In this document: one piece after another, positions 1 to 64,000 of the stretch
How the letters are laid out: each line of letters opens with the position of its first letter
How positions within the stretch are numbered: the stretch's first letter is position 1
Source: an uncultured virus (IMG/VR IMGVR_UViG_3300010391_000110)
Taxonomy: Duplodnaviria > Heunggongvirae > Uroviricota > Caudoviricetes
Length of the DNA stretch: 64,000 nt
Strand: one strand, 5' to 3'
IMG/VR virus record: IMGVR_UViG_3300010391_000110
Notes under the pieces: generated by a model
Told to the model about the DNA's origin: nothing
The model's database searches: none
The model's input: only the letters and a program-made list of their open reading frames with translations
Program-made: the position numbers and the translations under genes

Positions 1-245
1 GCGGTGATCGAGGCGCCCGTGTCGACCAGGGCCTGGACCTCCTCAAGGACCCCGTCCGCGCCCTTGGCCGATGCGCTCGGGAGCCCGATCCGTATGGGAA
101 GGATCGGGCCGCGACGCTGCATCGACATTACGATCTCGCCGGCTTGGCCGAGCGTCAGACGGCGTGGCACAGGCGCGCCCGCCATGCGGATCGGCCGGCC
201 GAGGAGAAACGCCTGACCGAGCCAAGGGCTTTCGTTCAACCTCAT
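1..245 (-). CDS. Retropepsin-like aspartic protease with LGQ-type leader (runs off the window; not in ORF track)
   Basis: Manual translation from ATG 245: MRLNESPWLGQAFLLGRPIRMAGAPVPRRLTLGQAGEIVMSMQRRGPILPIRIG...EEVQALVDTGASIT. ALVDTGAS is the clan AA catalytic motif (DTG at 23..15). Confidence 0.85.
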   Translation of the reverse strand, partial: MRLNESPWLGQAFLLGRPIRMAGAPVPRRLTLGQAGEIVMSMQRRGPILPIRIGLPSASAKGADGVLEEVQALVDTGASIT

Positions 246-247
246 CG

Positions 248-475
248 TTAGATCGTCTCCACGGACTCTGTCTTGGTGACTTCCTTGATCAGGAAGGGCG
301 GCTTGAACCCCGCCACGGCGGCCGCGTTGTAGGCGGCGGCGTAGGTGTCGTACACCTCGACCAGTTCGCCGTTCCGGATGAGCACGAAGTGCCCCTCCAT
401 GTCCTTGGACAGCAGGTCCCCCTTGATCTGCCGGTAGAGGTCATCGTCCTTCGGATTCGCCTGCGGGTCGGCCAT
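248..475 (-). CDS. Small DUF5678-like protein
   Basis: ATG 475 after GGAGG; ...DMEGHFVLIRNGELVEVYDTYAAAYNAA...PPFLIKEV resembles the small proteins often encoded next to retropepsin-like proteases (recognised from memory). Confidence 0.6.
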   Translation of the reverse strand: MADPQANPKDDDLYRQIKGDLLSKDMEGHFVLIRNGELVEVYDTYAAAYNAAAVAGFKPPFLIKEVTKTESVETI

Positions 476-477
476 AG

Positions 478-930
478 CTACTTCCCTCCTGTCCGCAAAA
501 TGCCGAGGCCGAGCAGCGCCAGGCCCGTGACGGCCAGGACGCCGACGACCGTACCGACTGCCGTGACCGTCGGCGTCGCAAAGAATACCGCCTGCGGCTT
601 GATCGGGGCGCCGGGGTCCGGATCCACCACTTCGCCGGACTCCGGGTCGATCGCCAGGAACCGCGCTTTCCCGGGGAGCACCTCGGGTTCCGGTTCCGGC
701 GCGGGTTCCCCTTCGGGTTCGGGTGGCGCCTCGGGCACGACCGCCGGCGTCTCGAGCTCGTCGTCGGGAACGCACTTCTCCCACGGAAACTCCTGGAGGT
801 AGACCTTGGTCGTCCCGGGCCCGCAGTTGAGGTCCACCTGCCCCTCCTCGAGGCCGAGGCGGGGACCGAAGCCGGCAAGGATGACCGGCCTGCCGACGTA
901 TCCCAGACCGTGCCCGTACAGGTCGTGCAT
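478..930 (-). CDS. Membrane-anchored virion-type protein with leader (GLG...PRLG) and C-terminal TM helix
   Basis: 150-aa ORF; Pro/Glu-rich linker; hydrophobic C-terminus VGTVVGVLAVTGLALLGLGILR. Confidence 0.65.
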   Translation of the reverse strand: MHDLYGHGLGYVGRPVILAGFGPRLGLEEGQVDLNCGPGTTKVYLQEFPWEKCVPDDELETPAVVPEAPPEPEGEPAPEPEPEVLPGKARFLAIDPESGEVVDPDPGAPIKPQAVFFATPTVTAVGTVVGVLAVTGLALLGLGILRTGGK

Positions 931-973
931 GCTGAGGTCCTATCCTACTCGGCCAGGCGGACGGGGACAAGCG

Positions 974-1002
974 TTGCATCCATCGTCCACGTGGACTATA
1001 CT
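974..1002 (+). promoter_or_regulatory. Putative sigma70 promoter TTGCAT-N17-TATACT
   Basis: Near-consensus boxes upstream of the 1037..2352 operon; a divergent TTGTCC-N17-TAGGAT lies on the other strand. Confidence 0.55.
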
Positions 1003-1036
1003 CCCTCAACGGCCACGGCACAACAGTGGAGGCCTC

Positions 1037-1252
1037 ATGCTGCTGTCGGAACTGGTCAACGCGATCTACGCTGCCGGATACGACTTCAACACCGCCCAGG
1101 AGGTCCGGCGCTACCTGGTCGAGCGTGATCCGAAGATCGGAGAGGCCATCTTCAGCCAGCCCATGAGCACGGCTCAGGCAGACCCTCTTGTCCCGGACAA
1201 GATGGGCTTCCAGATCCTCGACAAGCTCGACATTCCGTTTGAGGGATCATGA
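1037..1252 (+). CDS. Hypothetical protein
   Basis: GGAGG then ATG 1037; ATGA overlap with the next gene. Confidence 0.6.
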   Translation: MLLSELVNAIYAAGYDFNTAQEVRRYLVERDPKIGEAIFSQPMSTAQADPLVPDKMGFQILDKLDIPFEGS

Positions 1253-2352
1253 GCAAAGGCGTCTACATCGGGGTCCTGGAAGGCGGCGAGCGGACAGCGC
1301 TTCTTAAAAAGGTCCGCGAGCTGCTCCCCCTCAGGCCGTCCGACAAGAGGAAGGCCGTCCTCGCCGCCATCGAGGAGATGGACCAGATCGGGTTCTTCCT
1401 GTCCCCCGACAATACCAAGCTCGGCGGGATCATGAACTTCTCGCTGCCGGCGGGGCAGTGGTTCCGCGACGCGACGTGCCCCGGTGCCACCGAACGGTGC
1501 GAAAAAGTCTGTTACGCGCTCAAGGGGTACATCCAGTGGCAGGAGTACATCTACTACGTCAACTGGGCCTACGTCCTCCTCTGGCCGGAGCGCTTCGCCT
1601 CGGCCTTCAAGCACGCCAAGCTCTCGCCGGTCTTCCGCGTGCATGTGGGCGGCGATTTTTTCGAGCCCTGGTATCTCGACCTCTGGATAGACATCGTCAA
1701 GGCGCGCGACGACGTCCGCTTCTTCGCCCACACGCGCAGCTGGCAGAACGGGGAGGGGCGGATCGCCAAGAGGTTCATCGACCGGCTCCGGACGTTTGCA
1801 GGCCTCCCGAACGCCCGCCTGATCCTGTCTCTCGACAAGGAGACGGGGATCCCGCCCGTGGATCTCGTGCCCGGCGCGATCCGCGCGTGGATGGCCGTCG
1901 ATGACAAAGATATGCCTCCGGAACCCGTCGAGCTCATCTTCCGGCACAAGAAGCAGAGCACGATGGCGCTTTATCCGCGAGATGCAACAAGCCAGGAGGA
2001 TGGCACGACGGTCTGCCCTTACGAGCGGCTTCAGGAGCGCGGGGGCGACGACGCCAAGAAACTCAAGGAAGATTCGATCACTTGCCAGAACTGCGCCTGG
2101 TGCTGGGGGGCGGGGCATCTGGCCTACGGCCGGCGTGAAGACGACCTTTCACGGTTCGACATGTGGGCGGGCGCAGATCTCACGCAGCGCGTGAGCGGGA
2201 TGTTCCGGCAGTTCGTCCCGTGGCGCCAGAAGAAGTCCCCGGAAATGAGCGGCCCTGGCCCTGGAGGCGGAGACGCCGACTGCGCCTGCGGCGCCATGGT
2301 CCCCTGCCTTGGGTGCGGCGCCTGCATCGGGTGTGCCTGCCGATGCCCGTAG
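1249..2352 (+). CDS. GP88-family (Cys-cluster) phage protein with Cys-rich tail
   Basis: NTKLG..NFSLPAG...TCPGATERCEKVCYA and FRVHVGGDF...FFAHTRSW motifs typical of phage GP88 proteins; C-terminal CACG..CLGCGACIGCACRC. Confidence 0.7.
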   Translation: MSKGVYIGVLEGGERTALLKKVRELLPLRPSDKRKAVLAAIEEMDQIGFFLSPDNTKLGGIMNFSLPAGQWFRDATCPGATERCEKVCYALKGYIQWQEYIYYVNWAYVLLWPERFASAFKHAKLSPVFRVHVGGDFFEPWYLDLWIDIVKARDDVRFFAHTRSWQNGEGRIAKRFIDRLRTFAGLPNARLILSLDKETGIPPVDLVPGAIRAWMAVDDKDMPPEPVELIFRHKKQSTMALYPRDATSQEDGTTVCPYERLQERGGDDAKKLKEDSITCQNCAWCWGAGHLAYGRREDDLSRFDMWAGADLTQRVSGMFRQFVPWRQKKSPEMSGPGPGGGDADCACGAMVPCLGCGACIGCACRCP

Positions 2353-2355
2353 GCG

Positions 2356-2616
2356 CTACACGTCGGCGTTCTTGATGCGCTCGGCGATCCACCAGCAGAC
2401 CTCGTTCTGGATCCCGGCTTTCCGGTTTCGCCGCAGCGCCTGGCTCTCGGCCTGGCTGAAGGTCAGGCGGCCGCGCACGACGGTCGGAGGTGCCTCGCCG
2501 TAGACGAGACGCCGGACCACGTAGCGGCCGTTCCGGGCCTCGAGCGGGACGAACGCGGACTTCCCGGACAATTCGACTTCCACGGTGTCGCCGTTACGCA
2601 CAGTTCGGCCCTCCAC
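2356..2616 (-). CDS. Hypothetical protein
   Basis: 86-aa ORF at the end of the leftward operon. Confidence 0.5.
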   Translation of the reverse strand: MEGRTVRNGDTVEVELSGKSAFVPLEARNGRYVVRRLVYGEAPPTVVRGRLTFSQAESQALRRNRKAGIQNEVCWWIAERIKNADV

Positions 2617-2634
2617 AATGCCGCCCGCCCTCGC

Positions 2635-3771
2635 TTACTTGGCCGACAGCAGCCTTGACAACTCACGCGTCTCCCTCTGAAACTTCAGAGGCGCGGACTC
2701 CTTCAGCGACCACACGTAGCGGTTCTTCACCCGCGCCGTAACGATACCGATCGCCTTCTTGAGGCTGGCGCTGCCCTCGATCTGGTGGATGGGTATGCCC
2801 TTCGCCTTGGCCTCGGCCTTGAGCTTGCGGGTCTCCACAGGGCCCGCCGCCAGGCGCTCCTTGAGGAACTTGATCCCGTCCTCCAGAGTGAGAAGCGTGG
2901 TCGTCCGCGTGGCGGCGCCCCTGGACTCCTCATCCCCGGGAAAGATCGGAAAGTCCTCCTTGCTGGGGCCGAACCTCCTCCAGGTGAGGGACTTGCAGGG
3001 GCGCTTTCCCACATGTGCGCCCCATGCCTTGACGCACAGGGCGATCAGCTCCTGGGTGGACGCCTTACCCTCCTTCAAGGACCGGATGAGAAACGTCCTG
3101 AGTGTCCGTGTGGAGGAATCCTGAGCATCCCTGTCGTCGCCTATGTCGCCCACCCGATTGAAGAACTGCTCGCACAGATCCTCGCTGTACCTCGAGAAGA
3201 CGTAGTGCATAAAACTCATGGCCGCCGACGGGATGGCCCGCAGGATGTGATTGCGGCGGGCCCGGTTGGCCCACTGCACGGAATCGAGGACGTGGGGATG
3301 CTGGCTGATCAGGACGAATTGAAGGCCATTGGTCCAGCCCGCCCGAATCGCGTGCCAGAGCAACTTCTTCTGCTCATAGAGGTAGAGCCACGAAAGGGCG
3401 CTGCTGAGAACGTTTACGTTGGTGTAGCCCATCATCGAGAGCACGTCCCCCCCGGATCTCGGCTTTCCGGTATCCAAGGTCGGAAACACATCTCGGTCGC
3501 CCCCACGGACCAGGAGGGTCCTGAAGGGCGTGTCGCTCACGACGCAAGCCCAGAGCCGGTGCTGGCCGTCCAGAAGCTGGTCGTTCTGGTCAAGGACGAT
3601 CGGCTGACCATTCAGCTTCCACTTGTCCTCCTTCATCGTGGCGGCATACTGCTCAACACGGCCCTGGGAGAGGTGTCGGTTCTTGGTCGGAGAATCCTTC
3701 TGCTGCTCCAAGATTTGGCTCGCCTCCTTGGGCGTCATGGTCACCACTTCCGCGGATACCTTTGCGGACAT
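2635..3771 (-). CDS. ParB-like (DGQHR) domain protein with C-terminal winged-helix-like domain
   Basis: NRHLSQGRVEQYA...NGQPIVLD...LLDGQHRLWA...DTGKPRS; SD AGGAG. Confidence 0.8.
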   Translation of the reverse strand: MSAKVSAEVVTMTPKEASQILEQQKDSPTKNRHLSQGRVEQYAATMKEDKWKLNGQPIVLDQNDQLLDGQHRLWACVVSDTPFRTLLVRGGDRDVFPTLDTGKPRSGGDVLSMMGYTNVNVLSSALSWLYLYEQKKLLWHAIRAGWTNGLQFVLISQHPHVLDSVQWANRARRNHILRAIPSAAMSFMHYVFSRYSEDLCEQFFNRVGDIGDDRDAQDSSTRTLRTFLIRSLKEGKASTQELIALCVKAWGAHVGKRPCKSLTWRRFGPSKEDFPIFPGDEESRGAATRTTTLLTLEDGIKFLKERLAAGPVETRKLKAEAKAKGIPIHQIEGSASLKKAIGIVTARVKNRYVWSLKESAPLKFQRETRELSRLLSAK

Positions 3772-3814
3772 GCCTATCTCCTAGAAAAAAAAGAAGTCTT
3801 CTGCCGACCCTGGT

Positions 3815-5599
3815 TCACGGTGCCTCCTGGAACATCCTGCGAATCCGATCCGAGGGCATGTCGATCAGGATGGATGCCTCGCGCTTTGTAAGGTCGTTGG
3901 CGAACTCCGCCGGGATGCCCCGCCTCACGAGCAGCGCGGACTGCTTGTCGCTGGCTGGCTGGCGGCCCCACTTGGCGCTCTTATCCAGCAGCGGCACCTT
4001 GTGGGGGCGGCACTTCGCAACCCAGCCCTCGAGGCGTCCGACCAGCTTCGCGAGGGATGCGTCCGTCCCCATGGGGTGGACCACGGTCTGCCCATCCTTG
4101 CGACGGAAGATCTTGGCCTCGTACTTCCCGAGTTCGTTGCAGAACACCTCCAGGCGCTCGGAGATCCCCCAGAGGTTCTCCTTGTCGAGGACGCCCATAC
4201 CCCGCACCTGCCGCTCCATGGGCAGCCGGTCAAACTGCTCCTGGGTCTCGTTGCGCCACGAGATGACGTAGCGCTCCTCGAGTTTGGAGGGTTGGGCCCA
4301 GAAGAGTTCGGAGGGGATGTTGGCTCCGATCAGCGAGTCGTGGATGATCTTCATGCGCCGGACCTTGGACCGCAGCGCCGCCCCGAGATCCGCCGGCCCC
4401 GTCAGGCCGTCCACGGAGACCCCCAGGGTGTCGACCGCCTCCTCGAGTTCCTCGGCGTCCTTGGACACGGACCTGCCTCCGATGTCCCAGGCGTCAGGCA
4501 GGCCGAAGATCCTGCCGATGGAGCAGATGTCGTGGCCGTGGCCCACGTGGTCGAAGAGGTGAAGGACCTGCTTCCCGGACACCTTGCGCGTGCCGCGGCC
4601 GATCATCTGGGTATAGAGGGCCTGGGATCGGGTCGGCCGAACGATGTGAATCTCGTTGATCTCCGGCAGGTCGAACCCCTCCGTGAAGACGCCCACGTTG
4701 ACTAGGGCGTCGATCTCGCCCGCCCGGAGGGCGTCGATGGCGGACGCGCGTTCCACGGACGGCGTATCGTCCACGACCACGTAGGCACGGGCGCCGGCGG
4801 TGACGAGCGCCGCGCGAACGGCATGGGCGTGAGCCTTCGTGATGCAGAAGAAGAGCGCCCTGGACCCCGAGAGCAGGGCGCGGTTCCCGGCCCAGATCCC
4901 GGCGACCTCCCTGTTGTGCTCGACGGTGTTGAACATCCGGTCGAGATCGGCCTCGACGAAGTCCCCGCCGCGGATCTTGACCTCCGACATATCGATGGCG
5001 CTCTGGATCCGGTTGGCGTGGATGTCGGCAAGCCAGCCGTCCTGGATCCCCTCCCGCAGGCCGTAGCGGAAGACTACGTCGTCAAAGATTTTGTCGTAGC
5101 CCAGTTTGTCGAGGCGATCCGGCGTGGCCGTGGTCCCGATGGCCAGGATGCTACGGTTGGGCGGGTTCTCCCCGTAGAGGCCGAAGTGGTTAAGGACGTT
5201 CAGGTAAGATGCCGACGGCGCGTGATGAACCTCGTCGACCCAGACGATCCCGGGCCAGTCCGGCCGAATCGTGCCAAGACGCTTTCCATCGGAGCGGCCC
5301 ACGGTCTGGACGCTGGCCAGCACGACCTGGTCGTCCGGAGCGGCCGCGAGGTCCGCCTTCTCGATCCCGATCTTGAGGGTCGGGCTCACCCCGAGGAACG
5401 TCCCGCGGGCCTGGGCCAGGAGCTCCTCGCGGTGCATGAGCCCGAAGAGCCTGGGATGCTTCTGGGCTGCGTGGAAAGCGGCCACGGACAGCGACTTGCC
5501 GAGCCCCGTCGCCATGACGACCAGCTGGCGCGTCACGCCGCGCGCCGCTGCGGCTGACATGGCCTCGATGCACTTGACCTGGTAGGGGCGCAGCTGCAT
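3815..5599 (-). CDS. Superfamily 2 DEAD/DEAH helicase (ResIII/IRC3-like)
   Basis: LRPYQ, ATGLGKS, DEVHH, TATP, TEGFDLP and QMIGRGTR motifs. Confidence 0.92.
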   Translation of the reverse strand: MQLRPYQVKCIEAMSAAAARGVTRQLVVMATGLGKSLSVAAFHAAQKHPRLFGLMHREELLAQARGTFLGVSPTLKIGIEKADLAAAPDDQVVLASVQTVGRSDGKRLGTIRPDWPGIVWVDEVHHAPSASYLNVLNHFGLYGENPPNRSILAIGTTATPDRLDKLGYDKIFDDVVFRYGLREGIQDGWLADIHANRIQSAIDMSEVKIRGGDFVEADLDRMFNTVEHNREVAGIWAGNRALLSGSRALFFCITKAHAHAVRAALVTAGARAYVVVDDTPSVERASAIDALRAGEIDALVNVGVFTEGFDLPEINEIHIVRPTRSQALYTQMIGRGTRKVSGKQVLHLFDHVGHGHDICSIGRIFGLPDAWDIGGRSVSKDAEELEEAVDTLGVSVDGLTGPADLGAALRSKVRRMKIIHDSLIGANIPSELFWAQPSKLEERYVISWRNETQEQFDRLPMERQVRGMGVLDKENLWGISERLEVFCNELGKYEAKIFRRKDGQTVVHPMGTDASLAKLVGRLEGWVAKCRPHKVPLLDKSAKWGRQPASDKQSALLVRRGIPAEFANDLTKREASILIDMPSDRIRRMFQEAP

Positions 5600-5601
5600 G
5601 G

Positions 5602-5718
5602 TCAGGTCTTCCTGATGAGGTTATTCAGGACCCTGACCGCGGAGGCTACGGCGCCGCGCCAGCGGATCAGGTCCCACTGGTCCATGTCACAGCTATCCGT
5701 GTACCCCGACCTGCTCAT
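5602..5718 (-). pseudogene. Short, possibly truncated copy of a conserved phage protein (MSRSGY...IRWRGAVASA)
   Basis: Good SD (GAAGGAG) and an N-terminus I recognise from longer phage proteins, but the ORF stops after 38 aa. Confidence 0.35.
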
Positions 5719-5773
5719 GGCTTCTCCTTCGGTCCTCTCGGTTTTCTTCGGACGTCCGACGCACGGGCGCCCG

Positions 5774-5804
5774 AAGAAAAGGGCCCTCCACACAGGAGGG
5801 CCCT
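5774..5804 (-). terminator. Rho-independent terminator
   Basis: Minus strand AGGGCCCTCC-TGTGT-GGAGGGCCCT followed by TTTCTT. Confidence 0.7.
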
Positions 5805-5828
5805 CAAGGAGGGGTCGTGGTCATTCGA

Positions 5829-6029
5829 TCAGGTTTTCGCGGGAGACGCCTTTCCAGGGACGATGCGCCCCAGCGACCGGAACCCCCAGGCGACGGCCTT
5901 CGGGAAGGCCATCCAGAGCCACGTGAGCACGAAGCTCGAGCCGGCCAAGCGCCACTCAAACTGACAGAGCAGCGCGCCCGACACCATGAAGCCGACGGCC
6001 GTGACGAGCATCCAGGCGAACGCGATCAC
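5829..6029 (-). CDS. Small two-TM membrane protein
   Basis: Hydrophobic 66-aa ORF, GTGA-coupled to the upstream gene. Confidence 0.55.
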   Translation of the reverse strand: MIAFAWMLVTAVGFMVSGALLCQFEWRLAGSSFVLTWLWMAFPKAVAWGFRSLGRIVPGKASPAKT

Positions 6030-6229
6030 AGCTTGATCTCCCGCATGGCCTTGGCGATGGCCTTCTTGGCGGCCTTGTAGATTTTTCGGGCCACTCCAGG
6101 TCCCTCCGGATCGTACTTGTCGCTCACGGGCCAGTAGGCCTGAACGCCTTCCCGGACGACATCGTGGAGACGCTGCTCGAGGTGTGTCTTGATCCTCTGG
6201 ACCCAGACTCTGCGCTCTTGAGCGGTCAT
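6026..6229 (-). CDS. Hypothetical protein
   Basis: Likely start ATG 6229 (MTAQERR...); coupled stops and starts. Confidence 0.5.
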   Translation of the reverse strand: MTAQERRVWVQRIKTHLEQRLHDVVREGVQAYWPVSDKYDPEGPGVARKIYKAAKKAIAKAMREIKL

Positions 6230-6405
6230 GCCGGCACCACGGAGGACTCGATCGGAATGAAACGACCTGGCGCTCTCCGCTTGCAACGCGCGCAGCGCCG
6301 GACCAGGCGGTAGCCGTCGCGACCGTCCACGGTGGCGGCCTGGCGGAACGACAGTTCTTCCCAGGCGTGGATTCTGCAGTTCAGGTGTCGATGTTGCTCC
6401 ATGGC

Positions 6406-7035
6406 TCATCCCTGCGCGGCCTCCACGGCCGGCACGGCAGGTGCCGCCGATTCGGCAGGCACGGAGGACACCGCCGGCTCGACGAGCGCGACCAGCTGGC
6501 GAATGAACGTCTTGGCGTCGGTCAGGGAGACCGCCTCCCGCCTGGCCGTGTAGGAGATCGTGTAGAACCCGGTCGAGGCGTCCCTCTGGATGGAGGTGCC
6601 GGTGGGGGCCGCGAGGCCTTCAAGCTCGGCGGTGACCGCCTGGTCGTTGGCCGCCCGGTCGGCCATGCGTTCCCGGTTGTAGGTCACGGCGCAGCGGACC
6701 TTGTCCATGATCTCGTCCACGTCGTAACTGCTGGTCTTGATGTCGCGCCGGATGTCCTCGTTCTTCCAGTCCCCGAGGGGATGAGGGGTCTTGTGAGGGT
6801 CCTCCCGGTTGATCCAGACGGCGGGATCCGCGTTCCCGGCGCCCTTGGTGAGAAAGACGCTCACGCGGCAGGGCAGCGTCCAGGTGTAGTGCGCCTTCTC
6901 GCCCGAGTCGCGCTTGATGTACTTCCCGTCGACGCGCCCGAACTCCTTCTCGAGACGCGGCGCCAGGGCGTCGAGGAGCATCTGGGCGCGGCGGTTGTAC
7001 GGCCCGTGAAGCGGGGGCTTGATGCGCTGGGTCAC
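6406..7035 (-). CDS. Hypothetical protein
   Basis: SD AAGGAGGT; natural-looking 209-aa ORF. Confidence 0.7.
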   Translation of the reverse strand: MTQRIKPPLHGPYNRRAQMLLDALAPRLEKEFGRVDGKYIKRDSGEKAHYTWTLPCRVSVFLTKGAGNADPAVWINREDPHKTPHPLGDWKNEDIRRDIKTSSYDVDEIMDKVRCAVTYNRERMADRAANDQAVTAELEGLAAPTGTSIQRDASTGFYTISYTARREAVSLTDAKTFIRQLVALVEPAVSSVPAESAAPAVPAVEAAQG

Positions 7036-7038
7036 CGA

Positions 7039-7284
7039 TCACCTCCTTATGGAACTTGAATCAGGAAACAGTTCGTTCAAGATCTCTTCGAGTTCGTCAG
7101 CGGCCTCGGCGCACTTGGACGGAGGGGACATGCCCCGAACCACCCCCAGATGCTTGTGGGCTACTTCCGGGAGCGCGAGCAGGACGCGCCGAAGGTTCCG
7201 CCAGGACACGGAGGTCCCGTCCGGCGCCGTGATGCCGTCCGGCCGGAACGTCATGTCTCCGGCCGCCCTGATTTCGTGTTCCAC
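7039..7284 (-). CDS. Hypothetical protein
   Basis: SD GGAGGT; in operon. Confidence 0.55.
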   Translation of the reverse strand: MEHEIRAAGDMTFRPDGITAPDGTSVSWRNLRRVLLALPEVAHKHLGVVRGMSPPSKCAEAADELEEILNELFPDSSSIRR

Positions 7285-7599
7285 CTAAGACCTCCCGGAT
7301 CCTTCGGGCGACTTGCCAAACACAAAAAGATCTATAGCCGCCTCCGCCTCCCTGCGTTCCCGCTCGATGTCGCCGGCAGGACGCCGCACACAGCACGTCC
7401 GACAATGGGGAGCCTGAAGGACACAGTCAGCCAGGCTGCCATGCTCGATCAAGGTCGCGATCTTGCGGCCACCCCAATGGGCGGCTTTCCGGCAGACGCA
7501 GCAGCGCACGACGCCGCCCTTGCCGATCCGACGCAGGTAGACCTTGTACGGGTCTTCAGGCTTCGGGCCGTTCTTGTGGGGAGGCGGATAGTTCATCAT
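7285..7599 (-). CDS. Zn-finger-like hypothetical protein
   Basis: CCVC...HCRTC; ATGA overlap with the upstream gene. Confidence 0.55.
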   Translation of the reverse strand: MMNYPPPHKNGPKPEDPYKVYLRRIGKGGVVRCCVCRKAAHWGGRKIATLIEHGSLADCVLQAPHCRTCCVRRPAGDIERERREAEAAIDLFVFGKSPEGSGRS

Positions 7600-8384
7600 G
7601 CCGCCTCCTGGTCGACCTGCTTGGGCGTAGGGAGCCCCGCCGGCAGTTCGCGCCGAAGGCGCCGGTCGAGCGCCCAGGCGTAGCGGTGATTGCCGCGGTG
7701 GCGCAGGGGGCGGCTGACGATCGGGAGCCAGCGCTTGAGCCAGGCGGCCGGCTCCGCGTCGAGCGTCCCGGCGCCGTAGGACTGGAGCTTTTCGACGGCG
7801 GGCCCCCAGCCGTCCTCCTGGGCGCGGATCTTCTGGATGGTCCGGTCGTTGAACACCGTCCCGTCAGGCAGAAGCCTGAGGGTCCGCGCGGTCGCGCGCC
7901 CCAGATAGGCAGCGTTGGCCGCCTGGTAGATCGTGCCGACGTGGCCTGGAAGCACCAGGCCGCCGGTCGTCGAGCGCCGCGGCATCGGATCGCTGAAGCT
8001 GACGACGCCCCGGATCCGCCCGCGAAGCCGGTCGAACGCGCGCGCCAGGAACCAAGTCTCGCCGTTGCCTGGAACCTCGTCGAGGAGGACGAAGCGCCCG
8101 AGCTCCGTCGCCTCCATGACCTCGCAGGAGGGGAAGACATTCGTGAGCGTGCGGTCGTTCGTGGGGTAGCTGAACATCGCCACGCCCACGAGGATCCCAT
8201 GCCTGTAGAGGCCGAACGAGAACCGGCCCGAAGGGACGCTCCCGGAGTAGTGGTGCCGCTTGATGAACTCGATCGCCACGGGGTCCTTCCCCTTCGGCAT
8301 CTCCGAGACCTCGTACTCGGACGTGCGGATCAGTTCGCCGGCGGGACGCCAGCGGGCCCGGCCTTCTTCCCAGCGCTGATTCAC
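7596..8384 (-). CDS. mom: Mom-like (phage Mu Mom family, GNAT fold) DNA adenine modification protein
   Basis: FIKRHHYSG, FGLY..G.LVGVAMF, ELGRFVLLDEVPGNGETWFLA, VVSFSDP and GHVGTIYQAAN motifs. Confidence 0.8.
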   Translation of the reverse strand: MNQRWEEGRARWRPAGELIRTSEYEVSEMPKGKDPVAIEFIKRHHYSGSVPSGRFSFGLYRHGILVGVAMFSYPTNDRTLTNVFPSCEVMEATELGRFVLLDEVPGNGETWFLARAFDRLRGRIRGVVSFSDPMPRRSTTGGLVLPGHVGTIYQAANAAYLGRATARTLRLLPDGTVFNDRTIQKIRAQEDGWGPAVEKLQSYGAGTLDAEPAAWLKRWLPIVSRPLRHRGNHRYAWALDRRLRRELPAGLPTPKQVDQEAA

Positions 8385-9862
8385 CGAACACCCCCTCTCC
8401 GACCGTACTCCGTGAAGAGGTCAGGCTGCGCGAGCGCGATCCGGGCCAGCTTCGCCCCGAGCTTGCAGAGCGCGTCGTGGTAGGCCTCGCTCAGATGGTC
8501 GCCGCTGAAGTGATGCCCGAACTCATGGACCAGAAGTTCGTCGACCGCCTCGCGCGGCCCCTGATCGAACCACGCATGCCCCAGGCAGGCCAGATTGAAG
8601 GTCAGGGATCCCGGCGCATACCACGCCGCATGGCGCTCCGTGAAGCGGTTCACGATCCTGACGTGGAGGGTCGTGTCGAGAAGAAGGCTCCCGATCATGT
8701 GGGCGTATTTGAAAACCTGCGTCATGCCGTTCGTCCACTTCTCGAGCGGCACCTCGTCGTCCTTCCCGCCGCCGCTCTCGAGCACCTTAGGCGACGGGGT
8801 CACCTGGCCGGCGGGGAGCGCGGCCTCGTGGCGCCTCACGTTCGCCCACTCGTCCCTGGAGAGCGAGCCGCCGTGGATCACCGTGTAGCCCTGGGACATC
8901 GCGAGCTTCGTCCCTTCTGGGTCGGTCAGATCGGAGATCACCCGCTTCTCCCCGAAGCGCTGGGTGACGACGTGCTTGATCGCGGCCGAAGAGATGTCCT
9001 CGTCTTCGGCGGCGTCGCGGACCCACGGGGCCGTCGCCTCCTCCTGCTGGACCTCCTTGTACATCTCGTTCAGGACGAGCGTCCGGATCTCCTGCAGGTA
9101 GGCCGGGGTCACGTTGTCGCGGTCGGAGTTGAGGGGGACCTTCTGCATGACGTTGTAGTGCCACTTGTCGGCGGTCTCGACAACGGGGATCCCCATCTCG
9201 TAGACCGAGGCCGTCTCCCCCTGGAGAGGCTCAAAGACCTCGATGGCCGTCTTCCTGGCCGACCGGCGCAGGACGCCCTCGGCGTCCGCGATCTCGGTCG
9301 GCAGCGTCGCCTCGATCCGGCGTAGCGGCGTCCGGGCGGGCAGGATCGTGGCGCCGTTGAACGTGGTCACGACCCCGGCGGGAGGGATGAGCTTCATGAA
9401 CGCCGCCGCAACGGAGACGCGCTCCTCCTGGTTCATCCGCACCAGGGCCAAGAACCTGGAACCCGTCTCGCGCTTGGTCCGCAGCGCACGCCGGCCGTCG
9501 ACGTCGAAGGCCACTCCTCCGGTCGTCGTCTCGATGCTGGCCGTGCGGCAGAGTGCCAGGACGAGCTTCTCCCCAAGGTTGAAGCGGCCCCGCTTCTCGG
9601 CGTCGGCCTTCCTGTCGCTCTCGGCGTAGAGCGTCCAGGCGTGGGCGAGGTCCTTCCAGCCGTCCGGATGGTCGTCGATGACCTCGATCTGGGCGTAGCC
9701 CTTGATCTCGGAGCGGCGCAGCGAGACGTCGACCTTCTTAGCGTTGGTGTCCCAGCTGTTCTGGAGCAACTCGTAGAGGATGAACTCCTTGCCCTTGCGC
9801 TCCATGAGCTTGGCAAGGCCCTCCTTGTCGACCTGGAACCAAGATGCGGTGGGGACCGTCAC
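8381..9862 (-). CDS. GHKL (HSP90/MutL-like) ATPase fused to a C-terminal HExxH metallopeptidase-like domain
   Basis: ELLQNSWD, IDDHPDG and GRFNLGEK motifs; C-terminal LVHEFGHH...DH; likely start GTG 9862 overlapping the upstream TGA. Confidence 0.8.
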   Translation of the reverse strand: MTVPTASWFQVDKEGLAKLMERKGKEFILYELLQNSWDTNAKKVDVSLRRSEIKGYAQIEVIDDHPDGWKDLAHAWTLYAESDRKADAEKRGRFNLGEKLVLALCRTASIETTTGGVAFDVDGRRALRTKRETGSRFLALVRMNQEERVSVAAAFMKLIPPAGVVTTFNGATILPARTPLRRIEATLPTEIADAEGVLRRSARKTAIEVFEPLQGETASVYEMGIPVVETADKWHYNVMQKVPLNSDRDNVTPAYLQEIRTLVLNEMYKEVQQEEATAPWVRDAAEDEDISSAAIKHVVTQRFGEKRVISDLTDPEGTKLAMSQGYTVIHGGSLSRDEWANVRRHEAALPAGQVTPSPKVLESGGGKDDEVPLEKWTNGMTQVFKYAHMIGSLLLDTTLHVRIVNRFTERHAAWYAPGSLTFNLACLGHAWFDQGPREAVDELLVHEFGHHFSGDHLSEAYHDALCKLGAKLARIALAQPDLFTEYGRRGGVR

Positions 9863-10230
9863 AGCGCACCGCCCTTCGCGCTGTCCTCCGGGATCAGGAT
9901 CTCCACCCAGTCGCTGATGAGGCGGCCGGGCCTGGCGCCCTGCCAGAAGCGGCCGTTGTAGGAGAAGTGTCCGATCGTCTTCTTGCCGAGCTTGACGATG
10001 GGGCAGCCCCAGTTGCCGCCTCCGAGTTCCCACTTGTTCCGGTAGGCCTCGGCATGGGAGCGCATCTCGGCGAGCGTCAGGCCCGTGGCGACTTCCGGTT
10101 CGCTCACCGGGGCGTACTGCCCGAAGTCAGGGTTCCCGTAGCTCCGGAGCTTCATCGTGAAGCCACCGGCCTTCCGGACCTCCTCCGGCGTGAACGACAG
10201 CGTGACCTGCTTGACCGTGTCCGTGTCCAT
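9859..10230 (-). CDS. Conserved phage hypothetical protein (GNPDF...GGGNW...SYNGR)
   Basis: ATG 10230 with SD GGAGGGG; first gene behind the 10.37-kb promoter. Confidence 0.7.
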   Translation of the reverse strand: MDTDTVKQVTLSFTPEEVRKAGGFTMKLRSYGNPDFGQYAPVSEPEVATGLTLAEMRSHAEAYRNKWELGGGNWGCPIVKLGKKTIGHFSYNGRFWQGARPGRLISDWVEILIPEDSAKGGAL

Positions 10231-10253
10231 GACCGACCCCTCCGTGTTTCCCG

Positions 10254-10368
10254 TTGTCCCGGGCGCCGCGGCGCAGGCTCCATCCGATCGAGGGTGTGAA
10301 AGGACTCGACGAGGACGGCCCACGCCGCGACGCCTGGGACAAGAAGAAACGCCGAGCCCTTTCACGCC
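10254..10368 (-). ncRNA. Structured 5' leader with two interleaved long helices
   Basis: 10368-10350 pairs with 10311-10293 (19 positions, 2 GU, 1 mismatch); 10342-10323 pairs with 10273-10254 (20 positions, 1 GU, 1 mismatch). Confidence 0.6.
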
Positions 10369-10369
10369 A

Positions 10370-10401
10370 TGAGTTTACTGCGTATACTCACGCGGAGTCA
10401 A
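10370..10401 (-). promoter_or_regulatory. sigma70 promoter TTGACT-N18-TAAACT with overlapping palindromic operator
   Basis: TGAGTTTAC-TGC-GTATACTCA; ~50-bp near-identical copy at 12523-12572. Confidence 0.8.
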
Positions 10402-10443
10402 GGGGAATCGGCTATCTCATAGTGAGTTTCTCCGGCCGTTAGC

Positions 10444-10809
10444 TTAGAGATACCCCTGTATGCTCGCCACGCGCTCGACCTGGTCCGCCAGGGCGGTGAG
10501 CTGACGGACGTCCGTCGACAGCTGACCTGTCCGGTCGCCGCGCTTGACCGTCTCCTCCCACCGGGCCTCGGCACGAAGCGCGTCAGCGAAGGCCTTGAAG
10601 TCGGGCCGGCCGTTCAGGGTGCATCGGCCGTCCTGGAGTTCGGCGACTTGACTCTCGAGCTGTGCGAGCTCCTTGTCGTAGCTCTCGCAGAGCTCGCGCC
10701 AGCCTTCGACGGTCTTCGGCTCGCAGGAATCCCTGAGCTTGGACATGAAGCCCTGGACTTCCCGGAGGACGACCTCGCGGTGCTCCGGAGGTATCATGTT
10801 CCCGCTCAT
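10444..10809 (-). CDS. Coiled-coil hypothetical protein
   Basis: Likely start ATG 10809. Confidence 0.5.
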   Translation of the reverse strand: MSGNMIPPEHREVVLREVQGFMSKLRDSCEPKTVEGWRELCESYDKELAQLESQVAELQDGRCTLNGRPDFKAFADALRAEARWEETVKRGDRTGQLSTDVRQLTALADQVERVASIQGYL

Positions 10810-12102
10810 GCCCGCACCGTGACGGCGCGCTTGTAGACGAGCGCGGCCAGGACCGCCCAGCAGAAGACGGTCCCGGCGAGCTGGAGGGCATCCCATCCCG
10901 CCAGGCACGCGTTCACCGTCTGGATGCCACAGACCGCTCCCTGGATGCAGATCCAGGTCATCAGGGGTTGCTTCATGGTCAGACCTCCAATCTTAGGCGA
11001 CTACTCTACCCCCTGCGCGAATTCGGCCTCGTCACTTTGCGCGATCTGTCTCGCCGTCTCCTTGGCCCCGTAGAGGTCTAGCCCCTTATCGCAAAGCTCG
11101 TCGCAAGTGCAGGACTTGCAACCATCCCGATGCGCCCTGTACGCAGCGGCCGCCAGTTCCTTCACGTTCGGTTCGGGCATCTCGATCATCTGTAATTCTC
11201 CTTTTCCCAAGTTCAGTCAGTCCAGTTCTTTAGCGAACCAGCGACTCGTCGATCCGGATCCCGAGACGCGCAAGCGCCTCGATCGATTTCGGGTGAAGCC
11301 CGCACGCCTCGCACAGGTGGACCTGCTCGATCAGTTCTCCGTCAGCCTTCGTGACGCTGACCGAAAGGACCGCCTTCCTCTCACACTCGCATTTCCTCTC
11401 GTTCCGCATGCTTTCCTCCCTTTACGGCTTCGCGTGGACGCTCTCGGGGTAGTACCTCTTCCACCAGCAACTCGCGTGGAAGTCGCCGTCCTTGGTTCTC
11501 ACCCAGTCCCCATCGATCCTGAGTTTGCAATCCGCGCACGGTGAAGGGGGCCTGGGCCTCTTGCCGGTTCTTCCTGGCATATCAAGCGTTCGCCTTTCCG
11601 CTCTGCCCGATCCGCGCCGCCGCCAGCGCGCGGGCCTTCTCCTTTTCGTTCGCGAACCTGTTGTCGGGGACTTCCCAGCCTTCGGCGCAGGCCCGGCAGA
11701 TGCCGGTCTTGCTTTCGGGGGGCCCGAAAAGCGGAACGTTGCACGCCTCGGTGACCGTCTCGCTACGCCCCTTGCCGGTCTTGCCCGTCACGAGGTCAAG
11801 CGTCCCGTGGGTCCGCCTGAACGTCCGCATGACGGTGCAGGAGTTGTGGTAGCGGCGCTTCATGGCTGCACCTGGACCTGGCTCTCTTCCCTCTTCCCCA
11901 GCGCTTTCTGCTTCTCCAGCGCTTCCTTCTTCTCGAGCTCGACGCAGTAGTCCTGCCAGTGCCTCCAGCAGTACCTCTGCTGAAGTCCCTTGGCGTCCAG
12001 GAACTGGAGGCCGGCCCCGGGGTCCAGGGCCTGGCGGCACTTCGGGCGCGTGCAGTGCGTCGAGTTCCAGCCGTCGTCGTCCATGGAGTCTCTCTGCTTC
12101 AT
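10806..12102 (-). other. Run of small genes: one two-TM peptide (10806..10976) and several Cys/His Zn-finger-like peptides (e.g. 11001..11210, 11582..11863, 11860..12102)
   Basis: Coupled short ORFs with CxxC/HxxC pairs and SD sites; some fall below the ORF-track cut-off. Confidence 0.55.
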
Positions 12103-12104
12103 GG

Positions 12105-12503
12105 CTACACCAGTCCCGCGCAGACGGGGCCGATCCCGGTCTTCACCGACTCGGGATTCGTCAGGTGCCGATTGCAGACCAGGCAGCGGCCGTCCAGCAT
12201 GAACTCGTAGTTCTTGGCCCACGGCGAGAGCCCGGCGTCGAGGGAGAGGCTCCAGAGCATCTCGGCGTATTTCCCCCAGATCTCCCCCTGCTTGGCCTTC
12301 GACGTCCAGACGCGGATGCCCTCGTCCGCCACGAAGGCGAAGCCCGTGTAGTCGTGATCGTTGTCGGACCCCGTCAGGAGCCCGAGGATCCGCTGCCCGG
12401 ACGCGAACTCAGCGTCCTTGGGTTGCGTGTGGATCCGGAACGTCCGATGCTCCCCGGTGACACGGGATTTGAGCGTGTAGAAGCCGTTGAAAATTTTCGC
12501 CAC
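12105..12503 (-). CDS. DUF6011-like protein
   Basis: C-terminal GRCLVCNRHLTNPESVKTGIGPVC motif; SD GAGGAGG. Confidence 0.75.
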   Translation of the reverse strand: MAKIFNGFYTLKSRVTGEHRTFRIHTQPKDAEFASGQRILGLLTGSDNDHDYTGFAFVADEGIRVWTSKAKQGEIWGKYAEMLWSLSLDAGLSPWAKNYEFMLDGRCLVCNRHLTNPESVKTGIGPVCAGLV

Positions 12504-12538
12504 AAGCCCTCCTCGTCGTTAAGAGTCCTTTCACGCCA

Positions 12539-12570
12539 TGAGTATACTGCGTATACTCAAGGCAAGTCAA
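12539..12570 (-). promoter_or_regulatory. sigma70 promoter TTGACT-N18-TATACT with perfect palindromic operator TGAGTATAC-TGC-GTATACTCA
   Basis: Read directly; operator 12539-12559 overlaps the -10 box and spacer. Confidence 0.85.
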
Positions 12571-12602
12571 GGACAAATCGACGGGCCGTGGCGGGGCAGG
12601 CG

Positions 12603-13178
12603 TCAGGCCGGCTTTCCGTCGGGAGCCTGCGCCGGGGGGGCGTCCGGAGCGGGCGCGAGCGCGAACCCAGGCACCTTCTGGGCCACGGCCTCGAAAAGCC
12701 GAAGCATGGATCGGTAGCGGCCGGGATCGTACTCGTCCGGCCCACCGAAGGGCAGTTTGGCCAGGTCGACGAGCACCGTCCCGCGCGGGGTGAGGTAGGC
12801 CTTGCTCGTGCCGTCTTGGTAGAGGACCTGGGCGCCGCCGGCGCGCCGCATCCGGATCCGCGCAGCCTCCTCCGCGAACCACTGGCGGGTGGGCACGTCG
12901 GCAGCGATCTCTGGATTCCCCGCCCACTCGAGGATCCAGCATTCCTGGCAGAGGAAGCCGCCCTGGTGCGGGCCGCCCTTGAACGGGACGCTCGAAGGTT
13001 TCCGATGGACCGGGGCGCCGCACTGCGCGCACATCGTCGGGACCGGCGCGCCGCCCTGGAGGAGGAGCGGGTTCCCGATCTTGAGCGGCCCGCCCGGAGG
13101 ACGCAACTCCCCGAGAGGGGCTGCAGGGACGACCTTTCTCACCTCCGGGGCGCGCTGGATGTTGACGTCGTCGCTCAC
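12603..13178 (-). CDS. Zn-finger-containing hypothetical protein
   Basis: CAQC...CQEC; GTGA overlap. Confidence 0.6.
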   Translation of the reverse strand: MSDDVNIQRAPEVRKVVPAAPLGELRPPGGPLKIGNPLLLQGGAPVPTMCAQCGAPVHRKPSSVPFKGGPHQGGFLCQECWILEWAGNPEIAADVPTRQWFAEEAARIRMRRAGGAQVLYQDGTSKAYLTPRGTVLVDLAKLPFGGPDEYDPGRYRSMLRLFEAVAQKVPGFALAPAPDAPPAQAPDGKPA

Positions 13179-13786
13179 AGTCCGTCCTCCATCAGATGCC
13201 TCACTTCGTCCGCCGCAGCCGTTTCGTCCCGGCGGGCGAGGATCGCCAGGTGGATCCGCGCGGTCGTGCGCGCGTCGTCAAGGGCGCGGTGGAACCGCTC
13301 AGCCTTGACGCCGAAGAAGACCGCGGCTTCCGAGAGCTTCGGGCGCTTGGGCTTTCCGAAGCGCAACGGGAGCGCGCCGGCGGCGGCCATGACCGACTTG
13401 GCCGCCTCCATGATGCAGTCGCCCCAGAGCATGACCGGGACCGACCAGGGGGCCCGCCCGAGGAAACCGCGTTCGAACTCCAGCGGATAGGCGTGGAGCC
13501 GGCCGTACTTCCGGATCCACTCCCTGAACTCCAGGGCGACCTGGTCGATGGGCCTTGCGTTCCGAACCTCGGCCGGATCGATCCCGGAGATGTCGAAAGC
13601 GTTGGGATCAGAATTTTGCATGGCCCAGTCGCCTGGGAATGCCAGGCTCTGGAACTCACCGACCTCCAGGCCGCCCGGATCCACCGCGATGGCTCCCACC
13701 TCCACGACGCTGTGGTAGACGGGGTCCAGCCCGGAGGTCTCGAGATCGCAGTATACGCGGGCTACTTGCACCATGCTGTCCGTCAT
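13175..13786 (-). CDS. DEDDh 3'-5' exonuclease (DnaQ-like)
   Basis: DLETSGLDP...VEVGAI and HRALDDA motifs. Confidence 0.9.
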   Translation of the reverse strand: MTDSMVQVARVYCDLETSGLDPVYHSVVEVGAIAVDPGGLEVGEFQSLAFPGDWAMQNSDPNAFDISGIDPAEVRNARPIDQVALEFREWIRKYGRLHAYPLEFERGFLGRAPWSVPVMLWGDCIMEAAKSVMAAAGALPLRFGKPKRPKLSEAAVFFGVKAERFHRALDDARTTARIHLAILARRDETAAADEVRHLMEDGL

Positions 13787-13914
13787 CGTATCATTCCTGA
13801 TGCCGTAAGGCGACTTTCCCTTTTCTCCCTCTCTCCAGGTCGGGCCGCCGGTCGGGCGGGGAACCCTCGATCGGCGGCCTGGCTCCTTTGCATGCCGGCC
13901 GACGCGCAGAGAGC

Positions 13915-14163
13915 CTAGAAACTGTCCGGGTTGAAGTCACCTTCCCCTTCCCTTTCCCGGCCGGGATCCCGGCCATCGTCATCGCCATCGCCATCGCCTG
14001 CAAGGTAGCGCTCGTGGAGCTCCCGGAGCTTGGCCTCCTGCTTTGGGCTGATCGGACGACCGTCATTAAGGCGCAGCAGGACGCTCTCGAGAAAGTCAGC
14101 CTCCCAGCTGCTGACATCGCGGTCCATGCCGTCCAGGGCCACTGCCATCTCGAGAAGGGTCAT
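13915..14163 (-). CDS. Hypothetical protein (WE.DFLES...SPKQ)
   Basis: 82-aa ORF with acidic tail. Confidence 0.6.
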   Translation of the reverse strand: MTLLEMAVALDGMDRDVSSWEADFLESVLLRLNDGRPISPKQEAKLRELHERYLAGDGDGDDDGRDPGREREGEGDFNPDSF

Positions 14164-14185
14164 TCACACCTTCAAAGTGCATTTA

Positions 14186-14491
14186 TTACTTGTGCGGTTG
14201 TTCCGCCGGAGGAGGGTCGACCTGGCCGCCCTTCCTGACCGCCTGCGTCTCGGCCTTTACTTTCGCCCGCTGCTCCGGCGTGAGTTGCTCCCACGCCTTC
14301 TGGTTTTCGAAGTCCTTCTCGAATGCCGGTGGAAGCTCGATGCCGTAGTAGCGGACGCGATCCGCCGGGAAATTCCCGATGATGACGTCGTTCCGGATGA
14401 TGTGGATGACGTTCCCGTGTGCGGCCATCTTAGCCACGGTCGCGTCTGGAAACGCCAGGATGCGCCCTTCGGACACGATGTAGACGGGCAT
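14186..14491 (-). CDS. Hypothetical protein
   Basis: SD GAGGAG; 101 aa. Confidence 0.6.
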   Translation of the reverse strand: MPVYIVSEGRILAFPDATVAKMAAHGNVIHIIRNDVIIGNFPADRVRYYGIELPPAFEKDFENQKAWEQLTPEQRAKVKAETQAVRKGGQVDPPPAEQPHK

Positions 14492-14612
14492 TCTTTACTC
14501 CTCTACCACCTTCAACGAATCTTCCCCAACATCGAGCACGTCATGGGACCGCTTTTCAGGTGGTAGATCGCCGCTCGGACAGCCACTTCTGTTTTTGTCA
14601 TCTGGTTCTCGG

Positions 14613-14939
14613 TTACGGCGCCAGCCGAACCCCCATCTTCCGCTCGATCCGGTCGAGCACGGCCTTCTCCAAGTCGATCGGGCCGCCCGGGCTTTTAAGC
14701 GCGAGCTGAACCGTGCAGATCACGAGATCAGCGAGGTACTTCTCGACGTCCGAAACCTTAAACGGCTGATATCCGTGATCCGCCTCCTCGACCATCTCGA
14801 TGAGCCTTCCAGTTACCTTCATGACGTGCAGGAGCGCATGCTGGAAGTCCTTGTACCTGGATGGGGACTCCTTGAACTCCTTACTGTAGAGTTCGTCGGT
14901 CCACAGTTTCGGGAGCTCGCCCTGCAAGACCTTTAGCAT
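14613..14939 (-). CDS. MazG-like all-alpha NTP pyrophosphohydrolase-fold protein (degenerate)
   Basis: ALLHVMKVTGRL...LADLVI...IDLEKAV pattern; catalytic glutamates partly missing. Confidence 0.45.
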   Translation of the reverse strand: MLKVLQGELPKLWTDELYSKEFKESPSRYKDFQHALLHVMKVTGRLIEMVEEADHGYQPFKVSDVEKYLADLVICTVQLALKSPGGPIDLEKAVLDRIERKMGVRLAP

Positions 14940-15161
14940 ACCGATCTCCTCTAGTGCTCTTCTGCGCCGCGCTCAACGCTCGGCTTCGTTCAGAACTTGC
15001 TCCAGCATCTCATGCAGGGAAACTCCCGCCCGGTACTTAGCTTCCTGCCAAGTGAACAAGCCGGGGTGCGGATCCTTGAGGATCCCAAGGAGCCTTTCAC
15101 ACGCCTCGGCTATCTCTTTGTCCGCTGGGGCTTCCATGGAGTTCTCCTTGAGTTGGAGCGC

Positions 15162-15425
15162 TCAATCCGCCTTCTTCGCCTGCCCGTTCCCGTTGAAAGG
15201 CAGTTCTTGCTGAGCCTGGGTGCTCGGCTTCTCGTTGACCACGGGAGCCTCGGGCGCGGCTACTCCACGTCGGAGGTCCAGGCGCGGGCAGTTGTGGGCC
15301 GTCGGCTCCGCGTGCGCCTGGCACCACACCAGGTTGCAGCCGCGGCACCATTTGGACCACGGCGCACCGCACTGGGCGGCGCACTTCGCCGCCGGAAAGA
15401 CGGCCGCCGGCTCGCTATGTCTCAC
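15162..15425 (-). CDS. AN1-type Zn-finger-like protein
   Basis: CAAQC...CRGCNLVWCQAH....HNC. Confidence 0.6.
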   Translation of the reverse strand: MRHSEPAAVFPAAKCAAQCGAPWSKWCRGCNLVWCQAHAEPTAHNCPRLDLRRGVAAPEAPVVNEKPSTQAQQELPFNGNGQAKKAD

Positions 15426-15688
15426 AGGTCACCCTCCCAGAAAGGTATGCCCTCGAGTTTGAGGTGGGCCAGCATGCCGGACTTAGGAAACCCTGGATTC
15501 TTGAAGAAGTCGAGCAGCGCGCCGGTCAGCTTGCCGTCGCTAAGGTCCTCGAGGATCAGGCGGCACATGAAGCAGCCCCTGTCCTGCGCGTCGGGGATGC
15601 GTTTCCTGAGGGCGTCCATGAGCTCCGTCATACGGCGCTCCCGGTCGGGATCGGCCTGGGCAGCGTCGGTTGATGCTCCTTGAGCCAT
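15422..15688 (-). CDS. Hypothetical protein
   Basis: SD AAGGAG, ATG 15688; CFMC. Confidence 0.5.
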   Translation of the reverse strand: MAQGASTDAAQADPDRERRMTELMDALRKRIPDAQDRGCFMCRLILEDLSDGKLTGALLDFFKNPGFPKSGMLAHLKLEGIPFWEGDL

Positions 15689-16374
15689 GCCAGGATCTCC
15701 TTTTCGTAGCCGTTCCCGCGGATCCTTCCGGCAGCCGCCCTCTCGAGCGCCCGGACGACCCTGACGCGCTTGAGGCAGAACTGCCTCGGGTTGCGCCAGA
15801 ACCTCCTGCCGAAGGCGATGTACCAGCTGGGGTTCCGGCTCTCGACCACGCGAATCTTGTGGCCGTCGAAGTGCGGGTCCGGGGCGGGGACGAGCGCGAT
15901 CCGGTTCTGCTCGCGCTCGAGCGCCTCCAGGGCGCACCTGGCCAGATCGATCTCCTCGGGGGTGGCGTACCGCGTCATCGTGCGCGAGTCGATCCCCTTC
16001 GGGGCGCTTGGCTGCTTGACGGGCCGGTACTTGACGTCGGGCCGGCGCGCGCGCCTGTAGCGCCCTGGATGACGCTGGATTCCCGCCCGGCCCTTCCGCG
16101 CCATATCCTGCATGTTCTCCTCCCGCGTCCCCCAGGACAGGTGTGATGGATTGCAGCAGCAAGGGTTGTCGCAAGCGTGGCAGGCGTGGAGGTCCGGGTC
16201 CGGCATCCCCCTGGAAAGGATGAGCGCCGCTCTGGGGGCCGTCACCGTTCCGCCCTCGAGATGGAATCGTCCTCGGCCGTCCTCGTCCTTCCAGCCCGTC
16301 CACGGCCAGCAGGCCTCCGGGCCGGCCGAGCGATCGACGCGCCCCCAGAACCGTTCCGACAGGTCCTGGGTCAC
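15628..16374 (-). CDS. HNH endonuclease-domain protein
   Basis: RFWGRVD...CWPWTG...ACHACDNPCCCNPSHLSWGTREENMQD. Confidence 0.85.
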   Translation of the reverse strand: MTQDLSERFWGRVDRSAGPEACWPWTGWKDEDGRGRFHLEGGTVTAPRAALILSRGMPDPDLHACHACDNPCCCNPSHLSWGTREENMQDMARKGRAGIQRHPGRYRRARRPDVKYRPVKQPSAPKGIDSRTMTRYATPEEIDLARCALEALEREQNRIALVPAPDPHFDGHKIRVVESRNPSWYIAFGRRFWRNPRQFCLKRVRVVRALERAAAGRIRGNGYEKEILAWLKEHQPTLPRPIPTGSAV

Positions 16375-16754
16375 TTCTTCTCCCCGGACTTTCCGGCCTC
16401 CATCTTGAAGAGGTTCAGCATGTAGTCGTTCCCCGGATCGATCCCGCGGCAGATGCAGGAGAAAATCGCGTTCATATCCTCGACCAGGGCGAGGAAGGCC
16501 GCCGGGTTCCGCTTGAGGTCGCCCATCGTGTTAACGTCCTTCATCTCCCCGTGACCCTTTCGGTGGGAGAGGGCCATCATGACCGCCAGGTTGAGCGCGG
16601 CGTGCAAGAGCGCCGAGCCCTTGTGGCAATCCGGCAGCTTAGTGAGACTGACGATGCCGACCGCAGTGGAGCTCGCAGCGGACATGATCGCGAAGGCCTG
16701 GTCGGCCAGGACGTTCACGGCGGCGGCCTCTTCCTTCGTGAGGGGGCAGAACAT
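16371..16754 (-). CDS. Hypothetical protein
   Basis: 127-aa ORF in operon. Confidence 0.55.
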   Translation of the reverse strand: MFCPLTKEEAAAVNVLADQAFAIMSAASSTAVGIVSLTKLPDCHKGSALLHAALNLAVMMALSHRKGHGEMKDVNTMGDLKRNPAAFLALVEDMNAIFSCICRGIDPGNDYMLNLFKMEAGKSGEKK

Positions 16755-16756
16755 TT

Positions 16757-17221
16757 TTATCGAGCCTCCGATGCTTGGGGAAAAGTCTTCTGGATCAGTT
16801 CGACTGCACGAAGAGCCCCGTCGCGCTCAGCGCCGGGTTCAGTCAGGGCCAGGTCGACCATCGTCTGCCACGGCGTGCCTCGAGCGCCGAAGCGGATCGG
16901 CGTCGACACGCCTGGCATCGAGACGATCGCGGTCAGGCCGGAGGCCTTGAACGTCGAGACGGTCATGGCCTCGATCACCGCGAAGTCCTCCTGGCCGCTG
17001 AGTTCGTAGGGCCAGCAGCCTCCGTTGCGCTCGAGGAGGAGCGCCACCCAGCGGAGCTTTCCGCGGCAGAAAGCGGTCTCGCCGGCGCCGCAGCCACAAC
17101 TGCCTTTCCAGCCTGAAGCGCAGCGCAGGCCCCGCATCCAGGTCTCGCCCAGGTAGGCCGCCCCCTTCTTGAGGCGGTCGTCCATGGCCTCCAGTTTGAG
17201 CTCGATAAGCCTGTCGGTCAT
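16757..17221 (-). CDS. Hypothetical Cys-containing protein
   Basis: SD GGAGGA, ATG 17221. Confidence 0.55.
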   Translation of the reverse strand: MTDRLIELKLEAMDDRLKKGAAYLGETWMRGLRCASGWKGSCGCGAGETAFCRGKLRWVALLLERNGGCWPYELSGQEDFAVIEAMTVSTFKASGLTAIVSMPGVSTPIRFGARGTPWQTMVDLALTEPGAERDGALRAVELIQKTFPQASEAR

Positions 17222-17238
17222 GCAGTCCTCCGGTATGG

Positions 17239-17600
17239 GGGACAGTCTGTCCCATGGGGCACATGAAGTGCCTTTTTGTGCTTTGGGGCACATGGATTTT
17301 TCGCATGTGCTCCAAGGTAACCAGTTGGGCAGCAATGGTATCTGGATTTTTCGTCGCCTTGGGGCACATTGGGGCACGTGCGAGCAATATCCATACTTAT
17401 ATACCCCCTCTTATATATATTTTCCCCCTCCCCTCCTCCCCCTCCCCCCCTCTTTTTTCTCTTTCTCTGCGTAAGAGATATAACAATAGGAGTTTTGGTG
17501 CCCCAATCTGCCCCATTCTTCGACTCCAAACGCGCATCCAGTTGAAAATCAGTGATTAAAAAACGGGGCATGTTCATTGGGGCACCAAAGTGCTCATTCG
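17239..17600 (+). repeat. Putative replication origin: (T)TGGGGCAC iterons flanking an AT-rich/polypyrimidine tract
   Basis: Direct copies at 17255, 17283, 17359, 17369 and 17577; inverted copies at 17498 and 17509; TATATAT and C/T tract at 17395-17470; lies just downstream of the primase-helicase. Confidence 0.7.
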
Positions 17601-17721
17601 CCATGAACCGCATTTGCTTTGAAATTTCACAGCCTGTAGACTTTCCATACACGAGGCCTGATCGGCCGCCGTCGAGCGCCAGGCCGATCTCCATGGCCGC
17701 GTTCATGCCCATGTTCCAGTC

Positions 17722-20196
17722 CTAGAACTCCGCTTCCGGCCCGTCGTTATGGGTTCTTGCGCGCCCGTCTGGGGTTTCTTCGCCCCTGCTGCCGACGCGG
17801 AAATCGCGCACCTCGTTGGCTGGAGGGCTCCCGTCGAGCCAGTCGAGTCCGTCCCAGATTCGGGTGCCGCCGATCTTGTGGTCGATCGCTCCGAAGCCCC
17901 TAGCGGCCTTGGCGAAGTTCCTCGACGAGAGCGACTTCATGCCCTGCTCGTCGCACCAGCCGGCGTAGCGGGCGTAGAGATCCTTGCGCGTGATGCAGCC
18001 GACGCCGGGGACGGTCTTCTTGCAGTACTCAGCCATGAAGTCGAGGGCCGTCGAGCACTCGCGCTTGTAGTCCTCGATGGCCTTGAAGCTCGAGGCCGGG
18101 ATCGTGAAGCGCTTGTGATGCATGAGCCGCCGGAGCCCGGCCAGGGCGCGGTTCAGCAGCGCCGACATGAACTTCGGTTTCTGAATCAGCACCTGGTCGT
18201 AGTCGAGCACCTGGGCCTCGGTGTTCCTGAACCTGTTGGGGAACTCGACGAAGATGAGCCGGTCGAAGTAGGCGTCGGTCTTGTCGGTCGATCGAGGGAA
18301 CTCGTTGGCCGAAAAGACGAGCCGCGTGAATGGCGAGAAGGAGTAATGGTCCTTGTACTTCCGCTCCGCGCTGATGGGATCGCCCGAGACGATCGACTTG
18401 AACTTTCCGGTCGACTGGAGCACCCGGGGATCCAGGTCGTGGTAGACGTTGGCCAGCTTTCCGAGCAGCCCCGCCGCGGCGAACTTGTCCTCCTGGATCT
18501 GGTGGAGCGACATCGAGCAGACGTTGTCCTCTCCGATCAGGTGCGTGAGGATCTTGAGGAACGTGCCCTTGCCGTTTCCGCCCGAGCCGATCGCCACGAA
18601 GGCCTTCTGGAGCGAGGTCGAGGGGAGCATGAGGTAGCCCAGCATTTCCTCGATCAAGGGGATGCAGTCGGGCAGGAAGACCTCCGCGAGGAAGCGGTCG
18701 AGGTCCTCGCTCTTGGCCTCCGGGTCGTACTCGGCGCCCATCTGGACCAGGCCGTGGTAGGCCGGGTCGTGCGGGAGCAGCTTTCCGGTCCTCCACTCGA
18801 TCATCCCGTTCTTGACGTTGACCAGGTCGAGGGCCTTCTTGTTGATCTCAGCATACTCGATCTTGACGTACTCGGTCAGCATGTGGATCACCTCCCCGAG
18901 GCGTTCCTTGCTCGAGAGCGCGCCCAGGTGCCGCTGGGTCTCGGTGCGGACGAAGCTCGCACCCTTCGGGATGTAGACGCCGCCTTCGTACTTGTAGAGC
19001 GTGACGCCCTCCCCGTTCTCGGCGACCGGCGTGGCGAGGAAGTGGTACTCGCGGCGGAACCACTGGGCCATGATCGGGGCGTTGAAGTCCCCTTCCTCGT
19101 TGAACCAGGGTTGCCCAAGCCGCTTCTCCTTGGACTTCTCCTTGAGGCTTTTTTCCTTCTCAGGCTTGCCCTGCTCGGCGCGCTTGATCTGCTCCTTGGC
19201 CCAGATGTCGTCCACGATCTGGGTGAGGGTCTCCTCCGGGAGCGGGGGGGAGTTCCGTTCGTTCCATTCCTTGAGGGCGTAGAGGACGAATTTCTTGGCG
19301 TTGAGTTTGGAGGCATAGTGGCCGGCGAGGGCGACTGCGGCGTTGCTCCGCCCCCCGTAGGGGCCGCCGCTCTCGGAGACGCCTTTCTTGGCCTCCTCGA
19401 TCTTGGGATCGCGCGAGACGGTGCGCGGCGTCTGCTGCTTGAGGTCGGCCTCCTCGCGCTCCTCCTCGCCGGGGCTCGGGATGATCGCGAACTCCGCGAA
19501 GTCGAGGACCGAGTAGCGCTTCTCCGTCCGCGTGGACACGCGGCACCAGGCCGGGTTCTTCGGGTCCTTGAGGTTCAGGAAGCCCGGGAACCGGAGGACC
19601 CGGTGGGCGTCATGGACGGCGTCGGCGATCTTGAAGTAGTCCTGGAGGCCGCAGACGATGGGCCGCGCGTCGGCTACGGGGTAGGGGATGTCGAAGAGCC
19701 AGTAGGCGTGCAGTCCGTGCCCCGATTCGATGATGTAGCTCGGCTCCAGGCCCAGTTTTGTCAGGTCCTCGATGCACATGTCGAACTGCTTCCGGATGCC
19801 GGCCTCGACGTTGCCGAAGTCGACGTCCACCCACGCGGCGACGTAGTGGCTGACGTCGGAGTTCTTGCCGTGTTTCTTGGGTTTCTGGAAGCGCGGGTTC
19901 ACGGCGTGGTGGATGTTGGCTACCTGGGTGCGGTTCTGCCTCTCGAGGTCGACGTGGATCAGCTCCCAGTTCTCGAGCGCCTGCTGGACGGTGTAGAACA
20001 TGGCCGACATGCGCTTGTCGTCCGGGTTCTCCTGCGTGGGACGGTACTGGAGGAAGTCGATCTCGACCAGCCAGGTCGGATCGGCGATCTTCCAGAGGTC
20101 CTGGACGAACTTACGGGTCTCCTGGATCCGAACTTCAATTGGGTAGTCCGAGCTACGCGGCAACGGGGGCGGACCCGCCCCGGAACTGGTTTCCAC
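17722..20196 (-). CDS. Primase-helicase (RepB-type AEP + PriCT-1 + D5_N + P4/D5-family SF3 helicase)
   Basis: WVDVD, ESGHGLHAYW, RVLRFPG; GRSNAA...WNERNSPPL; NVKNGM; GSGGNGKGT; FSANEFP. Start placed at GTG 20196 after AGGAGG. Confidence 0.92.
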   Translation of the reverse strand: METSSGAGPPPLPRSSDYPIEVRIQETRKFVQDLWKIADPTWLVEIDFLQYRPTQENPDDKRMSAMFYTVQQALENWELIHVDLERQNRTQVANIHHAVNPRFQKPKKHGKNSDVSHYVAAWVDVDFGNVEAGIRKQFDMCIEDLTKLGLEPSYIIESGHGLHAYWLFDIPYPVADARPIVCGLQDYFKIADAVHDAHRVLRFPGFLNLKDPKNPAWCRVSTRTEKRYSVLDFAEFAIIPSPGEEEREEADLKQQTPRTVSRDPKIEEAKKGVSESGGPYGGRSNAAVALAGHYASKLNAKKFVLYALKEWNERNSPPLPEETLTQIVDDIWAKEQIKRAEQGKPEKEKSLKEKSKEKRLGQPWFNEEGDFNAPIMAQWFRREYHFLATPVAENGEGVTLYKYEGGVYIPKGASFVRTETQRHLGALSSKERLGEVIHMLTEYVKIEYAEINKKALDLVNVKNGMIEWRTGKLLPHDPAYHGLVQMGAEYDPEAKSEDLDRFLAEVFLPDCIPLIEEMLGYLMLPSTSLQKAFVAIGSGGNGKGTFLKILTHLIGEDNVCSMSLHQIQEDKFAAAGLLGKLANVYHDLDPRVLQSTGKFKSIVSGDPISAERKYKDHYSFSPFTRLVFSANEFPRSTDKTDAYFDRLIFVEFPNRFRNTEAQVLDYDQVLIQKPKFMSALLNRALAGLRRLMHHKRFTIPASSFKAIEDYKRECSTALDFMAEYCKKTVPGVGCITRKDLYARYAGWCDEQGMKSLSSRNFAKAARGFGAIDHKIGGTRIWDGLDWLDGSPPANEVRDFRVGSRGEETPDGRARTHNDGPEAEF

Positions 20197-20340
20197 CGAA
20201 CCCTCCTGTTTCCCCAATCGGCCTGCAAAATCTGCTTCTCGCCTATGCTGCGCTCCGCACTGGGGAGTCCGGAGCGCAGGAAGGAGAGAAGGCGACGCCC
20301 GGCACGGTGCATGCCGGGCGCGCCTGTCCGATGGGTAGAC

Positions 20341-20919
20341 CTAGAAGGCCGGTTCCTCCTCCTGGCCCGTGGGCGCGCCGCCCGCCGGGGCCCCTGCCGC
20401 CTGCTTCCCGTCGCCCGCGCCCGCGGCCTTCGGGGACCACGCGTTGATGAAGCTGACCTCGCTCTGCTTGAAGCCGCGCTTGTTGAGCTTGTTCACGATG
20501 CCCACCTCGCAGGTCCGCCCGACCCAGACGATCGTCTTGAGTTCGGACAGGCTCGTGAGTTCGCGCCCGAGGATCGTCTTGACGTCGCGCTTCAGGAAGC
20601 TGAGGTTCTTCTGCGTGATCCAGAAGACGTACTCGACCACCTCGCCCTTGGTCTTGACCTTCTCGCCGGTGGTCTTGTTGACCATGATCTCGGGGGTGAG
20701 GATCTCGAGGAAGATCTTGAAGCCCTTCGTGCCCGTGTTGGCCTCGAAGGTCTCGTGGTCGACCTGCGTGCCGTCGCCCTTCAGGTCCTGCTTGGAGCAG
20801 ACGACCTGGTAGGTGCCGTCCGGGACGGCGCCCACGCCCATGCCGGCCTCCGCCTCCTTGCTCTGCTTGAAGTCGTTCTCGAAGTTCTCGTACTCGTTGT
20901 TCTCGGGATGAGTCGCCAT
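20341..20919 (-). CDS. DUF669-like ssDNA-binding protein
   Basis: AVPDGTYQVV N-terminus, Gly/Ala linker, acidic tail EEEPAF; adjacent to a Sak4-like ATPase. Confidence 0.7.
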   Translation of the reverse strand: MATHPENNEYENFENDFKQSKEAEAGMGVGAVPDGTYQVVCSKQDLKGDGTQVDHETFEANTGTKGFKIFLEILTPEIMVNKTTGEKVKTKGEVVEYVFWITQKNLSFLKRDVKTILGRELTSLSELKTIVWVGRTCEVGIVNKLNKRGFKQSEVSFINAWSPKAAGAGDGKQAAGAPAGGAPTGQEEEPAF

Positions 20920-21001
20920 GGTCCTGTTCTCCTACCTACATGAAAACCACGCCACACACAACACCGCACCGGCACCATGCCGATGCGGGAACACGCTGCC
21001 G

Positions 21002-22159
21002 CTAGGAAGCTATCTCGGCCCGTGCGGCCGGGCAGATGATCGGAATCCCCTTCTCGTCCCGGGCCAGGCGCGCGCGACCGGCGAGGACCTCGCCGAGCTT
21101 GACGTAGAGGGCGTCCACCTGGGACGCCTTGAGGTCCTTGGTCGAATCCACGCGGAAGAACGCCTTGAGCATCGCCTTGCCGTCCTTGCTCGAGAACTTG
21201 GTGTCGTCCTCCCAGCGGAGTTGGCCCGCCCGGGTCATGAGCACCTTGATGCTCTCGCCGGAAGCGACGGGCTCGTCGGGAGACGGCGGGGCGAACGTCG
21301 CCAGGATCTGGCCGACGGACTCGGCCATGGACGACGCCGGCGGAAGGCCACCACCCTCCTGGGCGGGCTTCTCGGCCGCGGGATCCACGGGATCCCCGAG
21401 CGGAGCAGCCGGGGGCGTGCCGCCCCGGACCTTCTCCCCCTTGCCACCGGACAGCACCGCCTCCATGGGCGCGAAGAGGGTGTCGTAGAGCTTCTTCTTG
21501 GTGATGTCGTAGACGGCGTACTTCGGGAGCTCGTCCCGGCGGGAGCCGTCCACCTGGACCATGTGCTTGGACTCCTTCGCCTTCTTCGCCTCCTCCGTGT
21601 ACGTGTGGAGGATGAAGTCGAAGACGTAGCCGGTCGACTTCTCGGCGTCCATCAGGTGCTCCCCGGTCCTCCGGGACTTCTCCTCGCCGGTCTTCGGGTC
21701 GATGTAGGAGTCGTACTGGTCCTTTTCCCGCATGACGAGCACGACATGCATGTCGAGGTCGATCAGGCGGTTGAGCATCGCCTTCCAGCGGCGCTTGATC
21801 ATCCCCCAGTCGCCGGTCGAAAGGATCTCGTTGCCGCGCCGGTTCCGGACGTACTCGACCTGGGCGTCGCAGAGGTCCTGCCAGAAGATGGTCAGCGGAT
21901 CGATCACGAGCGTCATGAACCCGTGCTCGTTCTTCTCGAGCCAGTCGAGGGTGTCCAGGAGCTCGGTCCAGTGGTTGGCGTCCCTGACATCGAAGTTGAA
22001 CTTGTCCGAGTACATGAGCGTGCCGCGCTCGCCGTCGATCACGCTGCACTTGGGGAACGACAGCGCCCCCAGGGTTTTGCCGCTCTTCTTGTCGCCCCAG
22101 AGGGCGACCTTGAAGAACCTCTTGGCCTTGGTCGCCTTGACGAACATCTGCTGGGTCAT
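21002..22159 (-). CDS. AAA_24 / Sak4-like ATPase (recombination)
   Basis: GDKKSGKT, IDGERG, TLVIDPLT and DWGMIK motifs. Confidence 0.85.
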   Translation of the reverse strand: MTQQMFVKATKAKRFFKVALWGDKKSGKTLGALSFPKCSVIDGERGTLMYSDKFNFDVRDANHWTELLDTLDWLEKNEHGFMTLVIDPLTIFWQDLCDAQVEYVRNRRGNEILSTGDWGMIKRRWKAMLNRLIDLDMHVVLVMREKDQYDSYIDPKTGEEKSRRTGEHLMDAEKSTGYVFDFILHTYTEEAKKAKESKHMVQVDGSRRDELPKYAVYDITKKKLYDTLFAPMEAVLSGGKGEKVRGGTPPAAPLGDPVDPAAEKPAQEGGGLPPASSMAESVGQILATFAPPSPDEPVASGESIKVLMTRAGQLRWEDDTKFSSKDGKAMLKAFFRVDSTKDLKASQVDALYVKLGEVLAGRARLARDEKGIPIICPAARAEIAS

Positions 22160-22210
22160 GGATCGCTCCTAACTTTCCCCCGACCTTGTAAAAAACCCTC
22201 TCTTCTCGAG

Positions 22211-22606
22211 TTACGGCTTGCGCTTCTTCCGGCCCTGCTCGGACGGCGGCGGCCACCTCCTTTCGTAGATGAACTTGGCGTTGTCCGGCAGGGCGTTCCG
22301 GTACTCCTCCGGGATGTCGCCCACGGACCACAGATTCTGGGTGACGACCGTACGACCGTCCTTGAACTTGATCTTGAACTCCGCGCCCCCGAAGCCGCGG
22401 CCACCGGTGGCCGAGAAGCCCTCGGACACCGGCGGGTGGATCTCGAAGAGGTGCCCGCGGACCCGCACCTGGTCGGACTCCCAGGCCTGCGTGATCGCCT
22501 GGAGCCAGCGCTGGTGGGGGAGGCACTTCCGGCACCAGTCGCCGTATTCCGGGTTGTACGTCTCGCAGCGGACGCACTTCGGGGGCATCTCGATCCGGCG
22601 ACCCAT
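22211..22606 (-). CDS. Zn-finger hypothetical protein
   Basis: CVRC..CRKC; GFGGAEF...TQNLWSVGDIP...LPDNAKF conserved phage-type motif. Confidence 0.65.
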   Translation of the reverse strand: MGRRIEMPPKCVRCETYNPEYGDWCRKCLPHQRWLQAITQAWESDQVRVRGHLFEIHPPVSEGFSATGGRGFGGAEFKIKFKDGRTVVTQNLWSVGDIPEEYRNALPDNAKFIYERRWPPPSEQGRKKRKP

Positions 22607-22607
22607 G

Positions 22608-24380
22608 CTACACCGCCACCTCGATGTCGTCCCGGCGGATCGCCTTCGGCGGGTAGCGGTTCAGGGCCTCCTTGAACCAGGGCGGCAGCATGTGCCCGTG
22701 CTTCCCGAAGAAGAACTGGAAGCCGCTGTCGACGATGTAGGTGTACCCCCAGTCGCCCTTGAAGCGGCAGATGCGCCCGTAGGACTGGACGAGCTTGAGC
22801 GCCGTCAGCCAGCCGTAGTAGGAATCGTCCCGGTCGGCCCGCTCCTTGATGAGCTTGTCCCCGAGCGAGGGCCACGGGATCTTCGCGATGATCTGGAAGC
22901 GCGCGAGGTCACCCTTGAAGTCGAAGCCCTCGGCCATGCTCGGGGCCACGATCACGCTGTCGGGACGCGTCGCGTGCTCGGCCATCATGGCCTTCTTGTC
23001 GCCCTTGAAGTTGTCCTGGAAGAGGAAGCGCGTGGACCCCACCTCGTCCCGGAGGAGGTTGGAGATGTCGAACGAGTGGCTGTGGATGATCCCGCGCTGG
23101 CCCTTGTGGCGCTCGAGGATCTGCTTGACCTTCCGGACGAACTTCGGGGCCGTGGGGTCCTTGGGGTTCTCCTTGGCCGTGAGATACTTCTTCCCCATGT
23201 TGCCGCAGGTCTCCAGGTGGATCGGGCGGTCCTCGGAGGGGAACTCGAGCGGGGCCTCGATGTAGGCGAGTTCGGCGGGATTGATCCCTAGGTTCCGCGC
23301 CCAGAGTTCGACGTTCAGGATGGTGGCCGACATGACGATGACGCGCTCGGCGTGGGCGAAGAGGAGATCCTGGGCGAAGTTCTTGGCGTAGAGCGGGCGG
23401 CCGACGATCTTGACGCGCCGCTCTCCCCGGACGAAGTAGGGCACCGTCTCGACGATCCACTCCTCCCTCTCCAGGTACTGCAGGAAGAGCGTGAGCTTGT
23501 CCTTCAGTTCGGTGAGGGCATCCTTCTCGACCTCGCGAAGGTCCTTGTCGGTCGAGTTCCCCTCGTCGTCGAGTTGGCCCAGCTTCGTGGCGATCTTGGC
23601 TGAAACCTCCTTCTCGCGGAGCCAGTCCACCAGCTGCTGCTTGTCCGTGATCTGGCGGTCGATCTCGAGGTCGATGATGCCGAGCGCCCAGTCGGTGAGT
23701 TCGATGGTGACGTACTTCAGGACCTCCTCCTCGATCCGGTGCCCCTCGTCGATGATGAGGATGGAGCGCTTCTGGAAGCGGCCGATCCTGCGCTGAAAGA
23801 GGAAACTGGAAAAGTTAAAGAGCGTGAGCGACGAGTCGCTGCACTTTTGAAGTTGCTTCCAGTACGGGCAGAAGTGCATCGAGGGCGAAAGCTCTAGCCT
23901 GACCGCCGCCGAGAGGATGCCCTTGGGTTCGCCGTCATCGTCGACCGCCCCCGTCCAGCCTGAGCCATCCACGCAGTCCTTGAGAATGCCTTTCTTGAGC
24001 GCGTGGCAGACGGCGTGGCCGGCGTCCATCCCGGGCGTGGCCCGCGGGTGGGTGCAGGCGTAGTTGGATCGCCCCTTGAGGAGTTCCATCTGCGGGCTGG
24101 GAAAGTCGCGCTCGTACTGGTCCTGGAGCGCCTTCTGCGGGGTGATCATGTACGCGCCGAACTCTTCGGCGACGACGTCCCCGAAGGCCTTGGCCACGTC
24201 GCTCTTCCCGGCGCCCGTTGGGAGGGCGCCGATCAGGAAACGCTTGCCGTTCCTGAAGGCCTCGACGCCCTGGGCGATGAAATCCTTCTGGGCCTGCCTG
24301 GGGGTCTTCCTGGGGTCGAACTTGGCTGCGATCTCATCGTAGCCATGGGTCCACGGAGGCAACTTTACCGCATCAACCAC
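22608..24380 (-). CDS. DinG/XPD-family helicase
   Basis: PTGAGKS, LKGRSNYAC, Fe-S Cys, DEGH, MSAT, EGFDF and QSYGRICR motifs. Confidence 0.9.
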   Translation of the reverse strand: MVDAVKLPPWTHGYDEIAAKFDPRKTPRQAQKDFIAQGVEAFRNGKRFLIGALPTGAGKSDVAKAFGDVVAEEFGAYMITPQKALQDQYERDFPSPQMELLKGRSNYACTHPRATPGMDAGHAVCHALKKGILKDCVDGSGWTGAVDDDGEPKGILSAAVRLELSPSMHFCPYWKQLQKCSDSSLTLFNFSSFLFQRRIGRFQKRSILIIDEGHRIEEEVLKYVTIELTDWALGIIDLEIDRQITDKQQLVDWLREKEVSAKIATKLGQLDDEGNSTDKDLREVEKDALTELKDKLTLFLQYLEREEWIVETVPYFVRGERRVKIVGRPLYAKNFAQDLLFAHAERVIVMSATILNVELWARNLGINPAELAYIEAPLEFPSEDRPIHLETCGNMGKKYLTAKENPKDPTAPKFVRKVKQILERHKGQRGIIHSHSFDISNLLRDEVGSTRFLFQDNFKGDKKAMMAEHATRPDSVIVAPSMAEGFDFKGDLARFQIIAKIPWPSLGDKLIKERADRDDSYYGWLTALKLVQSYGRICRFKGDWGYTYIVDSGFQFFFGKHGHMLPPWFKEALNRYPPKAIRRDDIEVAV

Positions 24381-24444
24381 ACCGCACCTCGCCTTCTCTC
24401 CGGTCGAACCGGGCCGCGCGCACTCCCCTACGTGCGTCCCGGGA

Positions 24445-24569
24445 GAACCCCCCAGACTGCGCCGCGCCGCCCCTCGTCCGATGGGGGCGAAGTGTGAGCA
24501 TCGACCCCACGAGGCAAACGGGCGGCGCAGACGGGGAGGTTCGAAGAAGTCTCCGGGTCGATGCTCACA
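24445..24569 (-). ncRNA. Structured 5' leader with two interleaved helices
   Basis: Perfect 15-bp inverted repeat 24555-24569/24493-24507; loop segment 24522-24542 pairs with 24445-24465. Confidence 0.6.
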
Positions 24570-24573
24570 AGGC

Positions 24574-24603
24574 TGAGTATACTGAGTAAACGCATAGGGT
24601 CAA
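24574..24603 (-). promoter_or_regulatory. sigma70 promoter TTGACC-N16-TATACT with GAGTATACTGAGTAAAC operator variant
   Basis: Read directly; heads the replication operon. Confidence 0.7.
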
Positions 24604-24673
24604 GCGAAATCGCCTCCATCCGTCGAAATATTTGTACGCGACGGGCGTGTCAGGATGCGTCATACTCTGGGGC

Positions 24674-25105
24674 ATGGCGAAGGACGTCTGCTCGGGCTGC
24701 GCGGCGGCCCTTGAGGGTCCGAACGCGGGTATCGAGCTCTGGGGAAGCCGGTTCTGCACGGGCTGCTTCATCACCCAGTCGTCGGAACTCCACCGGGAAA
24801 TGAAACCCGAGGACATGGCGGTTCTCCGGCGCATGGGGCGCGACCTGGCCGGGCTCCTCCCGCCGCACCTGATCGGGATGGTCTTCGCCGGATTCCACAA
24901 GCGCGCGACCGGATCCACGGCTCCGCCGCCCGCGGAGGAGCTCGAGCGGGCGATCGGAGAGATCCAGCGGCTGACCGCCTTCGCGGTGGCCCGACGGATC
25001 CTGAACCTGCTGTCCACCTGGCAGTCGATGTTCAACGAGTTTGCCGAGACCCAGCAGCGCGAGATCCAGGAGAAGCTGAAAAAGCTCGCGGACCTTGACC
25101 CGTAG
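24674..25105 (+). CDS. Zn-finger hypothetical protein (possibly leaderless)
   Basis: CSGC...CTGC; CATACT box ends 7 nt before ATG 24674; no SD. Confidence 0.6.
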   Translation: MAKDVCSGCAAALEGPNAGIELWGSRFCTGCFITQSSELHREMKPEDMAVLRRMGRDLAGLLPPHLIGMVFAGFHKRATGSTAPPPAEELERAIGEIQRLTAFAVARRILNLLSTWQSMFNEFAETQQREIQEKLKKLADLDP

Positions 25106-25170
25106 GCCTCCATGGGAGACAATGCCCGGCGTAGCTGTTGTGCGGTGAGGTGAGGTCTGGAGGTGAGGTC

Positions 25171-25425
25171 ATGCCGGACGCCGAGATCAAGCTCGCACCC
25201 CCCTACCAGTTCGACGTATCGGAGGATGTCCGCGGGTACTACGGGTACAAGGACGGGCACGTCGAACTCGAGGTGAAGCTCCCGTTCCCGCTCTCGACGG
25301 TGAAGAAAGTCTACCGCGAGGTCTTCACGCTCACCGACTTCCTGAAGTTCATGGAGGGGGCCGAAAAAGCCGTCATGTGGGGAAAACTGCCCGACTACCA
25401 GAGGGAACGTGACGGCGCCAAGTGA
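25171..25425 (+). CDS. Hypothetical protein
   Basis: SD GGAGGT, ATG 25171. Confidence 0.6.
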   Translation: MPDAEIKLAPPYQFDVSEDVRGYYGYKDGHVELEVKLPFPLSTVKKVYREVFTLTDFLKFMEGAEKAVMWGKLPDYQRERDGAK

Positions 25426-25547
25426 CTGGTCTTGAGAGTGTCTCGAGGGAGTCTTGAGAGGTATGTCACTTGACATAGGGGTGGCAGGCTGGTACAGGAG
25501 TCTGCGTGCTTGCAGGTAGAGGTGCGGTGGTGAAAGGAGAGTGAGTG

Positions 25548-27731
25548 ATGGCAGAAGACACCCCCCCAGTCCAGGTCCACGTGAACAGCAGAAAAGCCAG
25601 CGGCAAGAAGCTCACAAAGGAGCAGAAGGCGCAGGTGGGTGAGCGCAACATGCGGGGGCAGTCGCCAGGTGACATCGCCAGGGAGATGGGCCTGGATCCG
25701 ATGCGCGTGAGCGGCACGGTGCGCGCCCTCATCAACGCCGGACATCTGCCTCCGAACAGCGGAGGCGGCTCTTCTTCTAATATCGGGAGCCCTGCCATGA
25801 ACACACCCTTCGGCACGCCGGTGCCCGTCCCCCCGCAGATCCAGTCCGACGGCTACGCCTGGTCTCAGATGCCGACCGGGCAGGGCGGGTTCGCCCACCC
25901 CTCGCAGGTCGTCAAGTACGTGGTGGAGCGTTACGCTCCGCAGAACGAAGGCATGGTGGGCTGGTCGGCCACGCCGCCGTCGGACGACGAGGTCGCCCAG
26001 AAGTACGGGCAGGGCAGCTACCGCATCAGCAAGCAGGTCCCGGGAAAACTTCCGGAGTCCCGGGAACTGACCGTCAGCGCCGCCTTCGGCCGGCCGCGCT
26101 ACCCCAACCAGCAGCAGCAGTTCGACGCGCCGGTTGCCGGCCGGCCGCCCGTTCCTGGACCCCGCCCGTGGGCGGCTCAGGCGCCGGGGTTCCGCGACGA
26201 GGGCAGCGAGGATCCGGGACAGCAGCGTCCGCCGTTCTCGCGCCAATTCCGCTACCCGGGCTACGGATTCGAGGACCGCGACCGCGACCGCGACCGGGCG
26301 CTCTCCGATTTTGCCCGCCAGGCAAGCGGCACCGAGTCGTCGATCGCGGTGGCCGTCGTCGACAAGCTGTCGAACCTGCAAGAGAAGACCCTCCAGCGGA
26401 TGGAAGCTCAGTCCGCGCGCGGCCCGGACACCTTCGTCCGCGACTTCTACAAGGAGCAGACGGAGTACCAGCACCGGATCTCCGAGGAGGAGCGTCGCAA
26501 GACGGAAGCCAAGCAGGAGGAGGAGCGCAAGCGCGAGGAGCAGCGCCGGCGGGATGACGAGGAGCGCTGGCGCCGCTGGCAGTCCGAAGCCGACGAGCGG
26601 CACCGCCGGGACATGGAACGGATCAAGGAGGAGCGCCAGACGCTGCTCGACCTCGAGGCCAAGAAGCTCGACCTCATCCGCGAGGAGTCCAAGGCCCGGG
26701 AGGGGACCCTGCGGAAGGAGATCGAGTCCTACAGCAAGCGCGTCGAGGAGGTCCAGGCCCAGTCCGAGGCCCGCATCGAAGAGATGCAGGAGTCGCTCAA
26801 GGAGGATCTCGGACGCGGCCGTTCGACGTTGGAGCGTGAGTTTGAGATTCGCGAGAAGGCGCTCGACAACGAGCACGGGCTCCGGCAGGAGATGATCAAG
26901 CTCCGGGAGGAGATGATCAAGACCCAGGGCCAGGACGACATGACCCGGATGCTCGGGCAGCTGGTCGACGGCGTCAAGGAGACGGTGGGCAAGGTCGTCG
27001 AGCTGAAGAAATTCGAGATGGCCTCCCCAGAGGACCGCGCGGCGGCGATCGCCCACGGCGGCGGGAACATCCACGAGGTCCCGGCCGCCGCCCAGGCGTC
27101 GCTTCCGGCGACCCCGGTGGGATCCCGTTCGGCGCCGGCGGCTCCCAAACCCCAGGCCGCGCGCGCCGCAGCCGGAGCCGCCCCGGGCGGGAACGGAGCC
27201 ACTCCAGGCGGAGGCGCCGAGCAGGCGATCCAGGAAGGACTCAAGAGTCCCATCGCGCAGCACATCCTCAGTGAATGGGGACTTGCCCTCCAGAACGGAA
27301 AGGATCCCGCGCTCTTCGTCAACTCCTTCATGGAGTGGATGAAGGACGAGACGCCGGCCGGCGCGGAGGGGCGGAAGGCCTGCGCCGCCTTCGCCCAACT
27401 CATGGACAACCGGGACTGGCTGGCCATGAAGCGCCTCATCGCCCCGTCCATTCCGGCCGACGCCAAGAAATCCTTCGACGGCGATGGCGCCGACCGCTTC
27501 TACAACGCGTTCCGCGTCATGGTCTGCGAAAGCGTCCGTGATTATTGGCAGATGTATTTGGCCGAGAAACAGCGTATGATGCAGGAGCGGAGCACGGCGC
27601 AGCACGCGGCGGCGGAGGCCGCCCAGGCGCCCGCGCCGGTTCTGCCAGCCGCCGAGGATGCGCCCGCGGCCGTGGTCGACGAAGAAGCGCCCGTCGAAGA
27701 CGTCGAAAAGGAAGTCCCGAAGGAGGCGTAA
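25548..27731 (+). CDS. Large coiled-coil protein with N-terminal HTH-like motif
   Basis: GQSPGDIAREMGLDPMRVSG; long E/R/K-rich heptads; SD AAAGGAG; TTGACA box at 25470. Confidence 0.75.
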   Translation: MAEDTPPVQVHVNSRKASGKKLTKEQKAQVGERNMRGQSPGDIAREMGLDPMRVSGTVRALINAGHLPPNSGGGSSSNIGSPAMNTPFGTPVPVPPQIQSDGYAWSQMPTGQGGFAHPSQVVKYVVERYAPQNEGMVGWSATPPSDDEVAQKYGQGSYRISKQVPGKLPESRELTVSAAFGRPRYPNQQQQFDAPVAGRPPVPGPRPWAAQAPGFRDEGSEDPGQQRPPFSRQFRYPGYGFEDRDRDRDRALSDFARQASGTESSIAVAVVDKLSNLQEKTLQRMEAQSARGPDTFVRDFYKEQTEYQHRISEEERRKTEAKQEEERKREEQRRRDDEERWRRWQSEADERHRRDMERIKEERQTLLDLEAKKLDLIREESKAREGTLRKEIESYSKRVEEVQAQSEARIEEMQESLKEDLGRGRSTLEREFEIREKALDNEHGLRQEMIKLREEMIKTQGQDDMTRMLGQLVDGVKETVGKVVELKKFEMASPEDRAAAIAHGGGNIHEVPAAAQASLPATPVGSRSAPAAPKPQAARAAAGAAPGGNGATPGGGAEQAIQEGLKSPIAQHILSEWGLALQNGKDPALFVNSFMEWMKDETPAGAEGRKACAAFAQLMDNRDWLAMKRLIAPSIPADAKKSFDGDGADRFYNAFRVMVCESVRDYWQMYLAEKQRMMQERSTAQHAAAEAAQAPAPVLPAAEDAPAAVVDEEAPVEDVEKEVPKEA

Positions 27732-27740
27732 AGGAAACGC

Positions 27741-28469
27741 ATGCTGCACCGGGCCAGGCTGTCCGATCCGACGCGACGCGCGGCTGCGGGGCGGGCGCTC
27801 TCCGAAGCGCCTCCCGGACCCAACGAGGTCCGGCGCACGGCGCTCCCGGACACCTTCGACGGAATCCGTTTCGAGGTGGGGCGGATGGCCAAGTACGTCC
27901 AGGATGCGCGCGGCGACGCGGTCGTGATCGACTGCGCCCGCCTGGCCGCCTCGCACTGGGCGAAAATGGTCGAGGAGATGTCGGCCCGGCAGGGCAACCG
28001 GGTGAGCGCGCACAATTCGAAGGCAATCGCGCTCGAGGGGATCGATCTCTGGTGCCGGGCGAACTTCTGCTACCAGAACGACGGCACGAACGTCGAGGTG
28101 ATCCAGACGCCCAGACGCATGGTCAACATGACGCGGGTGTCCAAGGACGTGCTCAAGCACTTCATGGAACCCTTCTACCGCGCGTTCGAAAAGAACGATC
28201 CGTCGTTCTACCGCGGCTCGTACTCCCCGCCTCCGCTCTTCATCGGCGACTGCGACGAGGCCGCGATCATCATCTGCTCCATGGCCGCCGCCCTCGACAT
28301 CACGCCGGTCGCCTTCCGGTTCGGCGGCGGGGGAGGAACGCTCCATCACGTCTGGGCCCGCGTCTTCGCCGACGGCGAGTGGTACGACTCGGACATCACG
28401 GAACCGGAGTTCCAGCTGGGGCAGACCTCCCCGTTCGACCATTACGAATCCTACGAGATCCCTCTATGA
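27741..28469 (+). CDS. Transglutaminase-like (papain-fold) protein
   Basis: GDCDE (Cys), HHVWARV (His), WYDSDIT (Asp) triad. Confidence 0.85.
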   Translation: MLHRARLSDPTRRAAAGRALSEAPPGPNEVRRTALPDTFDGIRFEVGRMAKYVQDARGDAVVIDCARLAASHWAKMVEEMSARQGNRVSAHNSKAIALEGIDLWCRANFCYQNDGTNVEVIQTPRRMVNMTRVSKDVLKHFMEPFYRAFEKNDPSFYRGSYSPPPLFIGDCDEAAIIICSMAAALDITPVAFRFGGGGGTLHHVWARVFADGEWYDSDITEPEFQLGQTSPFDHYESYEIPL

Positions 28470-29194
28470 CGCCGATCGTCGCGCATCGTCTCGGAGCCAT
28501 CGAACTGCTCGAGCTCGGGCGTTCGCGTTCCACGCCGACCCTCCGGCGCCCGTTCCTGGCGAACGGGCCCGCGCCGCGGCTCGCCGGCCCGTCCCTCGAC
28601 GGGCTCAACTTCGCGTCGATCGGCTCGTTCCTGACGGGGGCTTTCGAGTTCCTTTTCAAGACGCTGGCCGACGTGATCTCGGTCCCGCTCGATCTCCTGA
28701 GCAAGGGGACCGGCCTCCTCTTCGACGGCCTGGCGGGGATGCTCGTCAACGTGCCGATCATCGGGGTCCTGGCCTCCCAGGTCCTGCTCCTCACCAAGTC
28801 GCTTATCCAGTGGGGACTCTCGCTCCCGGGGCTCCTCCTCGACGGACTCGGAAACATCTTCGGCGAGATCAAGAAGGCGATCGACGCGACGCAAACTCCG
28901 GAAAAAAAGAAGGCCGACGAGACGAAGGCCAAGGGCGAGATCGCCAAGAAAGCCGAGGCCAAGGGCGGCACGGAGTTCAAGGACACCGTCATGCAGGCAA
29001 TCAACGGGGATCCGCCCAAGGATTCCTCGGGCAATCCCGTCTCGGGGACGCCCATCAAGCAGGACCAGAATCTGCCGCCCGGAGCCGACCAGGTCGGGAC
29101 GTCGACGGGGACCGCGGCCGGCCTCGAGAAGGCTGTGTCGATCGGACTTCCGGTTGCAGGTGCAGCAGTACTTGTTTTTTTGGCGGTCAGTTAG
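28466..29194 (+). CDS. Membrane protein with leader and C-terminal TM anchor
   Basis: ATGA overlap at 28466; ...PRLAG leader; amphipathic repeats; SIGLPVAGAAVLVFLAVS end. Confidence 0.7.
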   Translation: MTPIVAHRLGAIELLELGRSRSTPTLRRPFLANGPAPRLAGPSLDGLNFASIGSFLTGAFEFLFKTLADVISVPLDLLSKGTGLLFDGLAGMLVNVPIIGVLASQVLLLTKSLIQWGLSLPGLLLDGLGNIFGEIKKAIDATQTPEKKKADETKAKGEIAKKAEAKGGTEFKDTVMQAINGDPPKDSSGNPVSGTPIKQDQNLPPGADQVGTSTGTAAGLEKAVSIGLPVAGAAVLVFLAVS

Positions 29195-29250
29195 CATAAT
29201 CCGTGTGTACGGAGCCTGGTCTGTCGCCCGGCTCTCTGGAGGACTCCGAC

Positions 29251-29970
29251 ATGGCATGTGAGGAGAACGGCATGAAGAAGCCGCAGAAGGGCATGCCGGC
29301 CGAGCAGGGCAACGTCACGACAATCGACCTGGGCGAGAAAATGGACCAGGTGATCCGTGATGAGGCCGCGCGGCTGGCAGGCCGTCCCGGGACGCCGCAG
29401 TCCCGGATCTCGCGCTTCTCGGGCGGCTACCGCCCGGGGATGTACGGTGGCTACCGGCCCTGGTACGCCTCCCGGCTGCAGCAGGGGCAGGGACAGGGAC
29501 TGGGCGCCGGCGACTGGAAGCTCGGGTCGCTCATGAGGCTGCCCGACGGGATCCGCGAGAAGTCCAAGGAACTCTTCTCCGGCGGCCTGATCGGAACCGT
29601 GGGCAACCGGGTGATCGCGTGGGTCGCCCCGGACGTCCTGAAGACGACGAACGCGCTGGCCGTCGAGGGCGTGGCCTTCGGCGTGACGCTGCTTCCCTAC
29701 GTCTTCAAGCAGAACGTCATGACGCTCGGCATCGCGCTGCCGGGCTTCTTCTTCTTCCTGGGCGCGCTGACCGAGAGCCTGATCGGCTACACGAAGCTGC
29801 TCGGGCCCAAGCCCGCGCTCGAGGGGCGGCAGGCGCCGCAGGCCCAGGGCGCGCACGCCGACGCCGTCATGGCCGCTCGCCGGAAGCTCGCCGAGGCGCA
29901 GGTCCGGATGCAGCAGCAGCGGCAGCTGGCCGGGGCGCCCGTCATGGCCCGGCCCCGCGTGGCGTCGTAG
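29251..29970 (+). CDS. Multi-TM virion membrane protein candidate
   Basis: SD GGAGG; 2-3 hydrophobic segments; directly upstream of the candidate capsid genes. Confidence 0.65.
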   Translation: MACEENGMKKPQKGMPAEQGNVTTIDLGEKMDQVIRDEAARLAGRPGTPQSRISRFSGGYRPGMYGGYRPWYASRLQQGQGQGLGAGDWKLGSLMRLPDGIREKSKELFSGGLIGTVGNRVIAWVAPDVLKTTNALAVEGVAFGVTLLPYVFKQNVMTLGIALPGFFFFLGALTESLIGYTKLLGPKPALEGRQAPQAQGAHADAVMAARRKLAEAQVRMQQQRQLAGAPVMARPRVAS

Positions 29971-30120
29971 TTCTTTCCGTGGTGCAGTAGGCGGTGCGGT
30001 TCTCCGTGGTGAGGTCCGCGGCGCGGCGACAAGGAGCCGCGTCGCGAAGAGGTGCTGTCCGAGCGGTCGCAGTAGTACGTGTGCGTGACCTTTGACCTCT
30101 TTTTGACGGAGAACGTCGCA

Positions 30121-30840
30121 ATGCAAAACAACTATCGCTTCGTGGCGCCCGAATACGCGGCGCTGATCAACCCCACGGCCTGCTCCGCCTTCGCCATGCG
30201 GTGCGAGGGCCGCTCGGACATCAAGCAGCGCTCGAGCGTGTCCACCGGCACGGTCCTCGACGGCACGGCCCTGTCGGCCGAGATCGTCAACGAGACGACC
30301 GAGAACGCGGTCTGCGACGCCAAGATGTTCGTGACCCCGTTCGTCGAACTCTGGAACGACGTCAGCCTCGGCTACGGCTGCCGCTTCGTGACGGCCAAGC
30401 TCAACTTCTCGATCGACGGCGAGCCGGTCGTCCAGGACAGCGCGGTGAACAACCACCTGCTCTGCCCGGCGTGCCTGGTGGCCCGCCAGCCGACCGACGC
30501 CCTCACCGTGCTGATCGGCTGCGGCTGCGAGCTGGCCCTCCTCGGCATGTGCCAGATGTTCTTCTTGCCCAACGGCACGCGGATCCTGGCCACCCTCTCG
30601 GACATCCCGACGGGCGGCGGCGACCTGTGCCTGAACGGCGGCGTGATCCTGGTGAACTACACCACGAAGGTCAGGCAAGGCTGCCTCTTTTCGGTGGGAG
30701 CCTTGGACGCGAATGCTCAGGCTTTTGCCGTCCACTACCCCTGCAACTCCTCGTTCGCGGCCCCCGGCGGCGGCACCGAGTCGGTGCCCCTCTCCGGCCC
30801 GGCGGCCGGCCCGAGCTTCGGCCCGGCCAACGTCGGCTAG
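30121..30840 (+). CDS. Candidate major capsid protein (beta-rich, 12 Cys)
   Basis: Strongly C/G-ending codons, SD GGAG, flanked by strong hairpins, beta-strand-like pattern. The capsid assignment is an inference. Confidence 0.45.
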   Translation: MQNNYRFVAPEYAALINPTACSAFAMRCEGRSDIKQRSSVSTGTVLDGTALSAEIVNETTENAVCDAKMFVTPFVELWNDVSLGYGCRFVTAKLNFSIDGEPVVQDSAVNNHLLCPACLVARQPTDALTVLIGCGCELALLGMCQMFFLPNGTRILATLSDIPTGGGDLCLNGGVILVNYTTKVRQGCLFSVGALDANAQAFAVHYPCNSSFAAPGGGTESVPLSGPAAGPSFGPANVG

Positions 30841-30880
30841 GCCCTGCCCGGTTCCCTGACGGGAAGACGCTGAACCGGAC

Positions 30881-30908
30881 GGGTGGGGGCGCGAAAGCGC
30901 TCCCACCC
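30881..30908 (+). terminator. 12-bp GAAA-tetraloop hairpin after the candidate capsid gene
   Basis: GGGTGGGGGCGC-GAAA-GCGCTCCCACCC; no U-tract, so it may be a stability element. Confidence 0.45.
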
Positions 30909-30960
30909 TCCGGCCCCTTCCCCCAGTGGAGTTTCCGCAGCGGATTCCAGGAGGTGGTAG

Positions 30961-31644
30961 GTGCAGTCGTCGCGATTCACCCCCGCTGTCAACCCGCTGC
31001 GCGGCGGTGGCCCCCAACTCGGCACCCCGGCGGCAATGATGGCTGGAAAAGCCAACGACAAGCTCGGAGAATGGCTCGCCGAATGCCCCCAGATGAGCCT
31101 GGGCAGCTACATCCGGGCCTGCATGGGCAAAGGCGGATTCCCGGCGGCGCCTTGGGCGGATGGCGACCGTCCCACCACGGTGAGGGACCTGGTCTCGATC
31201 CTCTGCTACCTCGGAGAATTCGAACCCGCAGGCGCGAGCCGGCCAGGCGCCTGCAATCTCGTCACGGTCTTCGACAAGGGCATCGGACTTCCTCCGGCCA
31301 CGATCGGTCCCGACGGCAAGGTGATCCCGTCGACCGGAAAACTGATCAAGATCTGCGCTCCGGCGGACAAGTCTCTCGTCGTCCACAAGCTCCGGGGCCT
31401 GCCCGCGAACCTGACGGCGTCCGAGAGCGGATCGGTCTTCTCGAAAGTCATGCAGGTGATGGGGTTCTCGGAGGGCTTCTGCCCGCCCGGCGAACCCGGT
31501 GACGGGGGCGACATCGGCACTTTCCAGAACATCGAGCACGTGGTCCTCTGTCCGGGCGCCGGATTCGACCTTTACGCGCGGAACTACAGCCCCTTCTCCC
31601 CGGCGCTCTTTAGCGTGCATGCGGAGATGTGGGCGACGTGCTGA
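30961..31644 (+). CDS. Second Cys-rich beta protein, candidate capsid component
   Basis: SD AGGAGGT; similar size and composition to 30121..30840. Confidence 0.45.
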   Translation: MQSSRFTPAVNPLRGGGPQLGTPAAMMAGKANDKLGEWLAECPQMSLGSYIRACMGKGGFPAAPWADGDRPTTVRDLVSILCYLGEFEPAGASRPGACNLVTVFDKGIGLPPATIGPDGKVIPSTGKLIKICAPADKSLVVHKLRGLPANLTASESGSVFSKVMQVMGFSEGFCPPGEPGDGGDIGTFQNIEHVVLCPGAGFDLYARNYSPFSPALFSVHAEMWATC

Positions 31645-32204
31645 CCTTGAACGCCCCATCGCGCCGGCATGCCCACTGGATCGGCCAGGCCGTCCCGGAA
31701 ATCGAATCGGCGGTCGTCACGCTGGCCGGGGAGATCGCGCTTCACGCCAGCCACTTGGCCTCGGACCTCAAGGCCGTCTCGGAGGGGCGCCCCCAGGATG
31801 TTCCGGTGGCGGGCGTCATGTCCCGGGGGGACGTCCTCTGCGCCGTCGTGATGGCGGCCCAGGAGCTCGATGCGGCGACGCTTTCCGTCCTCGAGGCCCC
31901 TCTTGGGGTTTACCTTACGCCAGCGGCGGCCGCGTCCTTCGAGTCATCGCGGATCCTGCTCGGGGAGATCGCCGCGACCGCCCCGGCCTGCGGCCCTCTC
32001 CAGCCCGAGTCCAGGGCTGTCGCGGAGGACTATATCGAGACGCATCTCGGCGGGGTCTCCGAGACCATGCACGCCGCCGAGCGCCTGGTCGTACTTGAGG
32101 AGCAAGTCTACATCAACGTGTACGAGCCGAACGAGGTGAGCAGTCCGAACCTGTGGGCGGCCTGCGGGATCGCGGTCATTGCGCTTCTGATCGTCGCGGT
32201 GTAG
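31638..32204 (+). CDS. C-terminally TM-anchored protein
   Basis: Ends LWAACGIAVIALLIVAV; start uncertain (31629 or 31638). Confidence 0.6.
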   Translation: MLTLNAPSRRHAHWIGQAVPEIESAVVTLAGEIALHASHLASDLKAVSEGRPQDVPVAGVMSRGDVLCAVVMAAQELDAATLSVLEAPLGVYLTPAAAASFESSRILLGEIAATAPACGPLQPESRAVAEDYIETHLGGVSETMHAAERLVVLEEQVYINVYEPNEVSSPNLWAACGIAVIALLIVAV

Positions 32205-32221
32205 CCTGACGGGGAACTAGG

Positions 32222-33109
32222 ATGGCGGAACAAGATACGAGCGTTGCGAGCCGGCAGAAGGACGACGACCTTTTCCGGCATTCAGAACCCCTGGCCGACG
32301 GCGCGAGCGTCGCGCTCCCCGTCCGCCTGGTCTCCGGCTACGGCGCGATCAAGTTCCTCGGAATCTCGGACGAGAGCTTCCGGATCAGGGTCGAAGAGGC
32401 CTGCGTCCCGGGAGGGCCGTGGACGGAGACCCATCGGATCGATTCCGGGGTCAATCCCGCCGGGACCGATCAGATCGTCTGCCAGGCGATCTTCCCCTGC
32501 GGCTCGTACATGCGCGTCTTCATCGACAACATCGCGGGCGCCAACCAGACGCGCTTCGACCTCTGCGGCGCCGGGCACCCGATCGCCGGCGCTTCAGGCG
32601 ACTCGGGCGGCGGGGGCGGCGGCGGGTCGAACACGCTCAAGGACTGCGCGACCGACACCCAGGCCTCGGTCAAGGGCAACGGGATCCCGTATTCCGGCTC
32701 CCCGTGCGACGGCGGCCTCCAGATCTCCGGACGCGATTCGACCGTCGGCCCGAACGTCCAGCGCCACATCGCCGTCGACTCGATGGGACGGCTCATCGTG
32801 GTCGGATCGGATGTCCTCCCCGGGACCGTGATCGGCCCCACGCCGGCCGACACCGTGGTCGGGATCGGAGCGACGGTTCCGCTGCCGGCGATCCCGGTGA
32901 ACACCCGGCGCATGACCATCCAGAACACGGGACCGGCCCTGAGCTTCATCCGGCTCCGGGAGCTCGGCGGCCTTGCGGGCGCCGGCGAACTCCTCGGACG
33001 CTTCTCGTCCAGGATGTTCGGAGGCGCGGACGGCGCCATCGCCCCTCTTGAAGTCGAGGACGTATCCGGCGTCGCGACCACGGTGAACATCATGTTCGAA
33101 AGGGACTAG
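32222..33109 (+). CDS. Two-domain beta-rich virion protein candidate (vertex/penton-like)
   Basis: Poly-Gly linker between beta-rich domains; precedes the spike gene. Confidence 0.5.
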   Translation: MAEQDTSVASRQKDDDLFRHSEPLADGASVALPVRLVSGYGAIKFLGISDESFRIRVEEACVPGGPWTETHRIDSGVNPAGTDQIVCQAIFPCGSYMRVFIDNIAGANQTRFDLCGAGHPIAGASGDSGGGGGGGSNTLKDCATDTQASVKGNGIPYSGSPCDGGLQISGRDSTVGPNVQRHIAVDSMGRLIVVGSDVLPGTVIGPTPADTVVGIGATVPLPAIPVNTRRMTIQNTGPALSFIRLRELGGLAGAGELLGRFSSRMFGGADGAIAPLEVEDVSGVATTVNIMFERD

Positions 33110-33113
33110 GCCG

Positions 33114-34679
33114 ATGGTTGCGCCTACCACCATCGACTTCGTCCCGGGCCTCGACGACGTCGCGTCCGTAGACCGGATCCTACGCAGGAACATTCAGGTC
33201 CCGGTCAAGCTCGTCTCGGCCCCCTATCTCGCGACCGTCCTCGACTGGAACGTCTGCGGGGACGCGACGCTTGGGGCGTTCACGGTCAGCCTCCCGTCAG
33301 CCGTTGGCCTCGACGGGATGTGCTTCGAATTCAAGAAGATCGACGCCTCGGCATTCTTTGTGACGGTCGATCCGTTCGGCGCCCAGACGATCGACGGGGC
33401 CCTCACGGTCGACCTCAAAAAGCAGTACGACTGCGTCGTCATCCGCTCCGACGGGGCCAACTGGAAGAAGATCGCGGGCATCGGCAGCCAGATCGTCTTG
33501 GGCGGCGCGGGCTCCCTCTGGGGGAACACGATCTTCATCGACATCGTGAACGGGAACGACGCGACCGGAGTCCGTGGGGATTCGGCCTTCCCGTTCCTCA
33601 CGGTCGCGGCGGCGATCGCGGTCGCGCTGGCCGGGGACACGATCTTCGTCCGGCCGGGCGTCTATACCGTGGCGGCGTTCGCGCTGCCCGCCGATGTCGC
33701 GATCGTCGGGCTGGGCGGCCCCCAGTCGGTCGTCTTCACCGCGACCGTTGCGGCCAACACCACCCTCATCAACATGGCAAACGACGCCCGGATCCAGAAT
33801 GTGGAGATCCGGCTCCTGTCGGCGGATCACTTTACCCTCACGGCCGTTCGCTTCGCAGGCTCCCAGTCGGCTTCGGCGCAACTCGTCGACTGCGTCGTGG
33901 TGGTGGACAACGGATCTGCCGGAGGCGGCGGGAGTTCGGACCTCACCGGACTCGACCTTGGGGCGACGGGGAACACCCAGCACAACGAATGCGTCCAGAG
34001 GGTCCGTGTCTTCGTCCGGTCGACCGGTCAGGGGACGAAGCGCGGGATCCACGCCCAGGCGAGCGGCGAGGTCGCCGTCCGGGACATGGCCGTCCGCGTC
34101 GAAAAGCAGGGCGGAGGGACGGCCTCTTACCGCGGGGCGGAGACGACGGCTGCTTCCACGGTTCTCATCCTGAAGGGCGGAATCATCGACGCGACCGTGC
34201 AGGGCGGTAGCGCTTCAGTCCACGACGACATCCTTCAGTCGGCCGGGGTGATCCAGCTTGAGGACACGTCCCTCGTCAACAACGACGCGGGCGGCCTCGG
34301 CTTCATCTCGCCCTATTCGAGCTACGAGGAGACGTGGTTCTCCGAAGGTATCGTCAACGCGGCGGCCCGGTTCCTCTTCCCCGGAACCGCGATCCCTTCG
34401 GCAAATGAGATCTTCCGGGCGGTCATCCGGCCGACCCTCATCAAAGCCATGCGGGTCAGGGCGCGGGTGGCCTCGGGTGGCGGTAACTCCACGACATGGA
34501 CGCTACGCAAGAACGGCGCAGCGACCGGGATCACCGTCACGATCGCGGGAGGCACGACCGAGGCGACCATCACGACGGTCTCGGTCGCGTTCGCGATTGG
34601 CGACGACATCTCGATTCAGCAGACCCAGACGGGTGGCTCGGCCGCGACCGACATCGCGGTCTGTTTGGAGAATTACTAA
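33114..34679 (+). CDS. Spike / receptor-binding protein with beta-helix domain
   Basis: TVSLPSA...FKKID...QTIDG...SDGANW fibre module; NGNDATG...PFLTVAAAI...GDTIFVRPGVY beta-helix start. Confidence 0.75.
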   Translation: MVAPTTIDFVPGLDDVASVDRILRRNIQVPVKLVSAPYLATVLDWNVCGDATLGAFTVSLPSAVGLDGMCFEFKKIDASAFFVTVDPFGAQTIDGALTVDLKKQYDCVVIRSDGANWKKIAGIGSQIVLGGAGSLWGNTIFIDIVNGNDATGVRGDSAFPFLTVAAAIAVALAGDTIFVRPGVYTVAAFALPADVAIVGLGGPQSVVFTATVAANTTLINMANDARIQNVEIRLLSADHFTLTAVRFAGSQSASAQLVDCVVVVDNGSAGGGGSSDLTGLDLGATGNTQHNECVQRVRVFVRSTGQGTKRGIHAQASGEVAVRDMAVRVEKQGGGTASYRGAETTAASTVLILKGGIIDATVQGGSASVHDDILQSAGVIQLEDTSLVNNDAGGLGFISPYSSYEETWFSEGIVNAAARFLFPGTAIPSANEIFRAVIRPTLIKAMRVRARVASGGGNSTTWTLRKNGAATGITVTIAGGTTEATITTVSVAFAIGDDISIQQTQTGGSAATDIAVCLENY

Positions 34680-35245
34680 TGGCCGTAGGAGTTCCCGGAG
34701 CCCCGGGCACGGACATCGTGGTCAAGCGTGGGACCTCGTTCGTCGAGGTCCAATACAGCGTCTCCGCTGGCTCCTACGACCCTCTCGTCTGGCTCATCAA
34801 CCCGGATCTCACTCCGGTCGCCGGAGTCCCCAACTGGTACTGGAAAACCGTGGCCGACACCGTGGTCGAGCAGACCGTGGCGGAAAAGGCCGCGACCGAT
34901 GCCCAGATCGTGCTCGAGCACCGTTCGCCGATCATCGACTTCATTCCGTCTCGTCCCGTGAACGCGGCGATCCTCAAGAAGTTCCTCGTGAACGCGGGGT
35001 TTCCGGGCACGCTGGTCGTGACGCCGATCGTCGACCCGGTCGACCCGCTTCTTTCGAAAGCTGTCAAGATCGAGCTCCCGGCGGCTCCGAACTCGGAGCA
35101 GCTCGCGATGCTCTCGGTCTACATCGGGAACACCTACGTGAAGCCCCCGTCCTACGCGCAGCCGGTCGGCCGCTCTCCGGACGGGACGATCTGGAAGATG
35201 GCCGTGACCAACGGTGGCCTTCTCGATACGAGTGTGATCCCGTAG
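34679..35245 (+). CDS. Hypothetical spike-associated protein
   Basis: TAATG overlap at 34677-34681. Confidence 0.6.
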   Translation: MAVGVPGAPGTDIVVKRGTSFVEVQYSVSAGSYDPLVWLINPDLTPVAGVPNWYWKTVADTVVEQTVAEKAATDAQIVLEHRSPIIDFIPSRPVNAAILKKFLVNAGFPGTLVVTPIVDPVDPLLSKAVKIELPAAPNSEQLAMLSVYIGNTYVKPPSYAQPVGRSPDGTIWKMAVTNGGLLDTSVIP

Positions 35246-35283
35246 AGGTGGCTAACTAGTCGAAAGAGAAGGTGGCACCTTGA

Positions 35284-35463
35284 ATGGACGCAACGTGCTG
35301 GAAGATACTCGGCGGCACCGTGACCGCGATCCTCGCCCTCTCCGCCGTCATCAAGCTCCTGTGGGGTAAACTGGAGGTGGCCAGGGCGGAGATCGTCGAA
35401 CTGCACAAGCAGAAGGTCCGGGAACTCGAAGAATTCAAGAAAATGGTGGAGAAGAAGCCGTGA
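35284..35463 (+). CDS. Small TM + coiled-coil protein (holin-like; not in ORF track)
   Basis: MDATCWKILGGTVTAILALSAVIKLLWGKLEVARAEIVELHKQKVRELEEFKKMVEKKP; GTGA overlap. Confidence 0.6.
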   Translation: MDATCWKILGGTVTAILALSAVIKLLWGKLEVARAEIVELHKQKVRELEEFKKMVEKKP

Positions 35464-35902
35464 GCGTTTTGACGAAGAAGCAGATGCGCGAGGTGGAAGA
35501 GGAAGAGGCCAAGGCGCGCAGCCTCATCGCGGACATCGTCCCCCTCCTTCATGAACTTCCCAAGGACGCCATCCCCGAGGTGTCCCGGCATCTGGAGGAG
35601 GCGCTCAAGGAGGCCAAGAAGGCCACCGGGCGCACCGACCGTGACAAGGACGTGGTAACGCCGTGAAGATCGCGTACTGTGTGAAGTGCAACCCGGTCGC
35701 CGTCGTGGCGATCGGCGCGGTGCCCTCCGAGGTCGTCATCAGGGGGAAGAAGAAGGCGGTCAAGCCCCCGAGCCACGCGGTGAAGGGGGAAGTCCACGAG
35801 GCGAAGCTCGCCGAGGTCCCCGAGCTCCCGCGTCTCCTCGGAGAGGCGCTCGACGCCTACCTCAAGCGTGTCGTCGACGCGAACAAGGCAGTCCTGGTGT
35901 AG
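35460..35902 (+). other. Two small coupled CDS (35460..35666, 35663..35902)
   Basis: GTGA overlaps; the second begins YCVKC. Confidence 0.55.
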
Positions 35903-35914
35903 GAGGATCCTGGG

Positions 35915-36274
35915 ATGGAACACATCGACGCCAAGGTATTTGCGCTCATCACACTCGGCACGGCCGTCGCGGTGAGCATCCTGAAGTCGTTCCTGAAGCG
36001 ATTCGTGGACGGGAAGGAGGAGGCCTGGTCCCAGCTCCTTCCGATTGTCTTCACCGTGGCCGCGAAGTGCGGCGGCCTCTTCCAGTCGACGAGCTGGGTG
36101 GACGCGCTCCTCTTCGCGGTCGGCGGCGGCCTGGGCGCGAACATCATCCACGACAAGCTCGGAAGCATCCTCAAGATGGTCAAAGGCCTGCTGGGCGGCG
36201 GCGCCGGCCAGGGCAGTCCCGACGGGGCCGTGAAGCCGCCCGATCCTCCGGCTCCGGGGCCTCCTGCGCAATGA
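35915..36274 (+). CDS. Holin-like three-TM protein
   Basis: SD AGGAGG; three hydrophobic helices. Confidence 0.55.
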   Translation: MEHIDAKVFALITLGTAVAVSILKSFLKRFVDGKEEAWSQLLPIVFTVAAKCGGLFQSTSWVDALLFAVGGGLGANIIHDKLGSILKMVKGLLGGGAGQGSPDGAVKPPDPPAPGPPAQ

Positions 36275-36338
36275 CGGACATCCGGATTCCAGGTCCCGCC
36301 TCCAAGACGTGCCGTGCCGGGAGGGGGCACGTTTGAGC

Positions 36339-36368
36339 GTGACATCCTGGCCTCGTCCATCCTATAAT
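36339..36368 (+). promoter_or_regulatory. Putative sigma70 promoter GTGACA-N18-TATAAT
   Basis: Perfect -10 box in a GC-rich intergenic gap. Confidence 0.55.
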
Positions 36369-36400
36369 CCCATGGACTGGATCGGAAGACGGGAGGCGTC

Positions 36401-36649
36401 ATGCGCACGTTCCTGACGGCAGTGGTCCTGGCGCTGGCGACCGGCTGCTGTGCGACGGGCGCCCGCGAGTCGGCCTACCACGACGGCGTCAAGCAGTACG
36501 CCGTCGAAAGCGGCCTGCTCGACGAATACGAGAAGTACATCGACGCCGACCCGGTCCTGAAGCCCCAGACGAAGGTGATCCGGAAGGGCACCGTCAAGGG
36601 CTTCCGGGCGCTCATCACGGAAGAGGAAAAGTCCCTCAAGAAGGACTAG
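36401..36649 (+). CDS. Predicted lipoprotein
   Basis: MRTFLTAVVLALATGC signal peptide/lipobox. Confidence 0.65.
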   Translation: MRTFLTAVVLALATGCCATGARESAYHDGVKQYAVESGLLDEYEKYIDADPVLKPQTKVIRKGTVKGFRALITEEEKSLKKD

Positions 36650-36661
36650 AGGCAGAAGACC

Positions 36662-37015
36662 ATGCCCGACGCACCGGATCTCTCGGAGGAGGCGAAGAAG
36701 ATCGCCCAGGCGGCCTTCTCCGTGTTCAAGGACTCCCTGACCGGGTTCGTCGAGCGCCAGGACGTCGACGAGTTCGCCCGGGAGCGCGTCGAGCAGTACA
36801 CCCAGGAGTGGTGGGCCGCCAAGACCGCCACAACGGACGAGGACCGCGCCGAGCACGAGCAGAACCTCAAGCACCTCGTAGCCCAGGCCAGGGGCGAGGC
36901 CCGGCGGCTCCAGATTGCCATCTCCCAGGAGGCCGAGGACACCGTGGGCCGGGTCCTGGAAACCGTCGGCGGAATGATCCTGAAAGTGCTTCCGGCCGTC
37001 ATCGCCGCCTTGTAG
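36662..37015 (+). CDS. Helical protein with hydrophobic C-terminus
   Basis: 117-aa ORF. Confidence 0.6.
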   Translation: MPDAPDLSEEAKKIAQAAFSVFKDSLTGFVERQDVDEFARERVEQYTQEWWAAKTATTDEDRAEHEQNLKHLVAQARGEARRLQIAISQEAEDTVGRVLETVGGMILKVLPAVIAAL

Positions 37016-37025
37016 GAGAAGAGAC

Positions 37026-37448
37026 GTGAATCTTGGAGCCGTGAGACTCGCGTCGCCCGGCCTGCGGCAGGGCGTGCGCATGGGCCAGGCCAAATCCGCC
37101 CTGCTCGTGATGGTCACGCTCGACGGCGGGGCCGCCATGGACGTGCCTCTCGAGATCCTCTACTCGGACGGGTCGAACGTCCAGGGGAAGACGGGCGCCG
37201 CGGGCTTCTTCGAAGCCCCTTACGGCCCGACCCAGTACGGGCCGGCCATCGTCCGGATCTCGCCGCCCCCGGGTGTCGAGGACATCGGGGAAGGCACCGC
37301 GCAGCCGGCCGAACTCACCGCCGCCGGCGTCAAGGTCTCGTTCGCCCTCACGTCGCGTCCGGCCGCCGACAGCGCCAAGCGCCCAGACAGCACGACGGTC
37401 GCGCTCGTGACCGCCGCGCTCCTGGTGGCCGTGGGGATCAGCCTCTAG
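37026..37448 (+). CDS. Leader-bearing, C-terminally TM-anchored protein
   Basis: MNLGAVRLASPGLRQGVRMGQ...; TM end. Confidence 0.7.
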   Translation: MNLGAVRLASPGLRQGVRMGQAKSALLVMVTLDGGAAMDVPLEILYSDGSNVQGKTGAAGFFEAPYGPTQYGPAIVRISPPPGVEDIGEGTAQPAELTAAGVKVSFALTSRPAADSAKRPDSTTVALVTAALLVAVGISL

Positions 37449-37458
37449 GACCACGACG

Positions 37459-38100
37459 ATGCAAAACCACAACGACAAGCCGGAAAGCCTGCGCGCGTGG
37501 TACACCCACTCCACGCGCAAGGCGGTTCGCAGCCTCATCGCCGCCACCGTCGTGTCGTCGCTGGCGATGGTCGCGTTCTGGTTCGTCGTCCCGGCGGATC
37601 TCACCGCGCGGATCCAGGTGGCCAACGGCGCCTTCACGATCCCCATCTTCGGGGGCCTCTGGATCCTGGCCTTCATGTGCATCTGGCTCATCCCGATGCG
37701 GGAGGTCAGCTTCCGGGGGCAGGAATCGCTCGACCGGACGGAGGAGCGCCTGAAGAGCGCCCTCGATGACCGGCTTCTCCCGGCGATCGAATTGTGGACC
37801 CGGATCGGAACGAAAGTCGAGACGGAACTCCTCCCGAAGCTCGAGCGCGTGGTCGACGACGCTCAGAAGGCCGTCAAGTCGTTTCATGACCGGGTTGTTC
37901 CAGCCCATGAGAGCGTGCGCAGGACCGAGAACCTGGTCCAGGCACAACTTGGGATCCTCACCTCCGAGGTGGCCGCCGCGTCTAAGTCCGTCCGGGGCTT
38001 CTTCGGCCCCCAAGGGGCTCCCGCGGACGTCGGGGAGGCGATCCAACTCATGAGCCGTCCTGGGAAGAACGGAAGCGGCCTTCCGGTCAGGAGAATGTAA
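37459..38100 (+). CDS. Two-TM coiled-coil protein
   Basis: Two N-terminal TM helices followed by heptads. Confidence 0.65.
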   Translation: MQNHNDKPESLRAWYTHSTRKAVRSLIAATVVSSLAMVAFWFVVPADLTARIQVANGAFTIPIFGGLWILAFMCIWLIPMREVSFRGQESLDRTEERLKSALDDRLLPAIELWTRIGTKVETELLPKLERVVDDAQKAVKSFHDRVVPAHESVRRTENLVQAQLGILTSEVAAASKSVRGFFGPQGAPADVGEAIQLMSRPGKNGSGLPVRRM

Positions 38101-38103
38101 CGT

Positions 38104-38547
38104 ATGTCCCACACGATCTTCTCGGCATCGCCGTTCCGCGGCGGCTACAGCCATGCGGTCGTCCCGTTCCGCCTGGGCGGTGGGCGGGTGGATGGTGTAC
38201 TGGACTTCCTCGGCCTCGACGAAGACGACGCCGAAGGCCTTCTCAAGCCGCTCGACGAGGCGATCGCCGCGGTCCCCGTCGGCGCCCTGAAAAGCGACTT
38301 CGAAAAGCGCCGCGATGGGTGCATGGCGGAGAAAATCATATCCAAGTACAAGTGCCTGTACGACCTCTTCCAGGACGTCAAGAGCGCCATCAAGGACGGC
38401 GACCAGGCGCCACCCACGGGCGGGACTCCGACAGGAGGGGCGAAGACGACGCCTCCGAGCGAGTTCCCCTGGGTGCCTGTCGGAATCGCCGCTGGCGTCG
38501 GAGTCGCCGCGCTGCTATACTTCGCGTTCAAGAAGAAGAGTGCATAG
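38104..38547 (+). CDS. Leader-bearing, C-terminally TM-anchored protein
   Basis: ...PFRLGG leader; FPWVPVGIAAGVGVAALLYFAFKKK end. Confidence 0.7.
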   Translation: MSHTIFSASPFRGGYSHAVVPFRLGGGRVDGVLDFLGLDEDDAEGLLKPLDEAIAAVPVGALKSDFEKRRDGCMAEKIISKYKCLYDLFQDVKSAIKDGDQAPPTGGTPTGGAKTTPPSEFPWVPVGIAAGVGVAALLYFAFKKKSA

Positions 38548-38562
38548 ATAGGAGAACCGGCC

Positions 38563-39132
38563 ATGCCTTATGCTGCGAGCTTCCGTCCGGCGGCGCACGG
38601 CGCCTTCCTCCCTCAGGTGCGTCTGGCGGGATCCATGACGCGCCAGGTGGCCTACCCGGTCCAGCCGTTCCTGGGCCAGGTCCGCATGGGCGTCACCACC
38701 GAGGAGTGGTACAAGCGGGCGAGCGCCTCGCTCGAGCGCTACCGCTTCCTCAAGAGCCAGATCCAGTCGGTCAACAACGACGTCGGCCGCCAGAGCCTGA
38801 CGATGTGGCTCGGCACCATCGCCGTCGACGAGTCGCCGGAGTACCGCTACGCCACGGTGCTCAGCGACTTCAACGACGCCAAGAAGACCGGCCTGACGGT
38901 CTACGACATCGACCGGCGCACGGGCCGCATCGAGAAGCTCGAGAACATCAACGACCAGTTCAACCAGAAGATCGAGGCCGCCCGGATCAGCTACGGCACC
39001 CGCGACGTGCCCGCCACGACGCCTCCGGGCGGAACCCCGGGCGGGCAGCAGCCGCCGACCAAGACCCCGGACCTGACGGTTCCGCTCCTGGTCGCCGGCG
39101 CCGCGGTCGCCGTGGCCATCATCTTCGGGTAG
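38563..39132 (+). CDS. Leader-bearing, C-terminally TM-anchored protein
   Basis: SFRPAA...PQVRLAG...FLGQVRMG leader; TM end. Confidence 0.75.
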   Translation: MPYAASFRPAAHGAFLPQVRLAGSMTRQVAYPVQPFLGQVRMGVTTEEWYKRASASLERYRFLKSQIQSVNNDVGRQSLTMWLGTIAVDESPEYRYATVLSDFNDAKKTGLTVYDIDRRTGRIEKLENINDQFNQKIEAARISYGTRDVPATTPPGGTPGGQQPPTKTPDLTVPLLVAGAAVAVAIIFG

Positions 39133-39145
39133 GGGAGGTCGCCAG

Positions 39146-39520
39146 ATGCAACTCGCCTACCATCCGGCGCCGCCTGGGCGCCGCGCTGCATGGAAGCCGG
39201 CCGCCATGCGCGGGCCGTTCCAACTCAGCCAGACAAACTCCGAAGAGTTCGGCATCGGGGACGTGCTCATGCCGATCATACGCCTCGGTGCCGCGGGCGC
39301 CGTCGCATACGTGGGGATGCACGCGGCCCTGAACCAGAAGGGGATGCTTTCGGCCCTGGGTTGGGTCGCGTGGGCCGCCGGATTCTTCTCGGCCTTCTCC
39401 ACGCTCGGGGGGCTCTTCATGATGGGGGCGACCCCGAAGTCCTCCCTGGAGCCCGTGGTCGTGTCCGCGCCGACTCCGGCCGCGCCGACGACGGTGCCTT
39501 CGGGGCCCATGGAATTCTGA
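39146..39520 (+). CDS. Leader-bearing two-TM protein
   Basis: AWKPAA...FQLSQ leader; two TM helices. Confidence 0.7.
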   Translation: MQLAYHPAPPGRRAAWKPAAMRGPFQLSQTNSEEFGIGDVLMPIIRLGAAGAVAYVGMHAALNQKGMLSALGWVAWAAGFFSAFSTLGGLFMMGATPKSSLEPVVVSAPTPAAPTTVPSGPMEF

Positions 39521-39598
39521 TCTTCGCACAGTCCAGGGTTGAGCGGTGCGGTGGCGTCACGGTGGCTGGAAGGTTGAATGAAGACGGAGAGCACGACG

Positions 39599-39742
39599 AT
39601 GCCGAAGATCAAAGGGCGCAATTTCCGGCGCGTGTCCCAGAACAAGGACGGCAGCTGCCCGAAGGGCGCGCGGAAGTTCCGCCGCGGGAAGACCCAGACC
39701 ACGGGTTGCTACGCGCCCATGGCCAAGGCCAAGAAGCGGTAG
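39599..39742 (+). CDS. 47-aa highly basic peptide, candidate DNA-condensing core protein (not in ORF track)
   Basis: MPKIKGRNFRRVSQNKDGSCPKGARKFRRGKTQTTGCYAPMAKAKKR; SD GGAG. Confidence 0.65.
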   Translation: MPKIKGRNFRRVSQNKDGSCPKGARKFRRGKTQTTGCYAPMAKAKKR

Positions 39743-39758
39743 AGCAAACCCGATCCCA

Positions 39759-41960
39759 ATGAACGGTGTCGCGCCTGGCGGCGCCGTGCCGGTCGTCAAC
39801 TTCCTCCCGGCGCGTGGCGATGCTCGGCGCGGCGCATGGCTGAGAAATTCGGGGGTCCCCGTGGGACTCCCCCTCCAGCCGCGCTTCGGACTCGGACAGT
39901 TTGCCTGGACCCCGCCTCCGACCGGAGACGCGACCGCCACCAAGTGCTACCACTGCGGGCTGCAGGGGTATCGCCTCATGACCCCGACGATGGCTGCCAT
40001 GGTCCCGGGCGGCTGCACGGAGGTGGATGCGACGCTTTGCGCACCGGCCACTGCGCCTGCGCCCGCTCCGACGGGAGGAACTCCCTGGCCGGGGACCGCT
40101 CCCGCGCAGGCCCACTGGACGGACGGGCCGACCCGGATCAACGTCCTCGTGTTCGAACCCGGCGAACTCAAGCCGTACACGGCCGCCGTCCCGGTCATCA
40201 TCTCGGTCTACAAGTACACGGCCATAGGCGCGGCCGTCACGGAAGTGACCCGCGGCACGACCGGCCCCGACGGCCGGTTCACCTGGCAGGGGTCCGCCCC
40301 GAGCGCGAACAAGGACTATCATTTCCGCGTGCAGGTGCAGGCGCCGGGCAACGCGAAGACGCTCGACGTGGCAGCCCGGCTCGCCCACATCATGGGAGCT
40401 GGGGGCGGCGTCGTATCCGAGAGTTCCCTCACCGTCGTGGCCTGTCCGTCCGGAACCGACTCGCTCGTCTGCGCGGTCGCGCAGGCGCAACTCGACTGGA
40501 AGCAGATCTACGACTCCCAGATCGTGGCCTGGGGGAATTCCACGCAGGCCCAGGGGTTCGCGGCGGACATGGCGCATGCGAACGTGCCGCTCACCCACCC
40601 CGCTCTCAAGGCGAGGTGGGACGTGTACAGCTGGTGGCTGGGCGACCGCGGGATCCCGCCCAAGGATTGGCCTCATCTCGACCGTGAGTTCACCCGGACG
40701 TGGAAACTCTTCGCCACGATCCCGTTCCCGCGCTGGCCGGAGATCGAGGACCTCTTCACGAACTGCTGCAAGGGCGTCCCCATCGGGCAGGGGAAGGACA
40801 ATGCGCGCTACGGGGTCGCCTCCCCGAGACTCTACTCGAAGACCTGGTCGGACTACTTCCCCAGGACCGACAAGCAGATCCTCAAGGATATGGCCGCGGC
40901 TTACCTGCTGGCTCTCGGGTCGATCTTCAGGTGCATGGAGCACAAGATCAGGCGGAAGGCTGCGGATACGGAGCGAACCATCAAGAAAATGGCGCTCATC
41001 TCCTACGCCATAGTGCTCGTCAACCTGCCGTGGCTCATCGCCGCCGGGCCCGGAGGCATCGCCGCGCTTGCGACCGAGACCTGGGACTTCGTCCAGATTA
41101 TGCAGGGAGGGTCAGCCCTCGGATACGGCACAAGCGCCGCGATCGCCGCGGCCGCGATGGCGGCCGGGGATCCAGCTCTGGTCGTGGCCGCGCTCGAGCC
41201 GATCATCAACGAGATCCTCGGCACGGCGGACCCAGCTGTGGCCGCGGCCATCAAGGCGATCTATCCGCAGGTCGTCGGCCTGGCGATGTCCGCCGTGGGG
41301 TCCATCGCCGGCGCTTCCGTGCAGCAGGGGTCGAACGTCATCGCCAACGGCGCGTCGAGTTTCCTCGATCTGTCGACGATCGCGTCGGCCATTGCGGTCA
41401 TGGCCGTCAAAGCGATGGCTGCGGTCCCGAAGATGATCGCCGCCGAGAAGATCGAGCAGTTCCATGACGCCGCTAACAGTATGAACCTCGCCGCGGTCGA
41501 CGTGCTCAACTACGTGGCCGGCGAGGAAGTCTCGCCGATCTTCAAGCCGTTCCTCGTGTGGGTGGTCGAGGCGATGGGACTTCTCGACCTGTTCAGTCAG
41601 GCTATCGACCAGTTCCTCGACCAGTTCCAGCAGTCCCTCGCGGTGGGGGACCAGCAGGGCGGAGGCGTGACGGTCGTGCCCGAAGAGGGCGGAGGCGGCC
41701 CGGCCATCGCTCCCACGGACCCGGACGGCGTGCCGACCGACGTGAACGGAAATCCGCTTCCCGGGGGCGAGGCTCCGCTCACCCCTCCGTCCGGCGGCGG
41801 GCAGGTGCCTGGGTCACCGTCCCCGGACATGCCTGACATGCCGATGGAAACGACCACGAGCGGCATCGGCGGGGTGGGCGGGACAAGCCCCGTGACTGCG
41901 ATCGGCGTGGGCGGAGGTGCAGCAGCGCTTCTCCTTGTGGTGGGGAGTGTGCTATCATGA
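39759..41960 (+). CDS. Large leader-bearing membrane protein
   Basis: ...QPRFGLGQ leader; Ala-rich hydrophobic core; C-terminal TM. Confidence 0.75.
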   Translation: MNGVAPGGAVPVVNFLPARGDARRGAWLRNSGVPVGLPLQPRFGLGQFAWTPPPTGDATATKCYHCGLQGYRLMTPTMAAMVPGGCTEVDATLCAPATAPAPAPTGGTPWPGTAPAQAHWTDGPTRINVLVFEPGELKPYTAAVPVIISVYKYTAIGAAVTEVTRGTTGPDGRFTWQGSAPSANKDYHFRVQVQAPGNAKTLDVAARLAHIMGAGGGVVSESSLTVVACPSGTDSLVCAVAQAQLDWKQIYDSQIVAWGNSTQAQGFAADMAHANVPLTHPALKARWDVYSWWLGDRGIPPKDWPHLDREFTRTWKLFATIPFPRWPEIEDLFTNCCKGVPIGQGKDNARYGVASPRLYSKTWSDYFPRTDKQILKDMAAAYLLALGSIFRCMEHKIRRKAADTERTIKKMALISYAIVLVNLPWLIAAGPGGIAALATETWDFVQIMQGGSALGYGTSAAIAAAAMAAGDPALVVAALEPIINEILGTADPAVAAAIKAIYPQVVGLAMSAVGSIAGASVQQGSNVIANGASSFLDLSTIASAIAVMAVKAMAAVPKMIAAEKIEQFHDAANSMNLAAVDVLNYVAGEEVSPIFKPFLVWVVEAMGLLDLFSQAIDQFLDQFQQSLAVGDQQGGGVTVVPEEGGGGPAIAPTDPDGVPTDVNGNPLPGGEAPLTPPSGGGQVPGSPSPDMPDMPMETTTSGIGGVGGTSPVTAIGVGGGAAALLLVVGSVLS

Positions 41961-41979
41961 TCCGTCAGGAGGAGATCCC

Positions 41980-42462
41980 ATGAAAGCAGATGCCTTCAAG
42001 CCGCAGGGCAAGCAGGTCACCGTCCGGAGCGTCGGAGGGGCGCCCGACTCGATGATCGGGCAGCATTTCCGGATGGGCGGCGCGCAGCAGATGCAGGCGC
42101 CTCCGATCGACGTCAGGCAGGGCGGGGATCGCTTCGTGCCCGTCGGAGGGAACGGAGCCCTGCCGCTCGCGACCTAGCCCGCCATTCAGCAGCAGGCGGT
42201 GCCGCAGCGCCAGCAGCCGCGTGCCTTCCAGCCGGCCGCGCAGCAGCAGTCCGTCCAGGAGCAACTCGCATCCAGGCAGCAACTCGCCGCGCAGCAGCAA
42301 CAGCAGCAGCTCGGCGCGGCCCGGCTCGACGACGGAGGCGAGACCTTCGCCGTCTACATCGACGGGGTCGGCCCGGACGGGGCGCCGTTCTCGACCGACG
42401 CCATCGCGGTGCGCTTCCCGGCGGGCTCGCAGCTCTCCGGGATGAGGTACGAGAAGGTCTGA
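41980..42462 (+). CDS. Gln-rich protein interrupted by an in-frame TAG at 42175-42177 (readthrough, nonsense mutation or two genes)
   Basis: SD AGGAGGAG at ATG 41980; ORFs 41917..42177 and 42199..42462 share a frame. Confidence 0.5.
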
Positions 42463-42464
42463 CC

Positions 42465-42830
42465 GTGAACTTCACCATGATCCCCGTCGCGCCGACTCTG
42501 GACGCGGCGCAGCAGGCCAGGCTGGACGGCGTCGTCCAGGCGGCGCGAGAGCTCATCTCCTTCTCGGACGCGGACCCGGCCCTGGCGGCCCGCGCCGGCG
42601 TCGAGGTGCTCGCGCTCGAGGCGAAGATGGCGCTTCAGGGATCAAGGCTCGGGGGAGGATCGATCGACGCCTACGAGCGCCTGGACGGCATCGTCGCGCT
42701 GGCGGGAAACCGGATCGGGGAATGCGTGGCGGCCATGGACCGCGAGATGTCCGGCAGTCCCGTCGAGCGCCTGAGCAGGATCATCGGCCTGGCCGGAGGG
42801 GCCATCGGGGTCATCCGCAGCATCTTTTAA
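42465..42830 (+). CDS. Hypothetical protein with hydrophobic C-terminus
   Basis: 121-aa ORF. Confidence 0.6.
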   Translation: MNFTMIPVAPTLDAAQQARLDGVVQAARELISFSDADPALAARAGVEVLALEAKMALQGSRLGGGSIDAYERLDGIVALAGNRIGECVAAMDREMSGSPVERLSRIIGLAGGAIGVIRSIF

Positions 42831-42847
42831 CGTCGAGAGGAAAGCTC

Positions 42848-43660
42848 ATGAACCATTCGCTGGGTTGAGGGATGAAGGTGAACCTCCGTTCGTCGAACGG
42901 AGTCGCGCCCCGTCAGGCCGCCCCGGAAGAGGAGCATCCGCGCTCGCTCGGCTGAGGGGGCGGCGGCGCGTTCGTCGCGCCTCCTCCGTCGGAGGAGAGA
43001 CAGTCCCTCCCGCCCGGCTACACCGCGGCCATCCGCGGGAGCGTGCCGGCGCAGCAGGTCGCCCGGCCGGTCTCCGGACGTCCCGGGGGTTTTCAGATCG
43101 GATCGCCCGGCCCGCGCTTCGTCCCGACCGCGCACGAGAAGGGGTTCCGTCCACTGCTCATGGGCGGCGTCCTCGGGCAGGTGCGGCTCGCCCAGCCCGG
43201 CCAGCAGTCCAGGCCGATCCTGGGGCAGGCCACGACGACGGTGACGCCCACGACGGAACCCGTCGAGTCGCAGCCGGTCGGGCAGCCCAAGAAACTCCCC
43301 GCCACCGAGGCGCAGGCGGGTCAGGGTCAGGAATCCAACTGGCGCCGGAAGGCCTGGGGGCATTTCCGCCGCATGGATGCCGCCGAGATGGCGGTCTACC
43401 TGCATGGCATCGAAGAGCGCATGGACCAGGTCAAGGTCCCCCGCGGCATCGTCGAGCAGATCCGGAAGCGCCTGGAGAGCTTCGCCACGACGGCGAAGAC
43501 CGACGCCGAGGCGATCACCATCGACGAACAGGAGGTCGCGGCGCTCGACAACGCCATCATGTTCCTCGAACAGACCGAGGCGGCGCAGGGGCCGAATCTC
43601 GGCGCCATCGCGGCGGCGGTGGCGGGTCTCGGCCTTCTGACGGCGGTGCTGGTGGCGTGA
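42848..43660 (+). CDS. TM-anchored protein with two in-frame TGA codons (candidate double selenoprotein)
   Basis: SD GAGG 7 nt before ATG 42848; MNHSLG*GMKV...PRSLG*GGGG... continues in frame into ORF 43043..43660. Confidence 0.7.
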
Positions 43661-43995
43661 TGATGCGGATCGAGAAGCCGTCCGGATTCTCTCCCGCCCG
43701 CCAGTTCGCGCTCCGTCCGGTTGTGCCCGCGCCCCGTCCGGTTGTGCCCGCGCCCGCGCCACGCCGGCTGGAGGCCTCGCACCCCGTCCTCGCCCAGGCC
43801 GTCCTGGCCGATCCGGAGCTTCGCGAGATCGGGGGGTTCCTGTCCGAGGCCCGGGAGCAGCTCGCCGCGATCGAGCGCAGCTACGTGAACCTGGCCATCG
43901 CCCTCGGGCAGGCCGAGGCCGACCTGGCCGTGGCACAGGCCCGAGCGACCGTCGAGATGTACGAGGCCGCCTACGTCCGGGCGGGAGGAGCGTAA
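43660..43995 (+). CDS. Leader-bearing coiled-coil protein
   Basis: TGATG overlap; 21-bp tandem duplication encoding RPVVPAP twice. Confidence 0.65.
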   Translation: MMRIEKPSGFSPARQFALRPVVPAPRPVVPAPAPRRLEASHPVLAQAVLADPELREIGGFLSEAREQLAAIERSYVNLAIALGQAEADLAVAQARATVEMYEAAYVRAGGA

Positions 43996-43997
43996 CC

Positions 43998-44291
43998 GTG
44001 AAGATCCGCGTCACCGGCTGAGAACTGTCCGGACTCGTCAGGCCCGTCGGGCCCGTCACGATCGAGAAGACCAAGGTGGTCCAGAAGGACGTCCTCGTCG
44101 CCAAACTCTCCGGGGCGGCGCAGGGTACGATTGCTGTTGTGCGCGACGCCAAGCACAACTATCATGTGGTGGCTCCGAAGGAGCTCGGAGGAACGCGGGC
44201 CGTTCCCGCGGATTCCCTCACCGACTGTCTGCATCAGGCGGTTTACGAGATATCGGAAGCGAAGAAGAGCCGAGGAGGTCGGAAGCGATGA
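43998..44291 (+). CDS. Small protein with in-frame TGA at codon 8 (candidate selenoprotein)
   Basis: SD GGAGGAG, GTG 43998; MKIRVTG*ELSG... is in frame with ORF 44076..44291. Confidence 0.7.
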
Positions 44292-44758
44292 ACGCAACGG
44301 GATTCCCGGTCCAGTTCCCCACGGCCCCGTCGATGCCTCAGGTGCGGCTGGCGCAGCCGTGGGCCCCGGCGCGGCGTCAGCAGCCCCTGGCCGTCCGCGC
44401 GACGCGCCCCGTGGTTCCGACCCTGGGCGGCTCCAGGGTGGGGCAGACCACCGCGCAGCTGTGGGCTCGCGGGTCGGACATCAGCTTCTCGATCCTGACG
44501 GGCGTCGCCGCCATCGTGAGCGGCATCGCGCTCGTCGTGAACTTCGGGAAGGGCGACCCCGCCATTCCGCCGCGCATCGTGCCCGGCATGCCGCCCGTCC
44601 CAGGACGCTCGGCGACCTCCGGGAAGCCGATGTGGTACGTGATCGGCGGGCTGATCTCGGTCCTGGGGGCCGCGAACATCTGGTCGAGCATCAACCGGGC
44701 CTCGGCGATCCAGGCGGCATCGGCGCCGCCGGCCGCTGCGCCGCCGTCGGGGGGCTAG
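44288..44758 (+). CDS. Leader-bearing two-TM protein
   Basis: MPQVRLAQPWAPA...SRVGQ leader. Confidence 0.7.
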   Translation: MNATGFPVQFPTAPSMPQVRLAQPWAPARRQQPLAVRATRPVVPTLGGSRVGQTTAQLWARGSDISFSILTGVAAIVSGIALVVNFGKGDPAIPPRIVPGMPPVPGRSATSGKPMWYVIGGLISVLGAANIWSSINRASAIQAASAPPAAAPPSGG

Positions 44759-44793
44759 GCCTTTCGGACAGACAGACGAGGAGGACTCAAGCA

Positions 44794-45138
44794 ATGCAAG
44801 CCATCTCCTTTCCGGCCACCTCGATGCCCGGCCGGTGGCGGCCGGACCACCAGGTCGACGCCGCCCTGCACGGGACGTGGACGCCCGCGCAGCGCCAGGC
44901 GTGGGCGGTCGCCCGGAGCCACGCGCTCCAGGGGCGCCTCTCCCAGGCTTCGACCGCGGCGGTCGAGACGCCCACCGAGCTCATGATCTCGGTGTCGGCG
45001 GCCTTGGCCGCGCTCTTCGGAGGCCTGTCGCTGGCCTTCGGCGCGCCGAGGGGCGCACCCACGCTCACGTGGGTGGGCATCCTGGCGGCCACGGTCGGCG
45101 GCTTGAAGCTCCTGCAGACGGGCTCCAAGCTCGCGTAG
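44794..45138 (+). CDS. Leader-bearing two-TM protein
   Basis: SD GAGGAGG; WTPA...GRLSQ leader. Confidence 0.65.
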   Translation: MQAISFPATSMPGRWRPDHQVDAALHGTWTPAQRQAWAVARSHALQGRLSQASTAAVETPTELMISVSAALAALFGGLSLAFGAPRGAPTLTWVGILAATVGGLKLLQTGSKLA

Positions 45139-45146
45139 GAGGCGGC

Positions 45147-45458
45147 GTGAAAGTGGACAACCCTGCGGTGATGCTCTCGGCCCGTCCGCCCATGGCGAGG
45201 CCGTGGAAGCCCGCTCCGTTCCGGCAGGGACCGTCTCCGTTCAGCAGGAGCCTGGCCGGGGCGTCCGTAGGGCAGCCGTCGAAAGGGACGCTCTTCGACG
45301 ACCCCTTCGTGGCCCTTCTCCTGAGCGGCGCTTCGACGGTCCTTGCGGCCATCAGCACGGTCAAGCTGGAGGGCGCCGCGCGCATCCTGGCGTGGGCGGT
45401 CATGATCGGGGCCGGCACGCAGACGCTCGTCAGCGGGGTGCGCTATCTCCGGTCCTAG
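45147..45458 (+). CDS. Leader-bearing two-TM protein
   Basis: SD AGGAGG; WKPAPF...SVGQ leader. Confidence 0.65.
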   Translation: MKVDNPAVMLSARPPMARPWKPAPFRQGPSPFSRSLAGASVGQPSKGTLFDDPFVALLLSGASTVLAAISTVKLEGAARILAWAVMIGAGTQTLVSGVRYLRS

Positions 45459-45470
45459 TCGGGAGCTGCT

Positions 45471-45722
45471 ATGAAGATGCGGTTCAGCGAACTGGCGCCG
45501 GGCTCCTGTTTCACGCGTGGCAGCCGCGGTGGCGTCCGGAAGAAGCTGCCGGACGGACGGGTTGTGGGCGTGTCGGATGTGGGAAAACCAAGGACTCGAG
45601 GCATGAAGGGCGACCCGGAAGTGAACGACGTCTCGTGCCCCCTCAACCTGCTCGGCGTCGGACTCAGGAAAAATCCGGCCGCCGTGATCGAGATCGGATC
45701 CGTCGTTCGCCGATGCCGGTGA
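45471..45722 (+). CDS. Small basic protein
   Basis: 83 aa, R/K-rich. Confidence 0.55.
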   Translation: MKMRFSELAPGSCFTRGSRGGVRKKLPDGRVVGVSDVGKPRTRGMKGDPEVNDVSCPLNLLGVGLRKNPAAVIEIGSVVRRCR

Positions 45723-45732
45723 GAGGTGGCGA

Positions 45733-46146
45733 ATGGCCGTCGAACTGATCGAACTCGGAGCCCGGCGCGGGAAGATCCTGCGTAAAGGGTACACGCGGAA
45801 GGGCGGGAAGCGCGTCAAGCAGACGTACGTGAAAGACACTGGCAAGCCCGGCAAGACGCCCAAGTCGAAACGCGTGCTCCCGCCCATCAAGCCGGGCACC
45901 CTAGCCTGCGAAGGCGACGCCTGGAGGCACGGCGACGCGCCCGAGAAGCGGATGCGGGTCCTGCGGTGCATCATCGTCAGCCGGCACGTCCCGTGCGTGA
46001 CAGTCATCCGGGACCTGAACGTCGTGGCCAACTATTCGGAGCGGACGTCCCCGGCCACACACAAGGCCGCTCGAGAAGATATGGAACGCCTCCGGATGCA
46101 GGGCGTCTGTCTCAGGAGCAGATCGAACGGACAGGCGGCTCCTTGA
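45733..46146 (+). CDS. Basic protein resembling an NCLDV family (DUF5771-like)
   Basis: RKGYTRK...KDTGKPGK...LPPIKPGTL...VIRDLNVVANYSERTSP; similarity recalled from memory. Confidence 0.5.
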   Translation: MAVELIELGARRGKILRKGYTRKGGKRVKQTYVKDTGKPGKTPKSKRVLPPIKPGTLACEGDAWRHGDAPEKRMRVLRCIIVSRHVPCVTVIRDLNVVANYSERTSPATHKAAREDMERLRMQGVCLRSRSNGQAAP

Positions 46147-46179
46147 TCCGCCGCTGAACCGGAGAAGGAGGCGTGGTCC

Positions 46180-47130
46180 TTGTCGCTGTCGATGCTCGCC
46201 CAGACCCAGAGGTCAGGCCTCGCCCCCGCAGGATCCGGCCGCACGGCCGTCCTGTCCCGGGCCGAAGCCGAGATGATGGTCCGCATCGTCAGGGCGGTCT
46301 CTGAATTCGCCACAGGCTTCCCGGTCGAGTTCCACGCGTACTGCCCGGTTGCCCGTTGGGAGCCCATCCTGGCGGCCGCCGCCCAGGCGGTCGGGCAGAT
46401 CGAGACCCAGCTTGCGTCGGCCGCCAAGACCATCGTCGTTCCGCTGGACCTCCTCATGTCCATCGTCGACCTCGAGGAGTGCGTGTCCGGCGCGCGTGAC
46501 GCGCGGCTTTCGAACGGGAAGGTGGCCCTCATCATCGCGACCGTCGGCGTTATCGGGCAGAGTTTTTTCGGGCTGACCTATCTGGCGACCCCGGCGTACA
46601 TCATCGCGCTGGCGATCTCGCTTGGTCGGCCGCTCCTCCAGCTCGTCAAAGGGGAGCCCGCGGCGCCCTTCGTCCCGGACACGGTTCCCGGCGCCAGGAT
46701 CACCGGGCTTTCCGGAGGCGGCTGCTCGCCGGCGCCGTCGCTCGGGCATCACACGAGCAAGGCCAAGGTGATCGAGCGCGTGATCGTCTCCCCGGAACGC
46801 CGCCTCCAGAGATTCCACTGGGGGAGCGTCACGCCGATGACCCTCTCCGGACAGGCCGGGACGTGCCTGGTCAAGGGCGAGTGGCGCGTCCGGGTCGAGG
46901 GCTGGGGCGACGACCGGATCACCCTCACCGACGGGTGGGAGTTCGCGCAGCGCGACCAGTGCTTCGACGCCAGGAATGAGATCTCCGTGCGCGAACCCTG
47001 CGGGGTTCCCGCGCGGGATACGGGATTCGGCGATATTCAGGTATACTCAGGGCATGAGAAGAGCATCTGGGCCGAGTACGTGGGCCCGTTCACCGAAGGC
47101 ACCTGCCGCGTGGCGGGGCCCTTCGGCTGA
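46180..47130 (+). CDS. Membrane protein with Cys-rich C-terminal domain; may extend through TGA to 47244
   Basis: SD AAGGAGG, TTG start; two TM helices. Confidence 0.65.
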   Translation: MSLSMLAQTQRSGLAPAGSGRTAVLSRAEAEMMVRIVRAVSEFATGFPVEFHAYCPVARWEPILAAAAQAVGQIETQLASAAKTIVVPLDLLMSIVDLEECVSGARDARLSNGKVALIIATVGVIGQSFFGLTYLATPAYIIALAISLGRPLLQLVKGEPAAPFVPDTVPGARITGLSGGGCSPAPSLGHHTSKAKVIERVIVSPERRLQRFHWGSVTPMTLSGQAGTCLVKGEWRVRVEGWGDDRITLTDGWEFAQRDQCFDARNEISVREPCGVPARDTGFGDIQVYSGHEKSIWAEYVGPFTEGTCRVAGPFG

Positions 47131-47240
47131 ACCGGCGACGCCCAGGAGCATGCCGTCATGGACGGCGGCATGAGCCTCCCCGGAGGGGACGGCGCGTATA
47201 TCCTGTACGACGCGGACGGCAACGTCGTCGAGGAGTCGCC

Positions 47241-47759
47241 ATGAAACGGAAGGACGCCCTAGCCGACAGGCTGATCGCCGGGACATCCGACGCGGCGCTG
47301 CGCCTCGCGTGGTGGCCCCGGCACAGCGCCATGGTCGGACTCTACATCGACAGCATGGACCAGGCCCAGCCCTTCAAGGGCCGCGACGTCATGTTCCACG
47401 CGGCCAAGTACTGGGACGCCCTCGTCCTGGACGCTTCCGGGCTGATGAGCGAGCACACGGCGCTCGAGATCGCCCTCGTCGATGCCGTGGCGGTCAAGGA
47501 CACGTCCGCCGTGGACCGCGTGAGCGAGCTGCTGAGCGCCAACATCCAGCAGCAGCAGGCCATGTACGTCGCCAGGATCCCGGAGTTCCCGGCCGGCCGA
47601 TTCTCGGAACTCATACGCGAACATGCGCGCCTCTTCTTCGAGACGCTGGCCAGCAAGACGGCCGGGGATGTCAGGAAGCGCTTGCTGTGCGATGCCAAAA
47701 GAGGGCACAATGCCGTATCTCTCGGGGCGTTTATGACCGAATGGGTGACGGGGAACTGA
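47241..47759 (+). CDS. Helical hypothetical protein
   Basis: SD GAGGAG; 172 aa. Confidence 0.65.
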   Translation: MKRKDALADRLIAGTSDAALRLAWWPRHSAMVGLYIDSMDQAQPFKGRDVMFHAAKYWDALVLDASGLMSEHTALEIALVDAVAVKDTSAVDRVSELLSANIQQQQAMYVARIPEFPAGRFSELIREHARLFFETLASKTAGDVRKRLLCDAKRGHNAVSLGAFMTEWVTGN

Positions 47760-48568
47760 TGGAGCACAACGCCGCGTGCCCGCCGAATGCGCCGGTCGCC
47801 CTCGCGGACGGCAAGCTCATCATGCCGGACGACCAGGTGACGCTGGCCGATCTCTGCGAGCTCATCCCGCTCATCCTGGAGACCATGGCCGCAGCGCAGG
47901 GCGGCGGAGGAGGGGGCGCGGGCCTTCTCGTGCCCGGCGCCCAGGTCCCGATCGCCGGCGCGCCCATGCTCGGACCTTTCGGGACGCCGGCGCTGCCTTC
48001 GAACACGAGCCCGTTCGGTCCCCCGAAAGGGAGCGCCATCGCCGCTTCCGGGGGCGGCGGAGGTTTCGGGGGCGGGGGCGGTGGAGGCGGCCGCGGCGCA
48101 CGCGGCCTGCAGGGGCCTGCCGGGCCGGCGGGCGCGCCCGGACCCGGCACGATCGTGCCCATGATCAAAACCGACGGGAACTTCACGGTCGCGTCCGTTT
48201 CTCCGTTCCTTCCCATCCCGGGCACCCAGAAGAAGATCACGCTCCTGGAGGCCGGGCCCGCCATCTTCCTGATTCAGGGGGTCTTCGGAGGCAACTCGAT
48301 AGCGGGCGTGTCGAACGGTCAGATCGGGCTCCGGGTGGACGGCACCGATTACCCGCTCACGGCGAACCTGATCCACACGTTCGTGGGTGGCGTCGGCGAG
48401 TTCCTCGCGTCGGCGACCGCGAACTTTCCGATCATGCTGGCCGCCGGAGAGCATGACGTGGAGCTCATCGTGCGCGGAGACTCGTCGCTCGGAGCGCCGA
48501 CCGGACTGCCCGTCGTGGTCCAGGCGACGCCGGCGATCCCGCTCGCGCTCACGATCATCCACAAGTAG
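47759..48568 (+). CDS. Protein with short collagen-like (GXY) stalk and C-terminal beta domain, candidate short spike
   Basis: TGATG overlap; GARGLQGPAGPAGAPGPG. Confidence 0.65.
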   Translation: MEHNAACPPNAPVALADGKLIMPDDQVTLADLCELIPLILETMAAAQGGGGGGAGLLVPGAQVPIAGAPMLGPFGTPALPSNTSPFGPPKGSAIAASGGGGGFGGGGGGGGRGARGLQGPAGPAGAPGPGTIVPMIKTDGNFTVASVSPFLPIPGTQKKITLLEAGPAIFLIQGVFGGNSIAGVSNGQIGLRVDGTDYPLTANLIHTFVGGVGEFLASATANFPIMLAAGEHDVELIVRGDSSLGAPTGLPVVVQATPAIPLALTIIHK

Positions 48569-48570
48569 GC

Positions 48571-49233
48571 ATGAACACCTGGACGCCCGCTCCCTACCGA
48601 GCGCGCCTGGGGCAGACGTCGTTCCAGAAGACGGCCCAAGCCATCGTCGAGGAGGCCGAACCCAAGCTGCGCCGGGTGATCGCCGACGAGCGGGGGCGCA
48701 TCGTGGACGCGGCTGATTCGGCACTGCCTTTTCTCGGCCTCTCCGCGGCCGCCTATCTCGGGACCGCCTACCTTGCCCCGGACGGCGTCATGAAGCCGGT
48801 CGGGTACGGTGCGTCCGCCGTTCTCCTGGCCGTCGGAATCTTGCGCGGCCTAGCGATGATGGACCAGGAGGAAGAGGCCGCTCCGGCCGCCCCGGAACCC
48901 AAGACGGGGCTCATCGGAGACGTGATCGGGACGCTCGTCGACCCCGCCAGCCGGAAGATGGCGACGGCGATCGTCGCGGAGGCCGTGCCCGCCGTCCAGG
49001 GGATCCTCGTCGACGAGCGCGCGTTGGTTGCCGACGCGGTCCAGACTGCGGTGCCTTTCATCGCAGTCGCTGTTGCAGTCTTCCTCGGAACGGCGTATCT
49101 TGTACCCGAGACGATGCCGATGGCGAAGATGGGCGGATACCTGGCGGCCGCCGGCGGGGGCCTGTTCGGCCTCTACCGCGGCGCCGAAAAGGTGCGCGGC
49201 GAATCGGCACCCCCACAGGAGGTGCGCGCGTGA
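48571..49233 (+). CDS. Leader-bearing four-TM protein with internal duplication
   Basis: MNTWTPAPYRARLGQ; AIV.EA.P....I..DER....DA...A.PF......LGTAYL.P repeated twice. Confidence 0.75.
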   Translation: MNTWTPAPYRARLGQTSFQKTAQAIVEEAEPKLRRVIADERGRIVDAADSALPFLGLSAAAYLGTAYLAPDGVMKPVGYGASAVLLAVGILRGLAMMDQEEEAAPAAPEPKTGLIGDVIGTLVDPASRKMATAIVAEAVPAVQGILVDERALVADAVQTAVPFIAVAVAVFLGTAYLVPETMPMAKMGGYLAAAGGGLFGLYRGAEKVRGESAPPQEVRA

Positions 49234-49490
49234 GATCCACGTTTTCCATGGCTCCATGCGCGCCGTCCGGGATGGGCGTGCGCCGCGCAACGCTCGGCCA
49301 GCAGTGACCTACTGACGGCGGAGGGGCCGTGTGCCCCACAGGTGACGTACCGCCGACCGGAGGCACGGTGCCGCCAACCGGAGGCACGGAGCCGACCGGA
49401 ACGCAGCCTTCGGCGCCGGCGGGAATCCCCGTCGTCCCGATCGCCATCGGCGTTGGCGCGATCGCGCTCCTGGCGGCCATCGCTTCTTGA
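49230..49490 (+). CDS. 86-aa TM-anchored protein with in-frame TGA (candidate selenoprotein; not in ORF track)
   Basis: SD AGGAGGT, GTGA overlap; ...RRATLGQQ*PTDGGGAVCPTGD...IPVVPIAIGVGAIALLAAIAS. Confidence 0.75.
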
Positions 49491-49504
49491 TCGGAGGTCG
49501 GTCC

Positions 49505-49876
49505 ATGGCGTCGCTGCGCAGATTCGAACCCGCTGGATACGGACCCGTTCACCTCGGCGTCGTTGAAGCCTGGTGGAGTTCGGGCGGCGTCGTAGCGATG
49601 GATCCAGGGCCGGCACTTGAGCCGCCCGTGCCCGTGGCGTATTCCCATGCTCCGTACCCGACGCGCGGCATCTCCCGCACTCCAGTCACCACGCGGCCGG
49701 TCTGCGCCTGCAAGTTCTTCGGCTTGGGGCAGGGCGGCTGCGCCACGCCGGTGGAGGGCGCTCCCGTAGTCGCGGGAGGCGGATCCGCCCCGGCATCGGG
49801 GCCGTCGACGCTGACCATTGTCGGCGGCGTCGGGGTCCTCGGGGTGCTTGGCCTGCTGGCGGCGGGCGTGATCTAG
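49505..49876 (+). CDS. Leader-bearing, C-terminally TM-anchored protein
   Basis: SD GGAGGT; CACKFFGLGQGGC; TM end. Confidence 0.7.
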   Translation: MASLRRFEPAGYGPVHLGVVEAWWSSGGVVAMDPGPALEPPVPVAYSHAPYPTRGISRTPVTTRPVCACKFFGLGQGGCATPVEGAPVVAGGGSAPASGPSTLTIVGGVGVLGVLGLLAAGVI

Positions 49877-49937
49877 CGGAACGTCTTGCATCCAAGGGCG
49901 GTCACGGTAGAATTGCTGAAGGTTGAGGGGAATGGAC

Positions 49938-50729
49938 ATGATGAGCCACCGAGGCCTGACCCCGATCGACCGCTCGATGAGCGGCCTCCGGAGTTCGGCC
50001 CTGGCCCCGCGGCTGAGCGCGTTCATGCCCCAGGTCCGTCTGGCCGGCGCGCGCGGCCCGGCGCCTTACCGGGCGCCTTACCGGGCGCCCTACCGGCCGC
50101 CGCTCTTGGCGTCGCCTTCCAGCCCGCGGATGGGCGTCAGCTGGTCGGATGTGCCCTCGACGATCGTCCTGGGGGCGGCCGGAATCGGATCGATGATCCT
50201 CTCCGGGATCATGCCCGACCCGTTCAAGACCATCGCCCAGGTCGCTGGCGTTGGACTCATCGCCGTCGGCATCCTCAACCTGATGACCGGCGCCGCGTCG
50301 GCTGCTGAGACCACCACGCCGAGTTCTCAGTTCACCGCGGCGGCGCCCGTCGAATTCCAGCAGGTGACCGCAAAGGTCATGAAGCCCGCCCGGGACGAAG
50401 AGGTCCATCGCGGCTACTTCAGCAGCGACTACGACGTCGAGGTGCTCTGGACAAATCCGTCGCCCAAGGATGTGACGATCCCTTACCAGGTCTACGTGGA
50501 GGAACTTCCGGAGGGCGGCTTCTTCCAGGACAAGTTCAGCGGCGTCGTCCACACGGGCGTCGTCCAGCTCGCGAAAAACGGGGGCACCAAGATCGTGCCC
50601 CTCGAGCTCGACCTCCAGCATCGCGGGCTGGGCGCGGCCCTCGTGACCGGAATCCGTCTTACCATTCGTAAGATCGCCTCGGACGGCCAGAGCTTCGACG
50701 CGACGTCAACTCGGTTCTTCGTGTACTAG
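49938..50729 (+). CDS. Leader + two TM + beta-sandwich protein (paralog 1)
   Basis: MPQVRLAG...PRMG leader; TTGCAT-N16-TAGAAT upstream; start uncertain. Confidence 0.7.
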   Translation: MMSHRGLTPIDRSMSGLRSSALAPRLSAFMPQVRLAGARGPAPYRAPYRAPYRPPLLASPSSPRMGVSWSDVPSTIVLGAAGIGSMILSGIMPDPFKTIAQVAGVGLIAVGILNLMTGAASAAETTTPSSQFTAAAPVEFQQVTAKVMKPARDEEVHRGYFSSDYDVEVLWTNPSPKDVTIPYQVYVEELPEGGFFQDKFSGVVHTGVVQLAKNGGTKIVPLELDLQHRGLGAALVTGIRLTIRKIASDGQSFDATSTRFFVY

Positions 50730-50739
50730 GAGGCGGCTT

Positions 50740-51501
50740 GTGCTGACGCAGGGGGCGGTTCGCATCTCGAGGCAGGGGTTCACTGCTCTCGGTATGTTGC
50801 CGCAGGCGCCTCCGCTCAGGCGCGCACCCAGGCCATATGTGCCCGCGTTCCGTCCCGCACCGCTCCGTCAACTCGGGCGTCCGAATCGCCTATCGATGGG
50901 GCAGACATTCAAGTTGGAAAACCTCCCTCGCGCCATCTCATTTGGCGTTCTCGGTGGAGCTTCGATCGTTCTGGGGACCACGCTTCCAGGAACAACTGGA
51001 ACCCTCGCAACGGCGATCGGCTTGGGCCTGGTCGGGTACGGCTTGTACAGCGCCTTCTCCGGTCCCGCCGCGCCGCCGAAGACCGAGGTCGAAGTGGACC
51101 GTCAGGCACTTCCGGAAGAGCAGACGAGAGAGAACGTGCGTGTCACCGCGGGGTTCACCTATCCTCCTAAGGACAGCATCATCAATCAGAGTCTACTGGG
51201 GCATTACCGCCTTGCGTTCTCGGTCATGAACCGCGGGGAGGTTCCGGTGGACGTGATCGCCATGGTCCGCGTAGAAGAATTCACGCGCATCACGAGAGAA
51301 AAAGGGGTTCAAGAGAAGACCTACGAAATCCGCGGGATCAAACCCGGAGCCCAGAGGGGGGTCGTAGACCCAGAGTTCCCCTCGAGTTTTATCACGGGCC
51401 GCCATGACGCGGTCGCGACCCTGTCCCTTCAGGTTGCCAACGACGATGCCGGCGCCCCGTACGGCTTCGCGGTATTATTCGCGATAGACCCGGGCGTGTA
51501 A
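50740..51501 (+). CDS. Leader + two TM + beta-sandwich protein (paralog 2)
   Basis: QGAVRISRQGF...FRPAP...SMGQ. Confidence 0.7.
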   Translation: MLTQGAVRISRQGFTALGMLPQAPPLRRAPRPYVPAFRPAPLRQLGRPNRLSMGQTFKLENLPRAISFGVLGGASIVLGTTLPGTTGTLATAIGLGLVGYGLYSAFSGPAAPPKTEVEVDRQALPEEQTRENVRVTAGFTYPPKDSIINQSLLGHYRLAFSVMNRGEVPVDVIAMVRVEEFTRITREKGVQEKTYEIRGIKPGAQRGVVDPEFPSSFITGRHDAVATLSLQVANDDAGAPYGFAVLFAIDPGV

Positions 51502-51512
51502 GGAGAATATCC

Positions 51513-52325
51513 GTGACGCAAATGCAAGGCGCGGTTCGCATCTCGAAGCAGGGATTCATGCCTTCGGGCGCGACTCCACGCCTGCGGCTGCTGGGGGACG
51601 CCCCCCGCCAGCACGCCCCCTTCCGTCCCGCTCCCCGCGCCTCCCTCGCCCAGATCGTCCAGGTGACGCCGCAGGTCGACGCGCCCATCAACATCAGCCT
51701 CGGATCGGCTCCGGTCGTCATCGGTGCGTTCGTGGGCGCCGGCGCCGCCGTCGCGATCGGCGCGGCCATCCCGGAGGCGCGCACGTTCACGACCTTGGCC
51801 GCGCTCGGCCTGGCCGGGTTCGGCGTCTACAACCTGCTCAAACGGAGTCCTCAGGGCGATGCGCCCATCGAGGGCGGCGGCGAGCTCCCGGGTTCCGTCT
51901 CGACGCCCGGCGGCGGCTCTGCCGCGAGCGCCCCCATCGCGGCCAGTTCCGAACAGCTCGTCGCCGGAATCTCCGGCCGCGTGATCAGCCCGGCCGAGTT
52001 CCAGACCGTGGATCTCTCCCCATTCACCTCCGGGGTTCCGATCCGCGTCCGCCTGAGCAATCCAGCCTCCCAAGGCGTCACCTTCGACCTCGTGCTTATC
52101 GTGAACGAGATCCCGGTCCCGTTCGAAGGCGGCGAGCAGACCAACTCGGTATCCTCCCGGGTGTCGCTCGGCGCCGGGGAGACGCGGGACGTCGACATCC
52201 CGATCAGCCTCGTCACCTGGGGCTGGAGCGCCAATCAGGTGGACGTCTACCTGACCGTTCAGAAGCGCACGATCGCCGGAGGGGCTCCGTCGCTCGTGGA
52301 CACCCGCCACTTCGTGGTGGATTAA
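51513..52325 (+). CDS. Leader + two TM + beta-sandwich protein (paralog 3)
   Basis: QGAVRISKQGF...FRPAP..SLAQ. Confidence 0.7.
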   Translation: MTQMQGAVRISKQGFMPSGATPRLRLLGDAPRQHAPFRPAPRASLAQIVQVTPQVDAPINISLGSAPVVIGAFVGAGAAVAIGAAIPEARTFTTLAALGLAGFGVYNLLKRSPQGDAPIEGGGELPGSVSTPGGGSAASAPIAASSEQLVAGISGRVISPAEFQTVDLSPFTSGVPIRVRLSNPASQGVTFDLVLIVNEIPVPFEGGEQTNSVSSRVSLGAGETRDVDIPISLVTWGWSANQVDVYLTVQKRTIAGGAPSLVDTRHFVVD

Positions 52326-52341
52326 GCCCCCCGCCAAGCCC

Positions 52342-52379
52342 TTGACTCGGCTGAGTATACTGAGTATAACAAGTATACT
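52342..52379 (+). promoter_or_regulatory. sigma70 promoter TTGACT-N17-TATAAC with three tandem AGTATA(C/A) operator half-sites
   Basis: CTGAGTATACTGAGTATAACAAGTATACT. Confidence 0.8.
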
Positions 52380-52402
52380 TGCGTAACCGAGGAGCTTGAC
52401 CA

Positions 52403-52636
52403 ATGCCGACTTCCCAGGCCTCCAGGCCGGTTTCCAGGAGAGCCGTTCCAGCCGTCAAGAAACGGCGGGAGACGCCGTACACCATGGACACCTGCGTGGT
52501 GCGGCTGACCCACGAGGTCAAGCAGCACATCATCTCCAAGGCCAGGTGGGGGGAGTCGATCGACCAGACCCTTCGCCGGCTGTTCGCCATGGATCAGTGG
52601 AACGGGAAGAAGGGACGGGTGGCCGGTGGAAAATAA
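52403..52636 (+). CDS. Ribbon-helix-helix DNA-binding protein
   Basis: TCVVRLTHEVKQHIISKARWGESIDQTLRRLF fits the RHH pattern; SD GAGGAG. Confidence 0.65.
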   Translation: MPTSQASRPVSRRAVPAVKKRRETPYTMDTCVVRLTHEVKQHIISKARWGESIDQTLRRLFAMDQWNGKKGRVAGGK

Positions 52637-53153
52637 AAAAGAAGCGATCGACTTCAAGGTCTGCGGCTTCGCGGCCCTGACGGCCGATGCGGTCGCACGG
52701 GTCGACATGACGCCGGTGCATCTCCTCAAGATCGGCTGGCCCAACCGATTCCTCATCCTCGAGGTCTACGAGGATGCCGCGCAGGGCAAGCTCCTCCGCC
52801 TCGATCCCTGCTGTGCCTGGATGCGGGACCCCCTTGACGACACCAAGGAGGCCTGCAAGGCCCACCCCGCCAAGCATTTTGAGTCCCTGGTCGGTCACAT
52901 CGCCGACCAGGCCGACGCCGAGGCCGAGGCCAAAGAGGGCAGCGGTGCCGTGGACGACAACGGCAAGGGGCACCGCTACAGCGGATTCGGGCGCTCGGAG
53001 GGAGGGGAAGACACCGTCGGCGTCGAGTTCGTCGAGGACGGCGACAAGCCGCCCTCCTTCTTCTTCCGGCGCGCGGGTGCGAGCCCCGTGGTCCTCCGCG
53101 GGGAGGCCGCCAACAAGATCAGGACAGTGCTGGGAAAACTGGGTATCCTGTAG
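52626..53153 (+). CDS. Hypothetical protein
   Basis: 175 aa. Confidence 0.6.
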   Translation: MENKKEAIDFKVCGFAALTADAVARVDMTPVHLLKIGWPNRFLILEVYEDAAQGKLLRLDPCCAWMRDPLDDTKEACKAHPAKHFESLVGHIADQADAEAEAKEGSGAVDDNGKGHRYSGFGRSEGGEDTVGVEFVEDGDKPPSFFFRRAGASPVVLRGEAANKIRTVLGKLGIL

Positions 53154-53169
53154 GCGCCCCGGAGGAGCC

Positions 53170-53613
53170 ATGTCTAAGCAGAAGCTCAAGATCCCGAACA
53201 TCCCCATCAAGACGCCGGTTCCGCCGAAGGACGCGTCCAAGGACCCGAATGCGAAGCACTACGCGGTGGTGCTTCGCGCGGGCGCGGGACACCAGCCCTT
53301 CACGTTTTCGATGGACAACGACCTGTCGGCGTGCGTGGCGGCGCTCTTCCTGGCGCAGCAGTACTTCCCGTACGTCCACACACTCGAGGTCTACCGGAAG
53401 GCGAGCGGGGATCCCAACGTGCTCTCCGACGTGGGCGAGGGGATCTGCAAGGTTCCGATGTCACAACTTCTCAAGTTCGCTTCGTCCTACATGGAGAAGC
53501 TGACCGGCGTGGAAGTCCCCTCGCTCGTCACGCCGATCAACCGTCCGGAGCTCGGCGCGGCGGACCTGGCCGCGCAAGCCAAGGACACGCCCCGCGGGGC
53601 GAAGAAGGGGTAG
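53170..53613 (+). CDS. Hypothetical protein
   Basis: SD GGAGGAG, ATG 53170. Confidence 0.65.
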   Translation: MSKQKLKIPNIPIKTPVPPKDASKDPNAKHYAVVLRAGAGHQPFTFSMDNDLSACVAALFLAQQYFPYVHTLEVYRKASGDPNVLSDVGEGICKVPMSQLLKFASSYMEKLTGVEVPSLVTPINRPELGAADLAAQAKDTPRGAKKG

Positions 53614-53684
53614 GAGGCGCTTATGATGGCAGGAAAGCCTTGGCGCAAATGGATGCTCCGGGCGACGGCCCATTGCAAAAGCGG

Positions 53685-54008
53685 ATGTTGACGGTGCTCG
53701 CTTTAGCGATCTTTGTTCTGGCGGTTTACGGTCTATCCAATGGCGCGACCGTGCTCAAGGCAAGGGTGGTGACGCGATTTCTGCTCGAAAGGATTCCGGT
53801 CGTGCGCGGCATCGCTCACTGCCCGGCGTGTTTCGCCTTCTGGGCGGCGCTGGCGGCCTCCATCTTCATCCTGTCCCCGTCGGCCAAGGTGATCGAGTCT
53901 CCGTGGGGAGCCAATCTGGCCGACGCCCTGATCGGGTCCGGCACCACCTGGCTTCTTCACGCCGCGCAGGAGCGACTGCTCCACGGCGTTCCGGAACTGA
54001 AAGACTAG
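53685..54008 (+). CDS. DUF1360-like membrane protein with CxxC
   Basis: TM helices with IAHCPACFAFW. Confidence 0.65.
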   Translation: MLTVLALAIFVLAVYGLSNGATVLKARVVTRFLLERIPVVRGIAHCPACFAFWAALAASIFILSPSAKVIESPWGANLADALIGSGTTWLLHAAQERLLHGVPELKD

Positions 54009-54026
54009 CTGTCGAGAGGTGAGGTC

Positions 54027-54986
54027 GTGAAAGATTCAGAGGTTCCCGTCCTCGTCGCCGGCGACGGCTGGGTCGGCCGCAGGGTCGCGGCGGCGTTCCC
54101 GGCCCCCTTCAGGGCCTTCCACATCGGGCGCGCCCAGTACGATCTCCGGAACGAGGCGGATGCCGCCCTCTCGATGCTCCTCGCGCGCCCGGCCATCGTC
54201 ATCGACGCCGTCGCGGACCTGTCGGACCCGGGGAACGCCTTCCGGACCACAATGGCGGCCGGGATGAATCTGGTCCACGCGTCGGCGGCCCAGCAGGCCA
54301 GGTTCGTCCACCTGGCGCCCGCCCACCTTTCCGCGCTCTACCCGTGGGAGAGCACCTCCATCATCTTGGCGCACTACCATGCCAAGGAAGCCCTCGGGCG
54401 CATGTGCCGGGCCTACGAGGAGCGGCACGTCCAGTTCGACTTCGCGGAGGTCCGGCTGCCCCGGCTCTACGGCCCGAACTCAGAGTGGCTCGACCCGATC
54501 ACGGTCGCGGTCGCATGGACGGTCAAGGCGAGCCGGGAGAGCGAGAAGGAATTGAAGCTCCCCTTCTTCAAGGGCGATACGTTTGAACTCCTGGACGTCT
54601 CCACGGCTGCACATGCGGTCGCGCGCGTGGCCACCAGGGCGCTTTCGACCGAGGAAGAGCAGATGGCCGGACGGGTGTTCGCCCTGGCGCCGAACCTCAC
54701 CATCGGCGCGGCCGAGCTCGCCTGCGTCGTGACGGAGCAACTCGGATTCAAGGGCCCGATCACGTTCTGCGGACGCGGCAAGGTGGACCTCTACCGCGGG
54801 TCGGGAGCGGACTTGGAAAGGCAGGTCGTCATCCGCTTGACCCCGAGAAAACCGGCCGAAGCCGTCCGCGAGGCGATCCTGGCGATGGGCGTGGCGATGC
54901 CGGTTGCGGTCGATCCAGTCCCGGCACCGCCCCCGCCGCGTGATCCGAAACCCGAGAAGGAGAAGAAGGAGAAGGTGGCGCCATGA
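54027..54986 (+). CDS. Degenerate NAD-dependent epimerase / GDP-fucose synthase paralog
   Basis: VAGDGWVG, YDLRNEAD, YHAKE and LYGP motifs. Confidence 0.65.
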   Translation: MKDSEVPVLVAGDGWVGRRVAAAFPAPFRAFHIGRAQYDLRNEADAALSMLLARPAIVIDAVADLSDPGNAFRTTMAAGMNLVHASAAQQARFVHLAPAHLSALYPWESTSIILAHYHAKEALGRMCRAYEERHVQFDFAEVRLPRLYGPNSEWLDPITVAVAWTVKASRESEKELKLPFFKGDTFELLDVSTAAHAVARVATRALSTEEEQMAGRVFALAPNLTIGAAELACVVTEQLGFKGPITFCGRGKVDLYRGSGADLERQVVIRLTPRKPAEAVREAILAMGVAMPVAVDPVPAPPPPRDPKPEKEKKEKVAP

Positions 54987-55552
54987 AGACGCTCATATTC
55001 GAGCGCCCCACGAAGGACGTGGACGGGCTTCTCGTGGAACTCAGGAAGATCGGGCCGGTGATCTCGGTGGCGTCGGATCCGAGGCGGACCTACGTCTACC
55101 TCCCCCAGGACGTCGCCCTCAACGTCAAGCCCGTGGTCAGGATCTGGGAGGACGTGCCCGAGATCAGGGTCGAGTCCATGAATCCGGCGGGCCCGGACGG
55201 CGCGTCGGTCGCGATGGCCGACGGAACCGACAGCCACTCCCTCCTCGTCCAGAAGACCACCTCCCAGGGGGAGTTGATCCAGGACGACATGAAGATCGTC
55301 GTGAGTTCCGAGTCCGCGGTGAAGATCACGCCCGCGAAAGGGCGGCTCGAGAAGGGCCTTCTTTCGGTCGCGGTCGGGCCGTCCGTCCAGGCCGGGGACG
55401 TCCTGCTCGAGGTCCGGGACGCCGCCGGACGCATGAAGGCGGCGTCGGTCAGGCTTCGATTCGTTGTGCCGGCCGAGACACCTCCTCCGGCCGCTCCCGA
55501 CGCGGTTTCCGAAGGCATGTGGCAGAAGCTCAAGCGGGTTCTCGGCTTCTAG
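54983..55552 (+). CDS. Ig-like (invasin/Big-1-like) domain protein
   Basis: MADGTDSHSLLV...beta-rich pattern. Confidence 0.45.
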   Translation: MKTLIFERPTKDVDGLLVELRKIGPVISVASDPRRTYVYLPQDVALNVKPVVRIWEDVPEIRVESMNPAGPDGASVAMADGTDSHSLLVQKTTSQGELIQDDMKIVVSSESAVKITPAKGRLEKGLLSVAVGPSVQAGDVLLEVRDAAGRMKAASVRLRFVVPAETPPPAAPDAVSEGMWQKLKRVLGF

Positions 55553-55560
55553 GGGTCCAG

Positions 55561-56508
55561 ATGACTTTCGGGTCAGGTTTCGGGAAGGATTGGCGGACGT
55601 CGCACCGGAAGCGCGTCGGCACCGCCAAGCCGGGGCAGGCGAACGCCAATATCATCCGTCCCATGACGAACCGGACTCCGTCCGTGCCCGCCAAGGCTGT
55701 CCGGCACGAACCCGGCCCGTCCGTTCAGGCGCCGGCCGTGCTCTACGATTCGAACGGTCCCGCGCTCCCGCCTCCTCAACTTGGCCCCGCCGTCTTCATC
55801 CCTGCCGTCCAGGGGGACGAACGGCCGCCCGGCCAGTTCAGCGTGGTGATCCTCTCGGCGAGCCCCGCCAACCTCAAGGCCTCCCTGCGCGGCCTGTTCA
55901 TGAACGAACCCGGCATGATGGGTCGGGTGATCGTGGTCGATGACGGAGCCAAGAAGGGGTTTGAGGATCTGCCTGGCGTGGTCTGGGTCGACGGCCAGAA
56001 ACCCTTCGTCTTCGCCCGGAATTCCAACATCGGGATCCGGAAGGCCGGGCAGCATGACGTCATCCTGCTGAACGACGATGCCGTGCTCCAGACTCCCGGC
56101 GGGTTCACACTCCTCGAGCAGGCCTGCCGTCTTCGTCCGGGCCTGGGCATCTGTTCGGCCGGCATCATGGGTCACGTAGGAAACCCGAATCAGGTCTCCC
56201 AAGGCACCCCGGGCGTCCGTCTTGAACTCCAAAAACTCGCCTTCGTCTGCGTCTACATCCCGCGTTCGGTGATCCACGAGATCGGGATGCTCGATGAACG
56301 CTTCGTCGGGTACGGCTATGAGGACGACGATTACTGCACGCGGGTGTCGCGGGCCGGCCTCTCGATGGGCGTCTTCGACGGGTGTTTCGTCGAGCACGAG
56401 TCCGTCCCCTCGACCTTCCGCGCCAAGCCGGATTACGCCCAGCTCATCACGGAGAACCGCCTGCGCTACGAGGAGAAGTGGCGCGATCCGTCAAAATCCG
56501 GACGCTGA
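55561..56508 (+). CDS. Glycosyltransferase family 2
   Basis: VIVVDDG, FARNSNIG, LLNDD and LDERFVGYGYEDDDY motifs. Confidence 0.9.
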   Translation: MTFGSGFGKDWRTSHRKRVGTAKPGQANANIIRPMTNRTPSVPAKAVRHEPGPSVQAPAVLYDSNGPALPPPQLGPAVFIPAVQGDERPPGQFSVVILSASPANLKASLRGLFMNEPGMMGRVIVVDDGAKKGFEDLPGVVWVDGQKPFVFARNSNIGIRKAGQHDVILLNDDAVLQTPGGFTLLEQACRLRPGLGICSAGIMGHVGNPNQVSQGTPGVRLELQKLAFVCVYIPRSVIHEIGMLDERFVGYGYEDDDYCTRVSRAGLSMGVFDGCFVEHESVPSTFRAKPDYAQLITENRLRYEEKWRDPSKSGR

Positions 56509-56516
56509 GGGGACGC

Positions 56517-57191
56517 ATGGTTGAAACCAAGTCAAGGGCGCTGACGGTCGTCGTCCTCTGCTACAACAAGATGCAGGAGAGCAAGCGCTTCATGGCCTCG
56601 CTCAAGAAGCAGGCCCGGCAGCCGGACCAGGTGGTCGTGGTCGACGACTGCTCGACGGATGCGCCGGCCTCGTACTACCGGGACGTCTTCAAGCCGTGGC
56701 CGCTCATCCGTCTGCCGGAGAATCGCGGACAGGGGAATGCCCGAAACGTGGGCGCCTCGTTCGCGAAGGGGGAGCTGATCATCTTCCTGGACGGCGACAT
56801 CGACATGCGGCCCGACATGCTTCAGAAGCTGGAAGGGGCCCTCAAGGCCAACCCCGACGCATCGATCGCCTATTCCCATTATGACAGGATCGGGACGAGG
56901 ACCGATCACGTCAGGGCCCTTCCGTGGAGTGCCCAGCGGCTGAAGGAGCAGAACTACGTCACCATGATGGCCATGGTCCGCCGGCAGGACCTCCCCCAGC
57001 CTCCGTTCGACGAGAGCCTTGAGCGGTACGAGGACTGGGACCTCTGGCTCACGATGTCCGAGGCCGGCAAGAAGGGCGTCATGGTCCCGGAGATCCTGTT
57101 CGGCGCCTATTACAAGACCGGAGATCTGTCCGGCACCGGAGAGTCCGGGTCTTGGTACGCGGCTGTCCGAAAGAAACATCGGTTGGGTTAG
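56517..57191 (+). CDS. Glycosyltransferase family 2
   Basis: VVVDDCSTD, ARNVG, FLDGD and EDWDLW motifs. Confidence 0.9.
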   Translation: MVETKSRALTVVVLCYNKMQESKRFMASLKKQARQPDQVVVVDDCSTDAPASYYRDVFKPWPLIRLPENRGQGNARNVGASFAKGELIIFLDGDIDMRPDMLQKLEGALKANPDASIAYSHYDRIGTRTDHVRALPWSAQRLKEQNYVTMMAMVRRQDLPQPPFDESLERYEDWDLWLTMSEAGKKGVMVPEILFGAYYKTGDLSGTGESGSWYAAVRKKHRLG

Positions 57192-57195
57192 GCCG

Positions 57196-57915
57196 ATGTT
57201 CCCGAGGACCTTCTTCGCCCCGTTCCAGAGGCGGTCTCCGAAACGGAGGCTGAGCGCCGTCGTCCTCTCCTACAACAAGGAGTGGGTGATCCGGCCGTTC
57301 TTCGCATCGCTGCAGAAGCAGACCCGGAAGCCGGACCAGGTCGTCGTCGTTGATGACGCGTCAACCGACAGGACCTCCGAGGTCCTGGTGAAGGAATTCC
57401 ACCAATACCAGATAATCCGGCTGCCAGAAAACAGGGGGCAATCGGCGGCGAGGAACGTCGGATTCCACGCAACGAGCGGCGACTACATCATCTTCCTGGA
57501 CGGCGACATCATCATGAAGCCGGACATGCTGGCCGCGATGGAGCGCGTGCTCGAGAACGTGCCAAACGCCAGCATCGCCTACTGCCACTACGACCGATCC
57601 GGGTCAAGGCGGGATCATGTCCGGTCGTTCCCGTGGGACGCTGACCGGCTGAAGCGTGAGAACTACATCTCCATGGTCAGCATGATCCGGAGAAAGGACA
57701 TGCCGAGCCCGCCGCTCGACGAAAGCCTTCGGCGGTACGAGGACTGGGACCTCTGGATCCGGATGATGAAGGCAGGGAAGCGCGGCGCACTCGTCGATCA
57801 GGTCCTCTTCGTCGCGCGCTATCAGCCGGATGACCTGTCCGGATCCGGAGAATCCATTCAGTGGCGGGAGATCGTGGAGCAGAAGCACGGTCTTCCGTCA
57901 TGGAAAGAAGGATAG
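57196..57915 (+). CDS. Glycosyltransferase family 2 (close paralog of 56517..57191)
   Basis: VVVDDASTD, ARNVG, FLDGD and EDWDLW motifs. Confidence 0.9.
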   Translation: MFPRTFFAPFQRRSPKRRLSAVVLSYNKEWVIRPFFASLQKQTRKPDQVVVVDDASTDRTSEVLVKEFHQYQIIRLPENRGQSAARNVGFHATSGDYIIFLDGDIIMKPDMLAAMERVLENVPNASIAYCHYDRSGSRRDHVRSFPWDADRLKRENYISMVSMIRRKDMPSPPLDESLRRYEDWDLWIRMMKAGKRGALVDQVLFVARYQPDDLSGSGESIQWREIVEQKHGLPSWKEG

Positions 57916-57928
57916 GACGGAGGAAGGC

Positions 57929-58879
57929 ATGGGCGCTCTCTCGGGTATGCGGATCATGGTGACCGGGGCTTCCGGTTTCCTCGGTAGGCACGTCGTGGAG
58001 GCCCTGGCCGGCATCGGGGCGGAGGTCGTTCCGGTGAGCCGGAGGACCGGGTACGACCTTCGGAACGAAGGGGACGCCCTGTCCGCCATGCTCGTCTCCC
58101 GTCCGGACATCGTGGTTCATTTGGCTGCCACCGTCGGCGGCATCGGGGCGAACATGGCGTCTCCAGCCGTCTTCTTCCGGGACAACATGGCGATGGGCAT
58201 GAACATGATCGAGGCCGCCGTGAAGCAGAGGGCGCGCCTAGTCATGCTCGGGACGGTCTGCAGTTACCCGAAGGACTGTCCGATCCCGTTCAAGGAGGAA
58301 TCCTACTGGGAGGGGTATCCGGAACCGACCAACGCGCCCTACGGGATCGCCAAGAAGGCCCTGCACGTCATGTGCAAGGCCTACAGGGACCAGTATGGCC
58401 TGACCTATTCGTATCTCGTCCCCTGCAACCTCTACGGGCCTGGAGACAACTTCAACGACCAGGCGTCGCACGTCATCCCGGCCATGATCAAGCGCTTCGT
58501 GGAAGCCCGGGAACAGAAGCGCGAACAGGTTCATTGCTGGGGCACCGGGAAGGCCACGCGATCCTTCCTCTACGCTCCAGATGCCGCCAAGGCGATCGCT
58601 TCGGCCTGCGCCACACCGATGACCCATGAGGGCGTCATCAATCTTCCCGGGACGGAAGAGATCGCCATGAGCGCGTTGGCCGCCATGGTCGCCGATGCGT
58701 GCAGGTACACGGGCCGGATCGAATGGGACGCCCACCGCCCCGACGGGCAACCCAGGCGAATGGTGGACGGCGAACTCGCTGGGAAGGTGCTCGGCTGGCG
58801 GCCGGAGACCTCGTTCAAGGACGGCCTACGGGCGACGGTGGCCTGGTTCGAACAGACCGTCGGGGCGATGAAAGCGTGA
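57929..58879 (+). CDS. fcl: GDP-L-fucose synthase
   Basis: TGASGFLG, HLAATVGGIGAN, GTVCSYPK, YGIAK, NLYGPGDNF, SHVIPA and PDGQPRR motifs. Confidence 0.93.
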   Translation: MGALSGMRIMVTGASGFLGRHVVEALAGIGAEVVPVSRRTGYDLRNEGDALSAMLVSRPDIVVHLAATVGGIGANMASPAVFFRDNMAMGMNMIEAAVKQRARLVMLGTVCSYPKDCPIPFKEESYWEGYPEPTNAPYGIAKKALHVMCKAYRDQYGLTYSYLVPCNLYGPGDNFNDQASHVIPAMIKRFVEAREQKREQVHCWGTGKATRSFLYAPDAAKAIASACATPMTHEGVINLPGTEEIAMSALAAMVADACRYTGRIEWDAHRPDGQPRRMVDGELAGKVLGWRPETSFKDGLRATVAWFEQTVGAMKA

Positions 58880-59781
58880 ACCACGTCGACTTCCTGGCGC
58901 TCTCCCAGTGGCATGGCGATCTTCCGAGAGAGCGCCAGGACGCGTTCAAGGCGCTGCATCCCTCGCAACTGGGGGACCGCCTGCTTCCGGGGTCCCATGG
59001 GAGCGGCCTGTACGAGAACCTCGTCGCGGCGGGCCGGCGGTTCGGGGAACTTGCCGCATCGGGCTCCCCCTTCTACCTCGCCAGGGTCGGCGATTGCGAG
59101 AACGCGGTTTTATCCTGCGGATATTTCCCGCACACGGGACATTCGCTTCCACCTCATGCCTTCCATGCGTGCGGGTTTGGGAAAAACGTCCTCTCCGCGT
59201 ATCGCGGGGAACTGATCGAGGCCTTCCGGAACGCCCACCTGCTGGGGGTTCAGCAGAACTGGCGGCCTTGGACGCTCAACACCGTGGGCATCTTCCACAT
59301 GCTCGGACTCCCGGTGTCCCATCCGAACGCGGTCGAGGTCCACCTGCCCTACCAGATGCTGGTGGATGGAACGCTCTTCGGATATCTGCAGGGCAAGCGG
59401 ATCGTCCTGGTGGGGGCGCTGGCGCCCGCCCTTGCCCAGGCGTGGGTGAGGACGGAGTTCATCTCCGCTCACCTCCGGTTCGGGCCGCTCAACTGGGTCA
59501 AGTCCATCCAGGCAGTCCCGCTCCGTGGGCGGGATTTCGGGGGTGGGGCCCAGAACGACATAGATGCGGCCTCGGAGACGCTGTCCAAGATGAACTTCGA
59601 TGTGGCGCTCATCGCCGCCGCCGTCCCAGCCAAGATCATTGCATACAGGGTCTGGAAGATGGGCCGCGTTGCGCTGGACGTCGGCTTCGTCTTCGACGCG
59701 CTCCTCGGGATGAATCCAAGTGAACGCGCGGTGAGGCCCTGCTTTCGCGACGTTCAGAAGTGGCCGGAAAAGACATGGTGA
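58876..59781 (+). CDS. GT-D-fold (DUF1792-like) glycosyltransferase
   Basis: LARVGDCE, FDVALIAAAVPAK and ALDVG motifs. Confidence 0.7.
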   Translation: MNHVDFLALSQWHGDLPRERQDAFKALHPSQLGDRLLPGSHGSGLYENLVAAGRRFGELAASGSPFYLARVGDCENAVLSCGYFPHTGHSLPPHAFHACGFGKNVLSAYRGELIEAFRNAHLLGVQQNWRPWTLNTVGIFHMLGLPVSHPNAVEVHLPYQMLVDGTLFGYLQGKRIVLVGALAPALAQAWVRTEFISAHLRFGPLNWVKSIQAVPLRGRDFGGGAQNDIDAASETLSKMNFDVALIAAAVPAKIIAYRVWKMGRVALDVGFVFDALLGMNPSERAVRPCFRDVQKWPEKTW

Positions 59782-60617
59782 TCCGAGAACTCTTCCATTG
59801 CCGCTTTGACATTGTCGGACAACCTGTGCTTGACGGCCGCCTTCTCGAACATCCTGCCCCCGAACCCGCGCAGCAGGCCCCTGTCTGCAGCCAGCGCCGC
59901 CATGGTTTCTGCCGCAAGGCGCCCGTGAGGGGCGGCGATGAAATCGACTCCGGGCTCGTAGGGGAACGGATCCTCGCAGGTTTCGGAAACGACCGGAAGC
60001 CGGTAGGCCGCGGCCAACGCAAACCTGAGCGGCTCGAAGTACGGATCCCCGTCCTGGTGGATGTTGAGCAGGAGCGATGCGCCGAGGAGCCTCCGGTGTC
60101 TCTCATTACCGAATGCGTTCTGTCCGATCGAGCACCGGAGCGCGCCCACCACGGCGTCCCTTCTCGGGTTCATCCAGGCCATGAGGCAGACGTCGTTCGG
60201 TTCCGGGGCTCCAGCCCCTTCCGCAAGCCGTTCGTCGCTTCCGACCGGGACGAAACGGAACTGTTCCGAGTGCGGCCTGAGCTTGGAGTAGAGCGCTCGG
60301 TCGGATACCCAGACCTCGTCCACTCCGGTGGACAGGAGGTTGTGGGCGATCCACCGGAATTCGGCGCCTCCGAAAAGGACCGCGCGCTCGAGGAACCACC
60401 AGACCACTCCGCAGTGCCGTCCCGGAGCGCCGGCAAGCGCGGAGATGGCGGCGCGCTCCTCACCGCTCCAGACCGGGGACACGATGTAGGTGCAGGTCCG
60501 ACCTGGAGCCGTAGCGGAAAGCGGGCACGACTCGAATCCTCCGACCCTGACCAGGCTCCGGTAGTCCGTATACGACGGGAACTGGACGTCGGAATGCGCG
60601 AACACGATTTCCCGCAT
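59754..60617 (-). CDS. GT-B-like glycosyltransferase
   Basis: LLLNIHQD..YFEPLRF...PVVSE; inverted relative to the cluster. Confidence 0.65.
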   Translation of the reverse strand: MREIVFAHSDVQFPSYTDYRSLVRVGGFESCPLSATAPGRTCTYIVSPVWSGEERAAISALAGAPGRHCGVVWWFLERAVLFGGAEFRWIAHNLLSTGVDEVWVSDRALYSKLRPHSEQFRFVPVGSDERLAEGAGAPEPNDVCLMAWMNPRRDAVVGALRCSIGQNAFGNERHRRLLGASLLLNIHQDGDPYFEPLRFALAAAYRLPVVSETCEDPFPYEPGVDFIAAPHGRLAAETMAALAADRGLLRGFGGRMFEKAAVKHRLSDNVKAAMEEFSDHHVFSGHF

Positions 60618-60649
60618 CGGACCTCGAGCATAGCCGGAATAGCCTGAAG

Positions 60650-61285
60650 ATGGAACTGGTCAACGTCGTGACGGCGCTTTCACGGCCCGAAAACATCCCG
60701 GTCATCCTGGAGGGGATGGAGGAGGCCGTGGAATGGTCCGACGTGGAGGTCCTCTGGGTCATCGTCCTGGATGCACACCGGAGACTTCCGCCCAAGGTAC
60801 TCGACCGGCTCGATCGCGCGCGCGGAGTCAGGGTCCTCAAGGCCGCGTATCCAGGCTGGCCGGCGCGGTACGGGATCCCGCAGAAGAACATGGGGATCGA
60901 CCTGTGCCGGAATGGATTCCTGTACATCCTCGACGACGACAACATCGTCCACCCGGACCTGTTCCGGGAGCTCGGGGATGCCTTCAAACGGCATCCTGGA
61001 AAGCTGGCGTTTGCCTTCGGCCAGCGCCGGTGGGATCGCTATGGGGACATGATGCCTGCACCGGAAAGGATGGGCATCGGAAAGATCGACAATTCGATGT
61101 TCGTGGTCCACACGAGGCTCGTCGGATCGGAGAGATACAACGGGAATCTAGCCGGCTGGGAGGACTACTACTTCTTCAAGGGGTTGCACGACGCTCACCC
61201 GGACGCGTTCGTAATCCTTGGCCGATATCTGGCCTATTACAACTACCTCTCCCACCACCCTTGGCGCACGGGAGGGTCCGCATGA
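60650..61285 (+). CDS. GT-A glycosyltransferase
   Basis: VVTALSRPEN, ILDDDN and IDNSMF motifs. Confidence 0.75.
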   Translation: MELVNVVTALSRPENIPVILEGMEEAVEWSDVEVLWVIVLDAHRRLPPKVLDRLDRARGVRVLKAAYPGWPARYGIPQKNMGIDLCRNGFLYILDDDNIVHPDLFRELGDAFKRHPGKLAFAFGQRRWDRYGDMMPAPERMGIGKIDNSMFVVHTRLVGSERYNGNLAGWEDYYFFKGLHDAHPDAFVILGRYLAYYNYLSHHPWRTGGSA

Positions 61286-62043
61286 TCGCGTTCCCGGAGC
61301 TCATCAAATGGGGTCGCCTCGGGAACCATCTTTTCGAGATGGCGACCACGATCGCCCTGGCTAAGGACCACGATGACGAGTTCGGGTTCAACAGGTCCTG
61401 GAACGGGAGCCCGTGGTCGTACTTCGACAGGTTCCCAATCGGAAAGTTGCCATGCTTCCACGACCAGGTCCCTCCGGGGCCGGAATATCGCGAGCCGGTG
61501 TTCCACTACACGCCCATCCCGTACCAGAAGGACCTGCGCCTGTACGGGTACTTCTTCAGCCCGAAGTACTTTCAGCACCGCGCGGACCTGATCAGATCCC
61601 TGCTGACCCCGTATGGAGTGCCGGATCGCTCGGCCTATAAGAACGTCTGCAGCGTCCATGTCCGGCGTGGGGATTACGTCCACCTTCAGGACCAGCATCC
61701 GGTCCTTCCGATCCGGTATTACGAGACGGCCACGAACATGATGGCCCAGAAGTACGGGGTCGGCCATTTCATCGTCTTCTCGGACGACTCTGCGTGGTGC
61801 AGGGGCGTCTTCGGGAAGAACTTCGAGATTGCGCACGATGCCCAGGACACCCGGCACCTGGCCACCATGATCGCCTGCGAGCATCACATCGTTGCCAACT
61901 CGACGTTTTCCTGGTGGGGGGCGTGGCTGAATCCAGCTCCCGGGGCGATCGTCCGCCCGTCCAAATGGTTTGGCCCTGCCTACAGCCACGACGAGAAAGA
62001 CCTCTGGCCGGAGTCGTGGATCCCGGTGGACTGCAAGCCGTGA
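61282..62043 (+). CDS. Alpha-1,2-fucosyltransferase (GT11)
   Basis: GRLGNHLF, LYGYF, VHVRRGDY, FSDD and ANSTFSWWGAWL motifs. Confidence 0.92.
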   Translation: MIAFPELIKWGRLGNHLFEMATTIALAKDHDDEFGFNRSWNGSPWSYFDRFPIGKLPCFHDQVPPGPEYREPVFHYTPIPYQKDLRLYGYFFSPKYFQHRADLIRSLLTPYGVPDRSAYKNVCSVHVRRGDYVHLQDQHPVLPIRYYETATNMMAQKYGVGHFIVFSDDSAWCRGVFGKNFEIAHDAQDTRHLATMIACEHHIVANSTFSWWGAWLNPAPGAIVRPSKWFGPAYSHDEKDLWPESWIPVDCKP

Positions 62044-62795
62044 TCACATTCCCCGACCTCGGGAGAAGGGGGCGTCTTGGAAACCAGCTGTTCCAGATGG
62101 CGGCGACGATCGCGACCGCCACCGAACATGGAGACCTCTTCGGGTTCCCTGAGTGGCCGTATGCCCAGGAGTTCCCCATCTCAGGATGCTTCTACGACAG
62201 GCTTCCCAAAGGCCCGGAACACAGGGATTTCAGCCCGGGGTACAGGCCGATCCCTTACGCCGGCGGATTGCGCCTGTACGGGTACTTCGCCAGCGAGAAG
62301 TTCTTCGCGAAATCGGCAGTCCTGGTCCGTAAGCTGCTGACTCCGAAAAAAGCCGCCCAGGGCGGGGATTACGGGAGATCGGCCAGCGTGCATGTGCGCC
62401 GGACGGACTACGTGGGGCACCCACAATACGCGCAACTCGGGATCGGATACTACGCGAGAGCCATGGAGTTCATGAGGGCGAACAGGGATATCGACCGGTT
62501 CACGCTCCTGTCTGACGACCCGGAATGGTGCGGGAAGGCGTTCTCTGGGTTCAAGGACATCGAAATCGTCGAACCCCTGCATGATTCGTGGCATCTCGCA
62601 ATCATGGCGTCGTGCGCCCACCATGTGATCGCCAACTCGACGTTCTCCTGGTGGGGGGCGTGGTTGAATCCTTCCACGGAAAAACTTGTAATCGCTCCGA
62701 GTCGATGGTTTGGGGCGGGCTCAAGCCCCCCGCAGCCGGACGCATCGGACCTGTACCCTGAAGGCTGGTTGCTCGAATCCGTGGAGGAACCGTGA
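62040..62795 (+). CDS. Alpha-1,2-fucosyltransferase (GT11), second copy
   Basis: GRLGNQLFQ, VHVRRTDY and ANSTFSWWGAWL motifs. Confidence 0.92.
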   Translation: MITFPDLGRRGRLGNQLFQMAATIATATEHGDLFGFPEWPYAQEFPISGCFYDRLPKGPEHRDFSPGYRPIPYAGGLRLYGYFASEKFFAKSAVLVRKLLTPKKAAQGGDYGRSASVHVRRTDYVGHPQYAQLGIGYYARAMEFMRANRDIDRFTLLSDDPEWCGKAFSGFKDIEIVEPLHDSWHLAIMASCAHHVIANSTFSWWGAWLNPSTEKLVIAPSRWFGAGSSPPQPDASDLYPEGWLLESVEEP

Positions 62796-64000
62796 GGATC
62801 GCATCTGCGCTCGTCACCGCCGATCGCCCCGGAAACTGTCTTTCGGCCACCCTTGAAAGCCTTGCCGATACAGGGTTCTTCAAGGTGCCGGAGTTTCTTC
62901 CGCTGCACATCTTCTTCGACCGGAAAGACCTCCCGGCCGTCTCGGTGCATCAGGGGACGCCAGGCCTCACGTTCCACGGAATGAGCGACGTCGAGTTCGC
63001 GGAGTATGAGAAGCTGGAGCCGATCGGAAGGTGTGCGTTCGCCCACCACAGGCCGATCAGGTTCATGGCCGAACTCGCCCGGTTCGACCTTCTCGATGCC
63101 GCCCTTGTCCTCGAGGACGACGTGGTGTTCTCTAAGGGCTGGATCGACTACATGCGCTGCGTCCTTCATGAGATCTCGGAGAACATGAGGGCTAACGCCC
63201 AGCCAGCGACGCGCTGGATCTGCTCCCTGTACAGGCTGCATCAGGACGTCGAGCGGTTCCACCGGGCCGGCTTGCGGTGGAGTCGGGTGGCCAATTCGGA
63301 CTTCTTCGGAACCCAGGCGAACATCTATGGGAAGGACGCCGTCCGGACCCTTCCGGAATGGGTCTTCCAGAAAACGCTTGTCGAGAAGTTGTACGCGATC
63401 GACCTTGCGGTATGCGCGTATTCCGAATGGAACGGGATTCCCACGTACATCTCGGTGCCCAGCGTCGTCCAACACGCCGGGCGGTTTACCACGGGCCAGA
63501 GCCGGTGGTTTCACCAGTCCCCGTGCTTCTTCGACGCGGCGCCGGAATGGCCGGACCCTCCCGACGTCGGATCCGGAGGCGGGGAGGAGGTTGTCGCGGC
63601 CGCCGCCGGCCTGACCGGGATCGCGGCGTCCGCGACGATCATCCAGGCCGGCGCCTACGACGCCTCGACGACCCACCGCCTGGCGGCCGCGTTCGGAGAG
63701 GACCGCGTGCCGGCCATCCACATCTTCGAGCCCGACCCAAGGAACGTGGGCAGGATCGCGGGGATGACGCTACCCAGGAACGCGCGCCTCATCGGCAAGG
63801 CTCTCGGCGTGTCGGAAGGGGACGCCACGCTTCACATGTCGGACGAATTCCCGATGTTCTCGTCCACGAGGAAGCCCAAGCTGTCCCCGCTCCCGTCCGT
63901 CGAGGTCAGGTTCCAGAAGACGTCCGCCGTCCCCGGGACGACGCTGGACGGCTACGCGAAGGCGGCCGGACTGGAGAAAGTGGATCTCCTGTGGTGCGAC
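62792..64000 (+). CDS. GT-A glycosyltransferase fused to FkbM-family methyltransferase (runs off the window; not in ORF track)
   Basis: Manual translation from GTG 62792: LVLEDDVVF, FFGTQA, PSVVQHAG, then IIQAGAYDA, IFEPDPRN, TTLDGY...VDLLWCD. Confidence 0.8.
   Translation, partial: MRIASALVTADRPGNCLSATLESLADTGFFKVPEFLPLHIFFDRKDLPAVSVHQGTPGLTFHGMSDVEFAEYEKLEPIGRCAFAHHRPIRFMAELARFDLLDAALVLEDDVVFSKGWIDYMRCVLHEISENMRANAQPATRWICSLYRLHQDVERFHRAGLRWSRVANSDFFGTQANIYGKDAVRTLPEWVFQKTLVEKLYAIDLAVCAYSEWNGIPTYISVPSVVQHAGRFTTGQSRWFHQSPCFFDAAPEWPDPPDVGSGGGEEVVAAAAGLTGIAASATIIQAGAYDASTTHRLAAAFGEDRVPAIHIFEPDPRNVGRIAGMTLPRNARLIGKALGVSEGDATLHMSDEFPMFSSTRKPKLSPLPSVEVRFQKTSAVPGTTLDGYAKAAGLEKVDLLWCD

Follow-up and report, generated by a model that had tools for sequence, protein, structure and literature searches.

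A retropepsin-like protease gene in a phage-like element carries N-terminal sequence units that recur on co-encoded membrane proteins

The operon at the left edge of the window

The DNA analyzed here (the window) was a stretch of 64,000 nucleotides from the uncultured virus IMG/VR IMGVR_UViG_3300010391_000110, an unclassified, phage-like element of 78 kb. Three minus-strand genes, running from 930 to 478, from 475 to 248, and from 245 to 3, occupied its left edge.

478..930 (-): 150-aa protein with a C-terminal membrane segment, the first gene of the operon (membrane-segment prediction)
248..475 (-): DUF5678-like small protein of 75 aa, predicted binding partner (homology and complex model)
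3..245 (-): retropepsin-like (clan AA) aspartic protease, first 81 codons (ORF call and homology)
9..23 (-): catalytic motif D-T-G-A-S, residues 75-79 of the protease (invariant columns across 38 aligned sequences)

These genes form a tightly, translationally coupled operon in which the membrane protein comes first, the DUF5678-like protein second, and the protease last. The first-pass annotation had placed the protease in an operon with a DUF5678-like gene, and this was borne out by the 2-nt spacers between the genes and by the repetition of the gene order in two metagenome contigs. In contig L001, the order was membrane protein, one extra small ORF, small protein, and protease; in contig L003, the small protein was followed by the protease. 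A promoter and terminator scan of positions 1..1400 gave nothing informative.

The protease ORF (GC3, 0.83) encoded 81 amino acids, was open at its 3' end, and left the window at the left edge. Its ATG at 245 was located 2 nt past the TAA stop codon (250..248) of the upstream gene, was preceded by a GGAG 11 nt upstream, and aligned with Met-1 of the relatives, which were about 165-185 aa at full length. The order of elements in the fragment was M1...W8-L-G-Q11...P18-I-R-M-A-G23...R28-R-L-T-L-G-Q34...A72-L-V-D75-T-G-A-S-I-T81; that is, WLGQ and RRLTLGQ preceded ALVDTGASIT, as had been read previously. The window ORF encodes the N-terminal half of a retropepsin-like aspartic protease. The fragment itself lacked a Pfam match because the window covers no more of the fold than its first strand and the catalytic loop. 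Full-length relatives, which shared 34-65% identity with the fragment, passed the PF13650 (Asp_protease_2) cut-off of 24.3 bits (P0003, 31.5 bits; P0004, 29.8 bits), and P0004 also passed RVP (PF00077; 25.7 versus 20.7 bits). Near the C terminus, 37 aligned relatives read L-I/V/L-G-R-N/D, with the G and the R at least 90% conserved; the retropepsin C-terminal motif was thus present as read in the relatives, the corresponding half of the window gene being located left of the window. The protease family profile found the DDI1 retropepsin domain in the PDB (E 3.3e-4).

Structure prediction led to the same assignment. An AF2 model of P0056, which was 59% identical to the fragment, had a core pLDDT of about 90, and Foldseek searches with this model returned 141 matches at E<=1e-3. 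The top matches were the XMRV, EIAV, FIV, HIV-1, and HTLV proteases, ApRick, and Ddi1; every top PDB match listed was a retropepsin or Ddi1/ApRick. The earlier claim of a retropepsin-type protease therefore stood, since the relatives passed PF13650 and folded like retroviral proteases. The cut-off of the NCBIfam model TIGR02281 (57.95 bits) was not reached by P0056 (22.2), P0006 (24.0), or P0084 (15.4). Weak matches to a candidate defence protein of PADLOC, PDC-M08B, were obtained with P0056 (E 0.0047, 14.9 bits) and P0006 (E 0.043); the DUF5678-like partner and the operon membrane protein had no PADLOC match. No other recognizable protease was found among the 55 distinct window proteins that were scanned against Pfam.

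Relatives of the locus were sparse. An exact 50-mer from the window start had no match in the viral, genome, or metagenome contig collections, and neither a megablast search of window positions 1-6000 nor a tblastn search with P0056 gave a match in phages. A first search of 50%-identity representatives with the single fragment returned only five matches, among which P0001 and P0002 (repeat proteins) and P0005 (a chimera) were rejected. None of 18 candidates from an IMG/VR scan with alignment A1 was a relative, and the same collection scanned with alignment A4 yielded only relatives of 29-30% identity (L006-L008). A GTDB scan yielded L005, a leaderless tandem pair, and L004, which was discarded because the match was spurious and fell within an ORF of more than 1000 aa. 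The metagenome scan yielded only three short contigs.

The 75-aa product of 248..475 had no Pfam match even at E<=10, its score being below the PF18929 (DUF5678) threshold of 23.2 bits, and its L001 and L003 orthologues also scored below threshold (16.8 and 18.3 bits). It shared 38% identity (E 4e-11) with the N-terminal domain of a fused relative, P0070, and two other fused proteins, P0084 and P0088, passed PF18929 with 27.7 and 29.8 bits. The label "DUF5678-like" is thus right by sequence homology rather than by direct match.

We modeled the complex of P0006 with its own neighboring small protein. The pair scored 0.81, compared to 0.01 for the best of three controls; among solved complexes, 116 of 157 reached this mark, as did 2 of 215 mismatched pairs, a calibration that is only rough here because our own alignments were used. 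Contacts agreed between runs by at least 97%, and the partner had a pLDDT of at least 91. The modeled interface included the catalytic Asp84, residues 86-91, and residues 153 and 155 of the L-I-G-R-N motif (P0006 numbering). Binding of the partner to the protease is supported by this model, in which the DUF5678-like protein would cap the active-site face of the protease. Because the protease was present as a single copy in the model, the partner may do no more than occupy the empty dimer face. No relative of the partner was found in the PDB by sequence.

Sequence units shared by the protease and the membrane proteins

Three short units were located in the N-terminal extension of the window protease.

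213..224 (-): leader unit 1, W-L-G-Q, residues 8-11 (aligns with S-A-W-L-G-R/Q of the nearest relatives)
177..194 (-): leader unit 2, P-I-R-M-A-G, residues 18-23 (top match, 14.8 bits, of matrix A from outside relatives)
144..164 (-): leader unit 3, R-R-L-T-L-G-Q, residues 28-34 (position in relatives makes it a candidate site of self-release)

The units W/F-L-G-Q, V/I-R-L/M-A-G, and R-R-x-x-L-G-Q were conserved across the protease family, and a leader profile built from 31 outside relatives matched window residues 1-35 with an E value of 5.7e-11. Unit 3 was located 41 residues before the catalytic Asp in the window protease. Among the 109 relatives with at least 58 residues ahead of the catalytic Asp, [LM]GQ was found 40-62 residues upstream of this residue in 60, and the broader pattern [LMI][GAS][QEA] in 90 (mode, 50), with an R or K within six residues ahead of the motif in 86 of the 90. 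None of 545 control windows taken downstream of the Asp contained the upstream motif pattern. In all 20 aligned fused relatives, the unit-3 motif formed the junction between the DUF5678 and protease domains, and the N-terminal extension was predicted to be disordered up to the motif. The sequence comparisons indicate that the N-terminal extension of the protease is not a product of chance. We rejected R-R-x-F-L-G as a twin-arginine export signal, since the motif is followed by a helix and the protease core, with no hydrophobic stretch.

Similar units were found in the following plus-strand genes of the window.

37026..37448 (+): membrane protein, putative leader G-A-V-R-L-A-S; G-V-R-M-G-Q-A (motif and matrices)
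38563..39132 (+): tail-anchored protein, putative leader A-F-L-P-Q-V-R-L-A-G and P-F-L-G-Q-V-R-M-G (motif and matrices)
39146..39520 (+): membrane protein, weaker putative leader P-F-Q-L-S-Q-T (motif)
39759..41960 (+): 733-aa multi-pass membrane protein, R-F-G-L-G-Q at residue 41 (motif and matrices)
43043..43660 (+): tail-anchored protein, putative leader V-L-G-Q-V-R-L-A-Q; S-R-P-I-L-G-Q-A (best matrix B match, 17.6 bits)
44288..44755 (+): membrane protein, putative leader S-M-P-Q-V-R-L-A-Q (motif and matrices)
46180..47130 (+): membrane protein, weaker putative leader S-M-L-A-Q-T at residue 4 (motif)
48571..49233 (+): membrane protein, putative leader Y-R-A-R-L-G-Q-T (motif and matrices)
49923..50729 (+): membrane protein, putative leader A-F-M-P-Q-V-R-L-A-G-A (motif and matrices)
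51513..52325 (+): membrane protein, weaker units P-R-L-R-L-L-G; R-A-S-L-A-Q-I (motif and matrices)

The inventory, whose pattern was written after the data were seen, placed N-terminal units in these 10 proteins at 37-52 kb and in one protein elsewhere. The 10 carriers came from at least eight unrelated families, and the units were located in N termini that were predicted to be disordered. All 10 had a predicted membrane segment, compared to 27 of 78 genes overall, and none had a Pfam or PHROG match. An ESM Atlas search with 30079..30837, which is not among the 10, gave no match. The units occurred two or three times per leader in the protease, 38563, and 43043, and the hexapeptide P-Q-V-R-L-A was present in three N termini. 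The 38563 leader, predicted to be disordered, was invariant in eight of eight family members. Distant relatives of the protease (P0104, P0107, P0108, and P0096) started with F-L-G/P-Q/R-V-R-L/M, the unit that was also present in 38563 and 43043. Two explanations were rejected. The carriers are not all paralogues, as the likeness was mostly confined to the leader and paralogy was found only among 49923, 51513, and, weakly, 44288. The units are not a DNA repeat either: unit codons differed at synonymous sites, so the units are conserved at the protein level.

We then scored the window proteins with two matrices built only from relatives outside the window (matrix A for unit 2 and matrix B for unit 3). 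Matrix A ranked 49923, 38563, 44288, and 43043 directly after the protease, and gave four N-terminal matches of at least 10 bits, whereas 300 shuffles averaged 0.61 and never exceeded 3. Matrix B ranked 43043 first; taken alone, unit 3 gave a modest result (five N-terminal matches of at least 8 bits, with 1.27 on average and up to 6 in shuffles). Shared 5-mers numbered 51, compared to 27.3 +/- 5.7 (maximum, 45) in 500 shuffles, and shared 6-mers numbered 8, compared to 1.95 (maximum, 7). When the whole-length leader profile was run on other window proteins, the best real-frame E value was 0.62 and a wrong-frame ORF reached 0.3. At the sequence level, the likeness between the protease and the carriers thus consists of short units only. 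The protease had previously been said to share its leader with structural proteins. The sharing was upheld by the matrices and k-mers, but the structural identity was not: the carriers matched nothing in Pfam or PHROG, and no capsid, portal, or terminase gene was recognizable among the scanned window proteins with either resource.

The first gene of the operon had been described as a second leader-bearing membrane protein, and only the membrane part of that description survived. A C-terminal membrane segment was predicted. In contrast, its match to the leader profile was at noise level (E 4.3), and its GRPVILAG stretch is not conserved, because homology to the L001 relative began only at residue 22. 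Residues 44-141 of this protein resembled the C-terminal region of leader-bearing protein 39759, which has 733 aa (E 2.6e-4). The operon was set apart from the leader-bearing genes at 37-52 kb and was located at the end of the replication arm, with GP88-like, ParB-like, and helicase genes as neighbors. A second structural cluster proposed to continue left of the window found no backing, since the operon ends the replication arm and the genes past the protease in L001-L003 had no leader.

A candidate processing enzyme and its alternatives

Because its N terminus carries the same short motifs as about ten membrane proteins, the protease is the best candidate for an enzyme that trims the leader-bearing membrane proteins. 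It is quite possible, if not quite probable, that the motif is the recognition or cleavage site of the protease, serving both self-release and the trimming of precursors. In its newly made form, the protease would bear a disordered extension of some 35 residues at its N terminus, composed of short units (aromatic-L-G-Q, V/I-R-L/M-A-G, and R-R-x-x-L-G-Q) that the protease itself would recognize. It would free its own extension at or next to R-R-x-x-L-G-Q and, in fused relatives, would free itself from the DUF5678 domain at this same unit. The protease would also strip equivalent extensions from the precursors of about ten membrane proteins, whose genes lie at 37-52 kb. The DUF5678-like protein would bind the monomer face that carries the catalytic loop and may keep the protease inactive until the right moment. 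We infer the cleavage, the scissile bond, the timing, and any link to particle assembly. Retropepsins usually cut between a hydrophobic/hydrophobic pair, and L-G-Q is not such a pair; thus, a cut would have to fall just ahead of the Leu, after the aromatic or aliphatic residue that precedes it. The residue preceding L-G-Q varied (M, F, I, T, Q, R, or G). The noise-level result of the whole-length leader profile on the other window proteins, the modest unit 3 enrichment, and the location of the operon apart from the leader-bearing genes also count against this proposal.

A more far-reaching version, which we consider doubtful, is that a membrane-protein-rich bacterial virus matures via a retrovirus-type protease. 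The leader (aromatic-L-G-Q-V-R-L/M ... R-x-x-L-G-Q, on about ten membrane proteins and the protease) would be both an assembly ticket and a cleavage site, and the DUF5678-like protein would be a timed inhibitor.

The DUF5678-like protein and the protease could instead be a self-contained accessory cassette (toxin-antitoxin-like, defensive, or counter-defensive) that is merely carried by the element. R-R-x-x-L-G-Q would then serve only the cassette's own regulation, and the membrane-protein N termini would be recognized by something else or be alike by composition or convergence. Bacteria and archaea widely encode the pair, in some cases as a fusion, and a leaderless pair adjoins an ATPase-like gene in the IMG/VR contig L006. 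The weak PADLOC matches to PDC-M08B (E 0.0047 at best), the placement of the operon in the replication arm, and the modeled coverage of the catalytic face, as expected of an inhibitor, all point the same way. A further point counts against the processing proposal: the cassette is common in cellular genomes and was found in an IMG/VR contig lacking such a leader or membrane-protein cluster, so the core function of the cassette does not need these substrates. We nevertheless rate this explanation as rather unlikely, as it does not account for the selection of contiguous window membrane-protein N termini above shuffles by matrices derived from outside proteases, for the distant proteases that start with the unit of 38563 and 43043, or for the resemblance of the operon membrane protein to 39759.

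It is unlikely, in our estimate, that the units are not a cleavage site but a targeting or assembly tag for a common receptor, such as a scaffold, shell, membrane-insertion, or sorting factor. Co-delivery would be the protease's only reason to wear this tag, and its cuts would fall elsewhere or on other targets. Two or three unit copies per leader, as in the protease, 38563, and 43043, would suit avidity binding, and the invariance of the 38563 leader in eight of eight relatives goes beyond the need of a throw-away propeptide. A tag would also suit the finding that every carrier is a predicted membrane protein, and L-G-Q is atypical as a retropepsin site. However, two features of the motif fit a processing site better: it lies exactly at the DUF5678/protease junction in 20 of 20 fused relatives, and 90 of 109 relatives keep it at a fixed distance from the catalytic Asp. 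Moreover, no candidate receptor was identified.

Chance is a very improbable explanation: disordered N termini rich in Arg, Gly, Leu, and Gln in a 66% GC genome can give LGQ-like strings, LGQ was also found four times outside N termini, and the whole-length profile gave only noise on other proteins, but the unit 2, 5-mer, and 6-mer counts exceeded all 300-500 composition-preserving shuffles, the matches clustered in one gene block, P-Q-V-R-L-A recurred in three N termini, and the units were conserved in relatives from other samples.

Relation to known systems

The proposed processing enzyme shares its fold with the retroviral proteases (HIV-1, XMRV, EIAV, FIV, and HTLV-1; MEROPS family A2), which were its top Foldseek matches, at about 17-28% identity in structural alignments. 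As in those enzymes, there is one D-T-G-A loop per chain, a C-terminal G-R-N/D motif (read in relatives), and a flexible segment bearing a conserved site ahead of the core, and the fused relatives place the protease downstream of another domain, as in a polyprotein. A search for longer, polyprotein forms found one protein, which is weak evidence that none exist. Unlike the retroviral proteases, the enzyme is encoded by a stand-alone gene on a bacterial, phage-like element and has a dedicated small DUF5678-like partner, its family's flanking motif is basic-x-x-L-G-Q, and its self-release is a proposal.

Gene order and tight coupling are shared with the cassette of DUF5678 (PF18929) and retropepsin-like (PF13650) genes of bacteria and archaea. 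Fused forms exist in that cassette (P0084 and P0088 pass both Pfam models), and the small window protein is homologous to the fused N-terminal domain, yet falls below the Pfam threshold. In contrast to the generic cassette (L005 and L006, which have no leader), this subfamily has a long leader built of units, and about ten membrane proteins encoded by the same element also carry this leader.

APRc (ApRick) of Rickettsia conorii (PDB 5c9b, 5c9d, and 5c9f) is a bacterial protein with the single-lobe retropepsin fold (Foldseek E 4e-5) and a weak sequence likeness (E 0.21). APRc has been described to process itself and is membrane embedded through its N-terminal domain. Unlike the window system, it has neither a DUF5678 partner nor a shared leader.

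Prohead proteases, such as T4 gp21, with the capsid-targeting sequences of internal proteins, and HK97 gp4, are assemblin-like serine proteases encoded between the genes for the portal and the capsid. Our proposal follows their logic, in which a co-delivered enzyme removes a short N-terminal signal common to unrelated proteins. Unlike in those systems, the fold in the window is that of a retropepsin, the gene is in the replication arm, the carriers are membrane proteins, and there are no recognizable capsid genes; no prohead protease of the HK97 gp4/T4 gp21 or ClpP type had a Pfam or PHROG match among the scanned proteins. The type IV prepilin peptidase is also an aspartic enzyme and trims a short N-terminal leader that is common to a set of membrane-anchored proteins. 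It has an unrelated polytopic membrane fold and acts on a different leader motif, whereas the window-type protease is soluble in the close subfamily and C-terminally anchored in fused relatives.

The DUF5678 and retropepsin pair is a widespread cassette outside viruses. Our literature searches on DUF5678 and on retropepsins with phage found no study of this cassette and, to our knowledge, no substrate has been found by anyone for it, common as it is in bacteria and archaea. The locus described here provides a concrete substrate hypothesis, since the motif at the protease boundary recurs on about ten co-encoded membrane proteins. If the cleavage is true, the cassette would gain a recognition site and a regulator, the small partner, and leader-peptide maturation by a retroviral-type protease would be shown for a prokaryotic mobile element. 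The wholly unannotatable proteins encoded at 37-52 kb could then be marked as one functional set. In the more far-reaching version, the maturation system would be unlike any described for prokaryotic viruses and would provide the first function for the widespread DUF5678 and retropepsin cassette.

A retropepsin gene cut by the window edge in the left-edge operon

The window (64 kb, 65.7% GC, no N) carried three minus-strand genes at its left edge, with spacers of 2 nt each:

930 to 478, minus strand: operon gene 1, a 150-aa membrane protein with a predicted C-terminal membrane segment
475 to 248, minus strand: operon gene 2, a small partner protein of 75 aa, coupled to the protease
245 to 3, minus strand: operon gene 3, an 81-aa protease fragment that continues past the window edge

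Translation of the third ORF yielded W-L-G-Q at residues 8 to 11 (unit 1), P-I-R-M-A-G at residues 18 to 23 (unit 2), R-R-L-T-L-G-Q at residues 28 to 34 (unit 3), and A-L-V-D-T-G-A-S-I-T at residues 72 to 81; the leader motifs and protease motif reported in the first-pass annotation were right as written. The start ATG was located 2 nt past the TAA of the upstream gene, with a GGAG 11 nt upstream, and Met-1 lined up with Met-1 of relatives in the alignment. On contigs from other samples, the gene order was membrane protein, extra small ORF, small protein, and protease (L001) or small protein and then protease (L003). L003 also encoded, as judged by eye, a relative of the window gene 5832..6029.

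The fragment alone had no Pfam or PHROG match, and as a single query against 50%-identity representatives it produced only 5 matches. A profile built on the first true relatives retrieved 784 proteins at an E of ≤1e-3 among the 8000 candidates scored; the motif-position counts below come from the best 120 of these 784 profile matches. The closest relatives among the matches listed were P0048 and P0060 (65% identity to the fragment) and P0056 (59%). Full-length relatives were 165 to 185 aa and scored above the PF13650 threshold. Lack of the retropepsin C-terminal motif had been proposed as grounds for rejecting the assignment; judged via the relatives, the motif was present, as L-I/V/L-G-R-N/D was found in 37 of 37 aligned sequences, and the window's own C-terminal half lies beyond the edge.

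The family profile matched PDB sequences that included the DDI1 retropepsin domain, HTLV protease, and ApRick. An AF2 model of P0056 (mean pLDDT of 78.5; core at about 90, residues 1 to 34 below about 55), which had a helix at residues 35 to 45, produced 141 PDB matches at an E of ≤1e-3, with retroviral proteases, ApRick, and Ddi1 represented, and in a viral structure library its matches included several metagenomic phage proteins labelled "aspartyl protease / retropepsin-like." Based on the model score of its relatives, the protease was not a member of TIGR02281. Together, the PF13650 matches of the relatives, the PDB profile matches, and the modeled fold showed that the window protease is a retropepsin-family enzyme, as first proposed.

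At the sensitivity applied, neither IMG/VR nor the GTDB representative genomes yielded the leader-type protease; metagenome contigs as long as 170 kb carried it. One match, P0005 (112 aa), was a chimera: its first ~56 residues resembled the protease leader and first strand, and the rest matched the metal-sensitive repressor family PF02583 (E of 5.6e-7). P0005 probably reflects an error of assembly or gene calling, or else decay of the gene. In a Dehalococcoidia genome (L005 9953..10810, plus strand), small retropepsin-like genes without a leader (152 and 126 aa) formed a tandem pair that, as judged by eye, appeared to have a tryptophan-pathway-like gene on each side.

Among the papers listed for bacteriophage capsid maturation, none mentioned a retropepsin-like protease, and the literature searched on DUF5678 and on retropepsin and phage did not describe any prokaryotic virus with a leader peptidase or maturation protease of retropepsin type. 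The full-text hit for DUF5678 was not on topic, as judged by title and start of abstract. A marine megaphage report gives a retropepsin-domain protease just as an auxiliary gene (bioRxiv 10.1101/2021.07.26.453748); the subject of another paper is a retropepsin-like bacterial protease that belongs to the RimABK ribosome-modification system (PMC11957791).

Leader units in the protease family and on window membrane proteins

A leader profile made from 31 outside relatives, using their N-terminal extensions alone, matched residues 1 to 35 of the window protease with an E of 5.7e-11. Motif positions were counted in 109 of the 120 listed relatives, those with at least 58 residues ahead of the catalytic Asp. 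At 40 to 62 residues upstream of this Asp (mode of 50), [LM]GQ was present in 60/109 and [LMI][GAS][QEA] in 90/109, with R or K just ahead of the motif in 86 of these 90; none of the 545 control windows downstream of the Asp matched the strict pattern. A DUF5678-like domain was fused to the protease in 20 relatives, and the motif formed the domain junction in all 20, often followed by a variable Q-rich linker. Distant proteases (35 to 38% identity to P0006, the first sequence of the query profile) began with M-x(2-6)-F-L-G-Q-V-R-L/M or F-L-P-R-V-R-L-G-Q and had a second L/M-G-Q further on. The results showed a conserved basic-x-x-L-G-Q site, located at fusion junctions and, within a disordered segment, a fixed number of residues or nearly so ahead of the protease core.

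Unit forms read at the N-termini of the carriers (leader-bearing plus-strand membrane proteins, named by start coordinate)
38563: A-F-L-P-Q-V-R-L-A-G and P-F-L-G-Q-V-R-M-G
49923: A-F-M-P-Q-V-R-L-A-G
44288: S-M-P-Q-V-R-L-A-Q
43043: V-L-G-Q-V-R-L-A-Q and S-R-P-I-L-G-Q-A
37026: G-V-R-M-G-Q-A
48571: Y-R-A-R-L-G-Q-T
39759: R-F-G-L-G-Q
39146, 46180, 51513: weaker unit forms

As a guard against circularity, scoring matrices for units 2 and 3 were made from outside protease relatives alone. In the case of unit 2, the best window matches below the protease itself were 49923, 38563, 44288, and 43043; four N-terminal matches reached at least 10 bits, compared to a shuffle mean of 0.61 and maximum of 3 (300 shuffles), and three further matches of at least 10 bits fell outside N-termini. 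In the case of unit 3, the top match of the whole window was 43043, whose 17.6 bits exceeded the 14.6 bits of the protease itself, and enrichment was modest, with five N-terminal matches of at least 8 bits compared to a shuffle mean of 1.27 and maximum of 6. Outside leaders and window N-termini had 51 5-mers in common, versus 27.3 ± 5.7 (maximum of 45, 500 shuffles), and eight 6-mers, versus 1.95 (shuffle maximum of 7); this count used the last 45 residues of long leaders and missed the N-terminal units of P0104-type proteins. In these distant relatives (P0104 and P0106 to P0109), an F-L-G-Q-V-R unit right at the N-terminus was followed by a Gln/Gly/Ala-rich low-complexity linker of 70 to 100 residues and then the protease core. 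The outside-only matrices and the shared-word counts bore out the earlier idea that the protease has its leader in common with other window proteins.

An inventory pattern composed after seeing the data placed units in the N-terminal 90 residues of 10 plus-strand proteins at 37,026 to 52,325; the only other protein with such an N-terminal unit was the helicase, and five matches fell outside N-termini. All 10 carriers had a predicted membrane segment, compared to 27 of 78 genes overall, and synonymous codons differed between units. Paralogy was limited to 49923, 51513, and 44288 (49923..50729 versus 51513..52325, E of 8e-15; 44288..44755 versus 49923, E of 4e-4; all plus strand), and the remaining carriers were alike in the leader only; therefore, at least eight unrelated families have the leader. 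In the 38563 family, both units were invariant in 8/8 members and the spacer between them varied in length. The 38563 model, with a mean pLDDT of only 61.6, was disordered to residue 42; a helical bundle came next, and a linker joined it to a membrane helix. The whole-length leader profile scored other window proteins at noise level only. Leader units were shown to recur on a contiguous set of membrane proteins, and the likeness is one of short units and not of a homologous domain.

The operon's membrane protein (478..930) had also been described as leader-bearing. Its C-terminal membrane segment stood and its leader did not: because the leader-like stretch (residues 13 to 20) lay outside the region conserved with L001 and its leader-profile score was at noise level, we excluded this protein from the carriers.

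The DUF5678-like partner

The 75-aa partner received no DUF5678 call from Pfam, and its "DUF5678-like" label held by homology, namely 38% identity to the N-terminal domain of P0070 (E of 4e-11). The same-position small proteins of L001 and L003 had sub-threshold DUF5678 matches (E of 0.006 and 0.002, respectively). Both fusions scanned, P0084 and P0088, passed the PF18929 threshold, and 17 of the 20 fusions had a hydrophobic C-terminal tail according to our reading of the alignment. The locus is a variant of a known, widespread but uncharacterised DUF5678 and retropepsin cassette. A leaderless pair of this kind was located on an IMG/VR contig (L006 9717..12857) beside an opposite-strand gene for a 601-aa coiled-coil ATPase-like protein, in surroundings that look like a defence island.

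P0006 and its own neighbouring small protein were modeled as a complex using our own alignments and one protease copy. The score was 0.81, compared to 0.01 for the best of three controls; scores this high were obtained for 116 of 157 solved complexes and for 2 of 215 mismatched pairs, counts that are only roughly valid with our own alignments. At least 97% of contacts agreed between runs, and the partner pLDDT was at least 91. The protease side of the modeled interface included the catalytic Asp84, residues 86 to 91, 103 to 112, and 136 to 143, and residues 153 and 155 (L-I-G-R-N motif); on the partner side, the last six residues were also in contact. No PDB relative of the partner was found by sequence, which makes it unlikely that the score reflects a memorised structure. 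The modeling indicated that the partner likely binds the protease and supported a position covering the catalytic face. Because one protease copy was used, the partner may be occupying a vacant dimer face.

Genomic context and a possible processing role

The element looks like a phage. Its minus-strand arm (1 to 24.4 kb) encoded GP88-like and ParB-like proteins, two helicases, Mom, a DUF6011 protein, an exonuclease, an HNH endonuclease, a D5-type primase-helicase, and an AAA_24 protein. In this replication arm, the Mom-family protein was at 7596..8384 (minus strand; PF25680, E of 6e-26), the DUF6011 protein at 12105..12503 (minus strand), and the GP88-like protein at 1249..2352 (plus strand; PF17338, E of 9e-23). 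The plus-strand arm began at 25.5 kb, and about 30 consecutive predicted proteins at 25545..55552 (plus strand) had no Pfam or PHROG match, except for 33114..34679, which had weak tail-fibre and beta-helix hints. The plus-strand cluster at 56382..64000 encoded glycosyltransferases, an NAD-dependent epimerase/dehydratase, a GT-D-like protein, and an FkbM-type methyltransferase; its base composition was like that of the rest of the window, and it could represent viral glycan-modifying genes or host flank. Composition was even along the window, which had no tRNAs. No close known phage was found, and the primase was at most 32% identical to any.

The contig on which the window's copy of 38563 is recorded has a length of 78,431 bp. 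No terminase, portal, or capsid protein was recognisable by Pfam or PHROG in the window of this phage-like element of at least 78 kb, and the leader-bearing proteins had no match in either, which left their earlier "structural" label unsupported. The same was true of a second structural cluster to the left, as the genes past the protease on L001 to L003 encoded small proteins without units. By eye, these small proteins look hydrophobic.

A role for the protease in processing leader-bearing proteins is plausible. Specifically, the protease would free itself at the basic-x-x-L-G-Q site and would trim the same units off membrane-protein precursors, whose N-termini would be cytoplasmic in the tail-anchored cases, and the partner would delay protease activity. 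Retropepsins favour hydrophobic residues on either side of the cut, so the scissile bond may lie between an aromatic or aliphatic residue and the Leu of the unit. We give this mechanism as a whole slightly less than an even chance. The operon might instead be a self-contained accessory cassette with no relation to the carrier block, which we consider unlikely; residues 44 to 141 of the minus-strand 478..930 protein resemble residues 619 to 719 of the 733-aa multi-pass carrier 39759..41960 (plus strand; 28% identity, E of 2.6e-4), a likeness that loosely ties the operon to that block. Somewhat less probable still is that the units serve as a targeting tag and cleavage is not involved. A chance resemblance between the leaders is highly improbable, as 5-mer and 6-mer sharing with outside leaders was above that of every shuffle. 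Under the processing mechanism, the locus is of interest because both the recognition motif and the set of substrates are defined and open to direct test.

Follow-up and report, generated by a model that had tools for sequence, protein, structure and literature searches.

The window analysed here, a 64-kb stretch of DNA, belongs to a phage-like contig of 78 kb that comes from a sediment metagenome. In the window, the plus-strand arm (30 kb) carries a module of small proteins that are mostly membrane-anchored, and an equivalent module with the same gene order is found in a 266-kb IMG/VR phage record (L003). Comparison of the module proteins with Pfam, PHROG and PDB folds found no relative and nothing pointing to a role in the virion. 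Five TGA codons within the arm had been predicted to interrupt genes, and all were found in place (42866–8, 42953–5, 44019–21, 47128–30 and 49305–7): four are in frame with a downstream ORF, while at TGA 47128 the frame continues for 37 codons. The genes, TGA codons and associated hairpins are as follows.

42848..43660, plus strand: gene A, read through TGA 42866 and TGA 42953; 270 aa, start ATG 42848, ending in TGA 43658
42866..42868, plus strand: in-frame TGA, context HSLG-U-GMK; possible Sec codon
42884..42902, plus strand: hairpin ctccgttcGUCgaacggag, 8-bp stem and GUC triloop; loop at +24 from TGA 42866
42953..42955, plus strand: in-frame TGA, context RSLG-U-GGGG; probable Sec codon
42981..42997, plus strand: hairpin ctcctccGUCggaggag, 7-bp stem and GUC triloop; loop at +33 from TGA 42953
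43998..44291, plus strand: gene B, read through TGA 44019; 97 aa, start GTG 43998, ending in TGA 44289
44019..44021, plus strand: in-frame TGA, context VKIRVTG-U-ELSGLVRP; faces the second Cys of a CxC motif
44041..44053, plus strand: hairpin ggcccGUCgggcc, 5-bp stem and GUC triloop; loop at +25 from TGA 44019
46180..47244, plus strand: gene D, read through TGA 47128; ~353 aa, start TTG 46180 or ATG 46192
47128..47130, plus strand: in-frame TGA, context AGPFG-U-TGD; family column is Cys or stop
47149..47172, plus strand: hairpin 3' of TGA 47128, 9-bp stem CAUGCCGUC/GGCGGCAUG and loop AUGGAC
49248..49490, plus strand: gene C, candidate read-through form; 80 aa with a C-terminal membrane anchor, start ATG 49248
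49305..49307, plus strand: in-frame TGA, context ATLGQQ-U-PTD; doubtful Sec codon
49323..49337, plus strand: hairpin ggggcCGUGUgcccc, 5-bp stem and loop CGUGU; loop at +21 from TGA 49305

The TGA codons were reproduced when checked for sequence error. A second, independent assembly (run X1, possibly from the sample that yielded the window) covers 42700–49600 on one contig at a depth of ~24 and differs from the window only at 43570 and 49259, with all five TGA codons identical. Four of the five follow a Gly codon, as the original prediction stated (GGT, GGC, GGC and GGC, with CAG before TGA 49305). The L003 module is an all-Cys version, with TGT in gene D, TGC in gene B and an N-terminal extension containing GMGCCG in the gene A homolog. 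We note that TGC or TGT becomes TGA by a single substitution, and that a lone Cys-to-stop event is unremarkable.

Reading through the TGA codons removes four gaps of 80–212 nt within 42.8–49.3 kb, with genes then starting 17, 2 and 14 nt past the previous stop and gene D ending in an ATGA overlap. The expectation of a proper Shine-Dalgarno sequence and start was borne out for gene A (ATG 42848, 17 nt past the previous stop, GAGG 7 nt upstream) and gene B (GTG 43998, 2 nt past the previous stop, GGGAGGAG 7 nt upstream), but ATG 49248 of gene C has no visible Shine-Dalgarno. Elsewhere TGA is a normal stop, in agreement with the earlier claim: the 76 called genes end in TGA (31), TAG (31) or TAA (14), with ATGA and GTGA overlaps present. 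Since genes A, B, C and D themselves all end in TGA, decoding would be site-specific and involve no code change. A phage or host in which all TGAs are translated (table 4 or 25, or recoding of stops in late genes) is therefore contradicted by the gene ends, and internal TGAs are absent from the large genes of the arm, the in-frame TGA faces Cys rather than Trp or Gly, and no tRNA, including tRNA-Sec and suppressor tRNA, was found in the 64-kb window. Recoded phages are known, and the in-frame TGAs cluster in one late-looking arm, but we consider a whole-code change extremely improbable.

Gene D contains the best-supported candidate Sec codon of the five, as judged from family alignments. Its protein combines a central pair of membrane helices with a beta domain at the C-terminus, and its stop, TGA 47242, overlaps the ATG of the next gene (ATGA). 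The motif AGPF[GC] is present in all 66 proteins of the family, counted as cluster representatives. At the next column, 31 of the 66 have Cys followed by a conserved tail (C-TGD..HA.ED.G...DG.Y.IFD..G.VV), the other 35 end, and none has any other residue. The stop-form proteins, which include the protein called from the window itself, have their last residue directly before the Cys column. In the window, the 37 open in-frame codons past TGA 47128 encode TGDAQEHAVMDGGMSLPGGDGAYILYDADGNVVEESP, which matches the family tail and has GC of 0.76/0.43/0.89 by codon position, as in real genes. L003 has TGT at this column. An AlphaFold model of the read-through protein places the tail within the C-terminal domain, with pLDDT of 94–97 across residues 300–350. 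The site had been listed as only a possible fifth, and it passes the Cys-alignment check; we hold with high confidence that UGA 47128 is decoded.

The distribution of stop and Cys forms bears on whether these sites reflect decay. In a tree of 64 of the 66 proteins (two with cores under 250 aa were omitted), stop-forms make up large, deeply diverged clades, down to ~50% identity, and Cys-forms are nested among them in at least four places. This clade pattern suggests that the stop/Cys state is old and maintained rather than a fresh nonsense mutation. It argues against Cys-to-stop mutation in a defective element, for which a single substitution would suffice, since the stop column is common to 35 of 66 representatives. 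Gene D might instead have been split, with its tail made from ATG 47158, which has AGGAG 9 nt upstream and could start a separate 28-aa peptide ending in the ATGA overlap. However, the nine codons between TGA 47128 and ATG 47158 still match the family (6/9 residues against P0096, with T-G-D..E-H-A kept). Frameshifts and further stops are also absent, TGA recurs in this pattern in three neighbouring genes, and gene B is under purifying selection. Decay or fission is thus very unlikely.

In gene B, the in-frame TGA falls in a conserved N-terminal motif. Seven of the 37 homologs reach the column of TGA 44019, and all seven have Cys there, within the motif MK[IF][KR]MC.C.W.GL.RP; the syntenic gene of L003 reads MRWRLCQCEINGLVRP, with the Cys codon TGC at this column. 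This site clearly passes the Cys-alignment check proposed earlier. The remaining 30 homologs have a called start 1–26 residues past the column, often with M at a conserved Leu or Val (at position 13, for example, four have M against Leu in 22 others), as gene callers yield when an upstream stop blocks extension. The seven codons before the TGA in the window (VKIRVTG) are colinear with the N-terminus of the homologs, and residues 9–26 (ELSGLVRPVGPVTIEKTK, 18 codons) are conserved in the family and contain no ATG, GTG or TTG. The gene ends at TGA 44289 in an ATGA overlap, and third-codon-position variation in a related strain (X3 record 18) indicates that it is under purifying selection. It is highly probable that UGA 44019 is decoded.

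Gene A, which encodes a C-terminal membrane anchor, shows conserved coding sequence past its second TGA. Homologs start with M(M)PPPQEE..PPGYT, which corresponds to the window from 42977 onward, 7 codons past TGA 42953 and 22 codons before the first canonical start, GTG 43043. At least four of 15 aligned homologs (P0045, P0046, P0047 and P0060) align between TGA 42953 and GTG 43043, and the stretch 42956–43042 is free of ATG, GTG and TTG in every frame. Of the 24 homologs identified (15 aligned), none spans the column of either TGA. The L003 homolog has a 60-aa N-terminal extension with GMGCCGY at residues 31–37, although by simple offset its residue facing TGA 42866 is Gly. Both TGAs share the context S-L-G-TGA-G. 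Given the conserved coding sequence without a start after the TGA, the strong GUC hairpins and the Cys-bearing extension in L003, both are indirectly supported as probable Sec codons. Taken singly, UGA 42953 is probably decoded, and the case for UGA 42866 is evenly balanced; alternatively, the latter would terminate an upstream ORF of 6 codons, and translation would restart at GTG 42878.

These conserved codons also bear on whether the TGAs are ordinary stops followed by spacers, with genes starting at GTG 43043, GTG 44076 and GTG 49329 and gene D ending at 47130. Such an arrangement matches the public gene calls for the contig (P0002, 205 aa, for A; P0007, 71 aa, for B; P0068, 312 aa, for D) and the base composition of the genome, which is 67% G+C, so that TGA is the most frequent stop triplet whatever the frame (539 of 816 in open context). 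However, it leaves family-conserved codons before the first start in A (22) and B (18) and after the stop in D (37), and a stop column that is an invariant Cys in two unrelated families. We regard this arrangement as highly improbable for the set as a whole.

For gene C, ordinary termination has more in its favour. A 53-aa gene could begin at GTG 49329, which has its own Shine-Dalgarno (GGAGGGG), and in the ORF at this position in L003, the one positional counterpart, the sequence ASLGQW-G-E places Gly, not Cys, opposite TGA 49305. The claimed alignment with Cys in an internal repeat stands in a weak sense only, as the x of the xPTGG repeats reads U, C, P and P. Because of the downstream start with its own ribosome-binding site and the Gly in L003, we consider decoding of UGA 49305 doubtful.

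Hairpins with GUC or GUG in the loop follow four of the TGAs, as predicted, although the predicted distance of 20–32 nt is exceeded at 42953 (+33). Of all GTC-triloop hairpins on the window's plus strand, the one at 42884..42902 has the longest stem, and no GUC-loop hairpin in the arm is stronger than the pair 3' of 42866 and 42953. There are ten GTC-triloop hairpins with stems of at least 5 bp in the 30-kb plus-strand arm, three of which lie 24–33 nt past flagged TGAs, but we note that the GUC motif was chosen after inspection of the sites. Under a looser rule (stem of at least 5 bp, loop of 3–8 nt starting with GU, at +12 to +40), hairpins followed four of five flagged TGAs; the corresponding figures were 5 of 30 for ordinary TGA stops, 9% for a set of 3000 random positions and 12% for a set of 276 TGA triplets. 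The hairpin after 47128 falls outside the GU-in-loop rule, with GUC at +25 in its 5' arm and no GU in the loop of the minimum-energy fold, and the one at 49323..49337 also spans the Shine-Dalgarno and GTG 49329. Mean folding energy of the five sites was not unusual compared with background (p = 0.058). The proposed comparison with true stops favours the flagged sites, but some ordinary stops have such hairpins, as does the L003 Cys-form of gene B, where one qualifies at +20. Such hairpins are not specific, and the SECIS evidence is weaker than the original prediction implied.

Read-through could also occur without Sec, by a leaky UGA (Trp or Cys) or by re-initiation, with a low amount of full-length protein setting dosage. 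Three of the sites lie 7–36 codons from the start, where ribosomes could easily re-initiate after translating a short upstream ORF. The hairpin evidence is non-specific, and the window holds no Sec machinery; as originally stated, it lacks sel genes, with no match among 75 ORFs scanned against Pfam. However, dosage gives no reason for invariant Cys columns in two families, re-initiation would require CTG 44025 in B, and A has no near-cognate codon in 42956–42977. In gene D, 37 codons separate the UGA from the C-terminus, and the site falls within what is modelled as a folded domain. We consider read-through without Sec unlikely.

Overall, it is very likely, as judged from sequence comparison, that these are phage-encoded selenoproteins in new protein families, since an in-frame UGA where relatives have an invariant Cys is the classic selenocysteine signature. 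The core of the original interpretation, site-specific Sec recoding as opposed to code reassignment, is supported by the Cys matches at 47128 and 44019. At least two genes (D and B), and probably a third (A, with one or two UGAs), are likely to have UGA decoded as Sec, presumably via downstream hairpins and host machinery. Translation would begin directly behind the preceding gene, and a hairpin 20–35 nt past the UGA, with G-U at its apex, would recruit host SelB with Sec-tRNA(Sec). Sec, rather than Cys or Trp, would then be inserted where relatives have an essential Cys, and the same mRNAs would terminate at ordinary UGA stops without such context. The hairpins would thus act as SECIS elements, and the sel machinery would come from the host. 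Relatives that end or begin at the column, their stop identity being read from where the called proteins end or begin, presumably also carry TGA, with downstream parts intact. Diselenide cross-links, as first suggested, would be speculative for these proteins. A guess at their function, prompted by CxC/CxU in gene B and by the spacing Cys-x7-Sec that gene D would have, is that they may act in redox chemistry or metal binding at the membrane.

Known systems share some of these features. Stop-codon-recoded phages translate TAG or TGA in their late genes, and the codon is reassigned wherever present, usually by a phage suppressor tRNA. The window similarly has in-frame stop codons concentrated in one genome arm, but its TGA also ends the same genes and is described as facing Cys only. 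Qbeta A1 is a read-through protein extended past a leaky UGA that sets dosage; which residue is inserted there does not matter, and the site has no conserved Cys. The window likewise appears to extend phage proteins past UGA, but UGAs 47128 and 44019 are at conserved Cys columns. We found no description in the literature of selenocysteine-type UGA genes in viruses of bacteria. Among eukaryotic viruses, molluscum contagiosum and fowlpox viruses have glutathione peroxidase selenoproteins (PMC8310308). As proposed for the window genes, these virus genes use host Sec machinery, and the fowlpox SECIS is in the coding region, as are the candidate hairpins here. The poxvirus genes, however, are captured cellular genes with eukaryote-type SECIS, whereas those of the window form phage-specific families and are arranged in the bacterial manner. 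In bacteria, Sec/Cys pairing has identified selenoprotein genes with an in-ORF SECIS, and the criteria given in PMC1088965 resemble what we observe: an in-frame UGA opposite a Cys of homologous proteins, conserved coding sequence before and after it, a stem-loop with G in a small apical loop immediately 3' of that codon, and proteins truncated at the UGA by gene callers. Compared with the bacterial genes covered there, the window genes lie in a phage module rather than a cellular genome and belong to families without a Pfam, PHROG or PDB relative; there may be up to four selenoprotein genes in 6.6 kb, and gene A may have two UGAs in its first 36 codons.

Four genes of the plus-strand arm, referred to here as A to D, become longer continuous frames when in-frame TGA codons are read through.

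Genes and in-frame TGA codons
42848..43660 (+), gene A; TGA 42866 lies six codons after ATG 42848, and TGA 42953 lies 28 codons beyond it with the frame unchanged
43998..44291 (+), gene B; TGA 44019 lies seven codons after GTG 43998
46180..47244 (+), gene D; TGA 47128 ends the 46180 gene as called; 37 further open codons then lead to a TGA overlapping the next gene's ATG
49248..49490 (+), gene C; TGA 49305 lies 19 codons after ATG 49248

All five TGA codons are present where the original prediction placed them, and GGY precedes four of the five, in line with its description of glycine before TGA. Its claim of a proper Shine–Dalgarno sequence and start held for ATG 42848 and GTG 43998, which have good Shine–Dalgarno sequences, but not for ATG 49248, which has none. 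We found the same codons in a second assembly, the Logan assembly of sequencing run X1 (possibly the sample from which the window comes), in which 42700–49600 is one contig at a depth of about 24. The two assemblies differ only at 43570 (A>G) and 49259 (C>G), so the TGAs are not assembly slips. The G at 43570 also occurs in small contigs of runs X2 and X3. Among the pieces listed for runs X2–X4 (6–7% of sampled words), none covers the TGA sites.

Elsewhere in the window TGA is a normal stop codon, as previously proposed. Across 76 called genes, stop use was TAG 31, TGA 31, and TAA 14, and genes A, B, C, and extended D all end in TGA themselves. A reassigned code, with TGA read as Trp or Gly (tables 4 and 25) or recoded in phage late genes, was rejected because TGA still terminates 31 of 76 genes. 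The proposed decoding of TGA would be site-specific and not a code change. The window covers 64 kb of a 78.4-kb contig with a G+C content of 62%–71%, and genomes in this range usually have a larger TGA share of stops than the one observed here.

Read-through removes four gaps of 80–212 nt and gives these genes the same tight packing as those around them. Elsewhere in the arm, gaps over 50 nt hold a mixture of TAA, TAG, and TGA and are apparently non-coding. Separately, the gene at 35915–36274 ends in TGA with its frame open for 31 more codons to a TAG (36272–36370), and no GU-loop hairpin follows; this TGA is probably an ordinary stop. The pieces flanking the TGAs show the G+C periodicity of typical window genes (about 0.66/0.48/0.88) in the frame of the downstream gene, a signal that is weak for each piece on its own given lengths of 18–37 codons.

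G+C by codon position in TGA-flanking pieces
42869–42952 (+), 0.75/0.54/0.82
42956–43042 (+), 0.72/0.72/0.90
44022–44075 (+), 0.61/0.44/0.89
47131–47241 (+), 0.76/0.43/0.89

When the whole window was scanned for stops flanked on either side by coding signal, 47128 came third of 816; the scan is not specific, as it otherwise mostly returned adjacent same-frame genes and antisense frames.

The criteria for bacterial selenoproteins named in PMC1088965 include an in-frame TGA conserved in at least two different sequences, TGA facing Cys in at least two homologs with TGA/Cys pairs as the column majority, protein conservation on both sides of the TGA, and a stable 3' stem-loop whose small apical loop contains a guanosine. 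Judged by sequence comparison, TGA 47128 in gene D is the decisive case among the five sites. A search with the read-through D protein (P0005) gave a family of 66 proteins, the window's own call included. The motif AGPF[GC] occurs in all 66; 35 end exactly there, 31 continue into a Cys and a conserved tail, and none does otherwise. Cys was therefore found in 31 of the 31 proteins that cover the TGA column, and it is also present in L003, a syntenic phage record. In an alignment of 35 chosen homologs, Cys lies beneath the window's TGA in all 24 long ones. The window's own translation after the TGA, TGDAQEHAVMDGGMSLPGGDGAYILYDADGNVVEESP, matches the family tail, whose consensus is TGD...HA.ED.G....DG.YVIFD..G.VV.

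It is conceivable that ATG 47158 instead starts a separate 28-aa peptide. The nine codons from TGA 47128 to this ATG read T-G-D..E-H-A, which is family-like and speaks against a separate peptide. For read-through D, AlphaFold on the family alignment gave a mean pLDDT of 84, with residues 300–350 at 94–97, and the tail falls within the modelled C-terminal domain. The predicted architecture is two central helices, apparently membrane-spanning, and a beta-rich C-terminal domain. Foldseek searches of PDB and BFVD gave no match to D at E ≤0.001, and VIA-align wide returned generic helical-bundle matches only (Z ≤7.1).

A further 34 cluster representatives of the D family end at the TGA column, and these protein ends may reflect a conserved TGA. 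In a FastTree phylogeny of 64 of the 66 proteins (two with cores under 250 aa were left out), these stop-forms occupy large, deep clades, and Cys-forms are nested at at least four places. The tree implies that the stop state was kept through about 50% sequence divergence. Eight residues before the column, Cys is present in 24 of 35 stop-forms, 0 of 27 GPFG-C forms, and three of four GPFC-C forms; the window's Cys codon at this position is 47104–47106. The Cys of the stop-forms may make a Cys-x7-Sec pair, an association that is confounded by phylogeny.

Gene B showed a similar pattern at TGA 44019. A search with the read-through protein (P0004) gave 37 homologs, seven of which extend to the TGA column, each with Cys there, as in L003. 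The Cys-carrying homologs read MK[IF][KR]MC.C.W.GL.RP, colinear with VKIRVTG-U-ELSGLVRP in the window, where U is the putative Sec. The remaining 30 start 1–26 residues past the column, at family positions 9 (three proteins), 10 (11), 13 (four), 14 (three), 17 (two), 20 (one), 27 (five), and 34 (one). Many homologs start with "M" at a conserved family Leu or Val, a pattern that gene callers give where an upstream stop blocks extension. For the 30 short homologs, a conserved TGA may lie behind the positions at which the called proteins begin. In the window, ATG, GTG, and TTG are absent from the 18 conserved codons after TGA 44019. Run X3 contains a related strain (record 18, 44133–44361) that differs mostly at third codon positions of the B frame. 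The structure model of B was poor (mean pLDDT 63.5; residues 1–15 below 50).

The C-termini of the B family (window 44270–44288) alternate between ..GGRK[RPSQ] and ..GGC.., so some homologs have a C-terminal Cys besides the N-terminal CxC/CxU. The last ~26 residues of B (..EVPADSLTDCLH..) were also found on a Solibacteraceae MAG contig (L001 10001–10090 / L002), as an in-frame fusion behind unrelated sequence near the contig end. No other window protein matches at this locus. The fragment may have arisen as a remnant or through chimeric assembly, and it gives no link to a host.

The original prediction proposed that homologs be compared for TGA or Cys at these columns, and this comparison supported it at 47128 and 44019. 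Across all sites, the pairing of TGA with Cys was seen at those two, but not at 42866 or 42953, where no homolog covers the column, or at 49305, where Gly is found. Conservation on both sides of the TGA was observed for D and B. Both proteins thus show the two sequence features used to call new bacterial selenoproteins (PMC1088965); for the third, a second sequence with TGA is inferred from where called proteins end or begin.

For gene A, HMMER run in full against 1.84 billion representatives gave 24 proteins. In an alignment of 15 of these 24, at least four (P0045, P0046, P0047, and P0060) align to window residues 44–60, PPPSEERQSLPPGYT, a stretch that lies past TGA 42953 and up to 22 codons ahead of GTG 43043. 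ATG, GTG, and TTG are absent in any frame from 42956 to 43042, so read-through of 42953 is the only way in which this conserved N-terminus can be produced. No aligned homolog covers columns 42866 or 42953, and sequence conservation in A is on the downstream side only. The L003 gene in the place of A starts 10 nt after its upstream gene and matches the A family by hhalign (probability 96%, E 2.4e-9). It has a 60-aa N-terminal extension containing GMGCCGY, with Cys at residues 34–35 versus U36 in the window, which is suggestive only as a counterpart of TGA 42953. TGA 42866 shares an identical S-L-G-TGA-G context with 42953; alternatively, it could end a six-codon upstream ORF, with a restart at GTG 42878.

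In gene C, the positionally equivalent L003 ORF begins MGGGGPFGRQGASLGQWGE versus ..RRATLGQQ-U-PT in the window, a short resemblance in which Gly faces TGA 49305. This sole positional counterpart therefore carries Gly and not Cys. Downstream of ATG 49248, GTG 49329 has its own Shine–Dalgarno sequence, and with this start available 49305 is only a possible read-through site.

SECIS-like hairpins had been described after four of these TGAs. By a fixed, looser rule they are present at four of the five sites; among controls, the rule also picks out 5 of 30 true TGA stops, 9% of positions drawn at random, and 12% of TGA triplets overall.

Hairpins following the flagged TGA codons
+24 after 42866 (+), GTC-triloop hairpin, 8-bp stem
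+33 after 42953 (+), GTC-triloop hairpin, 7-bp stem
+25 after 44019 (+), GTC-triloop hairpin, 5-bp stem
+21 after 49305 (+), hairpin with loop CGUGU, 5-bp stem
after 47128 (+), hairpin whose 5' arm holds GUC at +25, 9-bp stem, no GU in loop

GTC-triloop hairpins with stems of at least 5 bp number 10 in the 30-kb arm, and three of them follow flagged TGAs, a count for which the GUC motif was chosen after the sites were seen. Folding energy after the flagged TGAs was not unusual (p = 0.058), and the L003 Cys-form of B also has a comparable qualifying hairpin. Rfam gave no match at gathering score over the window and just four chance-level non-SECIS matches (E up to 5) in 42500–49700; its SECIS models are eukaryotic. 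The hairpins are candidate SECIS elements and do not prove function.

L003 is a 266-kb contig (CheckV 92% complete) and the only IMG/VR match to the D alignment. Eight window proteins match it with conserved order. Its D homolog uses TGT and reads GPFGCPMDTRDHAIDDGG, and its B homolog uses TGC and reads MRWRLCQCEINGLVRP; the L003 module is a syntenic all-Cys version. IMG/VR contigs queried with D by itself, or with the alignments of A or B, gave no match, nor did metagenome contigs by protein alignment or degenerate DNA pattern. Genome contigs gave no match for A and only the Solibacteraceae C-terminal fragment for B. We found no match for B or D in GenBank phages by tblastn, and none for D in a sample of 401 genomes from the phylum of that MAG.

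No sel genes were found in the 64-kb window, as reported earlier, and no tRNA. The highest-scoring tRNA-Sec match in the 266-kb relative reached 43.8 bits, short of the cut-off of 47 bits, and is a tRNA-Ser. At about 58–84 kb, this record (pieces L003–L011 of G002) has an array of tRNA genes numbering at least 35, with no tRNA-Sec among them. The Pfam Terminase_6N and HK97 Phage_capsid models matched nothing in the whole record.

The window's minus-strand part carries phage-type replication genes, and almost no Pfam or PHROG family is found in the plus-strand arm from 25.5 to 55 kb. From about 55 kb, the far end of the arm carries glycosyltransferase and sugar-epimerase genes.

Genes of the replication part
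1–24 kb (-), GP88, SNF2 helicase, Mom, DUF6011, RNase T-like exonuclease
1–24 kb (-), HNH, D5-like primase, Sak4/AAA_24, DEAD_2 helicase

For similarity to virion proteins, we found no Pfam or PHROG family, and D gave no informative PDB or BFVD fold match. Three consecutive small genes at 44288–45458 (156, 114, and 103 aa), each with a Pro/Arg-rich N-terminus and then one or two hydrophobic helices, resemble a tandem set of small-membrane-protein paralogs. The 220-aa protein at 48571–49233 is an internal duplication, with two "IV.EAEP.....I.DER" helices each followed by a hydrophobic hairpin, and its L003 homolog has both halves. Matches below cut-off were a weak DUF5771 at 45733–46146 (E 2e-4) and a weak AN1-type zinc finger at 15162–15425 (E 1.9e-5).

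Together, we lean slightly towards a large-phage lineage (78 to 266 kb) with a conserved module of membrane proteins, several of which have repeatedly switched between Cys and Sec, with Sec users making three or four selenoproteins per operon via host SelB and tRNA-Sec. If true, selenium supply and host Sec competence would gate late-protein production, and hence phage yield or host range. Confirmation would mean that phages can rely on an optional host translation system, and that selenium and sel genes are factors in phage–host compatibility. Additionally, a small operon with natural Sec and Cys versions would be a direct test of the advantage of Sec over Cys. In the entries found, the searched protein sets mis-call these genes: A, B, and D are shortened in the window's public calls, and the UGA column is where 35 of 66 D entries end.

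In our full-text literature search, no selenoprotein naturally encoded by a phage was reported. Where a recoding review names viral selenoproteins, these are only two poxvirus GPx genes (PMC8310308). In its passages on viral sequences, a marine trace-element survey exempts RNR II, plastocyanin, and Cu-Zn SOD, and describes viral sequences as absent or very few for the other protein families in its scope, selenoproteins included (PMC9402790). If the reading is true, no selenoproteins would have been described before these for any prokaryotic virus, at least two new selenoprotein families would be added, and the known families would gain membrane proteins of unknown fold. The proposed mechanism would be the known bacterial one; the novelty would lie in a phage using it, across several adjacent genes of new families.

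What the first reader, a model, noticed from the sequence alone, without database searches (positions are those of the whole stretch)
42848..42997. Twice-repeated SLG-(TGA)-G motif, each with its own C-GUC-G hairpin
The frame from ATG 42848 reads MNHSLG*GMKVNLRSSNGVAPRQAAPEEEHPRSLG*GGGG and joins ORF 43043..43660. Both stops sit in the same peptide context encoded by different synonymous codons (tcg ctg ggt TGA ggg; tcg ctc ggc TGA ggg). Downstream hairpins are CTCCGTTC-GTC-GAACGGAG (42884-42902) and CTCCTCC-GTC-GGAGGAG (42981-42997). Two independent nonsense errors in the same motif are improbable. If the LG motif is a cleavage site, processing would expose an N-terminal Sec (inference).
Basis: partly seen in the sequence, partly recalled or inferred. 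Interest (0 to 1): 0.88.

Follow-up and report, generated by a model that had tools for sequence, protein, structure and literature searches.

The report
Conserved double-UGA recoding cassette, dark gene
A gene of a virus-like element keeps two in-frame UGA "stop" codons, each between glycine codons and followed by an RNA hairpin, in every relative whose DNA could be read, so ribosomes must pass both stops, possibly by inserting selenocysteine.

Summary
ATG 42848 has a good Shine-Dalgarno site and lies 17 nt after the upstream gene. TGA 42866 and TGA 42953 are in frame with ORF 43043-43660.

This is not an error or a pseudogene. All 7 related metagenome loci that reach this region (6 distinct sequences) have the same layout. 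It reads M-x-x-[S/R]-[L/M]-G-TGA-G, then a hairpin, then [S/A]-[L/M]-G-TGA-G(3-6), then a hairpin, then the PPGY motif. Both stops are TGA in all 7 distinct sequences (14 of 14), while the gene's real stop varies (TGA, TAG, TAA). Spacings vary but always stay in frame.

Close relatives differ between the stops mostly at third codon positions. Several relatives have no start codon after stop 1. The window has none between stop 2 and GTG 43043, although that stretch encodes a conserved peptide. I therefore read 42848-43660 as one ORF with two programmed UGA recoding sites (about 0.85).

The mechanism is open:
- **Selenocysteine (about 0.4):** 13 of 14 sites fit the published bacterial SECIS model. 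Against it, 0 of 46 relatives has a Cys form, the sites lie in a predicted disordered segment, and the hosts are unknown.
- **Near-cognate readthrough:** about 0.25.
- **Peptidyl-tRNA-Gly "stop-hop":** about 0.13.

The protein's function is unknown.

The parts
42465..42830 (+). Upstream gene (121 aa, ends ...IRSIF, stop TAA). Its homologue directly precedes the recoded gene in the relatives.
   Evidence: ORF; the same C-terminal motif (...GIVK[ST][IV]F) sits just upstream in L002, L003, L004/L005, L007 and L008.
42835..42840 (+). Shine-Dalgarno-like GAGAGG, 7 nt before ATG 42848
   Evidence: a purine-rich SD-like stretch lies 5-9 nt before the corresponding ATG in all 7 distinct sequences (my reading of the printed upstream 40 nt).
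42848..43660 (+). Proposed single gene of 270 codons including two UGA, ending at TGA 43658-43660
   Evidence: The frame is kept through both TGAs in 7 of 7 loci that reach the region, although spacings vary.
42863..42871 (+). Recoding site 1: GGT TGA GGG (Gly-UGA-Gly), preceded by Ser-Leu
   Evidence: GGN-TGA-GGN in 7 of 7 distinct sequences; the residue at -2 is always L or M.
42884..42902 (+). Hairpin 1: 8-bp stem, GUC loop, starting 15 nt after UGA-1. It contains the octamer TCCGTTCG, invariant in all relatives.
42869..42952 (+). Inter-stop segment of 28 codons, translated in frame
   Evidence: differences by codon position are [1,2,7] (L004 vs L007) and [1,1,7] (L004 vs L008). Segment lengths of 72, 78, 81 and 87 nt are all multiples of 3. 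L004, L007 and L008 have no start codon before the Met codon that lies two codons ahead of TGA-2.
42950..42967 (+). Recoding site 2: GGC TGA followed by four Gly codons, preceded by Ser-Leu
   Evidence: GGN-TGA followed by 3-6 Gly codons in 7 of 7 distinct sequences.
42981..42997 (+). Hairpin 2: 7-bp stem, GUC loop, starting 25 nt after UGA-2. It is built from the codons of the conserved peptide PPP-S-EE.
42977..43042 (+). Conserved N-terminal coding stretch (APPPSEE...LPPGYT..AIRGS) upstream of the called start. It holds no in-frame ATG, GTG or TTG.
   Evidence: (GC3 0.90 for 42956-43042)
43043..43045 (+). GTG that ORF and gene callers take as the start (the database protein P0001 begins here)
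43316..43585 (+). Confidently folded helical domain (residues 157-246), the conserved core of the family (AWG..KK.DA.EL...IPxGIV.QI)
   Evidence: pLDDT above 90. No fold match.
43598..43654 (+). C-terminal hydrophobic helix (residues 251-269), a probable membrane anchor
43660..43995 (+). Downstream gene (111 aa). Its ATG overlaps the TGA stop by 1 nt. A similar protein start follows the family gene in L001.

Best explanation
The gene runs from ATG 42848 to TGA 43660 as one 270-codon reading frame. Ribosomes start at the SD-preceded ATG right after the upstream gene and must pass two programmed UGA codons, at codons 7 and 36. The product is a protein with a long disordered N-terminal region, a small helical domain and a C-terminal membrane helix. 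That the two UGAs are conserved, in-frame recoding sites is well shown by comparison (about 0.85). As the mechanism I commit, as a plurality choice, to selenocysteine insertion. In that reading each UGA is followed 9-27 nt later by its own in-ORF stem-loop acting as a bacterial SECIS for the host's SelB/Sec-tRNA, giving two Sec residues in the repeated motif [S/A/R]-[L/M]-G-U-G. The Sec step is inference. The confidence given below (0.4) refers to the Sec mechanism.
For: Conservation:
- Of the 8 related loci fetched, 7 reach the leader; L006 starts inside the gene, and L004 equals L005 over the leader.
- All 7 have both in-frame stops at the same alignment columns.
- Both stops are TGA in all 7 distinct sequences including the window (14 of 14). 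The gene's true stop is TGA, TAG, TAG, TAA, TAA, TAA in the 6 of these 7 that reach it, and TAA again in L005.
- TGA is otherwise a real stop. It ends 16 of 42 confident ORFs in the window, it ends this gene where the relatives' proteins end, and it ends genes in L001, L005 and L007.

Translation through the stops:
- ATG-to-TGA1 is 18 or 30 nt, and TGA1-to-TGA2 is 72, 78, 81 or 87 nt.
- Differences between the stops fall mainly on third codon positions in close pairs.
- Between TGA1 and the Met codon two codons ahead of TGA2, L004, L007 and L008 have no ATG, GTG or TTG. Between TGA2 and 43043 the window has none. That stretch nevertheless encodes motifs shared with relatives.

SECIS-like features:
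- The bSECIS model comes from passages of review PMC13188914: loop 3-9 nt, stem 4-16 bp, G in the first two loop positions, 16-37 nt from UGA to the loop, energy <= -7.5 kcal/mol.
- 13 of 14 sites meet the model. Among 10,152 control positions in the window, 12.0 % do.
- Given the peptide, the native hairpin is matched or beaten by synonymous-codon shuffles (500 each). Site 1: 3, 14, 89, 35, 14, 15, 16. Site 2: 3, 229, 87, 80, 32, 21, 22.
- The hairpin arms keep the codons CGT, TCG and CCT unchanged, although synonymous sites are otherwise saturated. Invariant codons occur in 3 of 13 leader columns of 4/6-fold codon families and in 0 of 17 in the rest of the gene.
- At site 1 two clades build the hairpin in different registers from the same invariant octamer.
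Against: - No Cys form: 0 of 46 related proteins extends through the motifs with a sense codon, and none contains any Cys. Passages of PMC12013277 and PMC13188914 say that nearly all or all known selenoproteins have Cys homologues.
- The sites lie in a region AlphaFold2 leaves unstructured (pLDDT about 45-57 for residues 1-156). The protein shows no sign of being an oxidoreductase: no Pfam, NCBIfam or PHROG hit and no fold match.
- Gly codons flank the UGA at 14 of 14 sites on each side. The Sec model does not need this.
- Loop sequences vary (GUC, GGC, GUUC, GGU, GGA, CGUGNN). UGA-to-loop spacing differs by up to 13 nt between the two sites of one mRNA.
- SECIS-like hairpins are common in GC-rich DNA (12 % background; a passage in PMC12013277).
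- No Rfam family matches.
- Hosts are unknown. No tRNA gene was found in the window or in the 7 loci scanned (L006 was not scanned). No Sec-machinery family appeared in the Pfam scans.
Confidence: 0.4

Rival explanations
1. Sec-independent programmed readthrough. A fraction of ribosomes reads each UGA with a near-cognate tRNA (tRNA-Trp is the classical one, by recall). The [L/M]-Gly nascent end, the UGA-G context and the downstream hairpin would help by slowing RF2. The two leaky stops in series then act as an expression throttle, or as a sensor of termination capacity, for a membrane protein needed in small amounts or late.
For: All the evidence for in-frame passage applies. The strict use of UGA, which by recall is the leakiest stop and is read by RF2 only, fits this reading. 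The conserved last two residues before the stop (L/M-G at 14 of 14 sites) suit an effect of the nascent chain on termination (recalled E. coli literature, not read here). This reading needs no Cys homologues, no structured site and no Sec-competent host.
Against: To my knowledge no hairpin-stimulated readthrough is established in bacteria (recall; the search listed none). The base after UGA is G in 14 of 14 sites, which by recall is not the leakiest context in E. coli. No relative has replaced either stop by a sense codon. An expression throttle could be had more simply with a weak ribosome-binding site, so the elaborate conserved cassette is not explained. The flanking Gly codons are not explained either.
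Confidence: 0.25
2. A natural 'stop-hop'. Peptidyl-tRNA-Gly, paired to the GGN codon in the P site with UGA in the A site, lets go and re-pairs with the GGN codon just past the stop, or at site 2 with one codon of the Gly run. Nine nucleotides then give one glycine. The hairpin sits at the ribosome's leading edge and would act like the forward-slippage barrier of T4 gene 60.
For: Gly codons flank the UGA on both sides at 14 of 14 sites, with synonymous variation, so it is the amino acid or tRNA class that is kept. Site 2 offers 3-6 consecutive Gly codons as landing sites. Site 1 uses the weak-pairing GGT as take-off codon in 5 of 7 sequences, despite GC3 near 0.9. Passages of the 2016 review PMC5009743 say that synthetic stop-hops, with matched codons flanking a stop, work in E. 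coli. Passages of the gene 60 preprint 10.1101/2022.08.31.505936 describe Gly take-off and landing codons, a stop right after take-off, and a downstream barrier stem-loop.
Against: Take-off and landing codons can be read by the same tRNA-Gly at only 7 of 14 sites. At site 1 the pair is GGY then GGR in 5 of 7. In gene 60 relatives the pair is always readable by one tRNA. Those elements mostly use UAG, whereas here UGA is invariant. By recall, synthetic stop-hops run at about 1 %. A hairpin 9-16 nt downstream would have to be partly opened for the mRNA to move forward. The hop does not explain the conserved L/M at position -2.
Confidence: 0.13
3. Three separate cistrons. The UGAs are real stops of two short regulatory upstream ORFs, and the main protein starts after UGA-2 at an ATG or GTG near the PP..EE hairpin, or at GTG 43043 in the window. 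The Gly run would serve as the Shine-Dalgarno region, and the hairpins would couple translation of the leader to opening of the start site.
For: 6 of 7 distinct sequences have an ATG or GTG between UGA-2 and the EE motif, and gene callers start 46 of 46 related proteins at or after that point. GGNGG runs and GGAGG arms are Shine-Dalgarno-like, and UGA-GG gives GAGG at all 14 sites.
Against: The window has no ATG, GTG or TTG for the 29 codons after UGA-2, although they encode conserved motifs with GC3 0.90. In L004, L007 and L008 the middle ORF has no start codon before the Met codon two codons ahead of TGA-2, yet it evolves like coding sequence. All spacings keep one frame, which separate cistrons do not need. 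The position of the putative start varies.
Confidence: 0.1
4. An assembly or sequencing error, or a decaying pseudogene.
For: The window does carry one nonsense variant nearby. TAG at 42175 reads C at its first base in contigs of 4 runs, and it splits a gene that is continuous in L001, L005 and L007.
Against: Both TGAs recur at the same columns in 7 of 7 loci from other assemblies and in the X1 contig at depth 24.
Confidence: 0.01

Closest known systems
Bacterial selenoprotein genes with an in-ORF SECIS (archetype E. coli fdhF; bSECIS consensus model as given in review PMC13188914)
   Same: A conserved in-frame UGA is followed within the ORF by a stem-loop with a small G-started apical loop 16-37 nt downstream. 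13 of 14 sites meet the model. Gene callers truncate the gene.
   Different: Two sites lie in tandem within 36 codons of the start. There is no Cys-containing homologue (0 of 46). The sites lie in a predicted disordered, Gly-rich segment of a non-enzyme-like membrane protein. Flanking Gly codons are invariant. The carrier is a virus-like element with unknown hosts. The fdhF details (G23/U24, 11-nt spacer) are recalled, not read here.
T4 gene 60 translational bypass, and synthetic 'stop-hops' in E. coli
   Same: A Gly codon lies in the P site with a stop codon next to it. A Gly codon is available for re-pairing, there is a stem-loop downstream, and GAG/GGA-type SD-like triplets lie nearby.
   Different: The gap would be 3 nt rather than 50. 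The take-off and landing wobble bases match in only 7 of 14 sites. The stop is UGA, not UAG. No long nascent-peptide signal is possible at site 1, where only 6-10 residues have been made. The 2016 review says no natural stop-hop was known then.
Programmed UGA readthrough in phage Qbeta (A1 protein) and in alphaviruses
   Same: A leaky UGA with the reading frame continuing in frame.
   Different: In those cases the stop ends a functional short product and readthrough adds a C-terminal extension (recall; abstract and passages of PMC8310308). Here the stops are at codons 7 and 36, so termination yields only tiny peptides, and there are two stops in series, each with a hairpin.
Viral selenoproteins (glutathione peroxidase genes of molluscum contagiosum and fowlpox viruses)
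   Same: Virus-borne genes with a UGA redefined as Sec. The fowlpox SECIS lies in the coding sequence (passages of PMC8310308).
   Different: Those are host-derived enzymes of eukaryotic viruses with known Cys and Sec homologues. This is a family with no known relatives in a prokaryote-type, phage-like element.
Phages with genome-wide stop-codon reassignment (TGA=Trp or TAG=Gln; recalled literature, not read here)
   Same: In-frame stops in a late-strand gene that break gene calls.
   Different: Here TGA is a normal stop elsewhere. Only two fixed positions in one gene are affected. No suppressor tRNA gene was found in the window or in the 7 loci scanned.

Membership tests
Bacterial selenoprotein gene (SelB/SECIS-dependent UGA decoding) | In-frame UGA conserved among homologues | tested here: met
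   TGA at both columns in 7 of 7 distinct sequences (14 of 14), while the terminal stop varies.
Bacterial selenoprotein gene (SelB/SECIS-dependent UGA decoding) | Stem-loop fitting the bSECIS model: loop 3-9 nt, stem 4-16 bp, G in the first two loop nt, 16-37 nt from UGA, <= -7.5 kcal/mol | tested here: met
   13 of 14 sites fit; L003 site 2 scores -6.7. Background is 12.0 % of 10,152 positions. The model is taken from PMC13188914.
Bacterial selenoprotein gene (SelB/SECIS-dependent UGA decoding) | Homologues with Cys aligned to the UGA | tested here: not met
   0 of 46 related proteins and 0 of 7 loci have a Cys form, and no Cys occurs anywhere in the family. DNA was available for only 7 loci.
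Bacterial selenoprotein gene (SelB/SECIS-dependent UGA decoding) | Host encodes selA, selB, selC (tRNA-Sec) and selD | not testable with these tools
   No genome is held for the window. The records behind the loci are not held. No tRNA gene was found in the window or in the 7 loci scanned.
Bacterial selenoprotein gene (SelB/SECIS-dependent UGA decoding) | Selenium found in the protein | not testable with these tools
   Needs 75Se labelling or mass spectrometry.
Translational bypass / stop-hop | Take-off and landing codons for the same amino acid flank the skipped stop | tested here: met
   GGN-TGA-GGN at 14 of 14 sites.
Translational bypass / stop-hop | Take-off and landing codons readable by one tRNA (always so in gene 60 relatives) | tested here: inconclusive
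   7 of 14 sites match. At site 1 the pair is mostly GGY then GGR. Pairing in the P site is said to tolerate latitude.
Translational bypass / stop-hop | Product lacks the residues of the skipped triplets | not testable with these tools
   Needs mass spectrometry of the product.
Genome-wide TGA reassignment (codes 4 and 25; recoded phages) | TGA is used as a sense codon throughout and not as a stop | tested here: not met
   TGA ends 16 of 42 confident ORFs and ends this gene at the homologous end. None of the 15 other in-frame TGAs examined shows Gly-TGA-Gly with an open coding frame.
Programmed near-cognate readthrough | Frame open and under coding constraint beyond the stop | tested here: met
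Programmed near-cognate readthrough | A standard amino acid is inserted at the stop in a fraction of products | not testable with these tools
   Needs a reporter assay and mass spectrometry.

The most novel reading that the evidence does not exclude
The two Gly-UGA-Gly sites are natural, selected 'stop-hops': peptidyl-tRNA-Gly jumps over the UGA onto the next Gly codon, helped by the downstream hairpin. This would be the first utilised example of a mechanism so far known only from synthetic constructs, and here it would be used twice in series as a gate on expression of a membrane protein of a virus-like element. The other novel reading, a phage-type selenoprotein family with two Sec residues and no Cys homologues, is my best explanation and is scored there.
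Probability: 0.13. Interest if true: 0.9.

Novelty: new variant of a known kind. Interest (0 to 1): 0.8.

Why it matters
Whichever mechanism holds, the cassette is compact (about 150 nt) and easy to test.

- **If it is Sec:** this would be, as far as my searches show, the first selenoprotein family of a phage-like element. Two selenoproteome papers do not mention phage, and a recoding review names only two poxviruses. The family would also lack any Cys form and would carry Sec in a disordered Gly-rich segment, which breaks the rule used to find selenoproteins.
- **If it is not Sec:** it would be a rare case of programmed UGA bypass in a bacterial-type system, with a cis-acting hairpin and a defined peptide and codon context. 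It might even be the natural stop-hop that the 2016 recoding review said was still unknown.

In practice, gene callers cut every family member at the second UGA, so all 46 related database proteins found here lack the segment upstream of the second UGA.

Tried and rejected
**Searches for relatives that found nothing**
- With the 4-sequence alignment A1: IMG/VR, JGI metagenome contigs and GTDB genomes.
- With the wider alignment A3: IMG/VR.
- Megablast of 36000-48000 and tblastn of the read-through protein against GenBank phages.
- The conserved site-1 DNA pattern had 0 hits in IMG/VR. It had 2 hits in GTDB genomes, and both are chance matches with no family similarity.

**RNA and structure**
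- No Rfam match up to E = 10 other than 3 chance-level rows.
- RNAalifold did not recover hairpin 1, because the two clades pair in different registers. Covariation counts are uninformative: the stems are either identical or re-registered.

**Function**
- No Pfam, PHROG or NCBIfam hit for the family or its neighbours.
- The ESM Atlas gave no usable hit.
- Foldseek against BFVD and PDB gave nothing at E <= 0.001.

**Expression and hosts**
- No RNA holder was listed among the sequencing runs.
- Runs X2-X4 do not cover 42788-42935.
- tRNA-Sec and tRNA searches of the larger records behind L001, L005 and L007 were not possible, because those records are not held.
- The earlier-findings look-ups returned nothing on this family.

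**Readings considered and dropped**
- -1 and +1 frameshift pairs: the alternative frame has low GC3.
- One long hop from UGA-1 past UGA-2: the gap keeps frame and evolves like coding sequence.
- A lipobox or signal-peptide reading of S-L-G-U: only 6 residues precede it.
- Operator palindromes on DNA: the arm spacing differs, 19 vs 17 bp.
Full report
**1. Setting.**
The window is 62-71 % G+C and has no tRNA gene. No whole genome is held for it.

The minus-strand genes between about 480 and 24,600 have replication-type hits. These are a D5-type primase-helicase, AAA_24, two helicases, an RNase T-type exonuclease, HNH, Mom and GP88. The primase finds only distant phage and archaeal-virus relatives, all below 60 % identity and about 25-32 % in the 15 rows listed.

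The plus-strand block from about 24,600 to 56,000 holds the finding and is almost entirely dark. Of the 34 ORFs scanned, only the sugar-enzyme and methyltransferase genes near the 3' end have real Pfam or PHROG matches. I call the element virus-like. I did not identify capsid or terminase genes.

**2. The observation.**
- The upstream gene stops at TAA 42828-42830. GAGAGG follows, and ATG 42848 lies 7 nt after it. This is the usual junction in this operon, since other same-frame junctions in the block have an SD and an ATG a few codons after the stop.
- The two hairpins are the only GTC triloops in 64 kb (2 of 16 triloop hairpins).
- The 15-nt repeat by itself is not unusual for this region (5 repeat families in 501 nt).
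- The local fold is only marginally better than shuffles (z = -1.9).
- TGA is an ordinary stop in the window: TAG 20, TGA 16 and TAA 6 among 42 confident ORFs.
- Third-position G+C in the frame of the ORF is 0.79 between the TGAs and 0.90 between TGA-2 and GTG 43043.

**3. The called start is wrong.**
The called protein starts at GTG 43043. It has 3 relatives in the 90 % cluster database and 22 in the 50 % representative library. A profile search added more, giving 46 relatives in all.
- In the phmmer search with the read-through translation, matches begin at query residues 44-55 for the closer relatives. Nothing matches residues 1-43.
- The window's codons 44-65 carry motifs that open the relatives' proteins: PPPxEE, [L/I/V]PPGY[T/A] and IRG.
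- So the coding sequence extends upstream of 43043. Yet between TGA-2 and 43043 there is no in-frame ATG, GTG or TTG.

**4. The decisive result.**
A search of metagenome contigs with a three-protein alignment returned 8 loci from other assemblies. Seven reach the 5' region. L006 begins inside the gene, and L004 and L005 are identical over the leader.

Translating the frame of the homologue upstream shows the same layout in all 7:
- an SD-preceded ATG 13-21 nt after the homologous upstream gene;
- 6 codons (10 in L003) ending in [S/R]-[L/M]-G;
- TGA, then Gly, then x-[Q/K]-V-x-[L/I]-R-S and a variable Pro/Glu/Gln-rich stretch;
- P-x-[S/A]-[L/M]-G, then TGA, then 3-6 Gly codons;
- PP(P)-x(1-2)-EE(E) and finally [I/V/L]-P-[P/S]-G-[Y/M]-[T/A].

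The supporting counts are as follows.
- Both stops are TGA in all 7 distinct sequences including the window (14 of 14).
- Each TGA has a Gly codon on both sides, with synonymous variation in those Gly codons.
- The terminal stop of the same gene is TGA, TAG, TAG, TAA, TAA, TAA in the 6 distinct sequences that reach it. Stop identity therefore drifts where it is free to, and it is held at the two internal sites.
- TGA is a real stop elsewhere in L001, L005 and L007.
- None of 15 other in-frame TGAs that I examined in the window shows Gly-TGA-Gly with a continuing coding frame.
- The motif is not enriched in the window: 10 matches against 20 expected.

**5. Evidence that ribosomes traverse the stops in frame.**
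- The distance from ATG to TGA-1 is 18 or 30 nt. The distance from TGA-1 to TGA-2 is 72, 78, 81 or 87 nt. Indels downstream are whole codons.
- Between the stops, differences by codon position are [1,2,7] for L004 vs L007 (5 synonymous, 3 not) and [1,1,7] for L004 vs L008. Distant pairs are saturated, with position 2 changing least.
- After TGA-1, L004, L007 and L008 have no ATG, GTG or TTG until the Met codon two codons before TGA-2. After TGA-2 the window has none for 29 codons.
- An error is excluded for the window. The X1 contig (44,014 nt, depth 24) agrees at both TGAs, although X1 may be the source sample.

**6. The hairpins are selected as RNA.**
Every site has a stem-loop 9-27 nt after the UGA.
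- *Site 1.* The window and L001-L003 pair an 8- or 7-bp stem around a GUC or GGC loop. L004, L007 and L008 use the same invariant octamer TCCGTTCG differently, in a 9-10-bp stem around a GUUC loop that starts 9-12 nt after the UGA.
- *Site 2.* The stem is made of the Pro and Glu codons, with loops GUC, GGU or CGUGNN. It is weak in L001, where another hairpin scores best.
- *Fit to the published model.* 13 of 14 sites meet the bSECIS model (for the model). Among 10,152 control positions in the window, 12.0 % do, and 5.1 % reach -10 kcal/mol or lower.
- *Synonymous-codon shuffles, 500 per site.* The native energy is reached as listed below.

| Site | window | L001 | L002 | L003 | L004 | L007 | L008 |
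|---|---|---|---|---|---|---|---|
| 1 | 3 | 14 | 89 | 35 | 14 | 15 | 16 |
| 2 | 3 | 229 | 87 | 80 | 32 | 21 | 22 |

  Site 1 is well supported. Site 2 is supported in some lineages and not in L001.
- *Codon invariance.* I took the columns with an invariant residue from a 4- or 6-fold codon family. The codon is also invariant in 3 of 13 leader columns (CGT, TCG, CCT, all in hairpin arms) and in 0 of 17 columns in the rest of the gene.
- These lineages are related, so the counts are not independent events.

**7. What the protein is.**
AlphaFold2 was run on a 33-row alignment with Cys as a stand-in at the UGAs. It leaves residues 1-156 unstructured (block means about 43-60). It folds residues 157-246 as a helical domain with pLDDT above 90 and predicts a terminal helix at 251-269. 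The family has no Pfam, PHROG or NCBIfam match, no usable Atlas hit and no fold match.

Synteny is kept in L005 and L007: a roughly 734-aa hydrophobic protein, a split or whole small gene, a roughly 140-aa protein, then the recoded gene. Function is therefore unknown. I read it as a tail-anchored membrane protein of the element's late block. This is an inference.

**8. Mechanism.**
*Shown:* two conserved, UGA-specific, in-frame sites, each with a selected hairpin and the context [L/M]-Gly-UGA-Gly.
*Inferred:* how the UGA is passed.

- **Selenocysteine (0.4).** It explains the strict UGA and the hairpins at model distances. It also gives a reason to keep a costly cassette, because the residue itself would be the point. 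Against it:
  - 0 of 46 relatives has a Cys form, and there is no Cys anywhere in the family. Current literature says essentially all selenoproteins have Cys homologues (passages).
  - The location is disordered.
  - The loops are variable, and the spacing differs by up to 13 nt between the two sites of one mRNA.
  - The invariant Gly flanks are unexplained.
  - The hosts are unknown.
- **Near-cognate readthrough (0.25).** It needs none of the missing items. But it has no bacterial precedent with a hairpin that I know of, and it explains neither the Gly flanks nor why a weak start site would not serve.
- **Stop-hop by peptidyl-tRNA-Gly (0.13).** It uniquely explains Gly-UGA-Gly and the Gly run. 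It has synthetic precedent, and the 2016 review says no natural case was known (passages). However, the wobble match holds at only 7 of 14 sites, unlike gene 60 relatives (passages), and UGA invariance is not expected.
- **Three separate cistrons (0.1).** This conflicts with the missing start codons and the kept frame.
- **Error or pseudogene (0.01).** Excluded by the relatives.

**9. Novelty.**
I found no report of a phage selenoprotein.
- Full-text searches listed none; I saw listings only.
- The BSepDB paper and the 2026 selenoproteome review contain no occurrence of "phage" (term searches).
- The 2021 recoding review names only two poxvirus glutathione peroxidases (passages).

Supplements of these papers were not opened and could list further families. 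The family is absent from GenBank phages, from IMG/VR and from GTDB genomes by the searches made.

**10. Verdict.**
Selenocysteine is the leading reading but remains unproven. The cleavage idea has no support.

Noticed in passing
window 42175-42177 (gene 41896-42462): An in-frame TAG splits a gene that is one continuous ORF in L001, L005 and L007. Contigs of four runs (X1-X4) read C at 42175, giving CAG (Gln). The window therefore carries a nonsense variant or an assembly error in the gene two positions upstream of the finding.
   Followed up: partly
window 24590-56000, + strand: About 30 kb of tightly packed genes have essentially no Pfam, PHROG or NCBIfam match, and no recognisable capsid, portal or terminase. 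Several encode hydrophobic proteins, including a 733-aa one at 39759-41960. The local gene order is conserved in L005 (53.5-kb contig) and L007 (156-kb contig). This is a dark structural or membrane module of an undescribed element.
   Followed up: partly
window 42889-42896 and the homologous place in L001-L008: The octamer TCCGTTCG, which includes the rare Arg codon CGT, is invariant in all 7 distinct sequences. It serves as part of a stem arm in one clade, and as part arm and part loop in the other. This hints that the sequence itself, and not only the pairing, is recognised.
   Followed up: partly
window 42954-42957 / 42884-42888 and 42959-42987: Alternative pairings are possible. The GAGG formed by UGA-GG can pair with the CCUC of hairpin 1's 5' arm (4 pairs, kept in 5-7 of 7 sequences). 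The Gly-codon run after UGA-2 can pair with the Pro codons of hairpin 2 or of the PPGY motif. The leader could switch between folds.
   Followed up: partly
window 56322-64000: A cluster of sugar-modifying genes: two or three family-2 glycosyltransferases, a GT-D-like protein, an NAD-dependent epimerase/dehydratase and an FkbM-type methyltransferase. It lies at the 3' end of the window and is either cargo of the element or flanking host DNA.
   Followed up: no
window 7599-8420 and 17725-20340, - strand: A Mom-family protein (DNA modification) and an 872-aa D5/PriCT-type primase-helicase. The nearest phage matches of the primase are only about 25-32 % identical in the 15 rows listed, and they include spindle-shaped archaeal viruses.
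   Followed up: partly
window about 43710-43760 (start of gene 43660-43995): A tandem duplication of about 21 nt gives the repeated peptide RPVVPAP twice.
   Followed up: no
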